A program made the position numbers and the translations under genes. A stretch of DNA of 64,000 nt, from assembly GCA_051878835.1 (NCBI GenBank), contig JBJEKW010000081.1, positions 3,352 to 67,351 on the forward strand. Reading direction: 5' to 3'. Shown piece by piece: positions 1-64,000 of the stretch. This DNA comes from Atopobiaceae bacterium. GTDB taxonomy: Bacteria > Actinomycetota > Coriobacteriia > Coriobacteriales > Atopobiaceae. The notes below the pieces were generated by a model. That model was not told the DNA's origin, made no database searches, and saw nothing but the letters and a program-made list of their open reading frames with translations. Positions within the stretch are counted from its first letter, which is position 1. Every line of letters begins with the position of its first letter.

Positions 1-267
1 TCTTGCATATTGACAAGATCAAGCAGCTTGTGCGGCACCTTACCTATAGAGGGATTGAGACCAAGCTCATGCCGATTCCTAATCCTATGCCGAACAGAGC
101 GGCACCTTACCTATAGAGGGATTGAGACCTCGCTTGGCTGTGACTTGTTACGCCGATAGTCAGCGTGCGGCACCTTACCTATAGAGGGATTGAGACGCGA
201 GGAGGTACATCGGACGGTCGAACACGCCTCTGCCAGCGGCACCTTATCTAAAAAGCGGTTGAAGCAC
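1..267 (+). CRISPR. Trailer end of a CRISPR array (3 intact repeats plus 1 degenerate terminal repeat); continues off-window to the left
   Basis: The 30-nt direct repeat GCGGCACCTTACCTATAGAGGGATTGAGAC occurs at 32-61, 99-128 and 167-196 (period 67-69 nt) with unique 37-39-nt spacers. A degenerate copy lies at 236-267 (GCGGCACCTTATCTAAAAAGCGGTTGAAGCAC). Positions 1-31 are a truncated spacer. The repeat 3' end ATTGAGAC resembles the canonical 8-nt crRNA 5' handle, which supports + strand transcription. Confidence 0.93.
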
Positions 268-421
268 TCTGAATAGCTCTTTCATTTTGCGTCTTCTCAC
301 GGGGGTGGCTACTCGCCCATGGAGGTGCTGATTTGCCATGTGCGCGGAAGTGTCGCTCCCTGCACTTTCGCCTGGTATACCGTTTCCGCACATTGAACCC
401 TCATGAGATTGGAGCCAGTGA

Positions 422-682
422 ATGTTCGTGGTCCTTTCATATGACGTGGGGAAGAAGCGCGTAAAGAAGGTAATGAGAACTTGCCGTAGATACCTCAATC
501 ACGTGCACGAGTCGGTCTTCCAGGGTAAGGTGACTGACCTGGAGTTAGCGCATCTGAAGAGTGATCTTGCCGAAGTGCTAGATACTCATAAGGACTCAGT
601 GCGAATATACGAGCTGGAGTCTCCTAGGTATCTGTATACCGAGGACCTTGGCAGGTCACGTGACCTTTCGAACATCATTTAG
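422..682 (+). CDS. cas2: CRISPR-associated endoribonuclease Cas2
   Basis: 86 aa with a Cas2-like N-terminus, MFVVLSYDVGKKRVKKV (hydrophobic strand ending in the conserved Asp). Its size and its position between the array and cas1 fit Cas2. Confidence 0.85.
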   Translation: MFVVLSYDVGKKRVKKVMRTCRRYLNHVHESVFQGKVTDLELAHLKSDLAEVLDTHKDSVRIYELESPRYLYTEDLGRSRDLSNII

Positions 683-720
683 CACTGGTAGTAACCTGTG
701 CTTCTTCAGGAGGTCAATCC

Positions 721-2643
721 ATGCTTACCATCGAGGATGTCGTATCGACGGAAAACGTGCAGAAGGCGCTCAACCATTTTGCCGGGAAGCGCGACGGCGA
801 AGGGCCCGATGGGATGCGAGTGTCTGACCTGCCTAGTTATTGGAAGGCCAATGGGTCTAGGGTATGTCAACAACTGAGGGATTCTGAGTACCGTTTTGGT
901 GTGGTGAGCAAGTATGAGATTATTAGTGCCAAGGGGAAGCGTAGGTTCATCTCGTCCATTGACGTACTGGACCGCTTTGTGGAGCGTCTGTTACAGCAGG
1001 TGCTTGCCCCTGAGTTTGACCGCCTCTTTCTCCCAAACAGCTTTGCCTTTCAAGAGGGCAAGGGGGCACTTGATGCGGCAGTTGCTGCAAGGGACTATGT
1101 AAGCAGCGGATTCTCATGGCTATGCGAGGTTGACCTCAAGGACTACTTCGACTGGATCCCGCATAGCGGTCTTATGGCAATTCTCCGCAAGCATACCCAA
1201 GACCCCTCGCTTCTGCACCTACTAGAGAGCTGCATGCGGCGAGACGTGCTCCAATCCGGTGTTGTTTCGCAGCTGACAAGAGGCGTGCTGCAGGGATGTG
1301 CAGTCAGCCCCATATTTGCGAACCTGTACCTTCAGTCGCTAGACCAACTATTGCAGGATGACGGATGGTCGTGGCTGCGCTATGCCGACAACATCAACGT
1401 GTACACAAAGTCCGAAGAGGATGCGTATCTCGTCTACGAGGCACTGTCGGTTGTTCTTAGACGTGATTACCGGCTCAGCGTCAACATCAAGAAGAGTGGT
1501 GTGTTTCCCGCAATTTCACGGCGGGTCCTTGGCTATGACCTGGTACGTAGCGAAGGCGGTTCCATCAATGTGTGCCGGCATGACTACGACAGGATGGTGG
1601 AGTACGGTATTTGGCACAAGTCGGCGATTGTTGGGCAGCAAGATCTTGGTGACATACACATCGTGGAAGATGGGATCCTGAATCGTGAAGACTTCTCGAT
1701 ATTGTTTCAGGGCGATGATGTGCGTAGGCCAATTCCTGCAGAGGTTACGGACCAACTAAATATCTACGGCAACGTTTCCGTGACTCCTGCCGCCCTGTCA
1801 ACCATCACCTACTACAACATTCGTCTCGCTTATTGCGATAAATACGGGAACCTGATGGGGGTGTATGTTCCCGCAAAGCATGGTTCGCTCTCCACGACAT
1901 TCCTCAAGCAGGTGCAGCTGTACTGCGATGACGGTCGGAGGCTTGAGGTTGGGCGCTCTCTGGAGGATGCGGGCATTCATAACATGCGCTCTAACCTGCG
2001 CTATTACTACCACAAGTTCAACCGGCCTCTCCTAAGTAACACCGTGGAAGAGCTGACCACCATCTTGGAGCTTGTTTCGAATGCTGACTCCATGGGGGAG
2101 CTGTTAATCCTCGAGGCTCAAGCGCGCAAGCGCTACTACGCTTGCTTTAATGACATTCTGTTAGGCACCGGCTTTGACTTCTCTAGGAGGTCGCGTAGGC
2201 CGCCAAGAGATCCGGCCAACGCGCTTATCAGTTTTGGAAATACGCTTCTGTACAACAAGTTTCTCCAGCTCATTTGGAAGACCTCGCTCGACCCGAGAAT
2301 TGGCGTAATCCACTCGACCAACGGTCGCCTGTTCAGCCTCAATCTTGACTTTGCTGATGTATTTAAGCCAATCGTGGTTGACCGAGTCATATTTTCCCTT
2401 GTAAACAAGAGGACCATCTGTAGTGAGAGGGACTTTTGCAAAACCGATGAAGGTGGAACGTACCTGAACGAGAATGGCAAACGGGTCTTTATCCAAGCGC
2501 TTCAGGGCAAGCTGGCCTCATATCACACGGAGGGTAGTCGCAGAGTGTCCTATGGGCAGCTGATGAAAGAAGAAGTACGAAACTTCTACGGTTACGTGAC
2601 CAGGGGGACTGAATTTCTACCATACAAATACCCAAAGGGGTAG
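721..2643 (+). CDS. cas1: Reverse transcriptase-Cas1 fusion protein (RT-Cas1)
   Basis: 640 aa. The N-terminal half carries group-II-intron-like RT motifs: DLKDYFDWIPH, GVLQGCAVSPIFANLYL and RYADNINVY. The C-terminal half carries Cas1 motifs: LILEAQARKRYY, RRPPRDPANALISFGNTLLY and GVIHSTNGRLFSLNLDFADVFKP (His-x11-Asp-x2-Asp). Confidence 0.9.
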   Translation: MLTIEDVVSTENVQKALNHFAGKRDGEGPDGMRVSDLPSYWKANGSRVCQQLRDSEYRFGVVSKYEIISAKGKRRFISSIDVLDRFVERLLQQVLAPEFDRLFLPNSFAFQEGKGALDAAVAARDYVSSGFSWLCEVDLKDYFDWIPHSGLMAILRKHTQDPSLLHLLESCMRRDVLQSGVVSQLTRGVLQGCAVSPIFANLYLQSLDQLLQDDGWSWLRYADNINVYTKSEEDAYLVYEALSVVLRRDYRLSVNIKKSGVFPAISRRVLGYDLVRSEGGSINVCRHDYDRMVEYGIWHKSAIVGQQDLGDIHIVEDGILNREDFSILFQGDDVRRPIPAEVTDQLNIYGNVSVTPAALSTITYYNIRLAYCDKYGNLMGVYVPAKHGSLSTTFLKQVQLYCDDGRRLEVGRSLEDAGIHNMRSNLRYYYHKFNRPLLSNTVEELTTILELVSNADSMGELLILEAQARKRYYACFNDILLGTGFDFSRRSRRPPRDPANALISFGNTLLYNKFLQLIWKTSLDPRIGVIHSTNGRLFSLNLDFADVFKPIVVDRVIFSLVNKRTICSERDFCKTDEGGTYLNENGKRVFIQALQGKLASYHTEGSRRVSYGQLMKEEVRNFYGYVTRGTEFLPYKYPKG

Positions 2644-2676
2644 CCCTCAATATCATACCAGGAGCCCATTGCGCTG

Positions 2677-3429
2677 CTATCCCTGCCGTAAGGGGCGATA
2701 ATCGATGTCAAACATTCCGAATCCCTGGGTGTTTTTCGTCCCTAGCCCTGCGTAGTACAGAAGCTCCATGAGAGGTGGTTGGGCCTCCATTACGAAGGAG
2801 CCCAGCCATCCCGTGACGTAGATTCCCTTGTATGTTGTGACGCGCTTCTTGAGGGTGTTTGGCAGGGGTACAAGTTGAAGATTACCTGCATCTTGAATCC
2901 CAGCTGCCTCCATCTTTGACCGTGCATTTGTCTGGATAAGCTCGGAAAAGCCGTCGTCAAGTGGCGAGAAGTATGTTGTATGGCCGTCGGGTGTCGTTAG
3001 GTGGACGGTGACAGGGGAGATCATTCGGGCAACGCATGTAGTTGGAAAGATAAGTTTCTGTCTCTCCTCCAAACCAATGACAGAGAACCTCGCTGATGCG
3101 AGCCGAACTCTCATGTGCACGCGTAGTTGTTCTGCTATCTCGTCTATTACAGCATCGATGGGTGACCGTACCTCGATGCTAAACTGTCCTTGCAGAGTGA
3201 GTGTCTTGCGTGAGGGGTCTACGTTTGATGCCCCCTGTATTGGCCCAAATGTGAGCATGCGAAACTTGCGCCCCTGGGTAGTGCGATATCCCGTCTCATG
3301 AACTTGGGTGAAATGGTCCAGAAGACAGGCATATAGGGCACCTTGTATGTAATGGCCGTACGCAAGTGGAAGCTCTGTTTGTCCCTCGGAGTAGAGAGCG
3401 ATGCGCAACGCCTTCACGGCAGCCTCCAT
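2677..3429 (-). CDS. cas6: CRISPR repeat endoribonuclease Cas6
   Basis: 250 aa with the C-terminal glycine-rich RAMP loop YYAGLGTKNTQGFGMFDI typical of Cas6. It lies convergent with RT-cas1 and divergent from the cmr operon. Confidence 0.85.
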   Translation of the reverse strand: MEAAVKALRIALYSEGQTELPLAYGHYIQGALYACLLDHFTQVHETGYRTTQGRKFRMLTFGPIQGASNVDPSRKTLTLQGQFSIEVRSPIDAVIDEIAEQLRVHMRVRLASARFSVIGLEERQKLIFPTTCVARMISPVTVHLTTPDGHTTYFSPLDDGFSELIQTNARSKMEAAGIQDAGNLQLVPLPNTLKKRVTTYKGIYVTGWLGSFVMEAQPPLMELLYYAGLGTKNTQGFGMFDIDYRPLRQG

Positions 3430-3641
3430 ATTGCTAGGTTCTTGTTTTACAAGGCCCGATTATACTTAATGGCTTGGGGGGCGAAGGCGTTATCTGCCAG
3501 ACCCCTTACGGTCGTCCCGTTCAGACGTTCAGAGGACTATCCAGTGGAGCCGCTCGGCGAACGAGCCGACAAATCTTGTTTAAACGGGATATAGTACCTT
3601 AGCAGTTATTATGTAGGCTGAAATATGGGTGGGGTTAGGAG

Positions 3642-4736
3642 ATGCGTATGGGCCTTTCCCTGGATAATGCAGTAGGCTACGACATAAGCCGCTATCGCCG
3701 CGAAGTTTCGCTCGAGCAGATAACTGGGCTGTTGCATTTTAAGGGCCATGACGAGGGTGCGTATCTGCGTCCCAGCAGTGTAAAGCCCCAATTGGACAGG
3801 TTCATCTTCTTGCGGGTGCCTGAGCAGGTGAAGGACGAGTGGCGAACTGGCACGGAGCACAAAAGTCTCTCATACAAGCTCGCGATTGCTCCTCGTGGAA
3901 GAGTCCAGCTGAAGCAGTGCTGGCCCGTTGAAAAGGCGCGGCTTCAAGGTAGGGGAAGAGGCCACTCGAACTCTGTTCTCGTGGACTATGTCCCCAAGTC
4001 GTACTTCGTGAACAGAATGGCTAAGAACGAGAACGTTGGCCTTGTGTATTGTCCTGTTGCCAAACTGGTTCTCGAGTCGATGTTTCCGGAGCTCCTAGAC
4101 GTTGTCGAAAGTGCCCTGCGCGCCTTTTTCCTCACTCATAACTTTGGTATTCGCGGTGGTAGAGGCAATGGTTCTTTCATCGTTCGCTGTGAACCAGGTG
4201 GTACGCGCGAAGAAGATGTTATTCGCAAGCACTGCCTGGGCTATGTGAAGCTCGAGCTCCCAAAGAGATATAGGACTGAAACATTGGAGAGCCGGCTGGT
4301 TCTTTCGAATTACGCCAGTGCTTGCATGGACCTTCTTAGGCACAGCATGGATCGCAAAGACAGGTGGCAGTTTGGCACCATCGACAGACGTGACTTCCCG
4401 GCCAGCGATGGGCTGGTAGAGCGAATCCCTTCTCCAATTTTGGTAAAAATTACGAACCAAGGCATCTACTTCGAATATCTAGGCTATCCAACTGCCTTCG
4501 CAAGCCAAGGCGGTGCCAAGTCTGCTTATAAGCGATTGCGTCCTGCGGGGGAGACTCCAAAGGACAATCTTCTTTCCCGTGCAACCCTACTCTTCAACGA
4601 TCTTTATCTGGACGAGCGAGCCAATGACCAGGTCTTTAATACGGCGTGGGACTATACGAACGATGTATTGGGACAAGATCTTGGGGACTTCGAATATCAC
4701 GAGGGCACGCCCTTGAAGGAAGGTGGTCTCCATTAG
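3642..4736 (+). CDS. cmr1: Type III-B RAMP subunit, Cmr1-like
   Basis: 364 aa and first gene of the cmr operon. It has the glycine-rich loop FGIRGGRGNGSF and the N-terminal LRPSSVKPQLDRFIFLRV, which resembles the RAMP R-x-S-x-KG-x-R-F-W motif. The call relies partly on canonical cmr1-cmr6 gene order. Confidence 0.6.
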   Translation: MRMGLSLDNAVGYDISRYRREVSLEQITGLLHFKGHDEGAYLRPSSVKPQLDRFIFLRVPEQVKDEWRTGTEHKSLSYKLAIAPRGRVQLKQCWPVEKARLQGRGRGHSNSVLVDYVPKSYFVNRMAKNENVGLVYCPVAKLVLESMFPELLDVVESALRAFFLTHNFGIRGGRGNGSFIVRCEPGGTREEDVIRKHCLGYVKLELPKRYRTETLESRLVLSNYASACMDLLRHSMDRKDRWQFGTIDRRDFPASDGLVERIPSPILVKITNQGIYFEYLGYPTAFASQGGAKSAYKRLRPAGETPKDNLLSRATLLFNDLYLDERANDQVFNTAWDYTNDVLGQDLGDFEYHEGTPLKEGGLH

Positions 4737-6507
4737 CACGTATGTTGGGGTGACGGTAGGCCCGATTGTATCTACCTTGGAGATGGCCTCAAAACCAGCC
4801 GGTCTCTGGTTCGCCAGTGGCATGTTCTCCTGGATTTCGTCTCGAATCTGCCATGGCATGCTAAGTAACGATCGGCTTAGAGACTGGAACATCAAGCCCA
4901 TCTCTCCTGCCTACAGCGATGATTTTTCCACTGTCTTCCGTGAGGATGACCCGAATGATCCCGGTGGGGCATTCTTGGACGGCGTTGGCCGTTGGAACGA
5001 TCATCTCTTCTTTGTCCTTGACTCCGAGAAGGTCGAGGAGGACAAGCTGGGGGAGGCTATGGATGGCGTGATTGCATCCGCTAAGCGCGATGTCGCGGGA
5101 GGAGTCCTGAGCGCGCTGCGCCAGACATCCTCCAACCAGCAAGCCCAGAATCCAGAAGCCCAGCAGGCGCTTTCCGATTACATCCAGATAGCCTGGATGT
5201 CTGCAGATGAGAGCCAGGTAGGAGACGAGAACTGCATTCTCGCGCTTAGCAAGTACCTTGATAGCCTTGAGCTTTGCCAGGGAATCCCCACCAACGATGA
5301 AGCTAACCCACTCTATGAGTTCCTTCTTGGCAGCAAGGATGACCCAGATCCACGGCCAAACGAGAACGTGAAGAACTGCTGGCTTGTCCCCGAGGGGTAT
5401 CGTGACGGAACGCTGGGCAAGTCAAACTTTCCGCTCTTTACCCGTAACGGCAGAATTCGCGACATCGAGCATATCGCCGGACGCGCGCGCAGGGGGATTG
5501 ACGCGCAATGGAAGCGCTACAGCTACTACGCCGTGGTGCAAGCAGATGGCGACAACATGACGAAGACCATCCAGACAGCACGGACGCCAGGGGAGACGCT
5601 GGAGTTCTCCGCCAAATGCCTTGCGTACTCTGGGGAGGCATCAAGGCTTATCGATTTGTACGGCGGCATGACAATCTATGCGGGGGGAGACGACCTGCTG
5701 TTCTTGGCCCCGCTGGAGGGAAGCTGCCCCGATGGTGGCACTATGAGTATCCTTGGGCTCTGCTCGCGCATTCAAGCTGCGTTCCAGCGAATCTTTGGGA
5801 AGGGGCAGCCAAACTCTCCACTTGCTGTCTCGTTTGGGATTAGCGTCGCGTACTACAAGTCCCCTCTTTACGAGTCGCTCAGGTCGGCGCAATACCTGCT
5901 ATTTGCCTGCAGCAAGCGTAACTCTTATGGGAAGCGCAGGATTACCCTTTCGCTCCAGAAGCACAGCGGCCAGTCCGTGTGCTTCTCCGTAGCCAGCGAG
6001 GCACAGCTCGAAGACGGCTCCCCCTCGCCCCTAGCACTGCTGGACACCCTCATCTGCAGCGCGCTTCCTAGGGGGCGGCCATTGGGATGTGGGCAGGCCG
6101 ATGCCGCACCTTTGGGCGAGGAGACTGATGACGAGCTAAGGTCCGTTCTCTATCGGCTGGGGGAGTTCGAGGGGCTGTTTGAGTCCGCAATGAGGATGGA
6201 GCATGACGGCGTTGCCGGCACCCGTGTCAGCGACCTGTACGACAACATGTTTGACGCGGCGGACCAGAAGCGCTTCGCCGGCTATCTGTCTGGCATACAG
6301 TCGCTGGGCCAGGCAATCGTTGCTTCAGACACAAAAGATAAGGCGGGAAATAGGTCCTGCTGGAGCCTAGCCGAGGGTCTCCCTTCCGGCCAGGCTGGCA
6401 CCCCGGGTGGCAACGGGAACGCATACTATGAGACTCAGGGGTACGTCAACGCACTTTGCTCCATGCTTAGGTTCGCAAAGCTTTACTCGGAGAGGGGCGA
6501 GGAGTGA
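4723..6507 (+). CDS. cas10: Cas10/Cmr2 large subunit, short form without an HD nuclease domain
   Basis: 594 aa. Both cyclase palm motifs are present: YYAVVQADGDNMTKTI and IYAGGDDLLFLAP (GGDD intact). The protein starts directly at the Cmr2-type GPIVSTLEMASKPAGLWFASGMFSWI motif, so no HD region precedes it. The start overlaps cmr1 by 14 nt. Confidence 0.88.
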   Translation: MVSISTYVGVTVGPIVSTLEMASKPAGLWFASGMFSWISSRICHGMLSNDRLRDWNIKPISPAYSDDFSTVFREDDPNDPGGAFLDGVGRWNDHLFFVLDSEKVEEDKLGEAMDGVIASAKRDVAGGVLSALRQTSSNQQAQNPEAQQALSDYIQIAWMSADESQVGDENCILALSKYLDSLELCQGIPTNDEANPLYEFLLGSKDDPDPRPNENVKNCWLVPEGYRDGTLGKSNFPLFTRNGRIRDIEHIAGRARRGIDAQWKRYSYYAVVQADGDNMTKTIQTARTPGETLEFSAKCLAYSGEASRLIDLYGGMTIYAGGDDLLFLAPLEGSCPDGGTMSILGLCSRIQAAFQRIFGKGQPNSPLAVSFGISVAYYKSPLYESLRSAQYLLFACSKRNSYGKRRITLSLQKHSGQSVCFSVASEAQLEDGSPSPLALLDTLICSALPRGRPLGCGQADAAPLGEETDDELRSVLYRLGEFEGLFESAMRMEHDGVAGTRVSDLYDNMFDAADQKRFAGYLSGIQSLGQAIVASDTKDKAGNRSCWSLAEGLPSGQAGTPGGNGNAYYETQGYVNALCSMLRFAKLYSERGEE

Positions 6508-7655
6508 TGAGCCAGTACCTGGTGACGTTTAGGCCCCTTGAGCCCTATTTTCTGGGTGGGGAACGAAATGCCCGCTTTGGGGACAGCACCATCTTCTCTC
6601 AGCCCTACTATATTCACTCGCTGAACGTGCCCTCTCAAACCACGCTGTTTGGCGCTCTGCGGTACCTGATCCTAGAGGCATCGGGAAGGCTGATTTCCAA
6701 CTGGGCAGACGCTGCCCAGAGGCAGCGCGCGGCAGAGGCGGTGGGCCCCTCGAGCTTCTCGTTTGAGAGGACCACCAGCTTTGGCGCTCTCAAATCCATA
6801 TCGCCAGCATTCCTCATCAACTGCTGCGCGTCTGCATGCACGGACATTACACAGCATGCCCTTGTGCCGGCGCCCATGAACGCGGTGGTTGGCGGTGACG
6901 GCGGGTTGGTTGGCCTGCTGAAGGTTGTGGAGCCTCCTGCGGGAGTGCACCTAAGCCGTGGCGGTCTCTACGCGACAGACTACAATGTCAAGAACGGCTA
7001 TTGCACGGGATGGCTTGACCTGGCCACTTGCAAGGTGCATGAATCTGGTGAGCTGTTCGCGGGCGTTACCCGCGTGGGTATCGACGCCTCCCGTCCCGAG
7101 AACCAGGATGATGCCTTCTTCAAGAAGGAGAGCAAGGTCCTCTCCCCACTCTTGCAAGATCGCGGTGGTGGGTTTGCGTGCTTCGCTAATATTGACATGG
7201 CTGCTGTTCCGGGGTTGGAAACCCTTTCCGAGCAAGGCGGCATAGTGTTCATGGGGCAGGACAAGTCAACCTTCTCTGTGGAGTTTACTCCCTGTTCCCA
7301 GAACGTCTCCTACCCGGTGCTCGCGCAGGGGACCGTGAGCTTACTGGAGGAGGCCCTCTCCGCCTCCTGCGAGGGTGGTACACCCGCTTGTTTCTGGTAC
7401 TCGCTGGGAGACTGCCTGGTGGAGCATAGCCCGAGGGGATTCTTCATCGTCGAAACGGATTACTTCCGTCACTTAGGCACCCACTACGAGAAGCGCTCGA
7501 GCTATCGGCAAGGGCTGTCCAAGTCCGGTCTCTATCGCATTGCGCGTGGAGGCTCTGTGTTCTATCAGGAACCCCGCTTGGTGGAAGAGGACAGGAAGAA
7601 GCGCTGTGCGGTTGTGGGCATGAACCAGCTGCTTCCTGTAAACGTGAAGGAGTGA
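6504..7655 (+). CDS. cmr3: Type III-B subunit Cmr3 (Cas5 family)
   Basis: 383 aa. The N-terminus YLVTFRPLEPYFLGGERNARFG matches the Cmr3-type 'P-x-D/E-P-x-F-F/L-x-G' start. There is a 4-nt overlap with cas10, and the gene sits in the canonical position. Confidence 0.7.
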   Translation: MMSQYLVTFRPLEPYFLGGERNARFGDSTIFSQPYYIHSLNVPSQTTLFGALRYLILEASGRLISNWADAAQRQRAAEAVGPSSFSFERTTSFGALKSISPAFLINCCASACTDITQHALVPAPMNAVVGGDGGLVGLLKVVEPPAGVHLSRGGLYATDYNVKNGYCTGWLDLATCKVHESGELFAGVTRVGIDASRPENQDDAFFKKESKVLSPLLQDRGGGFACFANIDMAAVPGLETLSEQGGIVFMGQDKSTFSVEFTPCSQNVSYPVLAQGTVSLLEEALSASCEGGTPACFWYSLGDCLVEHSPRGFFIVETDYFRHLGTHYEKRSSYRQGLSKSGLYRIARGGSVFYQEPRLVEEDRKKRCAVVGMNQLLPVNVKE

Positions 7656-8491
7656 CGACTGTGGATAACAAGTTTTACTACCTTAGCTGCCTGACGAATC
7701 TTCACGTGGGCAACGGCGCCGATAACTTTGGAATCATCGATCGCGAAGTCGAACGCGATTTCGTAACGGGGTATCCTACCATCCCATCCTCCGGCCTCAA
7801 GGGTGCCTTTCGCAAGTACTTTACGGAGGCCGGCGGGGCTGAGCTTGTGGACAGGCTCTTTGGGCCTTCCTCGGGCTCTGGTGACACCAGGCCAGGGTCA
7901 GTCAAATTCATCTCTGGCCAGCTTTTGTTTCGCCCCGTGAGGGCCTCAAAAGGCGCGTATGCGTGCTATCAGTGCACTACCATGACGACGCTACGAATGC
8001 TTGCTAGGGCACGCGGAGAGATTGCTAACGATGCGAGCATGCAGGGACTTCTCGCTGACTCTGGCCCCGAGCCGAAAACGTGCTACTTTGGCGAGGGCGA
8101 CGGGGGCGTAGAGGTCGAGGGCTTTGCGGCACCTTGTGCGGACGCGCACGAGGAACTTGGCAAGTGCGCAAAAGGCCTTCTGTCTGCCGCTGCTCCAGAC
8201 GCTGCTTCCAGGAAGCTCACGAGCGGTGTTGTTCTTCTCGGGGAGGATGATAACCGCGCGATTCCCCTTCCTGTCATCGCGCGCAATCAGCTTGACAATG
8301 GCATCAGCAAGAATCTCTGGTATGAGGAGTTTGTCCCTCATGACAGTATCTTCTGGTTTGCTGTACTTGGCCCCGAGGAGGACCTCGAGGCTTTCGACAA
8401 CGTCGTGGCTGGCAAGGTTGTGCAGATTGGAGGCAATGCCACGATAGGGCGTGGCCTCTGTCTTGTTGTTCCCTTCGGCCAGAGCATCTAG
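7652..8491 (+). CDS. cmr4: Type III-B backbone RNase subunit Cmr4 (Cas7 family)
   Basis: 279 aa with LTNLHVGNGADNFGIIDREVERDFVTGYPTIPSSGLKGAFR (catalytic-position Asp present) and the C-terminal QIGGNATIGRGLC glycine loop. Confidence 0.85.
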   Translation: MTTVDNKFYYLSCLTNLHVGNGADNFGIIDREVERDFVTGYPTIPSSGLKGAFRKYFTEAGGAELVDRLFGPSSGSGDTRPGSVKFISGQLLFRPVRASKGAYACYQCTTMTTLRMLARARGEIANDASMQGLLADSGPEPKTCYFGEGDGGVEVEGFAAPCADAHEELGKCAKGLLSAAAPDAASRKLTSGVVLLGEDDNRAIPLPVIARNQLDNGISKNLWYEEFVPHDSIFWFAVLGPEEDLEAFDNVVAGKVVQIGGNATIGRGLCLVVPFGQSI

Positions 8492-8502
8492 GGTGGGCAG
8501 CT

Positions 8503-8958
8503 ATGTCAAATGCAAGAGTCGAGAGAATGATTCCGTCTGCCAGGGACGCAATCATCAAAGCTGGAATTTCGGAAGGCGGCAGCGTGAAGAAGGCTTTCCG
8601 GGGGCAGATCTCTACTTTCGGAGCCGCAATCACCATGGGTTCCCTGTTGCCTGCGGTTGCATTTTTTAGCGACCAGGGATCTGCAGAGGTTGACCGTACC
8701 AAGCTCATGAAGGCGATTATGCTCGTCCTGCAGAAGGAGGAGGGCCTCCTGGGCGATTTCGCGAAGAGGTACGACAAACTCCTGGACCTCTGCACGGAGG
8801 TATGCAATGTGCCCTATGCCGAGGGTGTTTGCGCAAACGAACTGAGCGCCCCGCAACTTCGTGAAGGCGTCATCGATGCTGCTATCGCAATTAAACTGGC
8901 CATGAATTACTTCAGGCTAGTCACCACGGATGGCGGCGAGGGGGCGAGCCGCTCGTGA
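8503..8958 (+). CDS. cmr5: Type III-B small subunit Cmr5 (Cas11)
   Basis: 151 aa, predicted all-helical, lying between cmr4 and cmr6. It has a Cmr5-like FGAAITMGSLLPAVAFF segment. Confidence 0.7.
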   Translation: MSNARVERMIPSARDAIIKAGISEGGSVKKAFRGQISTFGAAITMGSLLPAVAFFSDQGSAEVDRTKLMKAIMLVLQKEEGLLGDFAKRYDKLLDLCTEVCNVPYAEGVCANELSAPQLREGVIDAAIAIKLAMNYFRLVTTDGGEGASRS

Positions 8959-10001
8959 GCTATTCACACAACAATGGCGGCGGAGGCTATAGGGGCAACC
9001 ATGGCTACAAGGGCGGCCAAGGTAAGCCTCGAGGCAACCGCAATGGTGGAAGTCATCAAGGACCGGGCAGAAGATTTCAGGCTTCGCCCGTGCCGTTTCA
9101 GTCGAAGAACCTTTCATGGGCGTACTATGCCGAATACTACCAAGACAGGGCCGGCAATTGGCTGTCGAACAACTCTGATGGCAACGTGATTGAGGGTCGC
9201 AATCTTGGACTGCTCACGTGCGGGAGTGGGCTTCACAGCGATCTTGCAGCCGCAGTCTCTCATGACGAACCACTGTCGGGGGTTCCCGGATACGGCTCCT
9301 TCAGGCTCAAGACGGCGTATCAGGGGCTGCTTATGGGGACGGGCTACCTTCATGCCCACGGGTCCGAAGACGGTTCGGATAACAATAACGCCTCAGGTGC
9401 ATCCGCGTTTAAAGGCGAGATAGGGATGGGGTTCTCGTTCGACTATCCATCCGGACTTCCGTATCTGCCCGGCTCATCCGTGAAGGGTTCAATTAGATCG
9501 GTGTTTCCTTGGGGTGACTCGGAGTCAAAGGACCCCATGTTCTTGAACAAGTGCGGCATCGTTGGGGCACTGCTTGTAGAGACTTTTGGGCGCGATTCTA
9601 TGAGTCAAGCAACGGCAGCGTCCAACGTGAATGACATTGGGGCAAAGGATATTGTTGAACTGAGAAACGCACTGTTTGATAACGGGGTCACGTTTCTTGA
9701 TGCCTTCCCGTATCTCCCGCCCTGCGATGAGATTAGGGGTGGGCTGCTGGCAACTGACTACATAACCCCGCATCACCGGGGAAACAAGGACGTCTTTGGC
9801 AACCCCATGCCAATTCAGATTCTGAAAGTACGAGCCGGCGTTCAGTTTGAATTTCGCTTCATTCTGCCAGATCGTGTAGAGCTTTCATCTGGCGTCCTGC
9901 TCGATCATGATGATTTGCTTGCATTTCTAAGAACGACCATTATGTTCGTTGGTGTGGGCGCAAAAACCAGTACTGGATATGGTCGGCTAATTCAGCCATG
10001 A
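8955..10001 (+). CDS. cmr6: Type III-B RAMP subunit Cmr6 with a Gly/Arg-rich N-terminal tail
   Basis: 348 aa with YLPGSSVKGSIRSVF and the C-terminal FVGVGAKTSTGYGRL glycine-rich loop. The N-terminal ~45 aa are low complexity (NNGGGGYRGNHGYKGGQGKPRGNRNGGSHQGPGRR). Confidence 0.85.
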   Translation: MSYSHNNGGGGYRGNHGYKGGQGKPRGNRNGGSHQGPGRRFQASPVPFQSKNLSWAYYAEYYQDRAGNWLSNNSDGNVIEGRNLGLLTCGSGLHSDLAAAVSHDEPLSGVPGYGSFRLKTAYQGLLMGTGYLHAHGSEDGSDNNNASGASAFKGEIGMGFSFDYPSGLPYLPGSSVKGSIRSVFPWGDSESKDPMFLNKCGIVGALLVETFGRDSMSQATAASNVNDIGAKDIVELRNALFDNGVTFLDAFPYLPPCDEIRGGLLATDYITPHHRGNKDVFGNPMPIQILKVRAGVQFEFRFILPDRVELSSGVLLDHDDLLAFLRTTIMFVGVGAKTSTGYGRLIQP

Positions 10002-10029
10002 TTGCTGACAGGCCGAGGTACGGTGGGCG

Positions 10030-12021
10030 GTGGCTGGTGTTTGGCCTCGGCCACATCGCGGGATGGAGGACGCCGGGTTGGCAGTCAATGCGAATATCGA
10101 GGAGTTTAGTGCAGCAGACGAGCGTGTTAGCTTTCACACGTTCGTCTTTCCCTTTCGTTGGGTCGTGGACGGGAATCCAGGAATCCCAGGCGCTAAGGGC
10201 GGCTCGACCTCTGCCAAGGGCACGGGAATGGATACCCGCAGGGAGTTCGCCAAGTGTCTGAACGACCGGTTCAAGATGGTCGATGCCACATGGCTTGATT
10301 GCGATGGCAATGACGCCGGAGGTGACTGGGAGCAGGGGTATGCCGTTTATCAGTACTTCAACAATGCAGCAAGGCGCCTCATGACCTGCAACTCGTCAGA
10401 GGCCTCTGGCAAATTTGGCCTCGAGAGCGACGTGGTGTGGAACTACAGGTTTGTTCCTCCCAAGGGTACTGGCAAGCTCAGCTACTACATCTGCTGCGCT
10501 GGGGATTCAGAGAATCGCTGCGCCAACAGTGGTCAAGGTGCGTGTGCCTCGGGCGGGGAAAGAGATTGTTTGAGAAAGACGGAGTACTTTCTCCCTGTCC
10601 GAGCGATTTGGGTCAAGCTCTTCGATATGGGAATAGGGCTTCTGGTGTTCGAACTCGAGTACTGGGGCCACAAGCGGGTCACGTACCCGGCATGCGCGAG
10701 CCTAAAGTCGAACAATTCTTCCCAGCAGTGGGAGCGCACCCCATTTGAGGATGTAAACATTATCAACGAGCGGGGGAGGCGCGTTTTCCCTCCGTTCCTT
10801 GGCAAGGCTGTCAGCGAGAAGTCTGGAGGAAGGGGCCTGTCTGCCGATGCAATAGCGCTGGTGTGGGACAATGGGGAGTCGTGGGACTACTACTACGATG
10901 ACGACCTCGTCGAGAACAATACCTTCACAAAGATTAGTTTTCGCAAAGAGCACGACGGTTCATTTGATCCGTTGGTCCCTAACTTCGTGAGCTACTTTCT
11001 CACGGGTAGCTTTTGCGAGGATGGCAGGAAGACGGTCTTCACGGCTGACGTGTTCGATGGCGACGGCGAGCCGGATGGCGAGGTCTGCTCGACCGACGGC
11101 AAGGTACACTACGCCATTGATCCCATTATTGACGAGCGCATGTTCACGATGTGCTTTCTAGGGGACAAGGATTTCTCCGACCGAATAAAGGGTGGCGACT
11201 GTCGACAGGGTGCGGGAGATTATCCGTACCTGACGGACCGGGACGTGATGGAGGATCTGTACTGCTTTGGGTTTATCGACGAACATGGTAGCTGCAGCTG
11301 CCAGAACCGTGTGATGCTCAAAGACATGCTTCAGACGCATGTGTACGCCCGCTGGATAGATTACGGGACCGTCAACATCTCAAGCGAGTATTCATTCATG
11401 TGCCTGTCAAGCGGAATGCCGTCTCTTCTCACCAACCCGTTTCTGACGGAGTACCAGCAGATCATTTACATCGTGCTCGCGCAGCGGGCTTCTCTGCTTA
11501 GCCTTGAGAGCCTCATTAGCCAGTATGCCCTCGAAGCGCACAAGGACAAGGACGAGGAAGGAAAGGAATTCGAGAGTTTAGAGTACACTATGGGACTCAA
11601 GGTCCGGGGACTGCAACGTCGCCATATCTACTTCTCGAGCAGGTATCTGCTGCCCGAAATCACGTCGCAGCAACAGGGTATCGAGTTGTATGACATGCTC
11701 CTGGACACCATGCTGGTTGACAAGAGAAGCCAGCAGATTGACAAGCAAATCAACGACCTCTTTGATCTGAAGAACAACGAGTATGATCTCGACGAAAGCA
11801 GGGACAACCGGGCTCAGAATGCGGTCCTGTTTGTCATTGCATTGGCTGGGTTGATTAGCCTTGCGTGCGATTTGGCGGGCGCGCCCCTGGAAGGCGTGGT
11901 CAACGATGGGTGGTTCCTCCTGTTGTTTGTCTTCATCTTCGGCGCTCTCTACGGTTTAATTCGCAAATTTGGATATCACGTGAGTGATCTGGCCAAGTCG
12001 ATTAGAAATAGGTCGAGCTAG
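10030..12021 (+). CDS. Hypothetical membrane protein with CorA-like topology; candidate type III ancillary effector
   Basis: 663-aa ORF with a GTG start 28 nt after the cmr6 stop, preceded by GAGG, on the same strand. It has a large soluble N-terminal region and long helical segments (YQQIIYIVLAQRASLLSLESLISQ; QQIDKQINDLFDLKNNEYDLDES). There are exactly two C-terminal hydrophobic helices, AVLFVIALAGLISLACDLAG and WFLLLFVFIFGALYGLI, followed by basic RKF. The loop between them has no GMN motif (APLEGVVNDG). Confidence 0.6.
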   Translation: MAGVWPRPHRGMEDAGLAVNANIEEFSAADERVSFHTFVFPFRWVVDGNPGIPGAKGGSTSAKGTGMDTRREFAKCLNDRFKMVDATWLDCDGNDAGGDWEQGYAVYQYFNNAARRLMTCNSSEASGKFGLESDVVWNYRFVPPKGTGKLSYYICCAGDSENRCANSGQGACASGGERDCLRKTEYFLPVRAIWVKLFDMGIGLLVFELEYWGHKRVTYPACASLKSNNSSQQWERTPFEDVNIINERGRRVFPPFLGKAVSEKSGGRGLSADAIALVWDNGESWDYYYDDDLVENNTFTKISFRKEHDGSFDPLVPNFVSYFLTGSFCEDGRKTVFTADVFDGDGEPDGEVCSTDGKVHYAIDPIIDERMFTMCFLGDKDFSDRIKGGDCRQGAGDYPYLTDRDVMEDLYCFGFIDEHGSCSCQNRVMLKDMLQTHVYARWIDYGTVNISSEYSFMCLSSGMPSLLTNPFLTEYQQIIYIVLAQRASLLSLESLISQYALEAHKDKDEEGKEFESLEYTMGLKVRGLQRRHIYFSSRYLLPEITSQQQGIELYDMLLDTMLVDKRSQQIDKQINDLFDLKNNEYDLDESRDNRAQNAVLFVIALAGLISLACDLAGAPLEGVVNDGWFLLLFVFIFGALYGLIRKFGYHVSDLAKSIRNRSS

Positions 12022-12696
12022 AGAGGATTACCGTATTTGGTGAATGGTTGAGCGATGGGATTCCGACGCACGGATGCGATGACCAAAGAAATGCTTGATT
12101 CGAGAGTCACACGGAACAGCGCCGGCATCATCACGACCTCCTTCACCCCCGAGCATCCAGAAAAGGTCGCAGCTTTCGCTGTCTTTCTGAAAGAACCTCG
12201 GTTTGACCGGGTCAATGAGTGGACGAGCTCGTTCGAACATTGCTCTACTCGCTGGTGCTTACCCATGTGTGGCCATCAACGCAACCATGATTACCGGGAT
12301 AGGAAAACTGGACCGGAGAAACCGCAAGGCCTTTCTGCCTCGAGGCAACGAGTGTAATAGACATGCTTCGTCCTATTGATAAGCTTCTGAACTATCAGAA
12401 ACGAGGCTTCGTCAAGATTCCTCGGGAGCTCGATACAGAAGGACCCCCGGAATAAACTCGAACCATCCGGTCCGTGAAGTAGTCTCATATATATACCAAG
12501 AGGGGCGCGAGGGAATACCCTGAGAGCACCACTAGTAATGCGTGTCTCTATCTTGGCGGCCAGCGGTTCGCCTCAGTGGTGAGTTAACAGTTCTTGGGGT
12601 ATCCGTTGCTTTCGCGATGGCTGTCTACGGGACTCTCGCTGCACCTTCCTGTTCCTCATGCCGTCTCCTTTTTGCAAGTCACAGTTGCCGTCAATG

Positions 12697-12769
12697 CAAA
12701 ACCACCCACATGACGAGGCTTTGTACCTTTCGTACACAAAGTATCGTCACGTGGGTGGTTTTGTTTTTC
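12697..12769 (+). terminator. Long imperfect hairpin followed by a T-run (intrinsic-terminator-like, or the 3' end of an sRNA)
   Basis: CAAAACCACCCACATGACGA (12697-12716) pairs with TCGTCACGTGGGTGGTTTTG (12744-12763) with one mismatch. The inner part can also pair (CTTTGTAC with GTACacAAAG). The hairpin is followed directly by TTTTTCT. Confidence 0.5.
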
Positions 12770-12919
12770 TCGACGGTTACCTTGTGACCATGCCTTGGTG
12801 GAGGATGCGGTCACACTCTCATGACTACCGCGTTTACCTGGTGCTTTATGGAGCGTCCAAGAAACGCTTTGGCGCAAACTTTCCGGGATTACTCCTCGCG
12901 TAAAAACTATCGATATCTG

Positions 12920-12984
12920 GGATGCCCACCCGAGTGTAGTTTGTACATTCGACGCACAAAGTATTGCCGTGTGGGTGGTTTTGC
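12920..12984 (+). repeat. Second, degenerate copy of the 12697-12763 hairpin element
   Basis: GCACAAAGTATTGCCGTGTGGGTGGTTTTG (about 12954-12984) closely matches ACACAAAGTATCGTCACGTGGGTGGTTTTG (12734-12763). The upstream CCCACCCGAGTG...GTTTGTAC is a decayed left arm. Confidence 0.6.
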
Positions 12985-13305
12985 ACACTGGAAGGCTTGA
13001 GGAAGCCTGTTTTGGTGCGGCGTGCGGGCTGCTGGCATGTGGGCTGCCGGGGCTATTCTGCCACAGAAAAAGCCAGGACCGGCGAAATTGCTGACCCTGG
13101 CTTTGTCTTAAAACTCTCGCTCCGAAATAGTGAGAAGCACTGTTCGTGACGCGGTTCAAGAGGTGATTGCCCGCCGCGCGCGCTTTGAGAGCTCCTGCCT
13201 GCCACATGCGGTCCGAGAAGCGCCGTTCGAGCAGCGGCCCGCGAGCAGCGTCCCGCAAGAAACCCAGCCCGAGAACTCCTGCCCGAGAACCGTAGCCCTA
13301 GCTTC

Positions 13306-15360
13306 CTAGTAGTGCACCACGACCACGTCGCCCACCTGCGTGAGCTGGTACAGCGTTGCCGCCGCCGACGTGGGGAGGTTCACGCATCCGTGGCTGCCGT
13401 TGCCACTGTAAATCGTGCCTCCGAACGAGCTTCGCCACGAGGCGTCGTGGAAGGCGACCAGGTTGTCAACGAAGGGCATCCAGTAGGTAACCTGGCTCGT
13501 GTAGTCGGGCTGACCATCGCCGTTCTCGTCCAGGCCCTTTAGGGTCTGGTTCATTCCCTTGTTGTCGTTTATGGTGTACACGCCTTCGGGGGTGGAGTGA
13601 TCGTCGGTGGGGTCACCCGACACAAAGTCCGACTCCCAAATGAGGTTGCCGCTCTCGTCGTACATGCGAGCGTGCTGCTCGGTGAGGTCGCAGTCGATGT
13701 AGCGAGCACCCCAGTCCTGGCCACCCTGCACCCAGTTGACGGCTGTCGACTTCATGGGAACCTCGGCGGTCGTGCTGTTCTGTTGGATTGCGGCAACGAT
13801 GTTCTGCGCGAGGTTGGCTCCGTCCACGACCCAGCCATACTCGCCGCCGGTAACCGTGAACTGCTTGCCGTCGGGGCGGGTGTACGTGCGCGTGGTTCCC
13901 ACCGTGTCGTACTGCTTCGAGAAGTCGCCCTGCGTCCAGGTGGTAATGGCGTCAAGGTCTCCGCTTACGTTGCCCGAGTCGTCCACGGTAAACCAGCTGG
14001 CGAACTGGTCGCTGGATACGGTGGCGATGGTGGTGCCGTTGTACGTAAGCGTAAGGTCCTGGCCAGCAAGCTCGTTTGCCTTCTGCAGACTGTCCTTAAG
14101 CGACTGCGAGTCGGCGGTAATGGTGGGCTGCTCCAGGTCGGATTCGTCAAGCGTCGCCTGAGACGAGGCGTTGGACACGGCTTCGCTCGCCACTGCCTCC
14201 ACGCTGTCCTTGTTGAGCGTGGTGCCGCCCTGCGCATCCACGATCGAGAATTGCTTCGAGTTCGAGTCGTACTTCAGGGTCGCGTTCACGGGGGCCGTCG
14301 CAGTGGAGTTAAAGTCGTCCACCGCCTGGCTTACCAAGGTGTTCAGCTTGTCGGAGTCGAAGGTTACACCCTCGGTTACGTTGTAGTCGTGCTCGCCGGC
14401 AATAAGTACCGGCCAAGCCCATGCGTTGAACTGCGACTTCGCGCTCTCGGCGAACGCGGTGCCGTCGGAGCTGTAGTCGATGTCCGAGCCGTCTACGGCA
14501 AAAGTGAAGTTGTCGCCCGTCACGTTTAGCTGGTAGTTCTCGCTGGCGTTGGCTATCTGCTGTGCCAGCTCGTCCACCGTAAGGCCCGACGCGTCGTAGT
14601 TTCCAACCTTCGTGTTGGGAAGGAAGTGCGACATAAAGTACACCGAACCACCCACATACACCACGGCAAGGCCCGCCGCAATGGCGGCTATCGCCTTGCC
14701 AGCGCCCTTGTGGGACTTCTTGGGCTTCGGAGCTGGGGGGGCAACGTGAGCCCCCTGGAACTTGTTGCGCATGGCATCTCCCGATTTCGAGCCAGAATTG
14801 CTCTTCTTTGCGGCGTTGGACCGCGGTGAATAGGTGGTGTTGACGGTCGCGGCGCTCTTGAATCCTTGGGCGCCGGTGGTGGGGGAGTCGGATGCGGCCT
14901 GATCTGCTGCCGCAGACGAGGCGCCGTCTGTATTGTTGGAGCTTGCCAGGCCGAGGCCTGCTGCGTTAGCGGCTTCCACGCCCTCCTCGTTCGATTCTGC
15001 CGAGAAGCGCGTATGGTTCGAGGCGTCATCGCCTGCGTCCTCGACGCGGTCGGGCGTGTGCTCCCACCCGTCGGACCCCAGAACCGCAGTGGTATCGGAG
15101 GACGCGGGGTCGGCTACAGGCCCAGAGACGGGGTCGGCAGACGCGGGCGCGGCAGCTGCCGCACCGGGCTGGTCGGGTTGGTCCTCGATCGAAGGAACGC
15201 GGACGGTGCGCTTCGCCCTCATGGCACGCTCACCGGCATTGGCACGGTGAGTGCGCTCGCTTTTAGGCAGCTCTCCGTCTCCCGAGGGGCTGTTACCATA
15301 TACATTGCCGTCGATGTTCGAAAGAATCCTGTTCAAATCATCTTCGTTGTAGTTGGCCAT
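13306..15360 (-). CDS. L,D-transpeptidase family protein (YkuD domain) with a disordered N-terminus and one TM segment
   Basis: 684 aa. The C-terminal catalytic motif is GSHGCVNLP. The TM segment is AIAAIAAGLAVVYVGGSVYFM, preceded by an Ala/Ser/Pro/Asp-rich low-complexity region. Confidence 0.85.
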   Translation of the reverse strand: MANYNEDDLNRILSNIDGNVYGNSPSGDGELPKSERTHRANAGERAMRAKRTVRVPSIEDQPDQPGAAAAAPASADPVSGPVADPASSDTTAVLGSDGWEHTPDRVEDAGDDASNHTRFSAESNEEGVEAANAAGLGLASSNNTDGASSAAADQAASDSPTTGAQGFKSAATVNTTYSPRSNAAKKSNSGSKSGDAMRNKFQGAHVAPPAPKPKKSHKGAGKAIAAIAAGLAVVYVGGSVYFMSHFLPNTKVGNYDASGLTVDELAQQIANASENYQLNVTGDNFTFAVDGSDIDYSSDGTAFAESAKSQFNAWAWPVLIAGEHDYNVTEGVTFDSDKLNTLVSQAVDDFNSTATAPVNATLKYDSNSKQFSIVDAQGGTTLNKDSVEAVASEAVSNASSQATLDESDLEQPTITADSQSLKDSLQKANELAGQDLTLTYNGTTIATVSSDQFASWFTVDDSGNVSGDLDAITTWTQGDFSKQYDTVGTTRTYTRPDGKQFTVTGGEYGWVVDGANLAQNIVAAIQQNSTTAEVPMKSTAVNWVQGGQDWGARYIDCDLTEQHARMYDESGNLIWESDFVSGDPTDDHSTPEGVYTINDNKGMNQTLKGLDENGDGQPDYTSQVTYWMPFVDNLVAFHDASWRSSFGGTIYSGNGSHGCVNLPTSAAATLYQLTQVGDVVVVHY

Positions 15361-15493
15361 ATTGGCTCGCTCTCCAATGAATGAGCTGCGACTGACGTAG
15401 AGTGGGTCGGGTGTGCCGCAGACGGTAGGAATAATCCTTTAAGCGGTATGTTACCTTGACTCCCTGAAAGACGCCCGAGGGGGCTGGCAATCC

Positions 15494-16318
15494 ATGACAA
15501 TACTACGCTTGCACGACCTTCGAGATTCGCGCTTGGACCCGTATGCCCGTCTTACCGAAAACCAGCTGCGCAACCGGCTTGAACCGCAAAAGGGAATCAT
15601 GATTGTGGAGTCGGCTATCGCAATACAGGTCGCGCTGGATTCTGGCGTTCGTCCCCTTTCGCTGCTGCTTGAGGAACGACAGCTGGAAACCTGCGAAAAA
15701 CTCGTTTCACAAATGCCGAAGGATGCGCCGGTGCTCGTGCTGCCGCAGGAGGAGCTTAGCAAACTTGCCGGATACCGCGTAACGCGCGGTCCCTTCGCCG
15801 CCATGCGGCGCCCGCAGTCCCGCGATCCCAAGGAGGTCCTGCGCGGCGCAAGCAGGGTGGCGGTGCTGGAGGGGCTTGTGGACGTGTCGAACGTGGGTGC
15901 GGTTTTTCGATCGGCCGCAGCACTGGACGTGGACGCCGTTCTGGTGGCGCCCACCTGCGCTGACCCGCTTGTGCGAAGGGCTATCCGCGTGTCCATGGGC
16001 ACCGTGTTCCAGGTGCCCTGGGCAAGGCTGGGGAAGGACTGGCCGAACAATGCGTTCCCCCTTCTTCGTGGGGGCGGGTTCTATTGCGTGGCTCTTGCCC
16101 TAGACGAGCGGGCCGTCGCCTTGGACGACCCCTCACTAAAGGGGCGCGACCATTTGGCGCTGTTCTTCGGAACCGAAGCCACGGGACTGAGTCGCCCCGT
16201 TCTGGAACGCTGCGACGCCACGGCGATAATCCCCATGTCCCATGGGGTCGACTCGCTCAACGTTGCCGCCTCGTCGGCCGTGGCATTCTGGGAGTTGTGC
16301 CACAAGCGTCTCGCTTAG
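15494..16318 (+). CDS. TrmH/SpoU-family RNA 2'-O-methyltransferase
   Basis: 274 aa with SpoU motifs: VLEGLVDVSNVGAVFRSAAAL, LFFGTEATGLS and IPMSHGVDSLNVAASSAVAFWEL. Confidence 0.85.
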   Translation: MTILRLHDLRDSRLDPYARLTENQLRNRLEPQKGIMIVESAIAIQVALDSGVRPLSLLLEERQLETCEKLVSQMPKDAPVLVLPQEELSKLAGYRVTRGPFAAMRRPQSRDPKEVLRGASRVAVLEGLVDVSNVGAVFRSAAALDVDAVLVAPTCADPLVRRAIRVSMGTVFQVPWARLGKDWPNNAFPLLRGGGFYCVALALDERAVALDDPSLKGRDHLALFFGTEATGLSRPVLERCDATAIIPMSHGVDSLNVAASSAVAFWELCHKRLA

Positions 16319-16463
16319 CTTCGTTCGGAAGCAAGTCGTGTTACGTTACCTAGTAGCGAAACGCGACTATAGGTATGGTACCTCATTCAGTATTCATTCC
16401 TATCGAGAAGTACAAACTTCTCGAAAATGCTTCCTAATAATGATCATCTACCGATTCTCGGCA

Positions 16464-16500
16464 CAAAAAAACGGGGGCGCAGCCAATTTGGCTGCGCCCC
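16464..16500 (-). terminator. Intrinsic terminator of ftsH
   Basis: On the + strand an A7 run precedes GGGGGCGCAGCC-AATTT-GGCTGCGCCCC. On the - strand this reads as a GC-rich hairpin followed by T7, about 55 nt after the ftsH stop. Confidence 0.75.
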
Positions 16501-16556
16501 ACGCGCTGTCCGTGTTCCGACCAGGTGAGCAAAGCTGCCTGGCTCAGGAAAGGTTT

Positions 16557-18476
<1,920 letters not shown>

Positions 18477-18849
18477 AGTGTTCCTTACCCGTGGGACGCC
18501 GGCGACGGAGTCGCGGCGCCCTGCTGCTAGTGCGCGAACAGGTGCGACGGCAAACGCGACGTTTGGCATTCAGGGGTTTGCCAGCCGTAATCCCAATACT
18601 ACCCCTCGATTGCACCGGGTAAACTCCTTCGGCCGCCAGTGCATATATATGTATGAGTTTTGGAACGGCTGTGGGAAAACGGCGCTGCACGCGGATGTTC
18701 TTCTTGCCCCGACAGAGCGGGAAGTGGCGTGCGCCGGTTGCATTGCGAACCTCTTTACAAAGAAGCCCTCTGCGGACGCCTTGCCGTTCGCGGCGTGCTA
18801 TCATACCGTTCATAGAAGCTGAGATGGGGAGAGTACCCTGCACGTCTGG

Positions 18850-19098
18850 GCCCACAGAGAGCGGGAAGGCTGAGAAACCGCGGTCCTGTGCAGAGGAAGA
18901 TCACCCCGGAGCCGCGGCCCGAACGTCGCCCCGCAGGTCCTGGTGCCATGCCAGGAGGGGAGGTCAGTAGGCGTCGCCGGAGTGGCCGCCGTCATAGGCC
19001 AGCCGAGTACCGGGAGCACAGGCTCCTTGCTGGGTGGTTACAAGCGAAGCTCGACCTTCAGGCGCTTCGTCCCAGCATGCAGGGACGGGCGCCTTTTT
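18850..19098 (+). promoter_or_regulatory. T-box leader (Ile specifier) controlling ileS
   Basis: There is an AGAGAG box at 18856-18861 and a candidate specifier GGAAG-ATC-A at about 18895-18903 (AUC is an Ile codon). The T-box-like sequence TGGGTGGTTACAAGCG lies at 19031-19046. Its 3' part GCGAAGC can pair with GCTTCG in the left arm of a terminator hairpin, GGCGCTTCGTCCC (19061-19073) with GGGACGGGCGCC (19082-19093), followed by TTTTT. Confidence 0.65.
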
Positions 19099-19127
19099 GG
19101 CGTCCCAGACACAGAAGGGATGGCACG

Positions 19128-21938
19128 GTGGCAAATCAGTACAAAAAGACGATGAACCTCCCGAAGACCAAGTTCCCCATGAGGGCAAGCTTGGCCCAGA
19201 ACGAGCCCAAGCGGCTCGCCGACTGGGAGCAGAACCACGTCTACGAGCTCATGCTCAAGAAGAACGAGGGGCACAAGAAGTTCGTCCTGCACGACGGCCC
19301 CCCGTACGCCAACGGTCCCATTCACCTGGGCCACGCTCAGAACAAGATCTCGAAGGACATCATCAACCGCTACTGGTCCATGCGCGGCTACCAGACGCCG
19401 TACGTGCCCGGCTGGGACTGCCACGGCCAGCCCATCGAGCACAAGGTCGAGGAGATGCTGGGCACCGAGAAGTTCAACCAGCTGTCCACGGTAAAGATTC
19501 GCGAACTGTGCAACAAGATGGCCGTCGAGCAGGTCGACACGCAGCGCCAGGGCTTCAAGCGCCTGGGCGTGCTGGGCGAGTGGGACAACCCCTACCTGAC
19601 CTACACGCATGACTACGACGCCACCGACATCGAGATCTTCAAGGCCATCTACGACAAGGGCGCCATCTACCGTGGCCGCAAGCCCGTGCACTGGTGCACG
19701 CACTGCCACACCGCCCTGGCTGAGGCCGAGATCGAGTACGGCGACGAGGTGTCGCCCGCCATCTTTGTCCGCTTCCAGATGACCACGGTTCCCGAGGGCC
19801 TGGAGGCCTACAAGGACAACCTGTGGGTGGACATCTGGACCACGACCCCGTGGACCCTTCCCGCAGACGACTGCGTGATTCTGCACCCCAAGGCCGACTA
19901 CGTCGCCGTCCTGGTGGACGGCCGCGCCGAGATTATGGCGCAGGCGCTGTACCAGAAGGACTGCCAGAAGTTCGGCTACGAGTCCTACGAGCTGGCCAAG
20001 CGCCCGGATGGCTCCGTGTGGAGCATGACCGGCACCGAGCTGGTCCACAACAAGTACAAGCAGCCCATCTTTGGCGACCAGGGCGTCGAGGGCGAGTTCA
20101 TCTATGCCGACTACGTCACGCTGGACGACGGCACCGGCATCGTGCACTCCGCTCCCGGCCACGGCGTGGACGACTACAACGCCGGCATGCGCTTCAACAT
20201 CCCCGTGGTCATGCCCGTGGACGACGACGGAAACTTCTACAAGGGCGACGGCATGGGCACCGGCGGCCCCTGGTCCGGCATGAACGTGAACGACGCCAAC
20301 CCGAAGATCATCGAGTGGCTGCAGGATCGCGGCACGCTGATCCTGCACGAGGACATCACGCACAGCTACCCGCACTGCTGGCGCTGCAAGCAGCCCGTCA
20401 TCTTCCGCGCCACCAGCCAGTGGTTCGTCAGCATGGACAAGACCGGCCTGCGCAAGGAGGCCCTGGAGGGTCTGTCTAAGGTCAAGTTCTACCCGGCCCA
20501 CTCGCGCAACCGCATCACGTCCATGGTCGAGCAGCGTCCCGACTGGTGCATCAGCCGCCAGCGCAACTGGGGCGTGCCCATTCCCGCCTACACCTGCCAG
20601 GACTGCGGCGAGACCGTGATGAACGACCAGACCCTGGACAAGGTCATCGACCTGTTCCGCCAGAAGGGCTCCAGCGCCTGGTTCACGGAGGACCCGAGGG
20701 ACTACCTGGGCGACGCCTGCGTCTGCCCGAAGTGCGGCAGCCACAACCTGAAGGCCAACAAGGACATCCTGGACGTGTGGTGGGACTCCGGCGTCAGCCA
20801 CACGGCCGTGTGCAAGCACCGCGACTACCTGCAGTTCCCGGCCGACATGTACCTGGAGGGCTCCGACCAGCACCGCGGCTGGTTCATGAGCTCGCTCATG
20901 ACGTCGGTGGGCGCCTACGGCGTGCCGCCCTACAAGTCCATCGTCAGCCAGGGCTTCACGCTGGACGGCCAGGGGCGCAAGATGTCGAAGTCCCTGGGCA
21001 ACGTCATCGACCCGAACAAGGTCTGCGACGAGCGCGGTGCCGACGTCCTGCGCCTGTGGGTGGCTTCGGTCGACACCTCGACCGACGTCCCCTGCGACGA
21101 GACGATCCTGAGCCACGTGGGCGACGCGTACCGAAAGATCCGCAACACCTTCAGGTTCCTCCTGGGCGAGATCGAGGACCAGTTCGACCCGGCGAAGGAC
21201 GGCCTGCCCTTCGACCAGCTGCTGCCCTACGACCAGCTGGCCTTGGCCCGCATGTGCGAGGTCCACGACCAGGTGAGCCAGGCGTACGAGAACTACCGCT
21301 TCAACCAGGTGTTCCGCACCCTGCACGACTACATCATCACCGAGCTGTCGCAGGACTACCTCAACGCCACGAAGGACCGCACGTACTGCGGCGGCAAGGA
21401 TTCCGTGGAGCGCAGGAGCGCCCTCACGGTCTGGTGCCAGATGCTCAGCATGCTGGTGCGCGACCTGCAGCCCATCCTGGCCTACACCACCGACGAGGTC
21501 ATGGCTCACCTGCCCGCCTCCATGCGCGACAACCAGAAGTACGCGGCCCTTCTGGACTGGTACCAGGCGCCGCTGTCGAAGGACGCCTATGAGGCCCTGC
21601 TGCCCGCCTACAACGCCATGTCCCAGGCCCGCAACGCCTTCACGAAGGCCTACGACGAGGCTCTGGAGAAGGGCGTCGTGACCGAGAAGACCACGCAGGC
21701 CACGCGTGCCGAGCTGACCGTGCCCGCCGAGGCCTACAAGGCCTTGAGCGAGTCCGGCGTCGACCTGGCCGAGTCGTTCGTGTGCGCAGAGGTCTGCCTG
21801 CACGCGGGCAACGAGTACACCTGCGAGGTCGAGCCCGCCCACGGCCAGAAGTGCCCGCGCTGCTGGAACTGGCGCCAGCTGGGCGAGGACGGCCTGTGCG
21901 AGCGCTGCCATGAGGTAGTCGCCTGCAATCAGGAGTAG
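19128..21938 (+). CDS. ileS: Isoleucine--tRNA ligase
   Basis: IleRS N-terminus ANQYKKTMNLPKTKFPMRASL, HIGH-type motif PYANGPIHLGHAQN, KMSKS motif, and C-terminal zinc-ribbon cysteines (CPRCWNW...CERC). A GTG at 19128 follows an AAGGGA Shine-Dalgarno. The ORF-track start at 18888 runs through the T-box leader. Confidence 0.93.
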   Translation: MANQYKKTMNLPKTKFPMRASLAQNEPKRLADWEQNHVYELMLKKNEGHKKFVLHDGPPYANGPIHLGHAQNKISKDIINRYWSMRGYQTPYVPGWDCHGQPIEHKVEEMLGTEKFNQLSTVKIRELCNKMAVEQVDTQRQGFKRLGVLGEWDNPYLTYTHDYDATDIEIFKAIYDKGAIYRGRKPVHWCTHCHTALAEAEIEYGDEVSPAIFVRFQMTTVPEGLEAYKDNLWVDIWTTTPWTLPADDCVILHPKADYVAVLVDGRAEIMAQALYQKDCQKFGYESYELAKRPDGSVWSMTGTELVHNKYKQPIFGDQGVEGEFIYADYVTLDDGTGIVHSAPGHGVDDYNAGMRFNIPVVMPVDDDGNFYKGDGMGTGGPWSGMNVNDANPKIIEWLQDRGTLILHEDITHSYPHCWRCKQPVIFRATSQWFVSMDKTGLRKEALEGLSKVKFYPAHSRNRITSMVEQRPDWCISRQRNWGVPIPAYTCQDCGETVMNDQTLDKVIDLFRQKGSSAWFTEDPRDYLGDACVCPKCGSHNLKANKDILDVWWDSGVSHTAVCKHRDYLQFPADMYLEGSDQHRGWFMSSLMTSVGAYGVPPYKSIVSQGFTLDGQGRKMSKSLGNVIDPNKVCDERGADVLRLWVASVDTSTDVPCDETILSHVGDAYRKIRNTFRFLLGEIEDQFDPAKDGLPFDQLLPYDQLALARMCEVHDQVSQAYENYRFNQVFRTLHDYIITELSQDYLNATKDRTYCGGKDSVERRSALTVWCQMLSMLVRDLQPILAYTTDEVMAHLPASMRDNQKYAALLDWYQAPLSKDAYEALLPAYNAMSQARNAFTKAYDEALEKGVVTEKTTQATRAELTVPAEAYKALSESGVDLAESFVCAEVCLHAGNEYTCEVEPAHGQKCPRCWNWRQLGEDGLCERCHEVVACNQE

Positions 21939-21970
21939 TCGTACTGGATTTCGAGCGTTGGGCGGTAGCC

Positions 21971-22495
21971 GTGGCGGGGGAGACCGAGGCACTAGAAGTG
22001 AGATGCACGTCGAGCAAGGGGCTCAGGCTTACGATGTTCTGGCTGGTAGTCTGCCTGGTCGTGGCATTCGACCAGGCGACGAAGGCCGCCGTCCGCGTGG
22101 CGCTGCCCGCGGGCGGAAAGACGCTGATACCAGGAGTGCTTGACCTGGTGCACGTCGAGAACACCGGGGCGGCCTTCTCGCTGGGCCGTGGTGCCGGTGC
22201 GCTGTTCGCCATCGTGGCGGTGGTCGTGCTGGTGGTTGCCACCCTGGTGGTGCAGCGACACGACCTGCCCATCTCGCTTGTGGTCTCCATCGGGTTCGTC
22301 GCTGGCGGCGGCGTGGGAAACATGATCGACCGCCTGATGCAGGGCTCGGTCACGGACTTCTTTGCCACGACGTTCATGGACTTCCCCGTGTTCAACGTGG
22401 CCGACGTGTTCGTGACCGTGGGGGTCGTCCTGACCTTCATAGGCTTTCTGGTACGCGACGCGCGCTCGGGCAAGAAGGACGAGTCCCAGCGGTAG
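21971..22495 (+). CDS. lspA: Lipoprotein signal peptidase II
   Basis: LDLVHVENTGAAFSL, GGGVGNMIDRL and FPVFNVADVFVTVGVV. The true start may be the internal Met at about 22034 (MFWLVVCLVV). Confidence 0.9.
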   Translation: MAGETEALEVRCTSSKGLRLTMFWLVVCLVVAFDQATKAAVRVALPAGGKTLIPGVLDLVHVENTGAAFSLGRGAGALFAIVAVVVLVVATLVVQRHDLPISLVVSIGFVAGGGVGNMIDRLMQGSVTDFFATTFMDFPVFNVADVFVTVGVVLTFIGFLVRDARSGKKDESQR

Positions 22496-22542
22496 CGCGT
22501 CCTGGGCAGCCGGGATGGGACGCTGGCACAGAGCGCTTCTTG

Positions 22543-22577
22543 GCGGGGTTCCGGATATTCCGGAGCCCCGCTTTTTT
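22543..22577 (+). terminator. Intrinsic terminator after lspA
   Basis: GCGGGGTTCCGG-ATATT-CCGGAGCCCCGC followed by TTTTTT. Confidence 0.8.
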
Positions 22578-22692
22578 GTGCTTGTGCAGAATGGCCATGG
22601 CATGTATGCGGCATGCTAGACTCAAAGGTCGAACGTTTTTGTGATTCTGGTGCCGCGCCCTTGGCGCGCGGTGCCCTGAGCACCGAAGGGGG

Positions 22693-23745
22693 ATGTGCGT
22701 GACGGAGGGTTCTGTCTTGGGTTCGTCGGGTCGCGTGCGCGTGGTGAACGCGCTGGTGGACCCCTGCTGCGAGGGCATGAGGCTGGACGCGTTTCTGGCT
22801 GCCCAGGCGGACTGCCCGTCCAGGTCCGCGTGCGCTCGCCTGATAGAGGAGGGGGCCGTCACCATAAACTCGACGACCGCCACCAGCAAGTCCGAGCGCG
22901 TCATGCTGGGCGACCGCGTGCAGGCCAGGGTTCCCGTGGCAGACCCCGAGCCCGGGCAGATTGCCGCAAACCCAGACATCCCACTGGACATTCGCTTCGA
23001 GGACGAGTACCTCATCGTACTTTCGAAGCAGGCGGGGCTCGTGTGCCATCCCGCGCCTGGGCACGTCAACGACACGCTGGCGAACGCCCTCGTGGCGCAC
23101 TGCGGCTACGAGCATCTGGGCCACCTGCAGGGAGACGAGCGTCCCGGCATTGTGCACAGGCTCGACATGGACACCTCAGGGCTCATGCTGGCGGCGAAGG
23201 ACGACGCCACGCAGAAGGCCCTGCAGGACCTCATCCGGCTGCGCGTGCTGGACCGGCGCTACATCGTCTTGGTCCATGGCTACGTGGCGCCGAACGAGGG
23301 CACCATCCAGACCGGCATCGCCCGCTCGACGCGCGACCGGCTGCGGATGATGGTGACGGACGCGCCCGGGGCGCGCGAGTCCATAACGACGTTTCGCACG
23401 CTGGAGCGCTTCGAGGCGGGCAGGCGCGACGACGGCTACTCGCTTCTGGAGTGCCACCTGTACACGGGGCGCACGCACCAGATCCGCGTTCACATGCGCC
23501 ACATAGGTCATCCCGTGGTCGGCGACCAGCTGTACGGCCGGGGTAACGACCTGCAGAACCATGGGCTGCGCAGGCAGTTCCTCCACTCGTGGCACGTGCG
23601 CTTTGACCATCCCGTCACGGGAGAAACCATCGAGCTTGCCGACAGGCTGCCTGACGACCTGCTGGCTGTACTAGAATCTATTCAGAGTGCGTCCATGGGG
23701 CGCACGGACGCCGGGCAGCTCATCTGCCCTCAGCTGGGGGCATAG
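22693..23745 (+). CDS. rluD: RluA-family 23S rRNA pseudouridine synthase (RluD-like) with an S4 domain
   Basis: S4-like N-terminus (MRLDAFLA...SRSACARLIEEGAVTIN) and the catalytic motif HRLDMDTSGLML. GRTHQIRVH is also present. The lspA-rluD adjacency is common. Confidence 0.85.
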   Translation: MCVTEGSVLGSSGRVRVVNALVDPCCEGMRLDAFLAAQADCPSRSACARLIEEGAVTINSTTATSKSERVMLGDRVQARVPVADPEPGQIAANPDIPLDIRFEDEYLIVLSKQAGLVCHPAPGHVNDTLANALVAHCGYEHLGHLQGDERPGIVHRLDMDTSGLMLAAKDDATQKALQDLIRLRVLDRRYIVLVHGYVAPNEGTIQTGIARSTRDRLRMMVTDAPGARESITTFRTLERFEAGRRDDGYSLLECHLYTGRTHQIRVHMRHIGHPVVGDQLYGRGNDLQNHGLRRQFLHSWHVRFDHPVTGETIELADRLPDDLLAVLESIQSASMGRTDAGQLICPQLGA

Positions 23746-23814
23746 GGTTCGGCTCTTACACGGCGGGCAACTGTCGGGAGCGCGTCGCGCCAGTCGAAGG
23801 AGAAAGGCAACAAC

Positions 23815-25107
23815 GTGTTAGCTTTCAACCGAATGGGCCTGACGCCCATGGTCATCTTCAACGGGATCATCTTCCTGTTCTTCACGCTGGCCTATTTCTA
23901 TCAGTTCGTGTACATCCTCAGCGTGTGGCGCCACGGCGACGTGGTGCTCCCGAAGGCAAAGAAGAACCATCGCTACGCCTTCGTCATCGCCGCGCACAAC
24001 GAGGAGCCCGTCATCGGCAACCTGGTGCGCGCCATCCTGACGCAGGACTACCCGCGCGAGCTCATCGACTGCTTCGTAGTGGCCGACGCCTGCACCGACA
24101 ACACCTACGAGGAGGCCACGAAGGCCGGCGCCATCACCTGGAAGCGCAACGACCTCGTGCGCAAGGGAAAGAGCTGGGTGTTGGACTACGCGTTCAATCG
24201 CATCCTGGACGAGTACGGCGACAAGTACGAGGCGTTCTTCATCATGGACGCCGACAACATCATCGCTCCCAACTACGTCGAGATCATGAACCAGGCCTTC
24301 GACGCCGGCTACCTGGTGTGCACCAGCTATCGCAACTCTAAGAACTTCGACTCCAGCTGGATCAGCTCAGCCTACGCCACCTGGTTTTTGCGCGAGGCAA
24401 AGTTCCTGAACAACGCCCGCATGATGCACGGCACCAGCTGCGCCATCTCGGGTTCTGGCTGGCTGGTGTCCGAGCGCATCATCCGCGGCATGCACGGCTG
24501 GAACTTCCACACCCTGACCGAGGACATTCAGTTCTCCACGTTCTGCTGCTCGCATGGCATCCAGATCGGCTACGCGCCCGCCGAGTTCTTCGACGAGCAG
24601 CCCGTCACGTTCAAGGCGTCCTGGACGCAGCGCATGCGCTGGACCAAGGGCTTCTACCAGGTGTTCTTCTCGTACAACAAGAACCTTCTGCACGGTATCC
24701 ACGAGCGCAGCTTCTCCAGCTACGACATGCTGATGACCGTGGCCCCCGGCATGATCTTGACCCTTCTGTCCGCTCTCGTAAACGGCGCCTACCTCATCGT
24801 GGGCTCGCTGTCCCACGGCTTCATCGCCACCCAGGGCGAGCTTCTGATGTGCGTGGGTTCGCTCATCATGACCTTTGGCTCCATGTACATCGTGTTCTTC
24901 CTGCTGGCCATCATCACCACGGTCAGCGAGCGCAAGCACATCCATTGCCGCAAGCACTGGCGCATCATCACGAACCTGTTCACGTTCCCCATCTTTATGA
25001 TGAGCTACATCCCCATCACCGTCGTTGCCCTGTTCAAGAAGGTCGAGTGGGTCCCGACGAAGCACGACATCGCCGTGAACTTCAACGACGTCATGAACGA
25101 GAACTAG
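23815..25107 (+). CDS. Family 2 membrane glycosyltransferase (processive, PgaC/cellulose-synthase-like)
   Basis: 430 aa with FVIAAHNEEPVIG, MDADN and QRMRWTKG (a Q-x-x-RW motif), plus multiple TM segments at both ends. Confidence 0.8.
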   Translation: MLAFNRMGLTPMVIFNGIIFLFFTLAYFYQFVYILSVWRHGDVVLPKAKKNHRYAFVIAAHNEEPVIGNLVRAILTQDYPRELIDCFVVADACTDNTYEEATKAGAITWKRNDLVRKGKSWVLDYAFNRILDEYGDKYEAFFIMDADNIIAPNYVEIMNQAFDAGYLVCTSYRNSKNFDSSWISSAYATWFLREAKFLNNARMMHGTSCAISGSGWLVSERIIRGMHGWNFHTLTEDIQFSTFCCSHGIQIGYAPAEFFDEQPVTFKASWTQRMRWTKGFYQVFFSYNKNLLHGIHERSFSSYDMLMTVAPGMILTLLSALVNGAYLIVGSLSHGFIATQGELLMCVGSLIMTFGSMYIVFFLLAIITTVSERKHIHCRKHWRIITNLFTFPIFMMSYIPITVVALFKKVEWVPTKHDIAVNFNDVMNEN

Positions 25108-25231
25108 GCGGTTTTTCGAAGCAATCCCATGGCCCCCTTCCGGCAGCGCTGGTAGGGGGCCATTGCCGTTTCTAGAGGTATTGAGCACTTCTTGCGCGTT
25201 CCTTCAACGGCATATCTGTTCGGTGAATGGG

Positions 25232-25240
25232 TGTTACAAT
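25232..25240 (+). promoter_or_regulatory. Candidate extended -10 promoter for guaB
   Basis: TGTTACAAT (TGn + TACAAT) lies about 95 nt upstream of the guaB ATG. No transcript data. Confidence 0.35.
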
Positions 25241-25333
25241 CGGTCCAACGTGTTCAGAGGCGCGCTGTGCGATGCCGAACTGCACAGATGCGCCACCTAG
25301 ACCGTCTGGTTGGGCGGCGGAAGGAGACTCCAC

Positions 25334-26848
25334 ATGGCAACGTTCTTCGAGGGCGAGTCACATACGTTTTCCGAGTATCTGTTGGTACCTGGCTACTCTT
25401 CCCACGTGAACGTCCCTCAAAACGTCTCTCTGGAGACGCCGCTGGTTCGCTTCCGCAAGGGTGAGGAGCCCGCGCTAAAGCTGAACATCCCCATGGTCTC
25501 CGCCATCATGCAGGCCGTCTCCGGTCCCAAGCTGGCCGTGGCCCTGGCGCAGGAGGGCGGCCTCTCGTTCATCTATGGCTCTCAGACCCCCGAGCAGGAG
25601 GCCGCCATGGTGCGCGAGGTAAAGAGCTACAAGGCCGGCTTCGTCGCCTCTGACTCCACGCTGACTCCCGACATGACCCTGGAGGACGTCATCCAGCTGA
25701 AGGAGCGCACGGGCCACTCCACCATGCCCGTGACCGACGACGGCAGCTCCCACGGCGTGCTTGAGGGCATCGTGACCTCCCGTGACTACCGCCTGTCCCG
25801 CGACCCGCGCGACAAGAAGGTCGCCGACTTCATGACCCCGTTCGACAAGCTGGTCGTGGCCGAGTCCGGCACCAGCCTGCACGACTGCAACGACATCATC
25901 TGGGAGCACAAGCTGAACGCCCTGCCCATCGTCGACAAGGACCGTCACCTGGACAGCATCGTGTTCCGCAAGGACTACGACTCCCACAAGTCCAACCCCG
26001 ACGAGCTGCTGGACGAGCACAAGCGCTACATGGTGGGCGCCGGCATCAACACGCGCGACTACGCCGAGCGCGTGCCCCTGCTGGTGGACGCCGGTGCCGA
26101 CGTTCTCTGCATCGACTCCTCCGAGGGCTTCAGCGAGTGGCAGAAGCTGACCATCGACTGGATTCGCCAGCACTACGGCGACTCGGTCAAGGTGGGTGCC
26201 GGCAACGTGGTCGACGCCGAGGGCTTCCGCTACCTGGCCGACTGCGGGGCCGACTTCGTGAAGGTGGGCATCGGCGGTGGCTCCATCTGCATCACGCGCG
26301 AGCAGAAGGGCATCGGCCGTGGCCAGGCCTCCGCGCTGATCGACGTGTGCGCCGAGCGCGACCGCTACTATCGCGAGACGGGCATCTACGTCCCCGTGTG
26401 CTCCGACGGCGGCATCGTGTACGACTACCACATGACCCTGGCCTTCGCCATGGGCGCCGACTTCCTGATGCTGGGCCGCTACTTCGCCCGCTTCGACGAG
26501 TCGCCCACCCGTCGCCTGACCGTGAACGGCTCCTACGTGAAGGAGTACTGGGGCGAGGGCTCCGCGCGTGCCCGCAACTGGCAGCGCTACGACCTGGGCG
26601 GAAAGAAGGCCCTCTCGTTCGTCGAGGGCGTGGACTCCTACGTGCCCTACGCCGGTCCGCTGAAGGACGGCGTCGAGGGCTCGCTGACCAAGGTCCGCTC
26701 CACCATGTGCAACTGCGGCGCGCTCGACCTGGCCGAGCTGCGCGAGAAGGCCAAGCTGACGCTGGTCTCGTCTACCTCGCTGGTCGAGGGCGGCGCCCAC
26801 GACGTCATCCTGAAGGACCAGAACTCCGACGTGCAGTTCAGCTCGTAG
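25334..26848 (+). CDS. guaB: IMP dehydrogenase
   Basis: The catalytic loop is [13 protein letters not shown], with a CBS-pair insertion. The start at [21 protein letters not shown] is preceded by GGAAGGAG. Confidence 0.92.
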
Positions 26849-26876
26849 CTTCGAGCGCGCGGTTCTTCTTGCACTG

Positions 26877-26914
26877 AAAAAGCCCCGTCGACAGGTGATG
26901 TCGGCGGGGCTTTT
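26877..26914. terminator. Bidirectional intrinsic terminator between convergent guaB and the glycyl-radical enzyme gene
   Basis: AAAAA-GCCCCGTCGACA-GGTGA-TGTCGGCGGGGC-TTTT. The hairpin is flanked by an A-run and a T-run. Confidence 0.8.
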
Positions 26915-26953
26915 GCGTGCTTTGGGGTGTGCGGTGCTATAGAGTGGGCTGCG

Positions 26954-29368
26954 CTACAGGGTCTGCTCGGTGCGGCCGATGATGTCGTCTTGGGTCTTGC
27001 GCGAGAGCACGTTGAAGAAGGCGCTGTAGCCGGCCACGCGCACGATGAGGTCCTTGTGGTCCTGCGGGTGCTTCTGCGCGTCGATCAGCGTGTCGCGGCT
27101 GACGATGTTGTACTGCACGTGGTAGCCGTGCAGGCGGTTGAAGTACGCACGCAGCATGAGCTCCAGCTTCTGCTGGTTGCGCGGGTTCGACAGCATGGAG
27201 GGCGCCATCTTTTGGTTCAGCAGCACGCCGCCGGTGATCTTTTCGGTCGGCAGCTTGGTTATGCTCTTGAACACCGCCGTGGGGCCCTGCTTGTCGCAGT
27301 TGTGAGCGGGCGAGCAGCCCTCGGCCAGCGGCTCGTGCGCGTGGCGGCCGTCCGGCGTGGCCATGGTGCCCATGCCCTGCCCGACGTTCGCGCTGATGGA
27401 GCTGGTGCCGGCGTAGCGGATGCCGCCCACGGGGCCGCGGCCGTAGCGGGTGGTGTGGTACTTTGCCACCTCGTCGATGTAGGTCTGGTAGGCGCGCACC
27501 ACCAGCTGGTCCACGTAGTCGTTGTCGTTGCCGTATTTCGGCGCGTCGTTTATCAGCATCCGCTGGATGCGCTGGCTTTCCGGGCTCTGGAAGTCGTCCA
27601 GGATGGCGTCCCACAGCTGCTGCGGGGTGATGCGGTGCTCGTCGAAGACCAGCTTCTTTATGGCGGCCAGGCTGTCGGCCATGTTGGCTATGCCCACCTG
27701 CAGGCCGCTGATGAAGTCGTAGTGCGCGCCGCCCTCCTTTATGGTCTTGCCGCGGTCGATGCAGTCGTCCACCAGGGCCGAGCACAGGACGTCGGGCACC
27801 ATGCGCTCGCTGGCCTTGTCGATGAAGTTCTCGGTGATGACCGAGTAGCGCGTCATCTGGCGGATGGTGGCGTCCCAGGCCTCCAGCAGCTGGTCGTAGG
27901 AGGTCATCTGCGTGAAGTGGCCGAAGTCTGGCGTGAAGCGCTCGCCCGTCGTCAGGTCCACGCCGCCGTTCATGGCGCACAGCAGAAGGCGCGGGAAGTT
28001 GAGGTAGCTCATGCCCGTGCAACGATAGCCCCACTTACCGGGGACGGCCGTCTCGACGCAGCCGATGGCGCTGTAGTTGTAGGCGTCCTCGGGCGCCACG
28101 CCCCAGGCGATGAAGGAGGGGATGATGACCTCGTCGTTGTTGAAGGCGGGCATGCCAAAGCCCAGCTTCATGACCTCGATGCACAGGTCGAAGAACTTGG
28201 GGTCGATGTTCTTGTGGTAGCGCACCGTCAGGTTGGGCTGCGTCAGGCGCGTCTGCGCCACAGACTGCAGCACCAGGTACGAGAGGTCGTTCACGGCGTC
28301 GCGACCGTCGGGGGTCTGGCCTCCGATGGTGACGTTTTGGTACATGGGGCTACCGGCGGAGGACAGCGTGTGCTCCTGGCTGCGGATCTTCTGCACCGTC
28401 AGCAGCTTGATCCACAGGTTGGTCAGAAGCTCCAGCGCCTGGTCGCGCGTGATGTCGCCGGTCTGGATGTCGGTCTCGTAGTAGGGGTAAAGGTACTGGT
28501 CGAAGCGGCCGAACGACAGGCTGTGGCCGTTGGACTCTATCTGCAGGATGACCTGCATGAACCAGCAGGTCTGGACGGCCTCGTAGAACGAGGACGCCGG
28601 CTCCCACGGCACGCGGGCGCAGGTGGCGCTCATGCGCTCCAGCTCGGCCTTGCGCTGGGGGTCGGACTCGTGGGCCGCCTGGTCAGCCGCCAGCTTGGCG
28701 AAGCGGTTGGCGTACGTGCGCACCGCCTGGCAGGCAATCTGCACGGCCTCGTAGAACCAGTACTTGTCGATCGAGTCGGGGTCGGTCAAGTCCAGGGCGG
28801 CCTCGGCGTCCTTTGCGCGCTGGTAGTAGGTCTTCAGGCCCTCGCGCAGCAGGCGGGCGTGGTTTATGGCCAGGTGGGCGTCACCGGCGTTGAGCTTTCC
28901 CTCCATGCCAAACAGGCCGGTCTTCATAAAGACGTCGACCTCCTTGGGCAGCATAGCCATGCCGTGCTCGCGCAGGGTGCGGCCCTTCCAGAAGGGGGCT
29001 ATGTCGCGCAGCGCCTGCTTGTCGCGGTCGGTGACGTAGAACACGTCGCCATCGCGCTTCTCGAACTTGTCCAGCTCGTCGATGATGAAGCCCATGGTGT
29101 ACTCGGGGAACACGGGGGCGTTGCAGTTCTTCGTCGCCTGGTTGCCGCACAGGAGCGTGTTGGGCTCGATGTAGATGGTCATGTGCTCCAGGATGTTCTG
29201 CAAGGCCAGGGCACGCTGCATGACGGGCGGCTTGTCAAGGTTTGCCTGGTAGGCCTGGGTGGCCAGGATGGCGCGCTCTGCGTCGACGTAGGGCTTCTCG
29301 TCCAGCACCTCGTTTCTGAACTCCTGCATGCGTGGGGTCAACGTGCCAAAGAGCTTTGCGTTCTCCAT
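26954..29368 (-). CDS. Glycyl radical enzyme, PFL2/glycerol-dehydratase-type (substrate unknown)
   Basis: The C-terminal glycyl radical motif is IVRVAGYSAFF. The active-site Cys-x-Glu is AIGCVETAVPG. The likely start is MENAKLFGTLTPRMQEF, preceded by AAAGGAGAAG. The ORF-track start at 29470 adds an Arg-rich extension. Confidence 0.9.
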   Translation of the reverse strand: MENAKLFGTLTPRMQEFRNEVLDEKPYVDAERAILATQAYQANLDKPPVMQRALALQNILEHMTIYIEPNTLLCGNQATKNCNAPVFPEYTMGFIIDELDKFEKRDGDVFYVTDRDKQALRDIAPFWKGRTLREHGMAMLPKEVDVFMKTGLFGMEGKLNAGDAHLAINHARLLREGLKTYYQRAKDAEAALDLTDPDSIDKYWFYEAVQIACQAVRTYANRFAKLAADQAAHESDPQRKAELERMSATCARVPWEPASSFYEAVQTCWFMQVILQIESNGHSLSFGRFDQYLYPYYETDIQTGDITRDQALELLTNLWIKLLTVQKIRSQEHTLSSAGSPMYQNVTIGGQTPDGRDAVNDLSYLVLQSVAQTRLTQPNLTVRYHKNIDPKFFDLCIEVMKLGFGMPAFNNDEVIIPSFIAWGVAPEDAYNYSAIGCVETAVPGKWGYRCTGMSYLNFPRLLLCAMNGGVDLTTGERFTPDFGHFTQMTSYDQLLEAWDATIRQMTRYSVITENFIDKASERMVPDVLCSALVDDCIDRGKTIKEGGAHYDFISGLQVGIANMADSLAAIKKLVFDEHRITPQQLWDAILDDFQSPESQRIQRMLINDAPKYGNDNDYVDQLVVRAYQTYIDEVAKYHTTRYGRGPVGGIRYAGTSSISANVGQGMGTMATPDGRHAHEPLAEGCSPAHNCDKQGPTAVFKSITKLPTEKITGGVLLNQKMAPSMLSNPRNQQKLELMLRAYFNRLHGYHVQYNIVSRDTLIDAQKHPQDHKDLIVRVAGYSAFFNVLSRKTQDDIIGRTEQTL

Positions 29369-29720
29369 GGTCTTCTCCTTTGGTTTGCACGGTAATGCGT
29401 CTAGGACGGGGCTCCGGGCCCTTCGGACCATCCGGACTCTCCGGACCGCGTCCGGCTTCTTCGCGGCCATCTGCTAGGCGCGGGCGCCTGGGCAGTGGGC
29501 GACCCTCTGTGTGACAGCTGAATCATACGACCGCTACAGGCACGAGTCAACGTACGAAATCAAAATAACTTACGAACGGAAGCACAAATGTTGCGTTGAA
29601 CCTTGACGCCGTGACATGCGAGACGTGGGAACGCACGGTCGAGTCGCGAGTCAAGGATGCCGTGACGGAGTGTCCAAACGGGCACCCATATGAAGCGTCG
29701 TGGGGGTGGTTCTTCTCAAA

Positions 29721-29772
29721 ATGGTGCTCAAACACCCGCTAAGAGCCTCGTTAGCGGGTGTTTGAGCACCAT
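29721..29772. other. Perfect 22-bp inverted repeat (hairpin or palindrome) in the GRE/cysE divergent intergenic region
   Basis: ATGGTGCTCAAACACCCGCTAA (29721-29742), an 8-nt loop, then TTAGCGGGTGTTTGAGCACCAT (29751-29772). No mismatches. Confidence 0.9.
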
Positions 29773-29933
29773 AATGCGCACTTCTCGTCCGGTGACGTCG
29801 CATTCGAGAGATTGCATAGCTGCGAGCTATAACCAAGTGACACACTAGGGTATAGTGTTCCAGAAGGAATTCGCTTCTGGCGATAGCGAAAGGCGATAAC
29901 GAGTGGCGTCGCACGGTTCGATAGGAGAGGCGC

Positions 29934-30854
29934 ATGGCAAAGGACGAAAACCAGCTGGCACAGCGCGTTGCGGCCATAAACAAGGTCTATGAGGACGAGA
30001 AGAACTTCTTTGGCGAGACGCGCCGCCACTTTCCCAGCCGCAGCGCCTGCATCGGACTGGTGCAGGATATACGCAAGCTGCTCTTTCCCGGGTACTTCGA
30101 CAACGAGAGCGCGGCGGGAGAGAGCACGGACTATCTCACGAGCGAGCGCATCCTGCACATCGAGCGCGTGCTGCAGGAGCAGGTGAAGGACGCCCTCCTG
30201 TTTGGCGACGGCAGCCTGGACCCCGAGGTGGCCGACCAGCGAGCGGCGGGCATCGCGGGCCAGTTCCTGGACCAGCTGCCCCAGGTGCTGGAGCTCCTGC
30301 TGACAGACATCCAGGCGCTCTACGACGGCGACCCGGCGGCGGGCAGCCTGGAGGAGGTGCTGGTGTCCTACCCCGGCATGTACGCCATCTTTGTGTATCG
30401 CATCGCGCACGTGCTGTACCAGCTGAACGTGCCCCTGATCCCGCGCCTCATAAGCGAGCACGCACACAGCAAGACCGGCATCGACATCAACCCCGGCGCC
30501 ACCATTGGCCGCTACTTCTTTATTGACCACGGCACGGGCGTCGTCATAGGCGAGACCACCACCATCGGCGACCACGTAAAGCTGTACCAGGGCGTCACGC
30601 TGGGCGCGCTCTCCACGCGCAAGGGGCAGGCGCTCTCGGGCGTGAAGCGCCATCCCACGCTGGGAAACTACGTCACCGTGTACTCGAACGCGTCCATCCT
30701 GGGCGGCGAGACCGTTATCGGCGACGGTGCGGTCATCAGCGGCTCCGCGTTCGTGTGCGAGTCCGTGCCCAAGAACGCCCGCGTGAAACTGAACCAGGAG
30801 ACCGTGATCCATCGTCCCGACGAGCCCGAGCCCAAGTGGTTCTACGTGATCTAG
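29934..30854 (+). CDS. cysE: Serine O-acetyltransferase
   Basis: Hexapeptide-repeat core GATIGRYFFIDHGTGVVIGETTTIGDHVKLYQGVTLG and a long helical N-terminal domain. Confidence 0.88.
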   Translation: MAKDENQLAQRVAAINKVYEDEKNFFGETRRHFPSRSACIGLVQDIRKLLFPGYFDNESAAGESTDYLTSERILHIERVLQEQVKDALLFGDGSLDPEVADQRAAGIAGQFLDQLPQVLELLLTDIQALYDGDPAAGSLEEVLVSYPGMYAIFVYRIAHVLYQLNVPLIPRLISEHAHSKTGIDINPGATIGRYFFIDHGTGVVIGETTTIGDHVKLYQGVTLGALSTRKGQALSGVKRHPTLGNYVTVYSNASILGGETVIGDGAVISGSAFVCESVPKNARVKLNQETVIHRPDEPEPKWFYVI

Positions 30855-30977
30855 CGCCGTAGGAATCCCGCCGCGTCTGGTTCCGCGTTGCCCACGGGTA
30901 ACGCCGCCGTGCGCAAATCCGCCTGGGTAGGTATACTAAGGCCCATCTAGCTCTACATTTGGTAAGAGAGGACTTCA

Positions 30978-33548
<2,571 letters not shown>

Positions 33549-33587
33549 GCTGGCGCGGCTGTTCTTCTTGCACCATAGATACACACA

Positions 33588-33622
33588 GGCGAGGTCCGGT
33601 TGATGCCGGGCCCCGCCTTTTT
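33588..33622 (+). terminator. Intrinsic terminator after leuS
   Basis: GGCGAGGTCCGG-TTGATG-CCGGGCCCCGCC followed by TTTTT. Confidence 0.75.
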
Positions 33623-33971
33623 CGTGCCGCCTCGATGGGCCACGCCGGGGTCTTTCGCGGGCCTTTCTTGCCTGAATGTTTCGGGCCGTTACGCACAGAA
33701 GAAAGCAATGTTTCCAAACGCGACGCCTTCCGTTTTTTACAATACCCGCAAAACCGCAGGTCGTAGAACATACGCAAGCAAAAGGACGGGGTCGCGGGGA
33801 GCGAGCCCGGGCCTTGGCGGGCACATCCATACGATGTGCGGGAGGTCGGCCGATGAGGCCTTGGCCCGGCGGGCGGCGTCAGACGCGTCCGACCCGGCCA
33901 AGCGATGAGCGCCTGGCGCACGGCCAGGGGCGGCGCATCCAGTCTTCCGCACCCGACGGCAAGGAGGGGTC

Positions 33972-34343
33972 ATGGGAACTAGAATCTCGGAACACCCGAT
34001 TCTGGGCGTACCTCAAAAGGGCAAGCTCGTCAGCTTCAGCTATGACGGCCAGACGCTGCAGGGCTACGAGGGCGAGCCGGTGGCTGTCGCCCTGCGTGCT
34101 GCGGGCGTCATGGTGCATCGCTACACGGCGAAGCGCCACACCCCCAGGGGGATCTTCTGCGCCATCGGCCGCTGCACCGACTGCGTCATGGTGGTGGACG
34201 GCGTTCCCAACGTGCGCACGTGCATGACTCCCCTGCGCGAGGGCATGAAGGTCCAGACGCAGTACGGCGTCTCGCCCGTGCCCTTTGACCAGCAGGGCGC
34301 GCGTCCCGGCAGCAAGACCGCAAGCGAAGGGGGAGCACGATGA
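33972..34343 (+). CDS. Small (2Fe-2S)-binding subunit of an amino-acid/opine dehydrogenase complex
   Basis: 123 aa. GIFCAIGRCTDCVMVVDGVPNVRTCMTP is typical of sarcosine-oxidase-alpha N-terminal / HcnA-like 2Fe-2S proteins. It overlaps the next gene by 4 nt. Confidence 0.75.
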   Translation: MGTRISEHPILGVPQKGKLVSFSYDGQTLQGYEGEPVAVALRAAGVMVHRYTAKRHTPRGIFCAIGRCTDCVMVVDGVPNVRTCMTPLREGMKVQTQYGVSPVPFDQQGARPGSKTASEGGAR

Positions 34344-35956
34344 AGCGCTATGACCTCATAGTCGTCGGTGCCGGCCCGGCCGGCATGTCCGCTGCCATCG
34401 AGGCGGCAAAGCACGGCGTCCACGTGGTCGTGTTCGACGAGAACGCACGCCCCGGCGGACAGCTGTTCAAGCAGATCCACAAGTTCTTTGGCTCGAAGGA
34501 GCACCGCGCAAAGATCCGCGGCTTCGTCATTGGCCAGGAGCTCCTGGACGAGGCCGACAAGCTGGGCGTGGACGTCCGCCTGAACTCCACGGTCATCGGC
34601 CTGTACCAGGACAAGGAGGTCGTCGTCCAGCGCAACGGCGAGGTGGAGCACTACAAGGGCGACTCCATCGTCGTGGCCACCGGCGCGGCCGAGAACATGG
34701 TGACCTTCGAGGGCTGGACCCTGCCGGGCGTCATCGGCGCCGGCGCCGCCCAGACCATGATGAACCTCCACGGCGTGCGTCCCGGCGAGCGCGTGCTGAT
34801 GCTGGGCACCGGCAACGTCGGCCTGGTCGTCAGCTACCAGCTGAAGCAGGCTGGCTGCGACGTGGTGGCGCTGGTCGACGCGGCTCCTCGCGTGGGCGGC
34901 TACGGCGTCCACGCCGCAAAGGTGGCCCGCACGGGCGTGCCGTTCTACCTGGGCCACACCATCAAGCGCGCCGAGGGCACCGACCACGTGACAGGCGCCG
35001 TCATCGCGCAGCTGGACGAGCACTTCCAGTTCATCCCCGGCACCGAGAAGCACTTCGACGTCGACACCATCTGCGTCGCCGTGGGCCTGTCGCCGATGTC
35101 GCAGCTGTTCAAGATGGACGGCTGCAAGGTCGTGGACGACCGCAAGAAGGGCGGCCAGGTCCCCGTGGTGGACGACCTGGGCCAGACCAGCATCCCCGGC
35201 ATCTTCGCCGCGGGCGACGTGTCTGGCATCGAGGAGGCCTCCTCGGCCATGATTGAGGGTCGCATCGCCGGCCTGAGCGCCGCCAGCTTCTTGGGCTATA
35301 TCGACAAGCCCGAGCTGGACGAGGGCGTCGGCTCTAACGAGGCGGCCCTTGACGGCCTGCGCCAGGGCATGTTCGCACCGAAGAACCGTGGCAAGAAGAT
35401 CGAGAACACCGAGGAGGGCATCCCCGTCTCGACCAGCCTTTTGGAGCACGGCTTCGTCGCCGACGACGAGATCGAGCGCTTCCCGGGCGTCACGCATCGC
35501 CAGGGCATCCACCCCGTCATCGAGTGCACGCAGAACATCCCGTGCAACCCCTGCCAGGACGTTTGCCCGAAGCACTGCATCAAGGTCGGCGACCACATCA
35601 CAGCGCTGCCCCAGCTGGAGCCCGACGCTCAGTGCATCGGCTGCGGCCTGTGCGTGGCCTCCTGCCCCGGCCAGGCGATCTTCCTGCTGGACGAGACCGA
35701 CGAGCCCGGCTACGCCGACGTCTCGCTGCCCTACGAGTTCCTGCCGCTGCCCACGAAGGGCCAGCGCGGCGTCGCCCTGGGCAGGGACGGCCAGCCGGTG
35801 TGCGAGGCAGAGGTCGTCAACGTCAAGCGCACGAAGGCGTACGACCACACCGCCGTCGTGACCATGCGGGTTCCTTCCGACATGGCCATGAGGGCAAGGT
35901 TCTTCAAGGCGACGGATGACGTCCAGGCGCCGGCGGCGCCCGCGGCGAAGGCATAG
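34340..35956 (+). CDS. FAD/NAD(P)-binding oxidoreductase subunit with a C-terminal 4Fe-4S ferredoxin domain
   Basis: 538 aa with DLIVVGAGPAGMSAAIEAA (FAD), VLMLGTGNVGLVVSYQL (NAD) and CIGCGLCVASCPGQA (4Fe-4S). Confidence 0.8.
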   Translation: MKRYDLIVVGAGPAGMSAAIEAAKHGVHVVVFDENARPGGQLFKQIHKFFGSKEHRAKIRGFVIGQELLDEADKLGVDVRLNSTVIGLYQDKEVVVQRNGEVEHYKGDSIVVATGAAENMVTFEGWTLPGVIGAGAAQTMMNLHGVRPGERVLMLGTGNVGLVVSYQLKQAGCDVVALVDAAPRVGGYGVHAAKVARTGVPFYLGHTIKRAEGTDHVTGAVIAQLDEHFQFIPGTEKHFDVDTICVAVGLSPMSQLFKMDGCKVVDDRKKGGQVPVVDDLGQTSIPGIFAAGDVSGIEEASSAMIEGRIAGLSAASFLGYIDKPELDEGVGSNEAALDGLRQGMFAPKNRGKKIENTEEGIPVSTSLLEHGFVADDEIERFPGVTHRQGIHPVIECTQNIPCNPCQDVCPKHCIKVGDHITALPQLEPDAQCIGCGLCVASCPGQAIFLLDETDEPGYADVSLPYEFLPLPTKGQRGVALGRDGQPVCEAEVVNVKRTKAYDHTAVVTMRVPSDMAMRARFFKATDDVQAPAAPAAKA

Positions 35957-35959
35957 GGG

Positions 35960-36298
35960 GTGCCAGCGATGAAGGAGATCTACGACCGCACGCGCGACCT
36001 CGGCCCGTTCGAGCCGAAGGCCGGAGACGACCAGATCGTCTGCAGGTGCGAGGAGGTAACGCAGGGCGAGATTCGCCAGGCGGTGCATGACGGGCTGTTC
36101 ACCATCGCCGAGATTCGCCGCTACCTGCGCTGCGGCATGGGCCTGTGCCAGGGCCAGACCTGCGCGCGGCTGGTGAAGGGCATCGTGGCGCGCGAGCTTG
36201 GCGTCAGCCCCGACGAGCTGGAGCCCGCAAGCTCCCGCGCACCCATGCGTCCCATCGAGATGAGCGTGTTCGCAAAGGAGGGCGAGGACGATGAGTAG
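35960..36298 (+). CDS. BFD-like (2Fe-2S)-binding small subunit
   Basis: 112 aa with IVCRCEEVTQGEIRQAV and CGMGLCQGQTC cysteine pairs. Confidence 0.7.
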   Translation: MPAMKEIYDRTRDLGPFEPKAGDDQIVCRCEEVTQGEIRQAVHDGLFTIAEIRRYLRCGMGLCQGQTCARLVKGIVARELGVSPDELEPASSRAPMRPIEMSVFAKEGEDDE

Positions 36299-37424
36299 CA
36301 CCACTGCAGACGTCATCGTGGTCGGCGGAGGCATCATCGGCTGCGCCACCGCGTACTACCTGGCCAAGAAGGGCACGGACGTCATCGTGCTGGAGGCCAA
36401 CGAGTCCATCGGCGACGGCGGCTCCACGCGCAACGCCGGCGGCGTGCGCCAGTCGGGCCGCGACCCGCGCGAGCTGCCCCTGGCCATGTACGCGGTCAAG
36501 AACCTGTGGCCGCACCTCAGCGAGGAGCTGGATAGCGACGTCGAGTACTGCCAGGGCGGCAACCTGCGCCTGGGCAAGACCGAGAAGCACCTGGAGATCC
36601 TGCGCGGCCTGCGCGACAAGGCAGTGGCACAGGGCCTGGACATGCGCATGATCTCGGGCGACGAGGTCCGCGAGATCAACCCGTACCTGTCCGAGGAGGT
36701 CATCGGTGCATCCTGGTGCCCCACGGACGGCCATGCCAACCCGCTGCGCGCCACCATGGCCTTCTACCGCGCCGCCCGCAGGCTGGGCGTGCGCTTCTAC
36801 ACGGGTCACCCCGTGACGGAACTGCGCAAGGTCAAGGGCGCCGTGCGCCAGGTCGTGACCCCGACCCAGACCTACGAGGCCGACCGCGTGGTCGTGGCCG
36901 CCGGCTATGCCTCCAGGAAGATCCTGGCCAGCGTGGACATCGACGTCCCGATGTCGAACGTCCTCATCGAGGCACTCGTGACCGAGATGGAGCCCCCGAT
37001 GTTCCCGCAGATGCTGGGCACTGCAGAGGCCGACTTCTACGGTCACCAGACCAAGCACGGCTCGTTCGTCTTTGGTGGCGACTCCGGCTTCGAGCGCGTG
37101 AACAAGGACGAGGGGCATCGCATGCGCACCTCCAGCATCACCGCGCCCTCCATCTGCCGCGGCATCCTGCGCTACATCCCGCGCCTGGCTCACGCCAAGA
37201 TCGTGCGCACCTGGGCCGGCTACGAGGACGTGTGCGCTGACGGCGTGCCCGTCCTGGGCAAGGTGGACGAGGTCCCCGGCCTGGTGGTCGCCTGCGCGTT
37301 CACGGGGCATGGCTTTGGCATCTCGCCCATCGTGGGCACGCTGCTCTCCGAGGTCGCGCGCGACGAGCCTACCACGCTGGACATATCGGCGTTCCGTTAC
37401 GACCGCTTCAAGGCACGGGCGTAG
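36291..37424 (+). CDS. FAD-dependent oxidoreductase (DAO/SoxB-like catalytic beta subunit)
   Basis: 377 aa with the N-terminal dinucleotide fold DVIVVGGGIIGCATAYYLAKKG. The C-terminal HGFGISP is typical of the D-amino-acid/sarcosine oxidase family. Confidence 0.8.
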   Translation: MSSTTADVIVVGGGIIGCATAYYLAKKGTDVIVLEANESIGDGGSTRNAGGVRQSGRDPRELPLAMYAVKNLWPHLSEELDSDVEYCQGGNLRLGKTEKHLEILRGLRDKAVAQGLDMRMISGDEVREINPYLSEEVIGASWCPTDGHANPLRATMAFYRAARRLGVRFYTGHPVTELRKVKGAVRQVVTPTQTYEADRVVVAAGYASRKILASVDIDVPMSNVLIEALVTEMEPPMFPQMLGTAEADFYGHQTKHGSFVFGGDSGFERVNKDEGHRMRTSSITAPSICRGILRYIPRLAHAKIVRTWAGYEDVCADGVPVLGKVDEVPGLVVACAFTGHGFGISPIVGTLLSEVARDEPTTLDISAFRYDRFKARA

Positions 37425-37452
37425 CAATCCATAATCGGACGAAGGGAACATC

Positions 37453-38583
37453 ATGGACACGAAGATCGACTTCCTGTATCTGAACGAGCCCGACATGATC
37501 AAGGCCGGCGTCAAGAACATGCCTGCCTGCGTCGACTGCATGGAGGACCTGCTGGTCACCCTGGGCAAGGGCGACTACGTGATGGGCGGCGAGAACCACA
37601 ACTCGCACGGCACCATGATCATGTTCCCCGACGACCCCAAGTTCCCGGGCATGCCGAAGAACGGCGAGGACCGCAGGTTCATGGCCATGCCCGCCTACCT
37701 GGGCGGCAAGTACCAGATGGCCGGCGTGAAGTGGTACGGCTCCAACGTCGAGAACAAGGCCAAGGGCCTTCCGCGCTCCATCCTGATGTTCATGCTGAAC
37801 GACAAGGACACGGGCGCACCCTTGTGCCTGATGTCGGGCAACCTGATCTCCGCGTACCGCACGGGCGGCATCCCCGGCGTCGGCGCCCGCTACCTGGCCC
37901 GCAAGGACTCCAAGGTCGCGGCCATCGTGGGCCCTGGCGTCATGGGCAAGACCTCTGCCGCCGCGTTCGTCTCAGAGTGCCCGAACCTGGACACCATCAA
38001 GGTCAAGGGCCGTGGCCGCCGCTCCCTGGACTCCTTCGTCGAGTTCGTGAAGCGCGAGCTGCCGCAGATCAAGACCGTGAAGGTGTGCGACACGGTGGAG
38101 GAGTGCGTCACCGACGCCGACATCGTCTCGTTCACCACGACGGTCTCCGACGACGTGTCCAGCTTCCCCGTGCTGAAGGGCGAGTGGATCAAGCCCGGCG
38201 CGCTCCTCTCGATGCCCTCTGCCGCAGCCATCGACGGCGACTTCATCGCCAACAACTGCAAGATGGTCGTGGACAACATGGGCCTGTACGACGCGTGGGC
38301 CGAGGAGTACCCGTACCCGACCTACGTGAAGATCGAGATCATCGGCTGCCTGTTCACCGACCTCGTGCACGAGGGAAAGATCAAGCGCTCCGACATCACG
38401 AACATCGCCGACATCATCGAGGGCAAGGCCGAGGGCCGCACCTCCGACGACCAGATCATCGTCTACTCGGTCGGCGGCATGCCCGTGGAGGACATCGCCT
38501 GGGGCGGCACGATTTACCGCAACGCCCAAAAGATGGGCATCGGCACGAAGCTGAACCTGTGGGACAAGCCCGAGATGTTCTAG
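37453..38583 (+). CDS. Ornithine cyclodeaminase / mu-crystallin family protein
   Basis: 376 aa with NLISAYRTGGIPGVGARYLA and the Rossmann segment AAIVGPGVMGKTSAAAF, characteristic of the OCD/ketimine-reductase family. Confidence 0.7.
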   Translation: MDTKIDFLYLNEPDMIKAGVKNMPACVDCMEDLLVTLGKGDYVMGGENHNSHGTMIMFPDDPKFPGMPKNGEDRRFMAMPAYLGGKYQMAGVKWYGSNVENKAKGLPRSILMFMLNDKDTGAPLCLMSGNLISAYRTGGIPGVGARYLARKDSKVAAIVGPGVMGKTSAAAFVSECPNLDTIKVKGRGRRSLDSFVEFVKRELPQIKTVKVCDTVEECVTDADIVSFTTTVSDDVSSFPVLKGEWIKPGALLSMPSAAAIDGDFIANNCKMVVDNMGLYDAWAEEYPYPTYVKIEIIGCLFTDLVHEGKIKRSDITNIADIIEGKAEGRTSDDQIIVYSVGGMPVEDIAWGGTIYRNAQKMGIGTKLNLWDKPEMF

Positions 38584-38701
38584 GACTTTCGTAGTCGGGC
38601 CAGGCACCTTCGGGTGCCTGGCCCGAACTTGGAACGTGCGTGCAACACACGTGCAACGTTGCGCGTCATCTTCCGAAAAACTGCCTTGGTAGCCTGTACG
38701 T

Positions 38702-39628
38702 GTGCCGAGCGAGGGACCGTTGGGGGCCTGGAGCCCGGATTGCCATCTGGATTTCGGGGAGGCAGTTATGGCGGAAGCTGCTTTGGAGGTCCAGGGCCCT
38801 GCGTGCGACTATGCGATTGCACACCGGGCCCGTCAGCCCTACGTGCCCCTGGGGGCCGAAGGGTACCAGGAGGTTCTCCTGGCCGAGGGACCAGTCGAGC
38901 TGGTGTACGCGTTCAGGTCGAAGGGGAGGGGGAACTTCCCCGACGCCGTGCCCGACGGGTGCGTGGACGCGTTCTTTGGCGTGGGGCCCGACGGGGTCGT
39001 GGCCACCATCGGAGGCACCGTCCTGGGCGCGAAGCCGTGGGCCTTCGAGGGCGAGCGCGACTGGGTGGGCTGCAGGTTCAGGCCCGGACAGGCCATCCTG
39101 CCCCAGGGGGTCTGTCCCGAGGACCTGGTGAACGCAGACATGCCGCTGGACATCGGCAGCCTGGACGAACGGCTGGAGCAAGACCTCGAGCGGGCCGCTG
39201 ACGCCCAGGAGCGCATCCGGGTGCTGCAAAGGCACCTTCGCCGCCTGGTGAGCCAGGAATCGCGCAGCTCTTCTTTGCATTCGCGCACGCCGCTGGAGCG
39301 CTTTGCCAGCAGGCGCATCGTCGAGTCGGGCGGCACGCTGACGGTGTCCGCCATAGCCAAGGAGGCCGGCGTCACCGATCGCAGGCTGCGCAGCGTGTTC
39401 AGCCAGGTGCACGGCTTCTCGCCAAAGCAGTTCTCCAGAATCGTCAGGTTCCAGCATGCGATGGCCCTCATCTGCGCGCCCGGCGACCAGGCCGAGATTC
39501 AGTCGTTGGCCACGGCGTGCGGCTACTCCGACCAGTCGCATCTGGTGCACGAGTTCAACGCCTTCGCCGGCACCACACCCGGGCGCTTTCGACAGCTTGT
39601 GCGGATGCGCGAGGCAAAGGCCAACTAG
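38702..39628 (+). CDS. AraC-family transcriptional regulator
   Basis: The C-terminal double HTH reads VSAIAKEAGVTDRRLRSVFSQVHGFSPKQF...ACGYSDQSHLVHEFNAFAGTTPGRF. The start is uncertain (38702, or the Met at about 38769). Confidence 0.8.
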   Translation: MPSEGPLGAWSPDCHLDFGEAVMAEAALEVQGPACDYAIAHRARQPYVPLGAEGYQEVLLAEGPVELVYAFRSKGRGNFPDAVPDGCVDAFFGVGPDGVVATIGGTVLGAKPWAFEGERDWVGCRFRPGQAILPQGVCPEDLVNADMPLDIGSLDERLEQDLERAADAQERIRVLQRHLRRLVSQESRSSSLHSRTPLERFASRRIVESGGTLTVSAIAKEAGVTDRRLRSVFSQVHGFSPKQFSRIVRFQHAMALICAPGDQAEIQSLATACGYSDQSHLVHEFNAFAGTTPGRFRQLVRMREAKAN

Positions 39629-39702
39629 CTACCAATTCATCGGCTGCGGGTACCCTCGCATCCACGAGTGCGGCAGGCGGCGCCTGTCGTGGGGAGGTCA
39701 CT

Positions 39703-40050
39703 ATGTCCGAGCTTTCAAAGATTGACATCATCACCGGCATGGAGAAGTTCGACGGACTGCGCAGGACGCTCAGCCGCGCCCACGTGCGCGGCATGACCGT
39801 GCTGCAGGTCCTGGGCTGCGGTGCCGAGAAGGGCACGAAGGAGTACGAGGTCGACGAGAACTACGACATGGAGCTGCTCCCCAAGACCATGGTGTCCATC
39901 GTGGTCGAGACGAGGCGCGTGCCCGAGATCGTGGAGCTGGTAAAGCAGGAGCTCTACACCGGCCACATCGGCGACGGAAAGATCTTCGTCAGCGACCTGT
40001 CGCAGGTCGTGCGCGTGCGCACGGGCGACGAGGGTTCCGAGGCGCTCTAG
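39703..40050 (+). CDS. P-II family signal-transduction protein (divergent T-loop)
   Basis: 115 aa. MSELSKIDIITGMEKFDGLRRTL...GMTVLQVLGCGAEKGTKEY...GDGKIFVSDLSQVVRVRTGD matches the P-II fold signature. A GGGGAGG Shine-Dalgarno precedes the ATG. Confidence 0.8.
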   Translation: MSELSKIDIITGMEKFDGLRRTLSRAHVRGMTVLQVLGCGAEKGTKEYEVDENYDMELLPKTMVSIVVETRRVPEIVELVKQELYTGHIGDGKIFVSDLSQVVRVRTGDEGSEAL

Positions 40051-40059
40051 CCCTAGGAG

Positions 40060-41478
40060 GTGTACATGGCAAGCGAAAGCCAAAAGACGCTGGGGCTGCG
40101 CAGCGTGGTCTCCATCTCGATGGGTCTCATCGTTTCCATGAGCTGCCTGGTCTCGCTGGGACAGGGCGCCGGGCAGACGGGCCTCATGTTCATCCCCGCC
40201 ATGGTCGTGGCCTGCATCCTGAACATGTGCTCCGCGGCCTGCATCGCCGAGCTGAACTGCCTGATGCCCAACGCCACGGGCGGCCTGGTGCAGTACACCC
40301 TGGCCGGCCTGGGCCCCCTGCCCACGCTGGTGTCCATGGTGGGCGGCTACCTGATCTGCAACATCCTGTCGGGCGGCGTCGAGGCGTCCATATTTGCCTC
40401 GGTCATGACGCAGATGGTACCCCTGCCCATCCCGGGCTTCGTGTACCCGCTCGTCGTCATCCTGATCGTGGCCATCGCGGCCCTGATGGGCGTTGACATG
40501 TTCGCGAAGCTGCAGGACGCCGTGGCGTACCTGCTGCTGTTCTCCATGATAGCCATGGGCGTCATCGGCACGTTCTGCTGGGGCACCGGCACCGTGATTT
40601 CGCAGGCGGCGTCGCCCACCAGCGACCTGGGCGACATCGTGGGAGCCATCGGCCTGGCCTCGTGGCTGTTCGTGGGCGCCGAGTACGTGGTCCCCGTCTC
40701 GAAGGACGTGCGCAACGCAAAGCGCAACGTGCCCCTGGGCATGATGCTGAGCCTGCTGCTGATCCTGGTGATGGACTCCATCGTGGTTCTGGGCTTCCAC
40801 AACTACGTGCCCTGGGCCGAGCTCGAGGCCTCCGCGTCTCCCCACATGCTGTACGGCCAGAAGCTCCTGGGCGTCGCGGGCATGGTGTGGATGACCATCG
40901 TGTCGGCGTCCGCCTTCATCGGCGTGCAGAACTCGGCCATCAACGGCCTGGCACAGCTGTGCGACGGCATGGCAAAGACGAACCTGATGCCGCACTTCTT
41001 TGGCCGCAAGAACTCCCACGGCGCCCCCAGCATCGCCATCGTGTTCGTGTCGGCGTGCACGTGCCTGATCTCGATCCTGAGCGGCGACTCGTCCGACATC
41101 CTGGAGTTCTTGATCCTGGTCGTCACGGTGCTGTGGCTGGTGTCCTACATCTTTGCCGACATCGACCTTCTGGTGCTGCGCCACCGCCTGCCAAAGGCGC
41201 CGCGCGCGTTCAAGGTCCCCGGAGGCCCCGTGATCCCCATCATCGGCATCGCCGGCACGGTGTTCATGATCGCGAACATCTCCAGCGACCCCGAGGAGGC
41301 CATGCGCATCTGGGTGCTGTCGGGCGCCATGTTCCTGGTCCTGGGCATCTACTCGGTCATCTGGATCAAGCGCAAGATGCGCATCCCGGTGCTGAAGCCC
41401 ATTCCCATCCCCAAGGTGCTGGCGATGGAGAACGACCTGTACTACACCATCCGCGTGCGCCGTGGCATCTGGCGCTAG
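40060..41478 (+). CDS. APC-superfamily amino-acid permease
   Basis: 472 aa with about 12 predicted TM helices and an APC-like N-terminal segment (SISMGLIVSMSCLVSLGQGAG). It starts 9 nt after the P-II gene. Confidence 0.8.
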   Translation: MYMASESQKTLGLRSVVSISMGLIVSMSCLVSLGQGAGQTGLMFIPAMVVACILNMCSAACIAELNCLMPNATGGLVQYTLAGLGPLPTLVSMVGGYLICNILSGGVEASIFASVMTQMVPLPIPGFVYPLVVILIVAIAALMGVDMFAKLQDAVAYLLLFSMIAMGVIGTFCWGTGTVISQAASPTSDLGDIVGAIGLASWLFVGAEYVVPVSKDVRNAKRNVPLGMMLSLLLILVMDSIVVLGFHNYVPWAELEASASPHMLYGQKLLGVAGMVWMTIVSASAFIGVQNSAINGLAQLCDGMAKTNLMPHFFGRKNSHGAPSIAIVFVSACTCLISILSGDSSDILEFLILVVTVLWLVSYIFADIDLLVLRHRLPKAPRAFKVPGGPVIPIIGIAGTVFMIANISSDPEEAMRIWVLSGAMFLVLGIYSVIWIKRKMRIPVLKPIPIPKVLAMENDLYYTIRVRRGIWR

Positions 41479-41498
41479 CGCAGGGCAAGAAGAACGAA

Positions 41499-41536
41499 GG
41501 CGGCCGCGTCCCATCTGGAGACGCGGCCGCCCTTTC
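41499..41536. terminator. Hairpin between the convergent permease and trpS genes
   Basis: GGCGGCCGCGTC-CCATCTGGAG-ACGCGGCCGCC followed by CTTTCG. The T-run is weak. Confidence 0.5.
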
Positions 41537-41587
41537 GTGTAGCGGGCCTCTTTCGTAAGGCAGGGGACCTGCGGCTGGCGCGGTGCC

Positions 41588-42640
41588 CTAGTACACCATG
41601 CCCATGGCCTCGCGGACCTCGTCCAGCGTCTGGTTGGCGATGGCGTTGGCGCGGGCGTTGCCGTCGTGCAGGACGTCCTTCACGTAGTCCAGGTCCTTCT
41701 CGTACTGGTGACGGCGCTCGCGGATGGGGGCAAAGTAGTCGTTCACCACCTGGGTCACGTACTTCTTTAGCTGGCCGGAGCCGCCCATGCCGATCTCGTC
41801 CGCGATCTCCTTGGGGTCGCGGCCGGTGCAGATGCCCGCGGTGGTCAGCAGGGCGGACACGCCGGGACGGTTCTCGGGGTCGAACGTGATGTTGCGCTCG
41901 GAGTCGGTCTTGGACTTCTTTATCAGCTTTGCGGTCTCCTGCTCGGTCATGCTGATGGAGATGGCGTTGCCGTAGGACTTGCTCATCTTGCGCCCGTCCA
42001 GGCCGGGGATGAGGGGCGTCGAGGTCAGAAGGCCGGCCACGTCGGGGAACACCTTGCCGTAGCGGGCGTTGAAGCGGTGGGCGATCTTTGCCGTGATCTC
42101 GATGTGGGGCAGCTGGTCGCGGCCCACGGGCACGATGTTGCCCTTGCAGAACAGGATGTCGCATGCCTGGTGCACGGGGTAGGTCAGGAGCAGGCCCGTC
42201 AGGGCGTGGCCCGAGGCCTCCTGCTCGGCCTTGACCGTGGGGTTGCGCTCCATCTCGGCCTCGGTCACCAGCGAGAGGAACGGCAGCATCAGCTGGTTCT
42301 CGGCGGGGACGGCGGAGTGGGTGAAGATCATGGTCTTGTGCGGGTCGATGCCGCAGGCCAGGTAGTCCATGACCATGTTGTACACGTTGTCCTGGATGTG
42401 CTCGGTCGTGTCGCGGTCGGTGATGACCTGGTAGTCGGCGATGATGATGTTGGTGTTTACGCCGGCCTCCTGCAGGCGCACGCGCTCGCGGATGGTGCCG
42501 AAGTAGTGGCCCAGGTGCAGGCGGCCGGTGGGACGGTCGCCCGTCAGCATGGTGTACTTCGAGACGTTGCCCGCCTGGATGTCCGCCTGTATCTCGTTGC
42601 TGCGCTTGAGTGCCGCCTCGTAGCTTCCCTCGTTGGGCAT
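41588..42640 (-). CDS. trpS: Tryptophan--tRNA ligase
   Basis: TGDRPTGRLHLGHYFG (HIGH-type) and KMSKSYGN. The likely start is MPNEGSYEAALKRS, internal to the ORF-track start at 42742. Confidence 0.92.
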   Translation of the reverse strand: MPNEGSYEAALKRSNEIQADIQAGNVSKYTMLTGDRPTGRLHLGHYFGTIRERVRLQEAGVNTNIIIADYQVITDRDTTEHIQDNVYNMVMDYLACGIDPHKTMIFTHSAVPAENQLMLPFLSLVTEAEMERNPTVKAEQEASGHALTGLLLTYPVHQACDILFCKGNIVPVGRDQLPHIEITAKIAHRFNARYGKVFPDVAGLLTSTPLIPGLDGRKMSKSYGNAISISMTEQETAKLIKKSKTDSERNITFDPENRPGVSALLTTAGICTGRDPKEIADEIGMGGSGQLKKYVTQVVNDYFAPIRERRHQYEKDLDYVKDVLHDGNARANAIANQTLDEVREAMGMVY

Positions 42641-42759
42641 GGTGTCTCCAAACTCCCGCAGGCCCGGAACCGCCGGGCCTGCAATGCCTTGTTGCGCCAT
42701 CCATCGCACTGCAGGTAGCAGGACCTGGGTGGCTCGTTTCATACGGTCACTATGTTACG

Positions 42760-43617
42760 TCAGTAAGGCGTCCGAGTGCCGCACGTTCTGGGGTCTGCGA
42801 GGGGTCGGCGGGACCTGAGCTCGGCGCGGCAGTCGCGCCAGTCGGGGCAGTGCGCGTCCATGAGGGCCCAGAAGGCGGGGCCGTGGTTGGCCTGCAGGAT
42901 GTGGCACAGCTCGTGCGTCAGCACGGCCCTGAGGCAGCGCGGGCTGTAGGACGCCAGGGTGGAGCTCAGGCGGATGCGCCTGGTGGCGGGCGTGCAAGAG
43001 CCCCAGCGCGTGCGCATGGCGCGCACGGACAGCGCGCTGGCGCTGACGCCCACCTGGGCCTGCAGCTGCGGCAGCAGGCGGCGCGCCTCGTCGCGCACCA
43101 GCTCCGCCATGAGGCCCAGCACGAGGTCGCGCAGCTGGTCGGGCGTGGGCTGGTCCTTATCGGCGGGGCCCGTCTGCACGACGACCTCGTGCTCGCCAAG
43201 CGTCGCCTTGGGGGAGCGCGCGGTGGCGCTGCGCTGCAGCCGCAGCGTGCGGGGGGTGCCCCACACGTACACCTGGCGCCCGTCCTGCCAGGGAGCCTCC
43301 GTCTGACCGGCGCGCAGGGCCGCCTTCGAGCTGCGGGCGATCCACGTGGCGTGGCTGCGCGCCACCCGCTCGGCCTGCGCCCTGGTGGTGCCCAGCGGCA
43401 CGCTCATGCGCACGCTGCCGTCGGGGCGCACGCGCAGGTTCGCGTTCTTTACCCTGGAGCGCACCACCAGCACCTGGACGCCTTCGACGTCCAGCAGGTA
43501 GTCGTAGGCGTCGCGTGGGGAGCGCCCGGAGGTCACCGTATGAGCGCTTCTTATCACGGTATAACCTATCCTTTCTATTCCGCTGGTAGTTGGCCTGTCT
43601 TTGCTGCGGTGAGACAA
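42760..43617 (-). CDS. YgjP-like (DUF45) zinc metallohydrolase
   Basis: 285 aa with the HExxH motif LTHELCHILQANHGPAFWALMDAHCPDW near the C-terminus. Confidence 0.8.
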   Translation of the reverse strand: MSHRSKDRPTTSGIERIGYTVIRSAHTVTSGRSPRDAYDYLLDVEGVQVLVVRSRVKNANLRVRPDGSVRMSVPLGTTRAQAERVARSHATWIARSSKAALRAGQTEAPWQDGRQVYVWGTPRTLRLQRSATARSPKATLGEHEVVVQTGPADKDQPTPDQLRDLVLGLMAELVRDEARRLLPQLQAQVGVSASALSVRAMRTRWGSCTPATRRIRLSSTLASYSPRCLRAVLTHELCHILQANHGPAFWALMDAHCPDWRDCRAELRSRRPLADPRTCGTRTPY

Positions 43618-43681
43618 TTTGGTAACCAGTATGCAGCCTAAATACGCTATCGTTTCTATGTCTGTGAAGAGAGGACAGCCT

Positions 43682-44302
43682 ATGGCAAGCTCATACGGTC
43701 AGGATGCCAGCAAGTCAGCCTTGCGCGCCGAGTACCTGACCCTCTGCAAGAATCTGCCGCGTCACTTTGCGACGCGCGTCGACAAGTCCGTCTGCACGAT
43801 GCTCCGCATGCTCGACCTTTACCGCGCCGCCAGCCTGGTTCTGGCGTACGTATCGTTTCACGAGGAAATCGACACCCTGCCCATCATACGCAATGCCTTC
43901 CGCGACGGGAAGCGCGTGGCGCTGCCCGTGCTGGGGCCCCACGACACCAAGTTAAGGTTCTACGAGATCACGTCCACGTCGCAGGTGCAGCGCGGCGGCA
44001 GGGGACTCATGCGCCCGCCCACGCCCGACGCCCAGCCGCTGGGCCTGGAGGACTTCCTGGGCTCCGTATGCCTGGTGCCGGGCCTGGTGTTCGACGCGGA
44101 GGGCTACCGCGTGGGGTACGGTGCGGGCTACTACGACGAGTTCCTTCAGTTCTATCCTGGAAACAAGGTAGGGCTGGTGCGATCGGTCCAGGTCAGCAGC
44201 AATCCGCTGCCGCACAACGACCACGACCTGCCCGTGGACGTGCTGGTGACCGAGGGCAGCGTGTGGCGCTGTCGTCAGATGCCAGCCATGATGAGGGGCT
44301 AG
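43682..44302 (+). CDS. 5-formyltetrahydrofolate cyclo-ligase
   Basis: LRAEYLTLCKNL, YVSFHEEIDTLPII and GYRVGYGAGYYDEF are signature segments. The start is set at MASSYGQ; the ORF-track start at 43619 is also possible. Confidence 0.85.
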   Translation: MASSYGQDASKSALRAEYLTLCKNLPRHFATRVDKSVCTMLRMLDLYRAASLVLAYVSFHEEIDTLPIIRNAFRDGKRVALPVLGPHDTKLRFYEITSTSQVQRGGRGLMRPPTPDAQPLGLEDFLGSVCLVPGLVFDAEGYRVGYGAGYYDEFLQFYPGNKVGLVRSVQVSSNPLPHNDHDLPVDVLVTEGSVWRCRQMPAMMRG

Positions 44303-44375
44303 GTCAGACGCCAGCCGAGGACGCCAGCCGAGCCGCCACGGGCACGTGCCGGTGCCCATTAGGAGATGCGAGTAC

Positions 44376-45077
44376 ATGACAGAAGCTCTCTGCCTGTGGC
44401 AGATGGGGTCGGTGCGCGCCGTCGGCGCCGGCCTTACCGCGGCATGCGTCAGCGTGGGGGAGGCCCTACGTCACGGCGACGTGGGGTTCGCGCGCCAGGA
44501 GGGCACCACCGACCCCGCGGTCTTCGTAAACGGCGTGTGCTACCGCATAGGTCCCAGCTGCCAGGCCGTGGCCGCTGGTCCGAAGGAGGGGCTGTGCCTG
44601 TGCCTGGTGGCCCCGTTCGACCACTACGCCCCGGTGTTCCTGGAGTCTGGCGTCGACACGCTGGACGGCCTGGGCGCCATCCTGGACCAGCGTCCCGAGG
44701 TGGCCAAGAAGCGCAACCACCCGCAGCTCATGGTGGGTGCGGGCACGCTGGGCCGCGCCGTGCTCAGCGGTCCGAGGGCCCCGCAGGCCGTGGATGACCA
44801 GCTGAGCGACGCGGCGCTGGGAAAGACCGTGGTGCAGGTGTCGGACGTCAGCGGGACCATAGTGGGCCGCAGGATTCCCACCTGCGTTGTGCCGGACGAG
44901 TCGGGCCAGTGGTGCTACACGTTCGTGAGCGAGGACCACAGGCTCATGGGCTGGCTCCTGGGTGCCAGCAGCATCAGCCTGGCTTGCCAGATAGGCGTGT
45001 ACGACGGCATCACGCTGTGCCTGCCCGACCTGCGCGCCTACGACGAGATGGATCTGGACGAAAAGGCACGCATCTGA
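44376..45077 (+). CDS. Hypothetical protein
   Basis: 233-aa ORF with host-like GC. A TAGGAG Shine-Dalgarno lies about 12 nt upstream of MTEALCLWQMG. No motif recognised. Confidence 0.5.
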   Translation: MTEALCLWQMGSVRAVGAGLTAACVSVGEALRHGDVGFARQEGTTDPAVFVNGVCYRIGPSCQAVAAGPKEGLCLCLVAPFDHYAPVFLESGVDTLDGLGAILDQRPEVAKKRNHPQLMVGAGTLGRAVLSGPRAPQAVDDQLSDAALGKTVVQVSDVSGTIVGRRIPTCVVPDESGQWCYTFVSEDHRLMGWLLGASSISLACQIGVYDGITLCLPDLRAYDEMDLDEKARI

Positions 45078-45153
45078 CCCTTGCGGGACAGGTGCGCGCC
45101 TGCGAGTGAATCTATGGCGTCAAGTGCTGCCGGTGTCGGCGCGCAATGCCAGC

Positions 45154-46206
45154 CTATTTCGCGTCGGGGTCGCCCTTCGGCTGCACGCCCAGGTGCTTTG
45201 CCAAATCCATGATGGCCTTGCGGTATCCCTCGATGCCCATGCCGATGACCGTCTCGAAGCAGGCGGCGCGCACGTAGGAGATCTGTCTGAACTCCTCGCG
45301 CTTGTCCAGCTGCGAGATGTGCACCTCAACGGCGGGGATGCTGACCGCCTTCAGGGCGTCCAGGATGGCCACGGACGTGTGCGTGTAGGCACCGGGGTTG
45401 ATGACGATGCCGTCGTACATGCCGTACGCGTCCTGGATCTGGTCCACCAGGTCGCCCTCGTGGTTGCTCTGGAAGCACGTGCACTTGCTGAAGCCGGCCT
45501 CATCGGCCGCGCGGTGGCATAGCGCCAGCAGTGCCGAGAAGCTGTTGTGCCCGTAGATGTCGGGCTCGCGGATGCCCAGCATGTTGATGTTGGGCCCGTT
45601 GATCACCAGCACCCTGGGGCCGTGGATGCGCATGGCCGTGGACGTGCGCGTCTGGTCCAGCAGGTTCGCCAGCTGGTTCAGGTCGTCGTCCGTGGGCTGG
45701 GGAGCCGGCTTGTGCACGGGGGTCACCTTGACTGTGGGCCGCTTCTGCGACGGGTGCGAGAAGGGCGCGGTCCTCGCAGGCTCTTCGGGAACCTGTCGGC
45801 TTGGCTGAGGGGTGCCCTCATCCTTGGGTGCGGCAGCGGCTTTGCTGGTCTGCTGAGTTGCCTCGGCGGGATTTGGGGTCTCAGCCTGGGAGGCCGAGGC
45901 CTCGTCTTCGTCGTCGGAGGGCTCGTTTGCGGGTGAGCCCTCGGTGTCTGTCCCGTTTTTGACCAGCTGGTCCAGGGCGTTGTACACGCCCTCGATGGTC
46001 CTGGGGCCAAACACTATCTCGATGCCGTCGCTTCCGCGGATGACCGTGCCCAGGACCTCGGGAATCTGGTCCAGGTCGTCACGGCTGGCAAGGTCGCGGT
46101 CGGCCAGCGTCAGGCGCAGCCGCGTCATGCAGACGTCGCTGTCGGTCACGTTTTCCCTTCCCCCGACCGCGTCCAGAACTGCCTGCGCTATCGACTTCTT
46201 TCCCAT
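45154..46206 (-). CDS. aroQ: Fusion protein: PTS EIIB(Glc)-like domain, acidic/Pro-rich linker, type II 3-dehydroquinate dehydratase
   Basis: The N-terminus MGKKSIAQAVLDAVGGRENVTDSDVCMTRLRLTLAD matches the EIIB C-x-TRLR phosphocysteine signature. The C-terminus has VLVINGPNINMLGIREPDIYG, FQSNHEGDLVDQIQDA and INPGAYTHTSVAILDAL...VEVHISQ, which is AroQ. Confidence 0.85.
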   Translation of the reverse strand: MGKKSIAQAVLDAVGGRENVTDSDVCMTRLRLTLADRDLASRDDLDQIPEVLGTVIRGSDGIEIVFGPRTIEGVYNALDQLVKNGTDTEGSPANEPSDDEDEASASQAETPNPAEATQQTSKAAAAPKDEGTPQPSRQVPEEPARTAPFSHPSQKRPTVKVTPVHKPAPQPTDDDLNQLANLLDQTRTSTAMRIHGPRVLVINGPNINMLGIREPDIYGHNSFSALLALCHRAADEAGFSKCTCFQSNHEGDLVDQIQDAYGMYDGIVINPGAYTHTSVAILDALKAVSIPAVEVHISQLDKREEFRQISYVRAACFETVIGMGIEGYRKAIMDLAKHLGVQPKGDPDAK

Positions 46207-46357
46207 GGGGTGTGCTCTCCCTAGCTGGCTCTTCCGGTCAAAGTTACATCCATACCCTACGGCAGGCGAAGCGCGGTCTCTCCGCGAATTCGGCCTGCCG
46301 GCGGTATTTCCTGCAAGCGTTACTCGTTCCACGCTCGTTCTAAATGATCACACACTG

Positions 46358-47671
46358 CTACCAGCTCAGGTGCTGGGCTATGGCTCGGGCGTCTCCTGCG
46401 GGCGAGCCGGTGCAGGGCTGCACGTAGTCGGCCCAGGAACGGTACAGGGGCATGCGCTCGCGTGCCAGCCGCTCCACGCCCTTGTCCTGCGATATGGGGC
46501 GTCCGTCGCTGGACAGCTGGTCGATGGGCCTGTCCAGCATCACGATGAGACCGTTCTGGTGCAGCAGGTCGTAGTTTTGCGGCTGCGTCACCACGCCTCC
46601 CCCGCAGGCTATGACCAGTCCGGAGCGGGCGCCGTACGTGGAGACGACCTCGGTCTCCAGCTCGCGGAAGCGCTTCTCGCCCTGCTGGCGGATGCACTTC
46701 TCGGCCGTCATGCCGTGATGGACCTTGAACGCCTCGTCCAGGTCGATGAAGGGGCGGCCCAGGGTGTGCGCCAGGCGCTTTCCGGTGGAGGTCTTGCCCG
46801 AGCCGGGCATGCCTATGAGCACGACGTTGGTCGTCTGCGACAGGATGTCGCGCACCACGTCGGCTATGCAGTCGCGCTCCAGCCTTTGGTCCTGGAACAG
46901 CTCGCTGGAGTACAGCGCCTGCGCCACCAGCATGGGAAGGCCGCTGCGGTATGGGATGCCCAGCTTTTCGGCGTTCAGGCAGATGCCCGTGCGCGTGGGG
47001 TTGTACACGACGTCCATGACGCCCGCCAGCTTGGGCAGCTGGCGCATCTGGTCCAGGCTGAGGGGCGAGGCCGGGCACTTGGGGTACATGCCCACGGGCG
47101 TCGTGTTCACCACCAGGACGGCGTCGGCGTGGCGCTGGACCAGGGTCTCGTAGGTGTCGTCGCCCTTGCGCGAGATGACCGACGTGCGCGCACCGCGCTC
47201 GGCCAGGGCCGCCTGCACGGCATGGCTGGCTCCGCCCGAGCCCAGAACCAGCACGGGCGCGTCGTGCAAAAGCTGGTTGGCCTGCGTGCCCATGCTCTGG
47301 AGGCAGAAGTCGTCTAGCATCCAGCCGAAGCCCAGAACGTCGGTGTTCTCGGCATAGATGGTGCCGTCGCTGCGTCGGATCAGCGTGTTTGCCACGCCCA
47401 GACGGCGCACGCGCTCGGAGCACTCGTCCGCCAGGCGCGCGGCTAGGCCCTTGTAGGGGATGGTCACGTTCAGCCCGCGCCAGCCGCCGTGGTGCACGAA
47501 GTCTGCCACCTGGTCGGGCTCAAGGTCGTGCAGGCGGTAGGGGATGCTGCCCAGCCGGTCGTGGATCTGCGGGGACCAGCTGTGGCCCAGGGGGTGGCCT
47601 ATGAGGCCGAACGGCTCGTGCTCGTCGCGGGAGCCGTCCGTGGCGTCGGCTTTCGGGGTGTCCTTGGCCAT
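46358..47671 (-). CDS. aroE: Bifunctional shikimate dehydrogenase / shikimate kinase
   Basis: The N-terminal half has GLIGHPLGHSWSPQIHD and LVLGSGGASHAV (AroE). The C-terminal part has VVLIGMPGSGKTSTGKRLA (AroK Walker A) and VIACGGGVV. Confidence 0.88.
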   Translation of the reverse strand: MAKDTPKADATDGSRDEHEPFGLIGHPLGHSWSPQIHDRLGSIPYRLHDLEPDQVADFVHHGGWRGLNVTIPYKGLAARLADECSERVRRLGVANTLIRRSDGTIYAENTDVLGFGWMLDDFCLQSMGTQANQLLHDAPVLVLGSGGASHAVQAALAERGARTSVISRKGDDTYETLVQRHADAVLVVNTTPVGMYPKCPASPLSLDQMRQLPKLAGVMDVVYNPTRTGICLNAEKLGIPYRSGLPMLVAQALYSSELFQDQRLERDCIADVVRDILSQTTNVVLIGMPGSGKTSTGKRLAHTLGRPFIDLDEAFKVHHGMTAEKCIRQQGEKRFRELETEVVSTYGARSGLVIACGGGVVTQPQNYDLLHQNGLIVMLDRPIDQLSSDGRPISQDKGVERLARERMPLYRSWADYVQPCTGSPAGDARAIAQHLSW

Positions 47672-47672
47672 G

Positions 47673-48818
47673 CTAGATCACCTCGGAGTAGCTGCCGAGG
47701 TAGCGGAACTCCTCGCACACGTCGGTCAGGGAGTTCATGAGGGTCTTGAACTCGGGGGAGGCGGCTGGGCACTCAACGTCGAAGTAGAACATGAAGTCGA
47801 ACTCGCGGTCGGGGATGGGGCGGCTCTCCAGCTTTACCAGGTTGATGTCCAGGGCGGCGAAGCGTGCCAGCACGCGGTACAGGGAGCCGGGCTCGTGCTT
47901 CAGCACCACCATCAGCGTGGAGCGGTCGGCGCCCGGGTAGATGGTGAGGTCCTTCGCGATGCAGGCGAAGCGGGTGTAGTTGTTCTGCTGGTCCTGCACG
48001 TTGCGCTGGGCCACCTCGAGGCCGTACAGCTCGGCGGCGGAGGCCGACGCCAGGGCCGCCACGTCCGAGCGGTCGCTGTCGGCTACCATCCGCGCCGCCA
48101 TGGCCGTGTTCTCGGTCACGTGGACGCGCAGGTTGGGTATGGTGGCCAAGAAGTTCGAGCACTGGTTGATGGCCTGCTGGTGGCTGTAGACGATGTGCAC
48201 GTCGGACTTCTGCGTGCCGGGCTTCACCAGCAGGTTGTGGTCGATTTTCAGCCTGCAGGTGCGCACGATGTGGAAGTCGTGCTGCATCATGAGGTCGTAC
48301 ACCCGGTTGACCGAGCCCGCGGTCGAGTTCTCGATGGGCAGCACGCCAAAGCGGCACACCCCGCGCTCCACGGCGTTGAACACGCCGTCCCACGTCTCGA
48401 AGTAGGCTATGTTCGCGCGGCGGAACAGCCGGTCGGTGGCCAGTTGCGAGTAGGCGCCCTCGACGCCCTGGCAGGCCACGAAGGCCTGCGGCGGGAACGC
48501 GTCGGGCGCGGAGCACAGCGCCGCGTCGATGATGGTGGCCACGTCGCTCTGGCGGCCCAGGCGGCGGTACTGCGCCTCGCGCGAGGCCTCCATCAGCACC
48601 GACTCGATGACGGCGGCGTAGCTGGACAGCTCGGGGGACACCTGCGAGGAGGCCTTCGCGATGTTCGCGCGCTCGCGCGCGGCGTCGTACACGGGCTTGC
48701 CCGTGCCCCTCTTGTACTCGGCCACGTCGGCGGCGCACTGCATGCGCTCCTGGAACAGGTCGAATATCTGGCTGTCTATCTGGTCTATGCGGTGCCTGAG
48801 GTCTGAAAGCTCTAGCAT
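47673..48818 (-). CDS. pheA: Bifunctional chorismate mutase / prephenate dehydratase (P-protein) with an ACT domain
   Basis: The CM helix is LSDLRHRIDQIDSQIFDLFQERMQCAADVAEYK. The PDT core has VACQGVEGAYS and ENSTAGSV. A C-terminal ACT-like region (TLMVVLKHEPGSLYRVL) is present. Confidence 0.9.
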   Translation of the reverse strand: MLELSDLRHRIDQIDSQIFDLFQERMQCAADVAEYKRGTGKPVYDAARERANIAKASSQVSPELSSYAAVIESVLMEASREAQYRRLGRQSDVATIIDAALCSAPDAFPPQAFVACQGVEGAYSQLATDRLFRRANIAYFETWDGVFNAVERGVCRFGVLPIENSTAGSVNRVYDLMMQHDFHIVRTCRLKIDHNLLVKPGTQKSDVHIVYSHQQAINQCSNFLATIPNLRVHVTENTAMAARMVADSDRSDVAALASASAAELYGLEVAQRNVQDQQNNYTRFACIAKDLTIYPGADRSTLMVVLKHEPGSLYRVLARFAALDINLVKLESRPIPDREFDFMFYFDVECPAASPEFKTLMNSLTDVCEEFRYLGSYSEVI

Positions 48819-48883
48819 GTGTTTCCTTGCGACGTTGTGGTTTGTGGTGCGCTGGCGCGGGTGACGCGGTCGCCTCTATGCCT

Positions 48884-50023
48884 CTACAGGTGGAAGGGCT
48901 CGCCCTCAGGAGGCCAGCTGAGCCAGGAGTCCAGCACGGCCATGGCGCAGACGGCCTCGACCACGGGCACGGCGCGACAGGCCACGCACGGGTCGTGGCG
49001 ACCGTGCACCTCCAGCGTGGCGTCGGTCATGGTGGTGAGGTCCACCGAGTCCTGCGGCCTGCTGATGGACGACGTGGGCTTGATGGCCAGCCTGAACGCC
49101 AGGGGCGCGCCCGTGGTGATGCCGCCCAGGATGCCGCCGGCGTTGTTGGTCTGCGGCGTGCAGGCGCCGTCGCGCATGCGGTAGGGGTCGTTGTTCTGGT
49201 GGCCGCGCAGGTGAGCCACGTCGAAGCCGGCGCCGAACTCGATGCCCTTCACGGCGGGGATGCCGAAGGCCGCGCGGGCTATGGTGTTCTCCATGCCGTC
49301 AAACATGGGCGAGCCCACGCCGGCCGGAAGGCCCGTGGCCACGCACTCCACCATGCCGCCGACCGAGTCCAGGTTGCGCCGGGCGTCGTCTATCTGCGCC
49401 AGCATGGCCTCGGACGCCTGGGGGTCGATGGTGGGCAGCACCTGCCCGGGGGCCTGGCCCACGGCGCCCATCTGTGTGGCCAGGTGCGCCAGGGACTCGG
49501 GCGAGTTGTCCAGCACGTCGAAGCGCTCGTCCGTAGCGTCGCCCACCTGCGCCAGGTGCGCGCGCACCGTGACGCCGTGCGCCTGCAGCATCTGCAGCGC
49601 GATGCCGCCGGCAAAGCACAAGGGCGCGGTCAGGCGTGCCGAGAAGTGCCCGCCGCCCGGAACGTCCTGGTTTCCGTGCCACTTTGCCCAGGCCGTGAAG
49701 TCTGCGTGGCCGGGGCGCGGGACCTTGGCCAGGTTGGAGTAGTCGCCCGAGCGGGTGTTGGTGTTCTCCACGATGGCTGCCAGGGGAGCTCCGCAGGTGC
49801 GGCCGTCGGGGTTCAAGCCGGACAGCACGCGAGGCACGTCCGCCTCCTTGCGCGGCGTGGTCCATGCCCCCTGGCCGGGGGCGCGGCGCGCCATGAACGC
49901 GCGCAGCTGGTCCATGTCGGGCTTGAAGCCGGAGGGCAGCCCCTCGACGGAGCATCCCACGGCGGCGGAGTGCGACTGTCCGAACACGCTGACGCGCAGC
50001 GTGGTACCAAAGCTGGATGGCAT
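48884..50023 (-). CDS. aroC: Chorismate synthase
   Basis: FGTTLRVSVFGQSHSAAVGCSVEGLP, RPGHADFTAWAKW and GRHDPCV motifs. Confidence 0.92.
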   Translation of the reverse strand: MPSSFGTTLRVSVFGQSHSAAVGCSVEGLPSGFKPDMDQLRAFMARRAPGQGAWTTPRKEADVPRVLSGLNPDGRTCGAPLAAIVENTNTRSGDYSNLAKVPRPGHADFTAWAKWHGNQDVPGGGHFSARLTAPLCFAGGIALQMLQAHGVTVRAHLAQVGDATDERFDVLDNSPESLAHLATQMGAVGQAPGQVLPTIDPQASEAMLAQIDDARRNLDSVGGMVECVATGLPAGVGSPMFDGMENTIARAAFGIPAVKGIEFGAGFDVAHLRGHQNNDPYRMRDGACTPQTNNAGGILGGITTGAPLAFRLAIKPTSSISRPQDSVDLTTMTDATLEVHGRHDPCVACRAVPVVEAVCAMAVLDSWLSWPPEGEPFHL

Positions 50024-50026
50024 GGC

Positions 50027-51340
50027 TTACTCCTTCGTCAACTGCACTTGGCCGCCCAGGCGCGCGAAGTCGTCCCAGAAGGCGGGGTAGGACTTGCGCA
50101 CGCACTCGGCGCCGTGGATGGTGACGGGGCCGTCGGCCCCTGCCGCCACGATGGCGGCCATCATGGCGATGCGGTGGTCGTTGTGGGCGTCCACCTCGGC
50201 GGAGTGCGCCTGGCCGCCGTCTATCAGCAGGTCGTCTCCGTCCACCTGCACGCGGATGCCCATGGCGCCCAGCACCTGGCTGACGCTCTCCAGGCGATCG
50301 GACTCCTTCAGGCGCAGCCTGCCCGCGTTGCGCAGGGCGGTCGTGCCCGGCGTGCCGGCGGCGACCGCGGCCAGCGGCGGCACCAGGTCGGGGAAGTCGC
50401 TGACGTCCATGGCAGCGGCGTGGGGGACGTCCCTCGTGGCGCGCACGCTGGAACCCTTGCGGGCTATGCGCACACCCAAAGACGAGAGCGCCGCCATGAC
50501 CACGCGGTCGCCCTGGGCGCTGGCCAGGTCGAGCCCGGTCACCGTGACGCCCTCGGGGTCCTGGGCGCCAGCCGCCAGCCAGAACGCGGCGTTCGACCAG
50601 TCGCCCTCCACGTCGACGACGCCGGGCGACACCAGCGTGTCGGGGGCCACCAGGTAGGACGTGTAGGGCGTCGAGTTCACGACCTCGGGCGCATGGGCCA
50701 CGTGTATGCCGTACTTCTCGAGCGCGTTCATGGTCAGCGTGATGTAGGGCCTGGACTGGATGGGCTCTGTGACCCACACCTCGCTGGGCGAGTCCAGAAG
50801 GGGCGCGGCCATCAGAAGGCCGCTGACGAACTGGGACGACACGTCGCCCGGCAGAACGAACCTGCCCGGGCGCAGCTTGCCCTGCACCACCAGGGGGAAC
50901 TTGCCCTGCGGCGACAGCGTGACGCCGTGCTCCTGCATCTGCTCGTACAGGGGCGAGAGGGGCCTTTGCGCCAGGCGCCCGTGCCCCACGAAGCTGGCGC
51001 CACCGCCCAGGGCGGCCGCCACGGGGAGCAGGAAGCGCAGCGTGGAGCCCGACTCGCCGCAGTCCAGGGTGGGGAAGTCGGGCTTGTCGGGATGGTTGTC
51101 GGAGTCGGCGCGGCCGCGCAGGGGCACGATGCGGTAGCCCAGCTGAGTGCGCGTGACGTGCGCGCCCAGGGAGCGCAGGCACGACGCCGTGGCCTCCATG
51201 TCCAGCGACGTCGAGCCGCAGTGGATGTCGGTCGTCGAGGGGCACAGCGCCGCCAGGATCATGAGGCGGTGCGCCATCGACTTGGACGGGATGGCGGGGA
51301 TGACCCCCGACAGCTGTGATTGTGTGACTATGGCGTCCAT
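50027..51340 (-). CDS. aroA: 3-phosphoshikimate 1-carboxyvinyltransferase (EPSP synthase)
   Basis: IPSKSMAHRLMILAAL, LDCGESGSTLRFLLP, LRLKESDRL and NDHRIAMMAA. Confidence 0.92.
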   Translation of the reverse strand: MDAIVTQSQLSGVIPAIPSKSMAHRLMILAALCPSTTDIHCGSTSLDMEATASCLRSLGAHVTRTQLGYRIVPLRGRADSDNHPDKPDFPTLDCGESGSTLRFLLPVAAALGGGASFVGHGRLAQRPLSPLYEQMQEHGVTLSPQGKFPLVVQGKLRPGRFVLPGDVSSQFVSGLLMAAPLLDSPSEVWVTEPIQSRPYITLTMNALEKYGIHVAHAPEVVNSTPYTSYLVAPDTLVSPGVVDVEGDWSNAAFWLAAGAQDPEGVTVTGLDLASAQGDRVVMAALSSLGVRIARKGSSVRATRDVPHAAAMDVSDFPDLVPPLAAVAAGTPGTTALRNAGRLRLKESDRLESVSQVLGAMGIRVQVDGDDLLIDGGQAHSAEVDAHNDHRIAMMAAIVAAGADGPVTIHGAECVRKSYPAFWDDFARLGGQVQLTKE

Positions 51341-51374
51341 GGTCCTCCTCGCGGATGGTTTGGCGAGCGCCGGG

Positions 51375-52451
51375 CTAGCAGCCCAGGTCTATGAGCTCGC
51401 GCAGCTGGTCCAGGTCGATCCTTCGGACCTCCACCTGGCCTATGCGCAGCGGCACGACCACGTTCACGTGGGTGTCGTGGCGCTTCTTGTCGTGCGTGGC
51501 GTAGTGGAAGATGGTGTCGTGGTCCAGCGAGGTCTGCGTGGGCAGCCCGTAGGCCGCAACCGCCTGCTCGATGGCCTGCGCCACCTCGGGCGCGCACCAG
51601 CCCTTGCGCACGCTGGCCCGCGCGATGCAGCACATGCCGCACGCCACGCAGGTGCCGTGCCCCAGATGGAAGTCGCTGGCAGCCTCGATGGCGTGGCCTA
51701 TGGTGTGGCCGAAGTTCAGCGTCTGGCGCAGGCCGCGCTCGCGCTCGTCGGCGTCCACGACGTCGCGCTTTATCTGCACGTTGCGCGCGACGACGCGCTC
51801 CATGTCCTCTGGCGCGTAGCCGGGGGCGTTCAGCGGGTGCTCCGACACCTCGCGGAACAGGTCGGCGTCGGCGATGACGCCGTGCTTGATGACCTCTCCG
51901 CACGAGTCGGTCAGAAGGTCGTGCGACAGCGTGCCCAGGCAGTCGACGTCGGCCACGACGACGCTGGGCTGGAAGAAGGCGCCGGCCAGGTTCTTGCCGG
52001 CCTCCAGGTCGACGGCGGTCTTTCCGCCCACGCTGGAGTCCACCATGGCCAGAAGCGACGTGGGCACCTGCGCCACCTGGCAGCCGCGCAGGTACATGGC
52101 GGCCGCGAGGCCGGCCATGTCGCCCGTGACGCCGCCGCCCAGCGCCACGACGACGTCGTCGCGCGACAGCTCGCCCTGGGCCAGCTGCTCAAGGATGTCG
52201 CCTAGGGTGGCCAGGCGCTTGCTCTGCTCGCCGGCGGGGAAGGTGATGAGCGCCGTGCGGTAGCCGGCTGCCTGCAGCGAGTCCAGGACCTGCTGCGCGT
52301 ACAGCGGGGCCACGTTGGAGTCGCTGACGACGGCGGCCACCGAGCCGCCCGCCGCCTGGCGCACCAGCTGGCCCACCTGTCCCAGGATGTGCCTGCCCAC
52401 GTGCACCTGGTAGCTGCGCGAGGGGGTGCTGACGTCTATCTGCGTGCTCAT
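51375..52451 (-). CDS. aroB: 3-dehydroquinate synthase
   Basis: 358 aa starting at MSTQIDVS (ATGA overlap with the tyrA stop). Motifs are ALGGGVTGDMAGLAAA, VDSSVGGKTAVD and LNFGHTIGHAIE. The 772-aa track ORF is an upstream read-through in another gene's shadow. Confidence 0.92.
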   Translation of the reverse strand: MSTQIDVSTPSRSYQVHVGRHILGQVGQLVRQAAGGSVAAVVSDSNVAPLYAQQVLDSLQAAGYRTALITFPAGEQSKRLATLGDILEQLAQGELSRDDVVVALGGGVTGDMAGLAAAMYLRGCQVAQVPTSLLAMVDSSVGGKTAVDLEAGKNLAGAFFQPSVVVADVDCLGTLSHDLLTDSCGEVIKHGVIADADLFREVSEHPLNAPGYAPEDMERVVARNVQIKRDVVDADERERGLRQTLNFGHTIGHAIEAASDFHLGHGTCVACGMCCIARASVRKGWCAPEVAQAIEQAVAAYGLPTQTSLDHDTIFHYATHDKKRHDTHVNVVVPLRIGQVEVRRIDLDQLRELIDLGC

Positions 52452-53377
52452 CGTCCCTCGATCTCCCTCTTTCTGCGGTCGCCGTCCGCCAGCAGCTGCT
52501 GCAGCCGGTCGGCGTCGCGCTGGTCGATGGCGTCCTTGTACTCCTGCAGGTGCCCTATGAGCGTGCCGATCTCGCGCGAGAGGTTGTCGGCGTCGTCCAG
52601 GAAAAGCTCGGTCCACATGGGGGCGTTCAGCCTGGCCACGCGCGTCAGGTCGCGGTAGGAGCCTGCCGAGAAGCCCTTGTGCACGCGGGCGGACGGGCTC
52701 TTTACGTAGGCGTTCGACACGACGTGCGCCAGCTGCGACGTGAAGGCGATGACCTCGTCGTGGTGCTCGGCGGTGGACACGGTGAACTGCCCGAACCCAC
52801 AGGGTGCCAGCAGGCGCTCGATGCGGTCCAGAAGGTCCAGCCGCTCCAGGTCGGTGACGTCTGCGGGAGGCACCATGACCAGGGGCGCGTTGTGGAACAT
52901 GTTCGCGCGCGAGTGCGCGAAGCCCGAGTACTGCGTGCCGGCCATGGGGTGGCAGCCCACGAAGTGCCAGGGCCTTCCCTCGGCTATCTGGAAGCACTGC
53001 TGGCAGATGACGCGCTTCACGCCCACGGTGTCGATGACTATGGCGCCGGGGGCCACGATGTCGGCCATCTGCTGCAGCCAGTCGATGCTGACCTGGGGGT
53101 AGCCCGCCAGGATGATGAGCTCGCAGGTGGGGATGGTCTCGTCGGTCAGCTCGCCGTCCACCGTGTCGATCATGGCCAGCTCCAGGGTGGAGCGGGTGCG
53201 GTTCCAGGCGTACACCTCGCGGCCGCCCTGGTGCAGGGCGCGCGCGAACGAGCCTCCCATGAGGCCCAGGCCCACGATGCCCACGCGTTCCGGCACGTAG
53301 GAGGGGTGCTCGGGGATGGTGGGCGAGCCGACGGAGGTGGGACGCTGGTCGGGTGCCGGCGTGGTGGGTGCTGCCAT
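52448..53377 (-). CDS. tyrA: Prephenate dehydrogenase
   Basis: The Rossmann segment VGIVGLGLMGGSFARAL and HPMAGTQYSG are characteristic of the TyrA family. Confidence 0.88.
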   Translation of the reverse strand: MAAPTTPAPDQRPTSVGSPTIPEHPSYVPERVGIVGLGLMGGSFARALHQGGREVYAWNRTRSTLELAMIDTVDGELTDETIPTCELIILAGYPQVSIDWLQQMADIVAPGAIVIDTVGVKRVICQQCFQIAEGRPWHFVGCHPMAGTQYSGFAHSRANMFHNAPLVMVPPADVTDLERLDLLDRIERLLAPCGFGQFTVSTAEHHDEVIAFTSQLAHVVSNAYVKSPSARVHKGFSAGSYRDLTRVARLNAPMWTELFLDDADNLSREIGTLIGHLQEYKDAIDQRDADRLQQLLADGDRRKREIEGR

Positions 53378-54397
53378 CTACTCCACCTCCGCCGTCACGG
53401 CCTGGCGGATGAGCGCGATGCGCTTCATGGCGTCGGCGAACTGCTGGGGCGTCAGCGCCTGCGCGCCGTCGGACCAGGCCTCGGAGGGCTTGTTGTGGAC
53501 CTCGATCTCCAGGCCGTCGGCGCCGGCGGCCGTCGCCGCGTAGGCGGCGGGGCGCACGTAGCGCGTGTAGCCCGTGGCGTGGCTGGGGTCGCCGATGACG
53601 GGCAGGTGGGACAGGTGGTGGATCACGGGGATGGCGTTCACGTCGAACGTGTTGCGGGTGCGCGTCTCGAACGTGCGGATGCCGCGCTCGCACAGGATGA
53701 CGTTGGGGTTGCCCTCGCTCATGATGTACTCGGCGCCCATCAGCAGCTCGTCGATGGTCTCGGACATGCCGCGCTTCAGCAGCACCGGGGCGTTGGTCTT
53801 TCCGACCTCCTTCAGAAGCGAGAAGTTCTGTGCGTTGCGCGCGCCGATCTGCATGACGTCGACGCCCTTGTTCACGAACAGCTCGACGTCGCGCGGGTCC
53901 ATGACCTCGGTGACCACGGGCATGTCCAGCTCGTGCGAGGCCTCCATCAGCAGGTCCAGGCCCTTCTCGCCCATGCCCTGGTAGGAGTAGGGGCTGGTAC
54001 GGGGCTTGTAGGCGCCGCCGCGCAGCATCGTGGCGCCGGCCTGCTTCACGGCGCGGGCTATGTCAAAGAGGTTCTTTCCCTCGACGGAGCAGGGGCCGGC
54101 GATTACCTGGAAGTGGCCTCCGCCCAACAGCACGCCGTGGCCGCAGTCGACCACCGTGTCCTCGGGGTGGAACTTGCGGTTGGCCTTCTTGAACGGCTCG
54201 CTCACGCGCTGAACGCGCTCGACTATGTCCATGGACTCCAGCAGGAAGGGGTCAATCTGCGTGGTGTCGCCGATGATGCCCACGATGGTCTCGTTGTCGC
54301 CCTGCGAGACGTTGGTCTTGAAGCCACGCCCCTCGATCCAGGCGATGAAGCTGTCCAGCTGCTCCTGGGTGGCCGAGTCCTTTACGACGGCTATCAT
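53378..54397 (-). CDS. 3-deoxy-7-phosphoheptulonate (DAHP) synthase, type I-beta with an N-terminal ferredoxin-like regulatory domain
   Basis: It starts at MIAVVKDSATQEQLDSFIAWIEGRGF (regulatory domain). The catalytic core has IAGPCSVEG, LRGGAYKPRTSPYSYQG and IGARNAQN. Confidence 0.9.
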   Translation of the reverse strand: MIAVVKDSATQEQLDSFIAWIEGRGFKTNVSQGDNETIVGIIGDTTQIDPFLLESMDIVERVQRVSEPFKKANRKFHPEDTVVDCGHGVLLGGGHFQVIAGPCSVEGKNLFDIARAVKQAGATMLRGGAYKPRTSPYSYQGMGEKGLDLLMEASHELDMPVVTEVMDPRDVELFVNKGVDVMQIGARNAQNFSLLKEVGKTNAPVLLKRGMSETIDELLMGAEYIMSEGNPNVILCERGIRTFETRTRNTFDVNAIPVIHHLSHLPVIGDPSHATGYTRYVRPAAYAATAAGADGLEIEVHNKPSEAWSDGAQALTPQQFADAMKRIALIRQAVTAEVE

Positions 54398-54676
54398 GGT
54401 GCCTCCTTGCCGGCGCTGCCGGCCGGTGGCCGGGCGCCAATCGTTGCATTCTGTCGAAATGCTACCACGCATGCCGTCGGGTTCCGGTTCCGTGATGCGT
54501 TTGATATGTCCACGAAACACAGCGCACAGACCGGGGCGGCGCGGCGCGCTAGAATGCCTAAGGTCGAAAGAGTTGCCAGGGTTCCAAGCCAAAATCAGGG
54601 CTCCAAACCAAAACAGGCCGTCAAACCAAAACTGGCCATCAAACCAATACCCCTCGAACCAAATCTAAGGAGAAGC

Positions 54677-55513
54677 ATGTCCTTCTTGCGCGCATCCGAC
54701 CTGCCCACGAGCTATGTGAGCTACGACCTCGAGACCACGGGGCTGGGTACGCAGGCGCAGATCATCGAGATTGGCGCCGTGCGCGTGATCGACCGCGGCG
54801 AGGACGAGCGCTTCGACACCTTTGTGGCCCTGGACGAGGGGGTGCACATCGAGCCTGCGGCGGCTCGGCTGACGCACATCAGCGAGGACATGCTGGCGGG
54901 CGCGCCGTCGGTGGAGGAGGCCTATCGGCAGTTTGCCGAGTTCGTGGGCGACTTTCCGCTGGTGGGGCAGAACATCCGCCGCTTTGACAACGCGTTCGTG
55001 AACCGTGCCGCGCGGCGGGCGCAGCTGCCCTCCGTCGTGCAGAACGGCTGCTACGACACGATGCTGCTGTTCCGTAAGGTCGTGGGCGGCCCGGCGAACC
55101 TGGCAGCCATCTGCCAGTATTACGGGATCCAAAACGAGCAGGCGCATCGGGCGTGGGCTGACGCTCGCGCCACCAGCGACTGCTACCTTGCCATTCTGCA
55201 CGACGCCGAGTCCCTGACGGTGGAGGCGCGCGGCGCGGACGCCCCCGTGGTGGCGCACGAGCTGGATGGGGAGGTCGTCTGCTTCACGGGCAACACGCGC
55301 GAGTACCCCAAGCTGATGTGCGAGACCGTTGCCGTGCGCCACGGGGCCCTGCTGGCGCACAAGGTCAGCCATCGGACGACGCTCCTGGTGTGCCTGGAGC
55401 CTCACGAGACGAACAACGTGCGCCGCGCCCGCCAGCTGGGCTGCCCCATGATGGCGGGGGACGAGTTTTTGGCTCGGCTGGGCCTGACCAGCGAGGACCT
55501 GCGCAGGCGGTAG
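54677..55513 (+). CDS. DnaQ-like 3'-5' exonuclease fused to a BRCT domain
   Basis: 278 aa with ExoI YVSYDLETTGL, ExoII LVGQNIRRFDNAF and ExoIII HRAWADARATSDCY. The C-terminal BRCT-like region is LDGEVVCFTGNT...TTLLVC...ARQLGCPMMAGDEFL. A TAAGGAGAAG Shine-Dalgarno precedes the ATG. Only the 3' end of the 987-aa track ORF is real. Confidence 0.85.
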   Translation: MSFLRASDLPTSYVSYDLETTGLGTQAQIIEIGAVRVIDRGEDERFDTFVALDEGVHIEPAAARLTHISEDMLAGAPSVEEAYRQFAEFVGDFPLVGQNIRRFDNAFVNRAARRAQLPSVVQNGCYDTMLLFRKVVGGPANLAAICQYYGIQNEQAHRAWADARATSDCYLAILHDAESLTVEARGADAPVVAHELDGEVVCFTGNTREYPKLMCETVAVRHGALLAHKVSHRTTLLVCLEPHETNNVRRARQLGCPMMAGDEFLARLGLTSEDLRRR

Positions 55514-55549
55514 CGGCTGCGGGCGGGGCCGCTGGCGCCGGATGCGCGC

Positions 55550-56260
55550 GAAAGCGTGGCCGCCGCAATCGTGGCCGCTGCAAACGTGGCCACCGCGGGC
55601 TGCGTGTGCAAACGTGGCCGCTACGGGTACCCGTTCCCGACAGGTTTGCGCAGACGGGCTCAAGGGATGTGGGCCAGGGCGCCCATATCCGGGTCTGAGA
55701 GGCGAATCAGTGCAAAGCGCACGGGTCTGGGTACTCACACCTCGGACTCCTGGCAGGATTTCTGCAAGGGTGTCAGGTTCGGGTACCCGAAGGTCGGACC
55801 CCTTCAGGGGCCAGTTTTGGGCTTCTCGCAAAATCCCAGGTAGATGGGGTGGTCCAATACTTGGTCACCCCGATCTGGCATTGGTTTCTGCAAGGGTGCC
55901 AGGTTCGGGTACCCACACCTCGGACCCCTGTCAGGATTTCTGCAAGGGTTGGAGGTTTGGGTGCCCAAGCTCGCGCATTCCGTACAGCTAAGTGCACAGT
56001 GCGCTGGTCTGGGTACCCACTTCCAGTTAGTCTGCACCGGTGGGTGCAAGGTCTACGGGTCTGGGTACCCACTCCGGGGTAGTCTGCACCGGGCGAAATT
56101 GCCCCTCTTACAAATGGCCTGGTAGAAGGCCTGGCGCTAGAGAGCTTGTAGGTCGGACGGTGCAGAGTCTCTCAGTCTGGGTACCCAGAAGTGGCTAGTC
56201 TGCACCTGGAAGTGCAGAGTCGCTAGGTTCGGGTACCCAAACCTGGCTAGTCTGCAACAG
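55550..56260. repeat. Tandem array of degenerate palindromic units with 52-bp periodicity, centred on GGGTACCC
   Basis: GGGTACCC or one-off variants start at 55626, 55678 (GGGCGCCC), 55730 (GGGTACTC), 55782, 55908, 55960 (GGGTGCCC), 56012, 56064, 56180 and 56232. Spacings are 52 nt or near-multiples. Units have the form TGCA-N14-GGGTACCC-N12-14-TCTGCA, for example TGCAGAGTCGCTAGGTTCGGGTACCCAAACCTGGCTAGTCTGCA. Confidence 0.85.
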
Positions 56261-56276
56261 TCGACGAGGTGTGCTC

Positions 56277-56342
56277 GCAGCCGTCGGCGCGCCGTGCCTG
56301 AAGTGGGACGCAGCCGCCGGCGTGCCGTGCCTGAAGTGGGAA
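56277..56342. repeat. Two tandem copies of a 33-nt unit
   Basis: CGCAGCCGTCGGCGCGCCGTGCCTGAAGTGGGA is followed directly by CGCAGCCGCCGGCGTGCCGTGCCTGAAGTGGGA (2 mismatches). Confidence 0.85.
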
Positions 56343-56550
56343 GTGGCCAGCGCGGCGTCCTTACACCGGCGTGACCCGGGGCTGTTCTAGGCAGGGTAGG
56401 GCGGGGAAACAGTGATAAAGCCCCTGCTCGGCCCAGGAGAAGCCCTTCTTTGCTGTTGCCAGAAAAGTTTTTTTCGTTCTCAATACAGCCCGCCACCTGC
56501 GCAAACGCAAAATGTATACCGAACAGGTAGGAAATATTGGAAATACCTAG

Positions 56551-56579
56551 TTGCATGGTAGGGATTAAAGTGCCACACT
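56551..56579 (+). promoter_or_regulatory. Candidate sigma-70-type promoter for cysK
   Basis: TTGCAT-N17-CACACT lies about 75 nt upstream of the cysK ATG. This is sequence resemblance only. Confidence 0.3.
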
Positions 56580-56655
56580 GTGCAGCAGCCGATGGCCGCA
56601 AGAGCGCCTGACCACGGCTCCCTACAAAGGCGATTGATTGCATAGGAGAGGCATC

Positions 56656-57564
56656 ATGAAGTACGCAGGCCACGTAGAATCTCTCATCGGCTCCACCCCT
56701 CTGGTTGACCTCACGTCCCTCGGCAGCGGCAAGGCCCGCGTGCTGGGCAAGTACGAGGCCACGAACCCCGGCGGCTCCATCAAGGACCGCATTGCCAAGG
56801 CCATGCTGGACGCGGCCGAGAAGGACGGCTCGCTGAAGCCCGGCGGCACCGTGATCGAGCCCACCAGCGGCAACACCGGCGTCGGCCTGGCCATGCTGGC
56901 GGCCGAGCGCGGCTATCACATGATCCTGGTCATGCCCGAGACCATGTCCATCGAGAGGCGCAAGCTCGCTGCCAGCTATGGCGCAAAGATCGAGCTGACC
57001 CCCGGCTCCGAGGGCATGAAGGGCGCCGTCAAGCGCGCCGAGGAGCTGCGCCAGTCCATCCCCGGTGCCATCGTGGCCGGCCAGTTCACGAACCCCGCGA
57101 ACCCCCGCGCCCACTACCAGACCACCGGTCCGGAGATCTGGCGTGACACCGAGGGCACCGTCACCGCAGTCGTCGCTGGCGTCGGCACCGGAGGCACCAT
57201 CTCGGGCACCGCGAAGTTCCTGAAGGAGCAGAACCCCGCGGTTCGCGGCATCGCCGTCGAGCCCGCCGAGTCCCAGGTCCTGGCTGGCAAGCCCGCCGGC
57301 CCGCACCGCATCCAGGGCATCGGCGCAGGCTTCATCCCCAAGACCTACGACGCGTCCGTCGTGGACGAGGTCGTGCCCGTGACCTCCGACGACGCCATCG
57401 CGACGAAGAAGCGCCTGGCCGAGTCCGGCCTGCTGGTGGGCATCTCGTCCGGTGCCGCCGTGGCGGCCGCGCTGCAGCTGGCGGACCGTCCCGAGTACGA
57501 GGGCGGCACCATTGTGGCCGTCCTGCCCGACACGGGCGAGCGCTACCTGTCCATGGACCTGTAG
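56656..57564 (+). CDS. cysK: Cysteine synthase A (O-acetylserine sulfhydrylase)
   Basis: It starts at MKYAGHVESLIGSTPLVDL with an AGGAGAGG Shine-Dalgarno. The PLP-lysine motif is NPGGSIKDR. TSGNTG and GTGGTISG loops are present. Confidence 0.93.
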   Translation: MKYAGHVESLIGSTPLVDLTSLGSGKARVLGKYEATNPGGSIKDRIAKAMLDAAEKDGSLKPGGTVIEPTSGNTGVGLAMLAAERGYHMILVMPETMSIERRKLAASYGAKIELTPGSEGMKGAVKRAEELRQSIPGAIVAGQFTNPANPRAHYQTTGPEIWRDTEGTVTAVVAGVGTGGTISGTAKFLKEQNPAVRGIAVEPAESQVLAGKPAGPHRIQGIGAGFIPKTYDASVVDEVVPVTSDDAIATKKRLAESGLLVGISSGAAVAAALQLADRPEYEGGTIVAVLPDTGERYLSMDL

Positions 57565-57635
57565 GACGGCAGGCGTTCCTAGAGCACCAAGTGCCTCTGA
57601 GCAATAAGCGCTTCTGAATGCGGTTCTTCTTGGCT

Positions 57636-57672
57636 GGCGCCAGGTGCAGCGATGCCACACCTGGCGCTTTTT
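57636..57672 (+). terminator. Intrinsic terminator after cysK
   Basis: GGCGCCAGGTG-CAGCGATGCCA-CACCTGGCGC followed by TTTTT. Confidence 0.8.
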
Positions 57673-57833
57673 CTGTCGAGCATGTGGCTTGGCCACCGTT
57701 CTGGCCGCCAGAGGTGCCAGGTCAATGGTCGAGCCGCTAGCTAGGTAGAGTCTCCGTCCTGTTGCCAGCCAGGCCAGCCGTCGCGGACGATTGGTGGAGC
57801 CGCGGCGGGCCGCCTTGCCCCTGCAGGCGTTCG

Positions 57834-57842
57834 TGCTACACT
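57834..57842 (+). promoter_or_regulatory. Candidate extended -10 promoter for tRNA-Arg
   Basis: TGCTACACT (TGn + TACACT) ends 10 nt upstream of the tRNA 5' end. Confidence 0.4.
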
Positions 57843-57852
57843 AGCCGACGTT

Positions 57853-57929
57853 GCCCCTATAGCTCAGTGGATTAGAGCGTTCGCCTCCGGAGCGAAAGGT
57901 CGTGGGTTCGAATCCCCCTGGGGGCACCA
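57853..57929 (+). tRNA. tRNA-Arg (anticodon CCG), CCA encoded
   Basis: The cloverleaf was read by hand. Acceptor GCCCCTA pairs with TGGGGGC, and the D arm is GCTC-AGTGGATTA-GAGC. The anticodon arm is TTCGC-CTCCGGA-GCGAA (CCG in the centre). The T arm has a TTCGAAT loop, discriminator A and 3' CCA. Confidence 0.9.
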
Positions 57930-57989
57930 TGGTTTATCCTTTCGGGCCGCCTTGCCGTCTGGGCTGGGCGGCCCGTTCGTATAGAGGGG

Positions 57990-60513
57990 ATGCGCATGGG
58001 CCAAACTCCCGCAGACCTAGACGACCAGCGCGGTACCGACCAGCATGGCTCCAGCCAGCCCGACGCAAAACAGCGCGGCACCGACCAGCCTGACGCTGAC
58101 AAGTCCGGTACAAGCCTAGGCGATGACGACCTGGCGTCGCGCGGCCTCAGCTCCGAGGAGGTTGCCGACCGCGTGAGGCGCGGCCTGGTGAACGCCAACT
58201 CCGACATCCGCACGAAGTCCGTCAAGCGCATCATCGCCGAGCACACGCTGACCACCTTCAACCTGGTGAACGTGATACTGGCTGCCCTGGTGGCCGTCAC
58301 GGGCCAGTATCGCAACATGGCCTTCATGGTCATCGTGCTGACAAACCTTTTGGTGGGCGTCGTGCAGGAGCTGCGCGCGAAGCGCATGGTGGACCGCCTG
58401 ACCATCCTGACCGCGAAGGCCGTCAAGGTCAGGCGAGAAGGGCGCGTCGAGGAGGTGGGCGTGCACGACCTGGTGCTGGACGACGTAATCGAGCTGTCGC
58501 GCGGCGACCAGGTGCCCGCCGACTCCACGGTCCTGCAGGGCCAGCCCCGCATGAACGAGAGCCTGCTGACGGGCGAGTCGGCCACGGTGCCGAAGAAGGC
58601 GGGCGACCTTTTGTACTCGGGCAGCTTCGTGGACTCGGGCTACGTGGTGGCGCGAGTCCAGAAGGTGGGCGCTGACGGCTACGCGGCTCGCATCAGCGCC
58701 GAGGCAAAGCAGCTGAAGGCCGTGCGCTCCGAGATACTGACCACGCTGCGCACCATCATCGGCCTGGCGACCCGCCTGATGGTGCCCCTGGGCATCGGCC
58801 TGTTCCTGCGCACATACTTCTCGGACGGCGCCACGCTGAACGGCGCCATCCTGACCACCGTGGCCGCGCTCGTGGGCATGATCCCGCAGGGCCTCATCCT
58901 GCTGACGTCCAGCGTCCTGGCCATCGCCACCATTCGCCTGGGCCACCGCAACGTGTTGGTGCAGCAGAGCTACTGCGTCGAGACGCTGGCGCGCGTGGAC
59001 ACGCTGTGCCTAGACAAGACGGGCACCATCACCAGCGGCGCCATGGAGGTGGACGACGTCAGGCCCGTGGGGGAGGGCTCCTCCGCGGACGCCTTGGCCC
59101 AGGCGCGTCGGCGTGTGCTGCAGGCGGCGCTCAGCGTGGTCCGCGCGAACGAGGGCGACATTAACGCCACCGCGCGCGCCGTGATGGAGCGCGCGGTCGC
59201 CGACGGCGTCGAGGCGCTGGATGCCGTGGTGGCCGTGCCCTTCAGCTCCGAGCGAAAGCTGTCGGGATGCACCGTGGCCGATGGGCGCTCGTTCGTCATG
59301 GGCGCCTCTCAGTTCGTGCTGCACGAGGACTACCAGGCGTACGAGTCCGCGGTCCGCTCGTTCGACCCGCTGGACCGCGTCGTGGTGGTAGCGCAGGTGG
59401 ACGGCTTCACGACGGAGGGGGCGCCCCAGGGGCGTCCGCGCGTCCTGGGGTTCGTGGGTATCCGCGACCAGATCCGCCCGACCGCCAGCCGCACCATCGC
59501 GTTCTTCCGCCAGGCGGGCGTGGAGCCCAAGGTCATCTCGGGAGACGACGCGGCCACGGTGGCGGCCATCGCCCGCAGGGTGGGCGTGCCGGGGGCCGAC
59601 AGCTACGTGGACGCCACGACGCTGGACACGTCCCAGAAGCTGCGACAGGCGGCCTCCACCTGCGCCGTGTTCGGGCGCGTGACCCCTCAGCAGAAGCGCT
59701 CGCTCGTGCGCGCGCTGCAGCAGGAGGGCCGTACGGTGGCCATGACGGGCGACGGCGTGAACGACGTGCTGGCGCTGCGCGAGGCCGACTGCTCGGTGGC
59801 CATGGCGTCGGGTTCGGCGGCCGCCCGAAACGTCGCCGAGATCGTGCTCGTGGATGACGACTTCGCGCATATGCCCGAGGTCGTGGCCGAGGGCAGGCGC
59901 TCCATCAACAACCTGCAGCGCTCGGCGTCCCTGTTCCTGGTAAAGACGGTCTTCTCGGCCGCGCTGGCGTTCATCTGCATCTTTATGCCGCCGTACCCCT
60001 TCGTGCCCGTGCAGATGTCGCTTCTGTCCGCGGCGGTCATCGGCGTGCCGTCGTTCGTGCTGGCGCTGGAGCCTAACCACGAGCTGGTGCGTGGCAGCTT
60101 CCTGGTGAACGTGCTGTCCAAGTCGCTGCCCGCCTCGGTGACGGAGGTGGTGGCGCTGGGCATCTGCCTGTGGCTGGGGCGCATGACGCAGATGGAGTTC
60201 GCGCAGATATCCACAGCCTGCCTGTTTTTGGCGCTGGCAGTGGGCTTTGCGCTCATAGTCAGGATCTCCCTGCCGCTGACGCCCCTGCGGGTGGCGCTTC
60301 TGTGCTTCATCATGGCCATGGTCGCGTTCGCCTCGATCTGGATGGCGGGATTCTTCGAGATAGCGCGGCTGGAGGGGTCCGTGGCAGTATTGTTACTAGT
60401 GGGGGCCGCGGCCTCCGTGGTGTTGTTCAATGTCCTATACGACCGGTTCGGGCGCTACGCCCAGGGCGACGGCAGCAGGTTTGCCCGCCTGGTATCAAGG
60501 CTGGAGGCAAGGG

Positions 60514-60539
<26 letters not shown>
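57990..60539 (+). CDS. Cation-translocating P-type ATPase (P2/Ca2+-Mg2+-like)
   Basis: 849 aa with the TGES motif (LTGESATV), phosphorylation site CLDKTGTITSG and hinge MTGDGVNDVLALREADCSVAM. There are multiple TM helices at both ends. Confidence 0.9.
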
Positions 60540-63198
<2,659 letters not shown>

Positions 63199-63273
63199 AA
63201 CCGTTGGGTGAGGACCCACTCGCACAGTCCCACAAACGAAGCTCACAACGCACCCATCATCGGAGGCTCTGAA

Positions 63274-64000
63274 GTGATTTGTCCCACCTGCGGCACGCAC
63301 GTGCCGGACGACGCCACCGTCTGCCCCGCGTGCCACGCGCGGCTCCAGACGCGGCGCGAACCCGCGCAGCGCGAGGGGGTGTTCTGCAAGAACTGCGGCG
63401 CCCTGGTACCACCAGGGCGCATCACCTGCCCCAGCTGCGGGTTCCCCCTGGACGACGACCTGGTCGAGAGCGTCATCGAGCACGAGGCGGGGGAGGCAAA
63501 GCCCAAGCCCGCCGCCAGGCGCGTCAAGGTGGCGCAGCCCGAGAGCGTCATCCCGGCAAAGCCGAAGGACGGCTATCGCTCCGCCTCGCCGAAGGAGCAC
63601 ATGCCGCACTACCGCGTGGTCCTGACCGCGGCCCTGTGCGCGCTTCTGGCGGTGGGCGGCACCGTGCTGGCAATCACGCAGCCGTGGAACCCGAACGCCA
63701 GCGTGCGGCACGCCACGACGGATGCCGACACGTCCATGGCGGGCTATCCCGGCGAGGTCACCTACCTCAGCGGGCAGGACAAGACCGCCACGCAAGAAGA
63801 GAGCACGGGCACCGACCCCTACTTCGAGGAGGTGTCCAACTTCTACGACACGCTGGGCACCATCTCGTCGAAGGCCGACGACAACGAGACGCTCCTGCGC
63901 GACATCGTCGCCGGCAAGGGCGGGGACGTGACCCAGGGTTCGGAGGCGGCAAAGCAGCTGTCGCTGGACCTCAGCAACGCCATGTCGGACTTCTCCCAGA
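63274..64000 (+). CDS. Zinc-ribbon domain membrane protein, 3' end truncated by the window
   Basis: A GTG start follows GGAGG. Two zinc-ribbon units are present (CPTCGTHVPDDATVCPAC and CKNCGALVPPGRITCPSC), then a TM segment YRVVLTAALCALLAVGGTVLAI. The frame is open to the window end. Confidence 0.6.
   Translation, partial: MICPTCGTHVPDDATVCPACHARLQTRREPAQREGVFCKNCGALVPPGRITCPSCGFPLDDDLVESVIEHEAGEAKPKPAARRVKVAQPESVIPAKPKDGYRSASPKEHMPHYRVVLTAALCALLAVGGTVLAITQPWNPNASVRHATTDADTSMAGYPGEVTYLSGQDKTATQEESTGTDPYFEEVSNFYDTLGTISSKADDNETLLRDIVAGKGGDVTQGSEAAKQLSLDLSNAMSDFSQ

Follow-up and report, generated by a model that had tools for sequence, protein, structure and literature searches.

A CorA-like membrane protein closing a type III-B CRISPR operon of an Atopobiaceae bacterium is a probable SAM-AMP-responsive effector

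We examined a 64-kb stretch of DNA (the window) and identified a complete eleven-gene type III-B module, consisting of a CRISPR array, cas2, a reverse transcriptase-cas1 fusion, cas6, cmr1-6 and, as the last gene, the gene for a CorA-like protein (Table 1). The ORFs upstream of that gene matched Cas2, RT-Cas1, Cas6, Cmr1, Cas10/Cmr2, Cmr3, Cmr4, Cmr5 and Cmr6. The CRISPR array extends past the start of the window and is represented by three good repeat copies and a degenerate terminal copy (positions 236-265). The 3' end of the repeat (ATTGAGAC) resembles the usual 8-nt crRNA 5' tag, and no spacer matches to phage genomes were found. The catalytic Asp of Cmr4 was kept (D30 in FGIIDREVERD), according to a comparison of the translation with the mutagenesis primer for D27 of Bacteroides fragilis Cmr4.

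Table 1. Features of the type III-B locus, with positions in the window and the evidence for each.
Feature	Position	Strand	Evidence or remark
CRISPR array	32..271	+	30-nt repeat GCGGCACCTTACCTATAGAGGGATTGAGAC, spacers 37-39 nt
cas2	422..682	+	TIGR01573 E=1.4e-7; PF09827 on identical protein
reverse transcriptase-Cas1 fusion (adaptation)	721..2643	+	PF00078 E=6e-27, PF01867 E=2e-73
cas6	2677..3429	-	PF01881 E=7e-27; PADLOC Cas6b E=1.6e-50
cmr1	3642..4736	+	PADLOC Cmr1 E=1.8e-31
cas10/cmr2, predicted SAM-AMP synthase	4723..6507	+	PF22335 E=1.3e-23; no HD domain
cmr3	6504..7655	+	PF09700 E=9e-6; PADLOC Cmr3 E=6.6e-18
cmr4 (backbone RNase)	7652..8491	+	PADLOC Cmr4 E=3.3e-43
cmr5	8503..8958	+	PADLOC Cmr5 E=5.2e-38
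cmr6	8955..10001	+	PADLOC Cmr6 E=1.5e-25
CRISPR-associated CorA-family membrane effector	10078..12021 (maximal ORF from 10030)	+	PADLOC, homologues, AF2 model, PDB fold matches
clade-specific Cys-rich insert	10492..10569 (residues 155-180)	+	C156, C164, C172, C180 = CX7CX7CX7C
R250-R251 in INERGRRVFPPF	10777..10782	+	equivalent to B. fragilis CorA R152/R153; putative SAM-AMP site
D368-E369 in PIIDERMF	11131..11136	+	equivalent to B. fragilis CorA D219/D220
transmembrane (TM) helix 1	11818..11880 (residues ~597-617)	+	hydropathy, helices in model; no GMN at end
transmembrane (TM) helix 2	11908..11967 (residues ~627-646)	+	hydropathy, model; then basic cytoplasmic tail
hairpin, 28-nt arms, then T-run on + strand	12697..12763	.	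-49.3 kcal/mol, z=-8.6; candidate terminator

No gene of the locus matched a CARF, SAVED, nuclease or protease effector profile (Pfam, PADLOC, NCBIfam), and neither the locus nor the remainder of the 64-kb window matched CARF, SAVED, Csm6 or Csm6-2. The CorA-like protein is the sole ancillary effector of the locus, no other effector domain having been found, and the profile searches of the locus genes thus bear out the first-pass annotation, which had been made from the letters of the window and had named the protein as sole effector with no such domain beside it. Past the CorA stop codon, about 675 nt held no recognisable gene, and the 1.3 kb downstream of the CorA gene gave no PDB match. Two small ORFs of this region (12055-12357, + strand, and 12656-13258, - strand) were considered as hidden partners and rejected, as they matched no family or PDB entry, were not conserved in the related loci L001 and L002 and were not called in independent assemblies. 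The hairpin in Table 1 may act as a terminator, possibly a bidirectional one, between corA and a convergent ykuD gene. The Rfam scan of the window recovered one tRNA and nothing else.

The CorA-like protein is encoded by an uninterrupted ORF of 663 codons on the + strand, downstream of cmr6, running from GTG 10030 to the stop codon at 12021, and public records label it only 'hypothetical protein'. The cmr6 stop codon ends at 10001, which leaves a gap of 28 nt to this maximal ORF. The ORF had been reported at that length and distance before; the reading frame stood, and the start codon had to be moved, TTG 10078 being the likelier start (647 aa, with a 76-nt gap from cmr6). We prefer TTG 10078 because a GGAGG lies at 10065-10069 (8 nt 5' of the codon), because the NCBI protein (P0001) and two gene calls made independently on metagenomes have the same start, and because this start fits the N-termini of homologues. 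Residue numbers of the CorA-like protein are given here in the 663-aa frame. No promoter-like site was found between cmr6 and the CorA gene, in agreement with its earlier placement as the last gene of the cmr operon. The three closest homologues (L001, L002 and L003) occupied the same place after cmr6, and the homologue and the cmr genes were found in one stretch in 34 of the 43 related loci, the other nine being mostly short or cut contigs; the conservation of gene neighbourhood that the first-pass annotation had proposed to examine was therefore recovered.

A Kyte-Doolittle scan detected exactly two hydrophobic segments, both close to the C-terminus, and none elsewhere, with a basic tail (RKFGYHVSDLAKSIRNRSS) after the second. 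In the AF2 monomer model (pTM 0.78) long stalk helices were followed by a TM hairpin. Stalk-like helical segments and two C-terminal hydrophobic helices followed by basic residues had both been read from the sequence before, as had the Cys-rich peptides YYICCAGDSENRCANSGQGACASGGERDC and GSCSCQNR, and all of these were recovered; the soluble region, which had been put at ~560 aa, comprised about 580-595 aa instead. The four Cys of the CX7CX7CX7C insert were kept in 4/4 members of the clade to which the protein belongs, the residues between them varied, and the insert was modelled with low confidence (pLDDT about 52-56). The inter-helix loop (LACDLAGAPLEGVVNDGW) was also present as quoted earlier (APLEGVVNDG), and the protein lacked the GMN motif, as does most of the family: among the related loci GMN was found in L026, L034 and L040 only. 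The missing GMN is not distinctive, since the motif is kept only by the Bacteroidota NrN-linked clade.

Searches with CorA profiles and structures, which had also been proposed, gave a mixed outcome, with a match to the PADLOC CorA-like profiles, none to Pfam CorA and top fold matches that were CorA proteins but weak. In the Pfam search no family was found at E<=0.1, PF01544 (CorA) included, and the NCBIfam search returned one irrelevant match (E=0.019), far below its cut-off. The six top matches of the AF2 model in a Foldseek search of the PDB were all Thermotoga maritima CorA, followed by ZntB and Campylobacter jejuni CorA. These matches were weak (E 0.009-0.03, probability 0.44-0.87, TM-score 0.13-0.24, none at E<=0.001), and for five of these six hits about 320-337 columns could be aligned. 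Modelling of the C-terminal part (stalk and TM) by itself gave a poor model (pLDDT 61, pTM 0.29), for which Foldseek returned generic coiled coils; this does not count against a CorA fold. A search of the PDB for a solved structure (phmmer with the CorA protein and a family profile search) gave noise or nothing.

The PADLOC CorA-like profile PDLC01043, in turn, matched residues 30-617 (profile positions 3-406 of 457) with E=9.3e-62, and a second CorA-like profile, PDLC01174, matched with E=8e-55. Judged by its sequence, the protein is a divergent, unusually long, yet clear member of the CRISPR-associated CorA family, for which we recovered 1174 representative homologues. Type III CRISPR systems activate the membrane proteins of this family through SAM-AMP and thereby shut the infected cell down. 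Its earlier description as a 'distant or new member' of the SAM-AMP/CorA class held as far as membership is concerned (PADLOC E=9e-62), and the doubt about its status did not. The long sub-clade is rare, accounting for only three of 1.84 billion clusters at 50% identity; its three other members shared 57-66% identity with the protein, and the nearest relatives outside it only about 30-36%. The extra length of the protein corresponded to about seven scattered inserts, the CX7CX7CX7C motif among them. A fused enzyme was considered as the source of the extra 150-200 aa and rejected, as the alignment resolved ~seven separate short insertions and no added domain.

We then focused on the residues required for function, locating the interdomain RR and DD motifs from Supplementary Fig. 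10 of Chi et al. The arginines R250/R251 were invariant across 51 homologues; D368 was nearly invariant in the same set, and E369 is a conservative replacement of an Asp that hardly varies in its column. In B. fragilis CorA, changing RR to AA or DD to AA abolishes immunity, and so does truncation of the TM domain (PMC10600005).

The Cas10 of the locus keeps D93 (nt 4999-5001), E183 (nt 5269-5271) and an intact GGDD (residues 321-324, nt 5683-5694). The residue correspondence was fixed through a profile of CorA-linked Cas10s that aligned over its full length to B. fragilis Cas10 (PDB 9lq5_B, E=2.7e-100): B. fragilis D70/E151 fell in two acidic columns that were invariant in 30/30 CorA-linked Cas10s and that correspond to D93/E183 of the window, whereas P. 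furiosus Cmr2, which makes cyclic oligoadenylate (cOA), had Asn in the D column and Arg in the E column. [quoted passage not shown] Since Cas10 keeps GGDD together with D93 and E183, a SAM-AMP route to the CorA-like protein is the best reading.

The CorA-like protein probably serves as the sole effector of a pathway in which target RNA, Cmr and Cas10-made SAM-AMP lead to a perturbed membrane. The crRNA-guided Cmr complex would bind a complementary foreign transcript, and the RT-Cas1 fusion suggests that spacers could also be taken up from RNA. Target binding would switch on the palm/cyclase site of Cas10, with ATP in the donor pocket and S-adenosylmethionine in the acidic acceptor pocket (D93, E183), and the product would be SAM-AMP and not a cyclic oligoadenylate. 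The CorA-like protein would then bind SAM-AMP in its large cytoplasmic domain, at a site marked by R250/R251 and D368/E369, and the long stalk helices would carry the signal to the membrane domain, with two helices per subunit of what is probably a pentamer. This would open or otherwise perturb the membrane, and the infected cell would arrest or die. The profile match, the residue pairs, the gene context, the Cas10 signature and the weak fold match together support the earlier proposal of a nucleotide-signal-gated effector of CorA topology. As no degrader is encoded in the visible locus, we can only infer how the signal is switched off.

According to the literature, a SAM-AMP degrader (NrN/DHH, DEDD or SAM-AMP lyase), adjacent or fused, is near-obligate for CorA effectors, and immunity in the B. 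fragilis system strictly requires one (NrN or lyase). A six-frame scan of the 64-kb window with DEDD, NrN, MYG1 and lyase seeds detected nothing better than E=0.14; the lyase seed was rebuilt from noisy OCR text and has limited sensitivity, and a repeat with broadened seeds left the window negative. The scan covers the window, and the retrievable contigs all break inside the CRISPR array. The absence of a visible degrader is the most unusual point of the locus and was not raised in the first-pass annotation. A PADLOC DEDDh match in the window (E=3.5e-30) corresponded to a generic DnaQ-like exonuclease domain (residues 723-875 of ORF 52550-55513), the only DEDD fold detected, which was rejected as a partner of the locus, being 42 kb away and having no specific similarity to CorA-linked DEDDs. 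Over its first ~690 residues this ORF resembles an antisense artefact of GC-rich DNA.

Degraders were present in several related loci, as divergent DEDDs (L007 and L041), a MYG1 phosphoesterase (L015), NrN-CorA fusions (L032 and P0051) and a DEDD-CorA fusion (L012). Of the related loci with good coverage, at least a dozen likewise had no recognised degrader, and the degrader-less arrangement recurred in the three other members of the long clade; its recurrence at 57-66% identity implies purifying selection. The long Atopobiaceae-type clade might form a mechanistically distinct, self-sufficient SAM-AMP/CorA sub-type without a dedicated degrader, in which the conserved cytoplasmic CX7CX7CX7C loop, as a putative metal or redox site, and the longer stalk helices would tune or reset the response in place of NrN, DEDD or lyase, or would allow another Cas10 product to be sensed, though we hold this to be unlikely.

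That the module is incomplete or decaying, and confers no immunity without a degrader partner, like CorA alone in E. coli assays, is very unlikely. The strict need for NrN or lyase in B. fragilis, the missing degrader and the ~675 nt without a recognisable gene past the stop codon would all fit such decay, but the eleven genes are all intact with their catalytic residues, the arrangement is shared by the three other clade members and by the dozen or more well-covered loci without a recognised degrader, and a type III-D2 CorA system functions without NrN, DEDD or lyase. A CRISPR CorA effector switched on by a cyclic oligoadenylate (e.g. cA6 or cA4) in place of SAM-AMP is somewhat less improbable, if still rather doubtful. 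Cas10 keeps the acceptor-site D93 and E183 in place of the Asn and Arg of P. furiosus Cmr2, the receptor retains both motifs (RR and acidic) found in the SAM-AMP-binding clade, the locus is of type III-B, and no Csm6-2 or CARF protein occurs in the locus or the window, all of which argues against a cOA signal. It draws support from the lack of a SAM-AMP-degrading enzyme, from the actinomycetotal host and from the cA6-sensing CorA subclass without degraders predicted by Hoikka et al. (PMC11229360). CARF-PD-(D/E)xK nucleases, moreover, adjoin CorA in six related loci, where the D/E signature was kept in 5/5 readable Cas10s; since such nucleases lie beside signature-bearing Cas10s, the signature may not exclude cOA synthesis.

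Equally doubtful is a SAM-AMP signal that acts through something other than a gated CorA-like pore, the protein disrupting the membrane in another way by ligand-driven oligomerisation or conformational change, or recruiting or regulating something at the membrane. Several family members stop after a single C-terminal TM helix, a poor fit to a CorA-type pore; the GMN selectivity motif is missing, the similarity to the CorA fold is weak, and the authors of the B. fragilis study leave the CorA mechanism open. A pore is favoured by the two-TM-plus-stalk architecture, by CorA and ZntB being the best fold matches and by the loss of B. fragilis immunity on TM-domain truncation. That the gene encodes an ordinary housekeeping transporter of divalent cations, of CorA type and beside the cmr operon by chance, is effectively refuted: the pair of TM helices at the C-terminus and the weak match to the CorA fold would suit such a transporter, but the protein lacks both a PF01544 match and the GMN motif, is twice as large as a housekeeping CorA, matches a CRISPR-specific profile strongly and holds a conserved operon position beside cmr6.

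Among the known systems closest to the predicted SAM-AMP-responsive effector is B. fragilis CorA, of clade CorA-1 (Chi et al. 2023, PMC10600005), whose gene likewise ends or adjoins a cmr1-6 operon with an HD-less Cas10 that carries D70/E151-type acidic residues and GGDD. The two proteins have in common a cytoplasmic N-terminal domain, a stalk, C-terminal TM helices and the motifs SYHxFxFPF, INxxGRRxxPPF (RR), PIID[DE]RMF (acidic), CxN, QRASxL and QxQGIE. The protein of the window is ~155 aa longer (647-663 aa versus ~490 aa), with ~seven scattered insertions including the CX7CX7CX7C loop and with both stalk helices lengthened, and its identity to Bacteroides-type members is low (about 23-27%, tblastn). 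TM1 ends in GFWGMN in the B. fragilis clade but without GMN in the window protein; in addition, the window locus lacks an adjacent NrN phosphodiesterase and its host belongs to the Actinomycetota and not to the Bacteroidota.

The degrader-less Actinomyces CorA clade (Hoikka et al. 2024, PMC11229360), which we compared by its description only, also comes from Actinomycetota, and its loci carry no NrN, DEDD or lyase. Its members are linked or fused to the cA6-activated Csm6-2 and are predicted cA6 sensors, whereas the window has no Csm6-2 or CARF protein and its Cas10 keeps the SAM signature. The type III-D2 CorA locus of Gammaproteobacteria bacterium HyVt-522 (PMC13294483) is similarly without NrN, DEDD or lyase, and its CorA needs Cas10-made SAM-AMP-type signals, SAM-AMP2 being made as well. 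That system has a different effector complex (Cas7x3, Cas7-5) and requires a VapBC-like toxin-antitoxin module, the proposed degrader, of which this locus has none; III-B and III-D2 CorA proteins share only about 15% identity (PMC13294483).

Canonical CorA and ZntB proteins (T. maritima CorA, PDB 2bbj and 8tmc) share the long stalk helix, the two C-terminal TM helices and the basic tail. The window protein differs from them in having no Pfam CorA match, no GMN filter and a cytoplasmic domain about twice as large, with TM-scores of only 0.13-0.24, and the literature describes the fold of the CRISPR CorA family as unique. Cam1 and Csx23 work on the same principle, in that TM helices are joined to a cytoplasmic domain that senses a nucleotide made by Cas10 and the membrane is depolarised in response, but their folds are unrelated (CARF or a tetrameric cA4 binder), their TM domains are N-terminal and their signal is cA4.

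The family is already described, and the protein of this locus represents the correct annotation of a known effector type, which extends CorA effectors to the Coriobacteriia (Actinomycetota). CRISPR-associated CorA is the only known SAM-AMP receptor, and the literature leaves open both its mechanism and the reason why a degrader is needed in B. fragilis. As the synthase and receptor signatures are kept and no degrader is visible, the locus offers a natural test case for CorA immunity without an off-switch enzyme. Finally, construct design for structural work could draw on the scattered insertions and the Cys4 loop, as these mark parts of the surface where change is tolerated.

Searches of Pfam, NCBIfam and PDB sequences with the product of corA, the closing gene of a complete type III-B module, returned nothing useful. 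Two PADLOC profiles of CRISPR-associated CorA ('CorA-like') matched nearly the whole protein (E=9.3e-62 and 8e-55), and its membership of this family is almost certain. Exhaustive searching of 1.84 billion cluster representatives gave 1,174 relatives with E<=0.001, of which 941 had E<=1e-10; only three clusters formed the close group, and beyond it the score dropped from 741 to 186 bits. The close relatives P0002-P0004 are 57-66% identical to the window protein and 650-704 aa long when full length, and in the three with readable contigs (loci L001, L002 and L003) the homologue lies directly after cmr6. Remoter relatives share about 30-36% identity with the window protein, usually have 475-550 aa, and for the most part derive from gut and rumen MAGs of Clostridia. 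The recurrent association with cmr genes assumed in the first-pass annotation was borne out, as 34 out of 43 related loci have cmr genes and the homologue in one stretch; the remaining 9 are mostly short or cut contigs. Publications already cover the family, its type III-B association, its signal and general architecture; the window protein adds a new member to it, rare and divergent, and the first that we can point to in Coriobacteriia. Public labels of this protein read only 'hypothetical protein'.

The corA reading frame starts 28 nt after the cmr6 stop, and all the peptides quoted from it in the first-pass annotation were found in the translation. The two C-terminal hydrophobic helices described there were also recovered, since a hydropathy scan detected exactly two (residues ~597-617 and ~627-646, in the 663-aa frame), with the short acidic loop APLEGVVNDG between them and a basic tail after the second. 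A downstream TTG is more likely the true start than the GTG, because it is preceded by GGAGG 8 nt upstream, because its 647-aa product equals the NCBI annotation of the identical protein P0001 (an Atopobiaceae bacterium MAG 'hypothetical protein') and was called in two independent metagenome assemblies, and because the N-terminal length then equals that of homologues. No sigma-70-like promoter was found between cmr6 and corA.

AlphaFold2, given 51 homologues, produced a model (pTM 0.78, mean pLDDT 75) with an N-terminal region of mixed alpha/beta structure, stalk helices of great length (model residues 449-492, 498-522 and 547-599) and a helical hairpin at the end. In a Foldseek search of the PDB, Thermotoga maritima CorA occupied ranks 1-6 (E 0.009-0.03, probability up to 0.87), followed by ZntB and Campylobacter jejuni CorA. 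Five of the six T. maritima alignments spanned ~320-337 columns. TM-scores were just 0.13-0.24, and there were no matches at E<=0.001; the model therefore weakly supports a CorA relationship at the fold level, in agreement with the 'distant homology' described in the literature. Modelling the C-terminal part by itself gave a structure of poor quality that was uninformative on the fold. The GMN motif is indeed absent, as first noted, but this is not a special feature of the window protein: among the related loci, GFWGMN is kept only in a Bacteroidota NrN-linked clade (L026, L034, L040). The Clostridia homologues of L005, L006, L008, L011, L014, L024 and L015 (first copy) have a single C-terminal hydrophobic helix instead of two, so the two-helix 'CorA topology' is not universal in the family.

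The alignment traced the extra length of the clade to about seven scattered insertions, which ruled out a fused domain as its source. One insert carries C156, C164, C172 and C180, exactly eight residues apart (CX7CX7CX7C); the four cysteines are kept in all four clade members while the intervening residues vary, and further insertions extend both stalk helices. The hallmark motifs of the family were all found (SxHTFxFPF, YFNxAAR, INExGRRxFPPF, PIID[DE]RMF, CxN, AQRASLL and QQQGIELY). Comparison with the published CorA-1 alignment equated R250/R251 and D368/E369 with R152/R153 and D219/D220 of Bacteroides fragilis CorA, where mutating either pair abolishes immunity and the pairs mark the proposed SAM-AMP site (PMC10600005).

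The module comprises the CRISPR array, cas2, a reverse-transcriptase-cas1 fusion, cas6 (on the opposite strand to the rest), cmr1, cas10/cmr2, cmr3, cmr4, cmr5, cmr6 and corA. The catalytic aspartate of Cmr4 is kept, and Cas10 is without an HD domain. The array repeat nearest cas2 is degenerate, which makes the far, off-window end the probable site of the leader; the three complete spacers had no matches among 50,697 phage genomes. A very stable hairpin upstream of the convergent ykuD is followed by a T-run, TTTTGTTTTT, and could be either a terminator acting in both directions or a small repeat element. Beyond it lie ordinary chromosomal genes (L,D-transpeptidase, SpoU-type methylase, class I aminoacyl-tRNA synthetase, pseudouridine synthase, IMP dehydrogenase, PFL-like enzyme), and therefore the defence module ends at corA.

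Coordinates of the features in the window
Feature	Position	Strand	Description
CRISPR array	32-271		30-nt repeats; continues past the window start
Array repeat nearest cas2	236-265		64% identity
cas10	4723-6507		594 aa
corA	10030-12021	+	GTG to stop; 663 codons, no interruption
Candidate corA start	10078	+	TTG
Interval from corA stop to hairpin	12022-12696		~675 nt without a recognisable gene
100-aa ORF	12055-12357		No family, PDB or clade homologue; absent from gene calls of independent assemblies
Hairpin	12697-12763		28-nt arms, 89% complementary; 11-nt loop; -49.3 kcal/mol, z=-8.6
Partial second copy of one hairpin arm	12940-12983		220 nt further on; 77% identity
ORF with DnaQ-like exonuclease	52550-55513	+	987 aa as mechanically called
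tRNA gene	57853-57926		Single copy; only Rfam match in the window

In B. fragilis Cas10, D70 and E151 are the signature of the SAM-accepting pocket, and the D70N/E151R variant no longer makes SAM-AMP and instead makes pppApA (Chi et al., PMC10600005). A profile of 22 CorA-linked Cas10 proteins aligned over its full length to PDB chain 9lq5_B (E=2.7e-100), and residue counting placed D70 within LFPDRY and E151 within NIIENQ, which are exactly the two acidic columns without variation among the 30 CorA-linked Cas10s examined. The window equivalents are D93 and E183, with GGDD at 321-324; Pyrococcus furiosus Cmr2, a cOA maker, has Asn at the first acidic position in the same profile alignment. Judged from these alignments, synthase and receptor both retain residues experimentally tied to SAM-AMP. 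A CARF-PD-(D/E)xK protein of ~410 aa (Card1/Can2-like) was found beside the CorA homologue in six loci (L010, L012, L019, L025, L030, L037), and the SAM-type D/E signature was kept in all five of these with a readable Cas10. Such proteins are normally cA4 sensors; the signature may therefore not exclude cOA synthesis, and the combination raises the possibility of dual signalling or of a non-cOA ligand for those CARF proteins. The identical Cas10 in public gene calls (contig L047, 4808-6340) starts ~84 codons late and has 510 aa, a start that removes the conserved N-terminal YVGVTVGPI motif and leaves D93 just a few residues from the start.

According to the literature, CorA effectors are near-obligately paired with, and sometimes fused to, a SAM-AMP degrader (NrN/DHH phosphodiesterase, DEDD nuclease or SAM-AMP lyase), which is strictly required for immunity in E. 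coli assays. HMMs built from the enzymes of related loci, and broadened after Pfam and PADLOC revealed divergent versions, recognised a degrader in 16 out of 41 reference-genome loci: 11 DEDD nucleases (one fused to CorA), 4 NrN (one fused) and one MYG1-family phosphoesterase. The latter (PF03690, MYG1/UPF0160, E=3.5e-46; L015 464-1294) lies directly upstream of the CorA gene in a locus with two CorA paralogues (1311-2789 and 9096-10637) flanking the cmr operon, and could represent one more class of partner that degrades SAM-AMP. None of these known classes was detected in the window, which, like the other assemblies retrieved, does not reach beyond the array (best six-frame match over all 64 kb, E=0.14); the 1.3 kb 3' of corA had no PDB matches in any frame, a noisy, imperfectly reconstructed query of the Clostridium botulinum lyase found nothing in the window, and neither L001 (10 kb of downstream DNA) nor L002 showed a degrader or a conserved neighbour common to both. 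The only DEDD fold in the window was rejected as the locus degrader because it lies 42 kb from corA and has no specific similarity to CorA-linked DEDD nucleases. The first ~690 codons of its ORF look like a GC-rich antisense artefact, and the real gene is apparently the last ~290 codons, a DnaQ-like exonuclease (RNase_T, E=3.6e-30) with a tail that is BRCT-like by eye and probably a housekeeping function.

These results best support a model in which Cmr would recognise foreign RNA and Cas10 would join ATP and SAM into SAM-AMP, which would bind the CorA-like protein in its cytoplasmic domain, at the predicted RR/DE site; through the stalk, the change would then reach the membrane part of what is probably a pentamer, compromising the membrane barrier and leading to cell arrest or death. 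We consider this full model, with SAM-AMP as the signal, likely, and rate it no higher because of the CARF nucleases in six related loci, with a signature that may not exclude cOA, because the absent degrader resembles a proposed cA6-type clade, and because no pore activity has yet been reported for any CRISPR CorA family member (PMC10600005). That degrader-less clade, from Actinomyces, is associated with Csm6-2, and cA6 is its predicted signal (PMC11229360), whereas the window is without Csm6-2; in a type III-D2 CorA system a toxin-antitoxin module was proposed as degrader substitute (PMC13294483), but the window also lacks such a module. A self-sufficient, degrader-independent CorA sub-type appears improbable. 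The long form, the four-cysteine loop and the minimal locus without a degrader are noteworthy, but none of the results shows that they alter the mechanism.

Other proteins accompany CorA in related loci. In L033, the gene immediately 3' of CorA (11768-12937) encodes a TIR-domain protein (PF13676, E=1.3e-20), which has a homologue in L018 (8672-9151); in L027, the next gene after CorA (11455-12168) is for a Zn-dependent phospholipase-C-like protein. These may be additional or alternative effectors. Finally, very large ORFs in place of cmr1-6 were found upstream of CorA in L013 (1601 and 665 aa; CorA at 6885-8462) and L010 (1222 and 755 aa; CorA at 9803-11518), and may represent fused-Cas7 effectors of type III-D2 or III-E.

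Follow-up and report, generated by a model that had tools for sequence, protein, structure and literature searches.

How a run of short, regularly spaced palindromic units came to occupy the gap between an exonuclease gene and a cysteine synthase gene in an Atopobiaceae bacterium, and what kind of element these units are, is the question raised by the locus described here. The window, that is the whole stretch of DNA analysed, is 64,000 nt long, and an earlier note made from its letters had reported an array of ~700 bp and listed as candidates a cluster of protein-binding sites, a repeat family of the REP/BIME type and a battery of small hairpin RNAs. Small corrections aside, the existence of this array as described is confirmed.

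All ten in-phase units are present, with core positions one base lower than those first given; seven carry an exact GGGTACCC core, starting at 55625, 55781, 55907, 56011, 56063, 56179 and 56231, and three carry degenerate cores, GGGCGCCC at 55677, GGGTACTC at 55729 and GGGTGCCC at 55959. The reported spacing stands, with seven 52-nt steps and two longer gaps of 126 and 116 nt. GGGTACCC occurs eight times in the window against 0.72 expected, a count reached in none of 100 shuffles, and seven of the eight copies lie within the array, the lone outsider at 39648 not being a unit. The pattern TGCA-N14-GGGTACCC, with up to two mismatches allowed, gives 22 matches against 6.6 expected, 16 of them inside the array, and these two sets of statistics exclude a chance origin for the array.

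Each unit is an imperfect palindrome, as had been claimed (10–18 of 26 mirrored positions match), and unit 10, the last, is the best of them, with 25-nt arms that are 84% complementary and a DNA fold z of −3.7. The TGCA...GTCTGCA architecture proposed for the units is complete in the last four only; what reads as ‘TCTGCA’ in units 3–6 already belongs to the following unit, as its left end. Unit 1 is conserved with loci L020 and L032, with 82% identity to L020 2067–2137. The direct repeat CAAWCGTGGCCRC, said to occur four times before the array, is exact at 55566, 55581 and 55609, the copy at ~55551 having two mismatches, and the left arm of unit 1 is formed by the last copy; L020 holds the direct repeat (G)CAAWCGTGGCCRC in single copy. 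The palindrome GGGGTG...CACCCC that had been seen in one of the gaps exists at 55846–55871, as a hairpin private to the 78-nt linker, but it is no family-wide feature (mean folding z of −0.24, not significant, for the variable half of 19 linkers). No credible ORF crosses the array, in agreement with the first description: mechanically called ORFs do not pass a test of G+C by codon position, and the 52-nt period is not divisible by 3. Upstream, the 987-aa ORF at 52550–55513 is an over-call, the Pfam RNase_T domain falling on its residues 723–875. At Rfam gathering thresholds, a tRNA-Arg is the sole match in the whole window. The features in and around the array are listed in the table.

Table. 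Features of the array and its flanks, in window coordinates (strand ‘.’, none assigned)
Feature	Position	Strand	Remarks
Upstream flanking gene, 278-aa RNase_T/DnaQ-like exonuclease	54677..55513	+	ATG at 54677; 278 aa in the gene calls of relatives
Direct repeats of 14–15 nt, (G)CAAWCGTGGCCRC, three exact and one approximate	55551..55621	+	Local duplications of unit 1 left arm
Unit 1, arm subfamily 3 (GCGCAAACGTGGCCG...GGGTACCC...GTTTGCGC)	55605..55652	.	Inverted repeat; nhmmer match
Unit 2, degenerate, core GGGCGCCC at 55677	55657..55704	.	Arms missed by the family profile
Unit 3, chimeric (arms from subfamilies 2 and 1), core GGGTACTC	55709..55756	-	
Unit 4, arm subfamily 2 (CTGCAAGGGT...GGGTACCC...)	55761..55808	-	
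Long linker, 78 nt, conserved motif TCTACCTGGGATTTTGCGAGAAG on the minus strand	55809..55886	-	
Unit 5, arm subfamily 2	55887..55934	-	
Unit 6, degenerate: left arm subfamily 2, core GGGTGCCC, right arm unrelated	55939..55986	.	
Units 7 and 8, arm subfamily 1, 52 nt apart	55991..56090	-	nhmmer E = 3e-11 and 2e-12
Canonical 68-nt linker, variable 5′ half, conserved 3′ half (TCTACCAGGCCATTTGTAAGAGGGGCAAT, minus strand)	56091..56158	-	
Units 9 and 10, arm subfamily 1, 52 nt apart	56159..56258	-	nhmmer E = 1e-11 and 2e-13
Direct repeat, 33 nt in two copies, just beyond the array	56276..56341	+	Outside the unit family; absent from L020
Downstream flanking gene, cysteine synthase A (PALP)	56656..57564	+	

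The window array has counterparts elsewhere. The unit pattern was scanned across 185,579 species genomes and returned 29 loci, 21 of which belong to a single MAG, Coriobacteriales bacterium SUG1433, where they are spread over 18 contigs; this genome is described as near-conspecific with the source of the window, and the remaining eight are single, chance-like matches in unrelated taxa. The MAG holds at least ~93 units in ~20 intergenic arrays, a lower bound, the count having been taken from 8-kb stretches around exact matches and many arrays being located at contig ends. A profile search over the MAG loci and the window recovers 100 units at E<1e-3. Because the flanks of the window array are 92–96% identical to those on MAG contig 081, the two arrays represent the same locus.

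Across the family, the unit is a 48-nt quasi-palindrome, GGTGCAGACTAGCCAGGTGTGGGTACCCAGACCTGCCGACTCTGCACC, built from dyad-symmetric conserved blocks, the outer GGTGCA.A / T.TGCACC and the inner GGT.TGGGTACCCA.ACC, with segments of ~7 nt between outer and inner blocks that are not complementary. Units succeed each other head-to-tail, either through a 4-nt spacer, which gives a period of exactly 52, or through a 68-nt linker module, which gives a period of 116. The short step is 52 nt in 41 of 42 instances and the long one 116 nt in 17 of 28, and higher-order periods of 168 and 220 nt are present in the arrays. A conserved TCTACCWGGCCTTTTGCGAGAAGGGCAAT is found in 19 aligned copies of the linker, a linker motif of the kind known from BIMEs. 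Three arm subfamilies, each self-complementary, share a common core, and subfamily-1 arrays keep one unit orientation throughout (for example, ++++++ in L015, ++++++ in L025, ------- in the window). The ends of the arrays are heterogeneous, lying in some arrays at the core and in others at TGCACC, and neither a target-site duplication nor a fixed terminus was seen at them.

Considered as DNA, the consensus unit folds at −12.9 kcal/mol (z = −2.9), with a 5x5 internal loop separating its 8-bp basal stem from an upper stem; z-scores of single units range from +0.5 to −3.7, and complementarity within units is barely above the level given by the consensus, the hairpin potential being modest. The central dinucleotide of the core is TA in 78 cases, CG in 11 and single-sided in five, both sides switching together, and the core variants are all symmetric and all fit GGYRCC. 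Bases next to each other cannot form a pair inside a hairpin, so that this central symmetry is a property of the duplex. In sequence, the interiors of the arms and one half of the linker come close to random (pairwise identity 0.355, with 0.27 expected), with lengths nevertheless exact, a combination that hints at a functional constraint on spacing and that a purely selfish-repeat view leaves unexplained.

All 22 arrays are intergenic, lying between called genes (55513 and 56656 in the window), and none of the nine with both flanks known sits between divergent genes (chance p about 0.08), so that a gene 3′ end is always adjacent. The neighbours encode ABC ATPases, LysR, glgA, malQ, nhaA, ADH, isocitrate dehydrogenase, tpiA/secG and enolase, and an all-against-all BLASTP of 74 called proteins found no recurrent neighbour gene other than ABC-ATPase paralogues. 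Array content varies: it differs between the window and L020, whose flanks are ~95% identical, and the number of units differs among strains with a 99% identical cysK product, a comparison for which close homologues served, the exact look-up of the window CysK having returned no record. A more distant relative, L038, keeps the RNase_T–cysK order around a 418-bp gap with zero units. Units of the same array resemble each other more than units of different arrays (identity 0.736 vs 0.680, permutation p<0.0005). BLASTN of the intergenic region against plasmids and phages yielded no match, and viral contigs scanned with the unit pattern yielded none either. The JGI metagenomes, searched for GTGCA-N14-GGGTACCC-N14-TGCAC, returned two singletons, neither of them a family member, and thus added no diversity; one of the two, from a contig of 39% G+C, forms a perfect palindrome of 90 nt.

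Intergenic repeats of several kinds are known from bacteria, and the family shares part of its traits with those compared here. Like the REP (PU) and BIME elements, among them the RAYT-mobilised REPINs (for definitions, see PMC2817692, PMC3733652), its units are short, imperfect, intergenic palindromes located typically near gene 3′ ends in many copies, and like them they cluster at regular intervals in mosaic arrays whose linkers contain conserved motifs, occur as several subtypes per genome, vary in copy number between strains and are restricted to a lineage. What marks a REP, however, is a conserved terminal tetranucleotide on one side of its palindrome, GTAG or CGTC (PMC3733652), and the units end in GGTGCA / TGCACC, with GTAG only inside a minority of arms. 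REP units measure 20–40 nt against 48 nt here; the best-conserved parts of the family unit are the centre or tip of the palindrome (GGGTACCC) and its base, with mid-arms that are not complementary, unlike REP; and BIME units alternate in orientation, whereas those of the family run head-to-tail in one orientation. A REP family usually exceeds 100 copies, a figure to be set beside the minimum of ~93 units in ~20 arrays on 18 MAG contigs. No gene for a RAYT, the Y1/HUH transposase that REPs typically flank, was found among ~36 flanking genes or in the 374 kb scanned here, a fraction of the genome, in which a crude regular expression for the Y1/RAYT motif was run on six-frame translations. Finally, the REP and BIME elements compared here are those of Enterobacteria and Pseudomonas, whereas the host of this family belongs to the Coriobacteriales (Actinomycetota), for which no published REP family was found.

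The family also recalls MIRU-VNTR loci in its tandem units of ~51–53 bp, its tens of intergenic actinobacterial loci and its strain-variable copy number. MIRUs are non-palindromic and operon-oriented, and contain small ORFs set in phase with adjacent genes, whereas the units described here are quasi-palindromic, are mixed in orientation relative to the flanking genes and have a period of 52 nt, not a multiple of 3. With the NIMEs of Neisseria (PMC3184786), in which RS units are bounded by dRS3, the family appears to have in common that inverted repeats bound variable segments in a strain-variable mosaic; NIME units are, however, of variable length (50–150 bp between 20-bp dRS3), in contrast to lengths fixed at 52 and 116 nt, and dRS3 are integration targets of phages and IS, whereas the family has no associated integrating element. 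Closest in kind are the untagged REP-like families of Mycobacterium tuberculosis, Deinococcus radiodurans, Bordetella, Brucella and cyanobacteria (PMC3733652), likewise dispersed, small, palindromic and intergenic, without a terminal tetranucleotide or a known transposase, although their sequences are unrelated and they occur as singletons or dimers rather than as phased tandem arrays with a dedicated linker.

The best reading of the family is that of an untagged, lineage-restricted and previously undescribed set of repeats, for which the loose class of untagged REP-like stem-loop repeats is the best fit: the units are short, dyad-symmetric, multicopy, dispersed, intergenic and lineage-restricted, all of the traits by which this class is recognized. 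The array in the window is probably one locus of such lineage-specific, small, interspersed, quasi-palindromic repeats, assembled in intergenic mosaic arrays and comparable in kind to the REP/BIME elements known from E. coli. The REP/BIME candidate in the earlier note is borne out in kind by the ~20 intergenic arrays of the near-conspecific MAG, the subfamilies and the linker module, but the tag and the alternation are lacking, and no RAYT gene was found in the DNA scanned.

The elements would act at the level of DNA rather than RNA, and the symmetric blocks at fixed distances may be the recognition elements of a protein. This protein would most likely be an enzyme that seeds copies, such as a transposase or recombinase, or else a host DNA-binding protein, and it could read either the duplex or extruded hairpins. 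Seeded arrays would then grow, shrink and homogenize through slippage during replication and through unequal recombination and gene conversion among units, and exchange at the conserved core would produce chimeric units; effects on neighbouring genes are likely secondary. Some observations weigh against this reading. No transposase or recombinase was found among the ~36 array-flanking genes, the heterogeneous array ends bear no insertion signature, the hairpin potential is modest, the exact lengths hint at a constraint on spacing, and units are almost never solitary, which fits local amplification better than the transposition of single units.

Other explanations of the array have to be weighed against this one. 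Conservation resides in dyad-symmetric blocks at fixed distances, with free sequence between them. A dimeric DNA-binding protein is a plausible reader of these blocks, and it is possible, if unlikely, that the arrays are phased platforms for a host protein of this probably dimeric type and are maintained by selection for that function. The protein would be a nucleoid-associated, chromosome-organizing or topology-related factor recognizing GGGYRCCC and the flanking GTGCA/TGCAC. The symmetry of every core variant within GGYRCC, the 34-nt half of the linker whose length is conserved without its sequence and the lack of strand preference in the mismatches of the units all argue in this direction, as does the helical arithmetic: at 10.5 bp per turn, 52 nt correspond to 4.95 turns, 116 nt to 11.05 and the two together, 168 nt, to 16.0, and with such near-integer values all cores would face the same side of the helix, across the linkers too. 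This calculation hangs, however, on the assumed helical repeat, and one near-integer linker length could be due to chance. The number of units moreover varies between near-identical strains and a syntenic relative has no array, so that no locus-specific requirement is evident; the array neighbours have no common functional theme; and no candidate protein was found. A slim chance is left to the more specific proposal that the arrays are helically phased platforms for a lineage-specific duplex reader of GGGYRCCC and GTGCA/TGCAC, either a chromosome-organizing factor of unknown type or a non-RAYT enzyme that builds and remodels arrays through exchange at the core. It is highly improbable, by comparison, that the period should be read from core to core as a miniature inverted-repeat element, CCCAGACC...GGTGTGGG, with 23-nt TIRs, a 50- or 114-nt form and duplicated TA flanks, and that the arrays arise by repeated insertion beside existing copies. 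A further dyad axis does run through the array where TGCACC-NNNN-GGTGCA forms a junction, many arrays open with a right half-unit or close with a left one, and thus break at the core, the linker and short forms have identical ends, and chimeric units change arm type at the core. Against these points, other arrays terminate at TGCACC, 11 of 94 cores have CG instead of TA, in diverse backgrounds, solitary copies are essentially absent, the free GGGTACCC site at 39648 of the window is unoccupied, and no transposase of the IS630/Tc1 or any other type was found among the genes and DNA scanned near the arrays.

Action as RNA, through 3′-UTR or intercistronic hairpins that stabilize or attenuate mRNAs or through processed small hairpin RNAs, appears quite improbable. 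The gene 3′ ends beside the arrays, the location of several arrays downstream of highly expressed genes (enolase, tpiA/secG, isocitrate dehydrogenase and glgA) and a whole-array fold that is better than that of shuffles (z = −7.5) are consistent with it; such a z is, however, expected of any array of similar palindromes, and the orientation of the units relative to the upstream gene (7:3) is not significant. G.T mismatches, at 121 vs 146 A.C, are not favoured as the G.U type would be, and the similar frequency of the two indicates that neither strand is preferred. Transversion mismatches at conserved positions account for 23% of stem cells, and RNA pairing cannot account for the TA/CG co-variation at the centre. 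The proposed battery of hairpin RNAs is also at odds with Watson–Crick pairs in only 64% of stem cells and with pairing of 71.9% vs 70.2% in the shuffled control. No promoter-like or terminator-like sites were found in a scan at the arrays, and an Rfam search of 55400–56700 at E<=1 gave only two sub-threshold matches to miRNA models; a known RNA family was rejected for the array, no Rfam family matching it. Next to no credence is given to the array being CRISPR-like, a parS or iteron cluster, or a product of chance or assembly, despite its regular spacing, its palindromic units and a genuine CRISPR-Cas locus in the same window. That locus (array 32–271, cas genes 721–12021) lies 55 kb away and its repeat, GCGGCACCTTACCTATAGAGGGATTGAGAC, is unrelated to the units, which abut with a 4-nt spacer, vary among themselves, have no unique spacers and recur at ~20 loci, as befits the original judgement that the array is not CRISPR-like. 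The centromere/parS or iteron suggestion is not supported: housekeeping genes adjoin the ~20 loci, par or rep genes adjoin none of them, and there was no plasmid or phage match. An assembly artefact is unlikely because the family was assembled independently in several samples. A link to KpnI-type restriction had been raised as well; GGTACC is found outside the array at the frequency expected for the window, and no restriction–modification gene is present among the window genes at 721–15360 or the four around the array. A BsgI-like geometry (GTGCAG N16/14) was considered and dropped for lack of conservation at the sixth base.

Work on small interspersed palindromic repeats is extensive for Proteobacteria and scant for Coriobacteriia, and a literature search for GGGTACCC repeats or REP families in Coriobacteriia/Atopobiaceae found nothing relevant, nor any publication on such a repeat family in this class. 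With its exact lengths, drifting sequence between the blocks and co-changing central bases, the family offers a clean test case of selfish DNA vs a protein that reads geometry. Were the phased platform or the array-building enzyme real, the repeat architecture would be new and so would its protein, beyond the addition of another REP family; if the repeats are ordinary ones, a false lead for CRISPR, centromere and sRNA annotation at the array loci is still removed. The family further provides a ready VNTR marker for strain typing in an uncultured, gut-type, Atopobiaceae-like lineage, whose short-read assemblies break at these repeats, as the many arrays located at contig ends indicate.

The gene-free gap proposed in the earlier note holds up, as does the ten-unit array within it; the genes on either side encode an RNase_T-type exonuclease and cysteine synthase A. 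Reading positions 55000–56800 recovers ten units in a 52-nt register, every one an imperfect palindrome as described; the core positions first listed keep this register and are each one base too high. The core-to-core steps are 52, 52, 52, 126, 52, 52, 52, 116 and 52 nt. Chance is ruled out for the clustering of cores: GGGTACCC occurs eight times in the window against 0.72 expected, a count reached in 0 of 100 shuffles, and the sole copy outside the array, at 39648, is surrounded by no unit. TGCA-N14-GGGTACCC, allowing up to two mismatches, gives 22 matches in the window against 6.6 expected, 16 of them within the array. The array is a mosaic: arm subfamily 3 is represented by unit 1, subfamily 2 by units 4–6 and subfamily 1 by units 7–10; of the remaining two, unit 2 is degenerate and unit 3 chimeric. 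The short direct repeat reported to precede it is present and consists of unit 1's left arm, locally triplicated.

The genome-wide pattern search recommended in the earlier note, run with TGCA-N13-YGGGTACCCR-N13-TGCA on 185,579 species, each represented by one genome, revealed a dispersed family with more than one locus. Among the 29 loci matched, 21 lie on 18 contigs of a single metagenome-assembled genome (MAG), Coriobacteriales bacterium SUG1433 (GCA_029101205.1), most of them with multiple matches at spacings of 52, 104, 116 or 168 nt; the remaining eight loci are lone matches in unrelated taxa, a number close to chance expectation. MAG contig 081 (L020) represents the same locus as the window, with flanking genes 92–96% identical, so the window derives from a close relative of SUG1433, and CysK homologues place this lineage near Olsenella and Atopobiaceae. 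A profile search seeded with the exact matches identified 100 units at E<1e-3, comprising 93 in the MAG loci and seven in the window, and no further unit in the rest of the 64-kb window. Nothing related to the unit was found in JGI metagenomes, viral contigs, plasmids or phages; one of two metagenome matches (L030, 861–970) is an unrelated perfect palindrome of about 90 nt centred on GGGTACCC, on a contig of 39% G+C. Many MAG arrays lie at contig ends, so the unit copy number is a lower bound, and short-read assemblies are evidently broken by the family. One array divided between contigs appears to account for both L001 and L029, since a unit and a linker are identical in the two. Arrays can lie close together, with three on a 16-kb and three on a 20-kb MAG contig (L009/L021 on JAQXQO010000123.1; L014/L022/L025 on JAQXQO010000066.1).

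The 48-nt consensus unit, GGTGCAGACTAGCCAGGTGTGGGTACCCAGACCTGCCGACTCTGCACC, contains two conserved dyad-symmetric blocks, an outer GGTGCA.A / T.TGCACC and an inner GGT.TGGGTACCCA.ACC, separated by non-complementary segments of about 7 nt whose conserved mismatches give the unit a polarity. Folded as single-stranded DNA, it pairs over 8 bp in a basal stem and, beyond a 5x5 internal loop, over 9 bp with one mismatch in an upper stem capped by a GTAC loop (-12.9 kcal/mol, z = -2.9); for individual window units, z lies between +0.5 and -3.7. Units are arranged head-to-tail, with short steps of exactly 52 nt in 41 of 42 cases and long steps of exactly 116 nt in 17 of 28 (115–117 nt in 22). The long step contains a 68-nt linker, of which the 3′ half, TCTACCWGGCCTTTTGCGAGAAGGGCAAT, is conserved, while the 34-nt 5′ half keeps its length and not its sequence (pairwise identity 0.355 vs 0.27 expected). 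Higher-order repeats, with 168- and 220-nt periods, are built from blocks in which a linker accompanies two or three units. The core and geometry are common to at least three arm subfamilies (1, GGTGCAGACT...; 2, CCTGCAGGGGTCSGA...; 3, GCGCAAACGTGGCCG...), and chimeric units, with arms from two subfamilies joined at the core, are located at block boundaries.

All 22 arrays are intergenic. Where both flanks are known (n=9), the flanking genes are co-directional in six cases, convergent in three and divergent in none; the neighbours are ordinary housekeeping genes without a shared theme, and no transposase is among them. Turnover is fast. Despite flanks about 95% identical, the array of the window has no unit-by-unit alignment with that of L020, the closest relatives of window units are found at other loci, and strains with 99% identical CysK differ by whole units. 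Unit identity is 0.736 within arrays and 0.680 between them (permutation p<0.0005), which indicates local amplification or homogenisation. A more distant relative (L038; CysK protein 92% identical) keeps the RNase_T-cysK order around a 418-bp gap with zero units. It carries a small perfect hairpin, CGTTTAATCGGGTATCCCGATTAAACG, 3′ of the RNase_T gene (2806–2836), whose position and centre, GGGTATCCC, recall window unit 1, a resemblance that does not establish homology.

Our best supported reading is that the array probably belongs to a lineage-specific, untagged, REP/BIME-like mosaic repeat family, the REP/BIME option raised at the outset being the right kind of answer: the family is dispersed, restricted to intergenic DNA, modular, divided into subfamilies, subject to rapid gain and loss of units between strains and confined to one lineage. 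The conserved dyad blocks would serve as putative protein recognition elements, arrays may grow, shrink and homogenise through slippage, unequal recombination and gene conversion, exchange at the core could produce the chimeric units, and a putative enzyme may have seeded the loci. A phased protein-binding platform, with the geometry itself under constraint, is compatible with this reading and, as the main rival, unlikely though worth considering; it would account for the exact 52 + 116 = 168 bp, equal to 16.0 helical turns at 10.5 bp per turn, and for length conserved without sequence conservation.

Action as hairpins at the RNA level is improbable. Across 94 aligned units, standard pairs fill 71.9% of cells against 70.2% with partners shuffled, so the palindromy resides mostly in the consensus rather than in compensation within single units; this weak excess is largely due to three self-complementary subfamilies, and in most units six of the 22 stem positions lack a pair. 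G.T mismatches do not outnumber A.C mismatches (121 against 146), so no strand is preferred as the folded one, and array orientation relative to the gene that ends there splits 7 to 3. The two central core bases co-vary (TA in 78 units, CG in 11, a single-sided change in five), CG cores occur on diverse arm backgrounds, and every core variant fits GGYRCC. This symmetry belongs to the duplex, because adjacent bases are unable to pair in a hairpin. Together, the pairing, mismatch, orientation and co-variation results favour an element that acts at the DNA level, read by protein or shaped by symmetric copying, and speak against the battery of hairpin RNAs once suggested, for which neither an Rfam match nor any site resembling a promoter or terminator was found. 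TA-flanked miniature elements, read core-to-core, are more doubtful still, given the heterogeneous array ends and the presence of CG cores. A CRISPR, parS, iteron or artefactual origin has next to no probability; the centromere and iteron options of the earlier note found no support, and the array does not qualify as a CRISPR array, a genuine one lying elsewhere, at the window start.

The REP/BIME-like family shares the general workings of REP/BIME and can be placed in the loosely defined group of untagged REP-like stem-loop families that PMC3733652 mentions. It departs from strict-sense REPs and from BIMEs in defining features. Strict-sense REPs measure 20–40 nt and carry a GTAG or CGTC tag, whereas the present unit measures 48 nt and has neither, and BIME units alternate instead of running head-to-tail. 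No RAYT was seen in a crude motif scan of 374 kb of sequence, the family is not MIRU-like, and we found no publications on such repeats in Coriobacteriia. The family is new and its kind already known; two puzzling features, the exactness of the phasing and the co-variation within the palindromic core, merit follow-up.

Features of the window, with positions
Feature	Position	Remarks
CRISPR array end	32-271	repeat GCGGCACCTTACCTATAGAGGGATTGAGAC, spacing 67-69 nt
RT-Cas1 fusion	721-2643
Cas6	2677-3429	minus strand
Cas10/Cmr2	4723-6507
Cmr3	6504-7655
RAMP proteins	7652-8491 and 8955-10001
987-aa mechanical ORF	52550-55513	over-call; only last 278 codons (54677-55513) match RNase_T gene of relatives
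Antisense ORFs	53378-54592 and 56137-57696	spurious
Hypervariable spot in DAHP synthase/RNase_T gap	54577-54647	L020 972-1193; L032 7829-7882
RNase_T-type exonuclease	54677-55513	upstream of array; 278 aa, size from gene calls in relatives
Exact core GGGTACCC	starts 55625, 55781, 55907, 56011, 56063, 56179, 56231
Degenerate in-phase core GGGCGCCC	55677
Degenerate in-phase core GGGTACTC	55729
Degenerate in-phase core GGGTGCCC	55959
33-nt direct repeat	56276-56341	2 copies, 93% identical; directly downstream of array
Cysteine synthase A	56656-57564	downstream of array

The CRISPR array end adjoins a type III-B-like cas cluster (721-12021) in the low-G+C (52–56%) part of the window, and this locus has no relation to the 52-nt units. 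The 33-nt direct repeat is outside the unit family and is missing from the orthologous L020 region. The 987-aa over-call is of a kind typical of high-G+C DNA, and the antisense ORFs are likewise spurious. A second hypervariable intergenic spot, compared here with L020 and with L032, two loci in which unit 1 is conserved, lies between the divergently oriented DAHP synthase and RNase_T genes: the window copy contains an 18-nt tandem repeat in about 3.4–3.9 copies, and the MAG has another, longer block with a 27-nt repeat.
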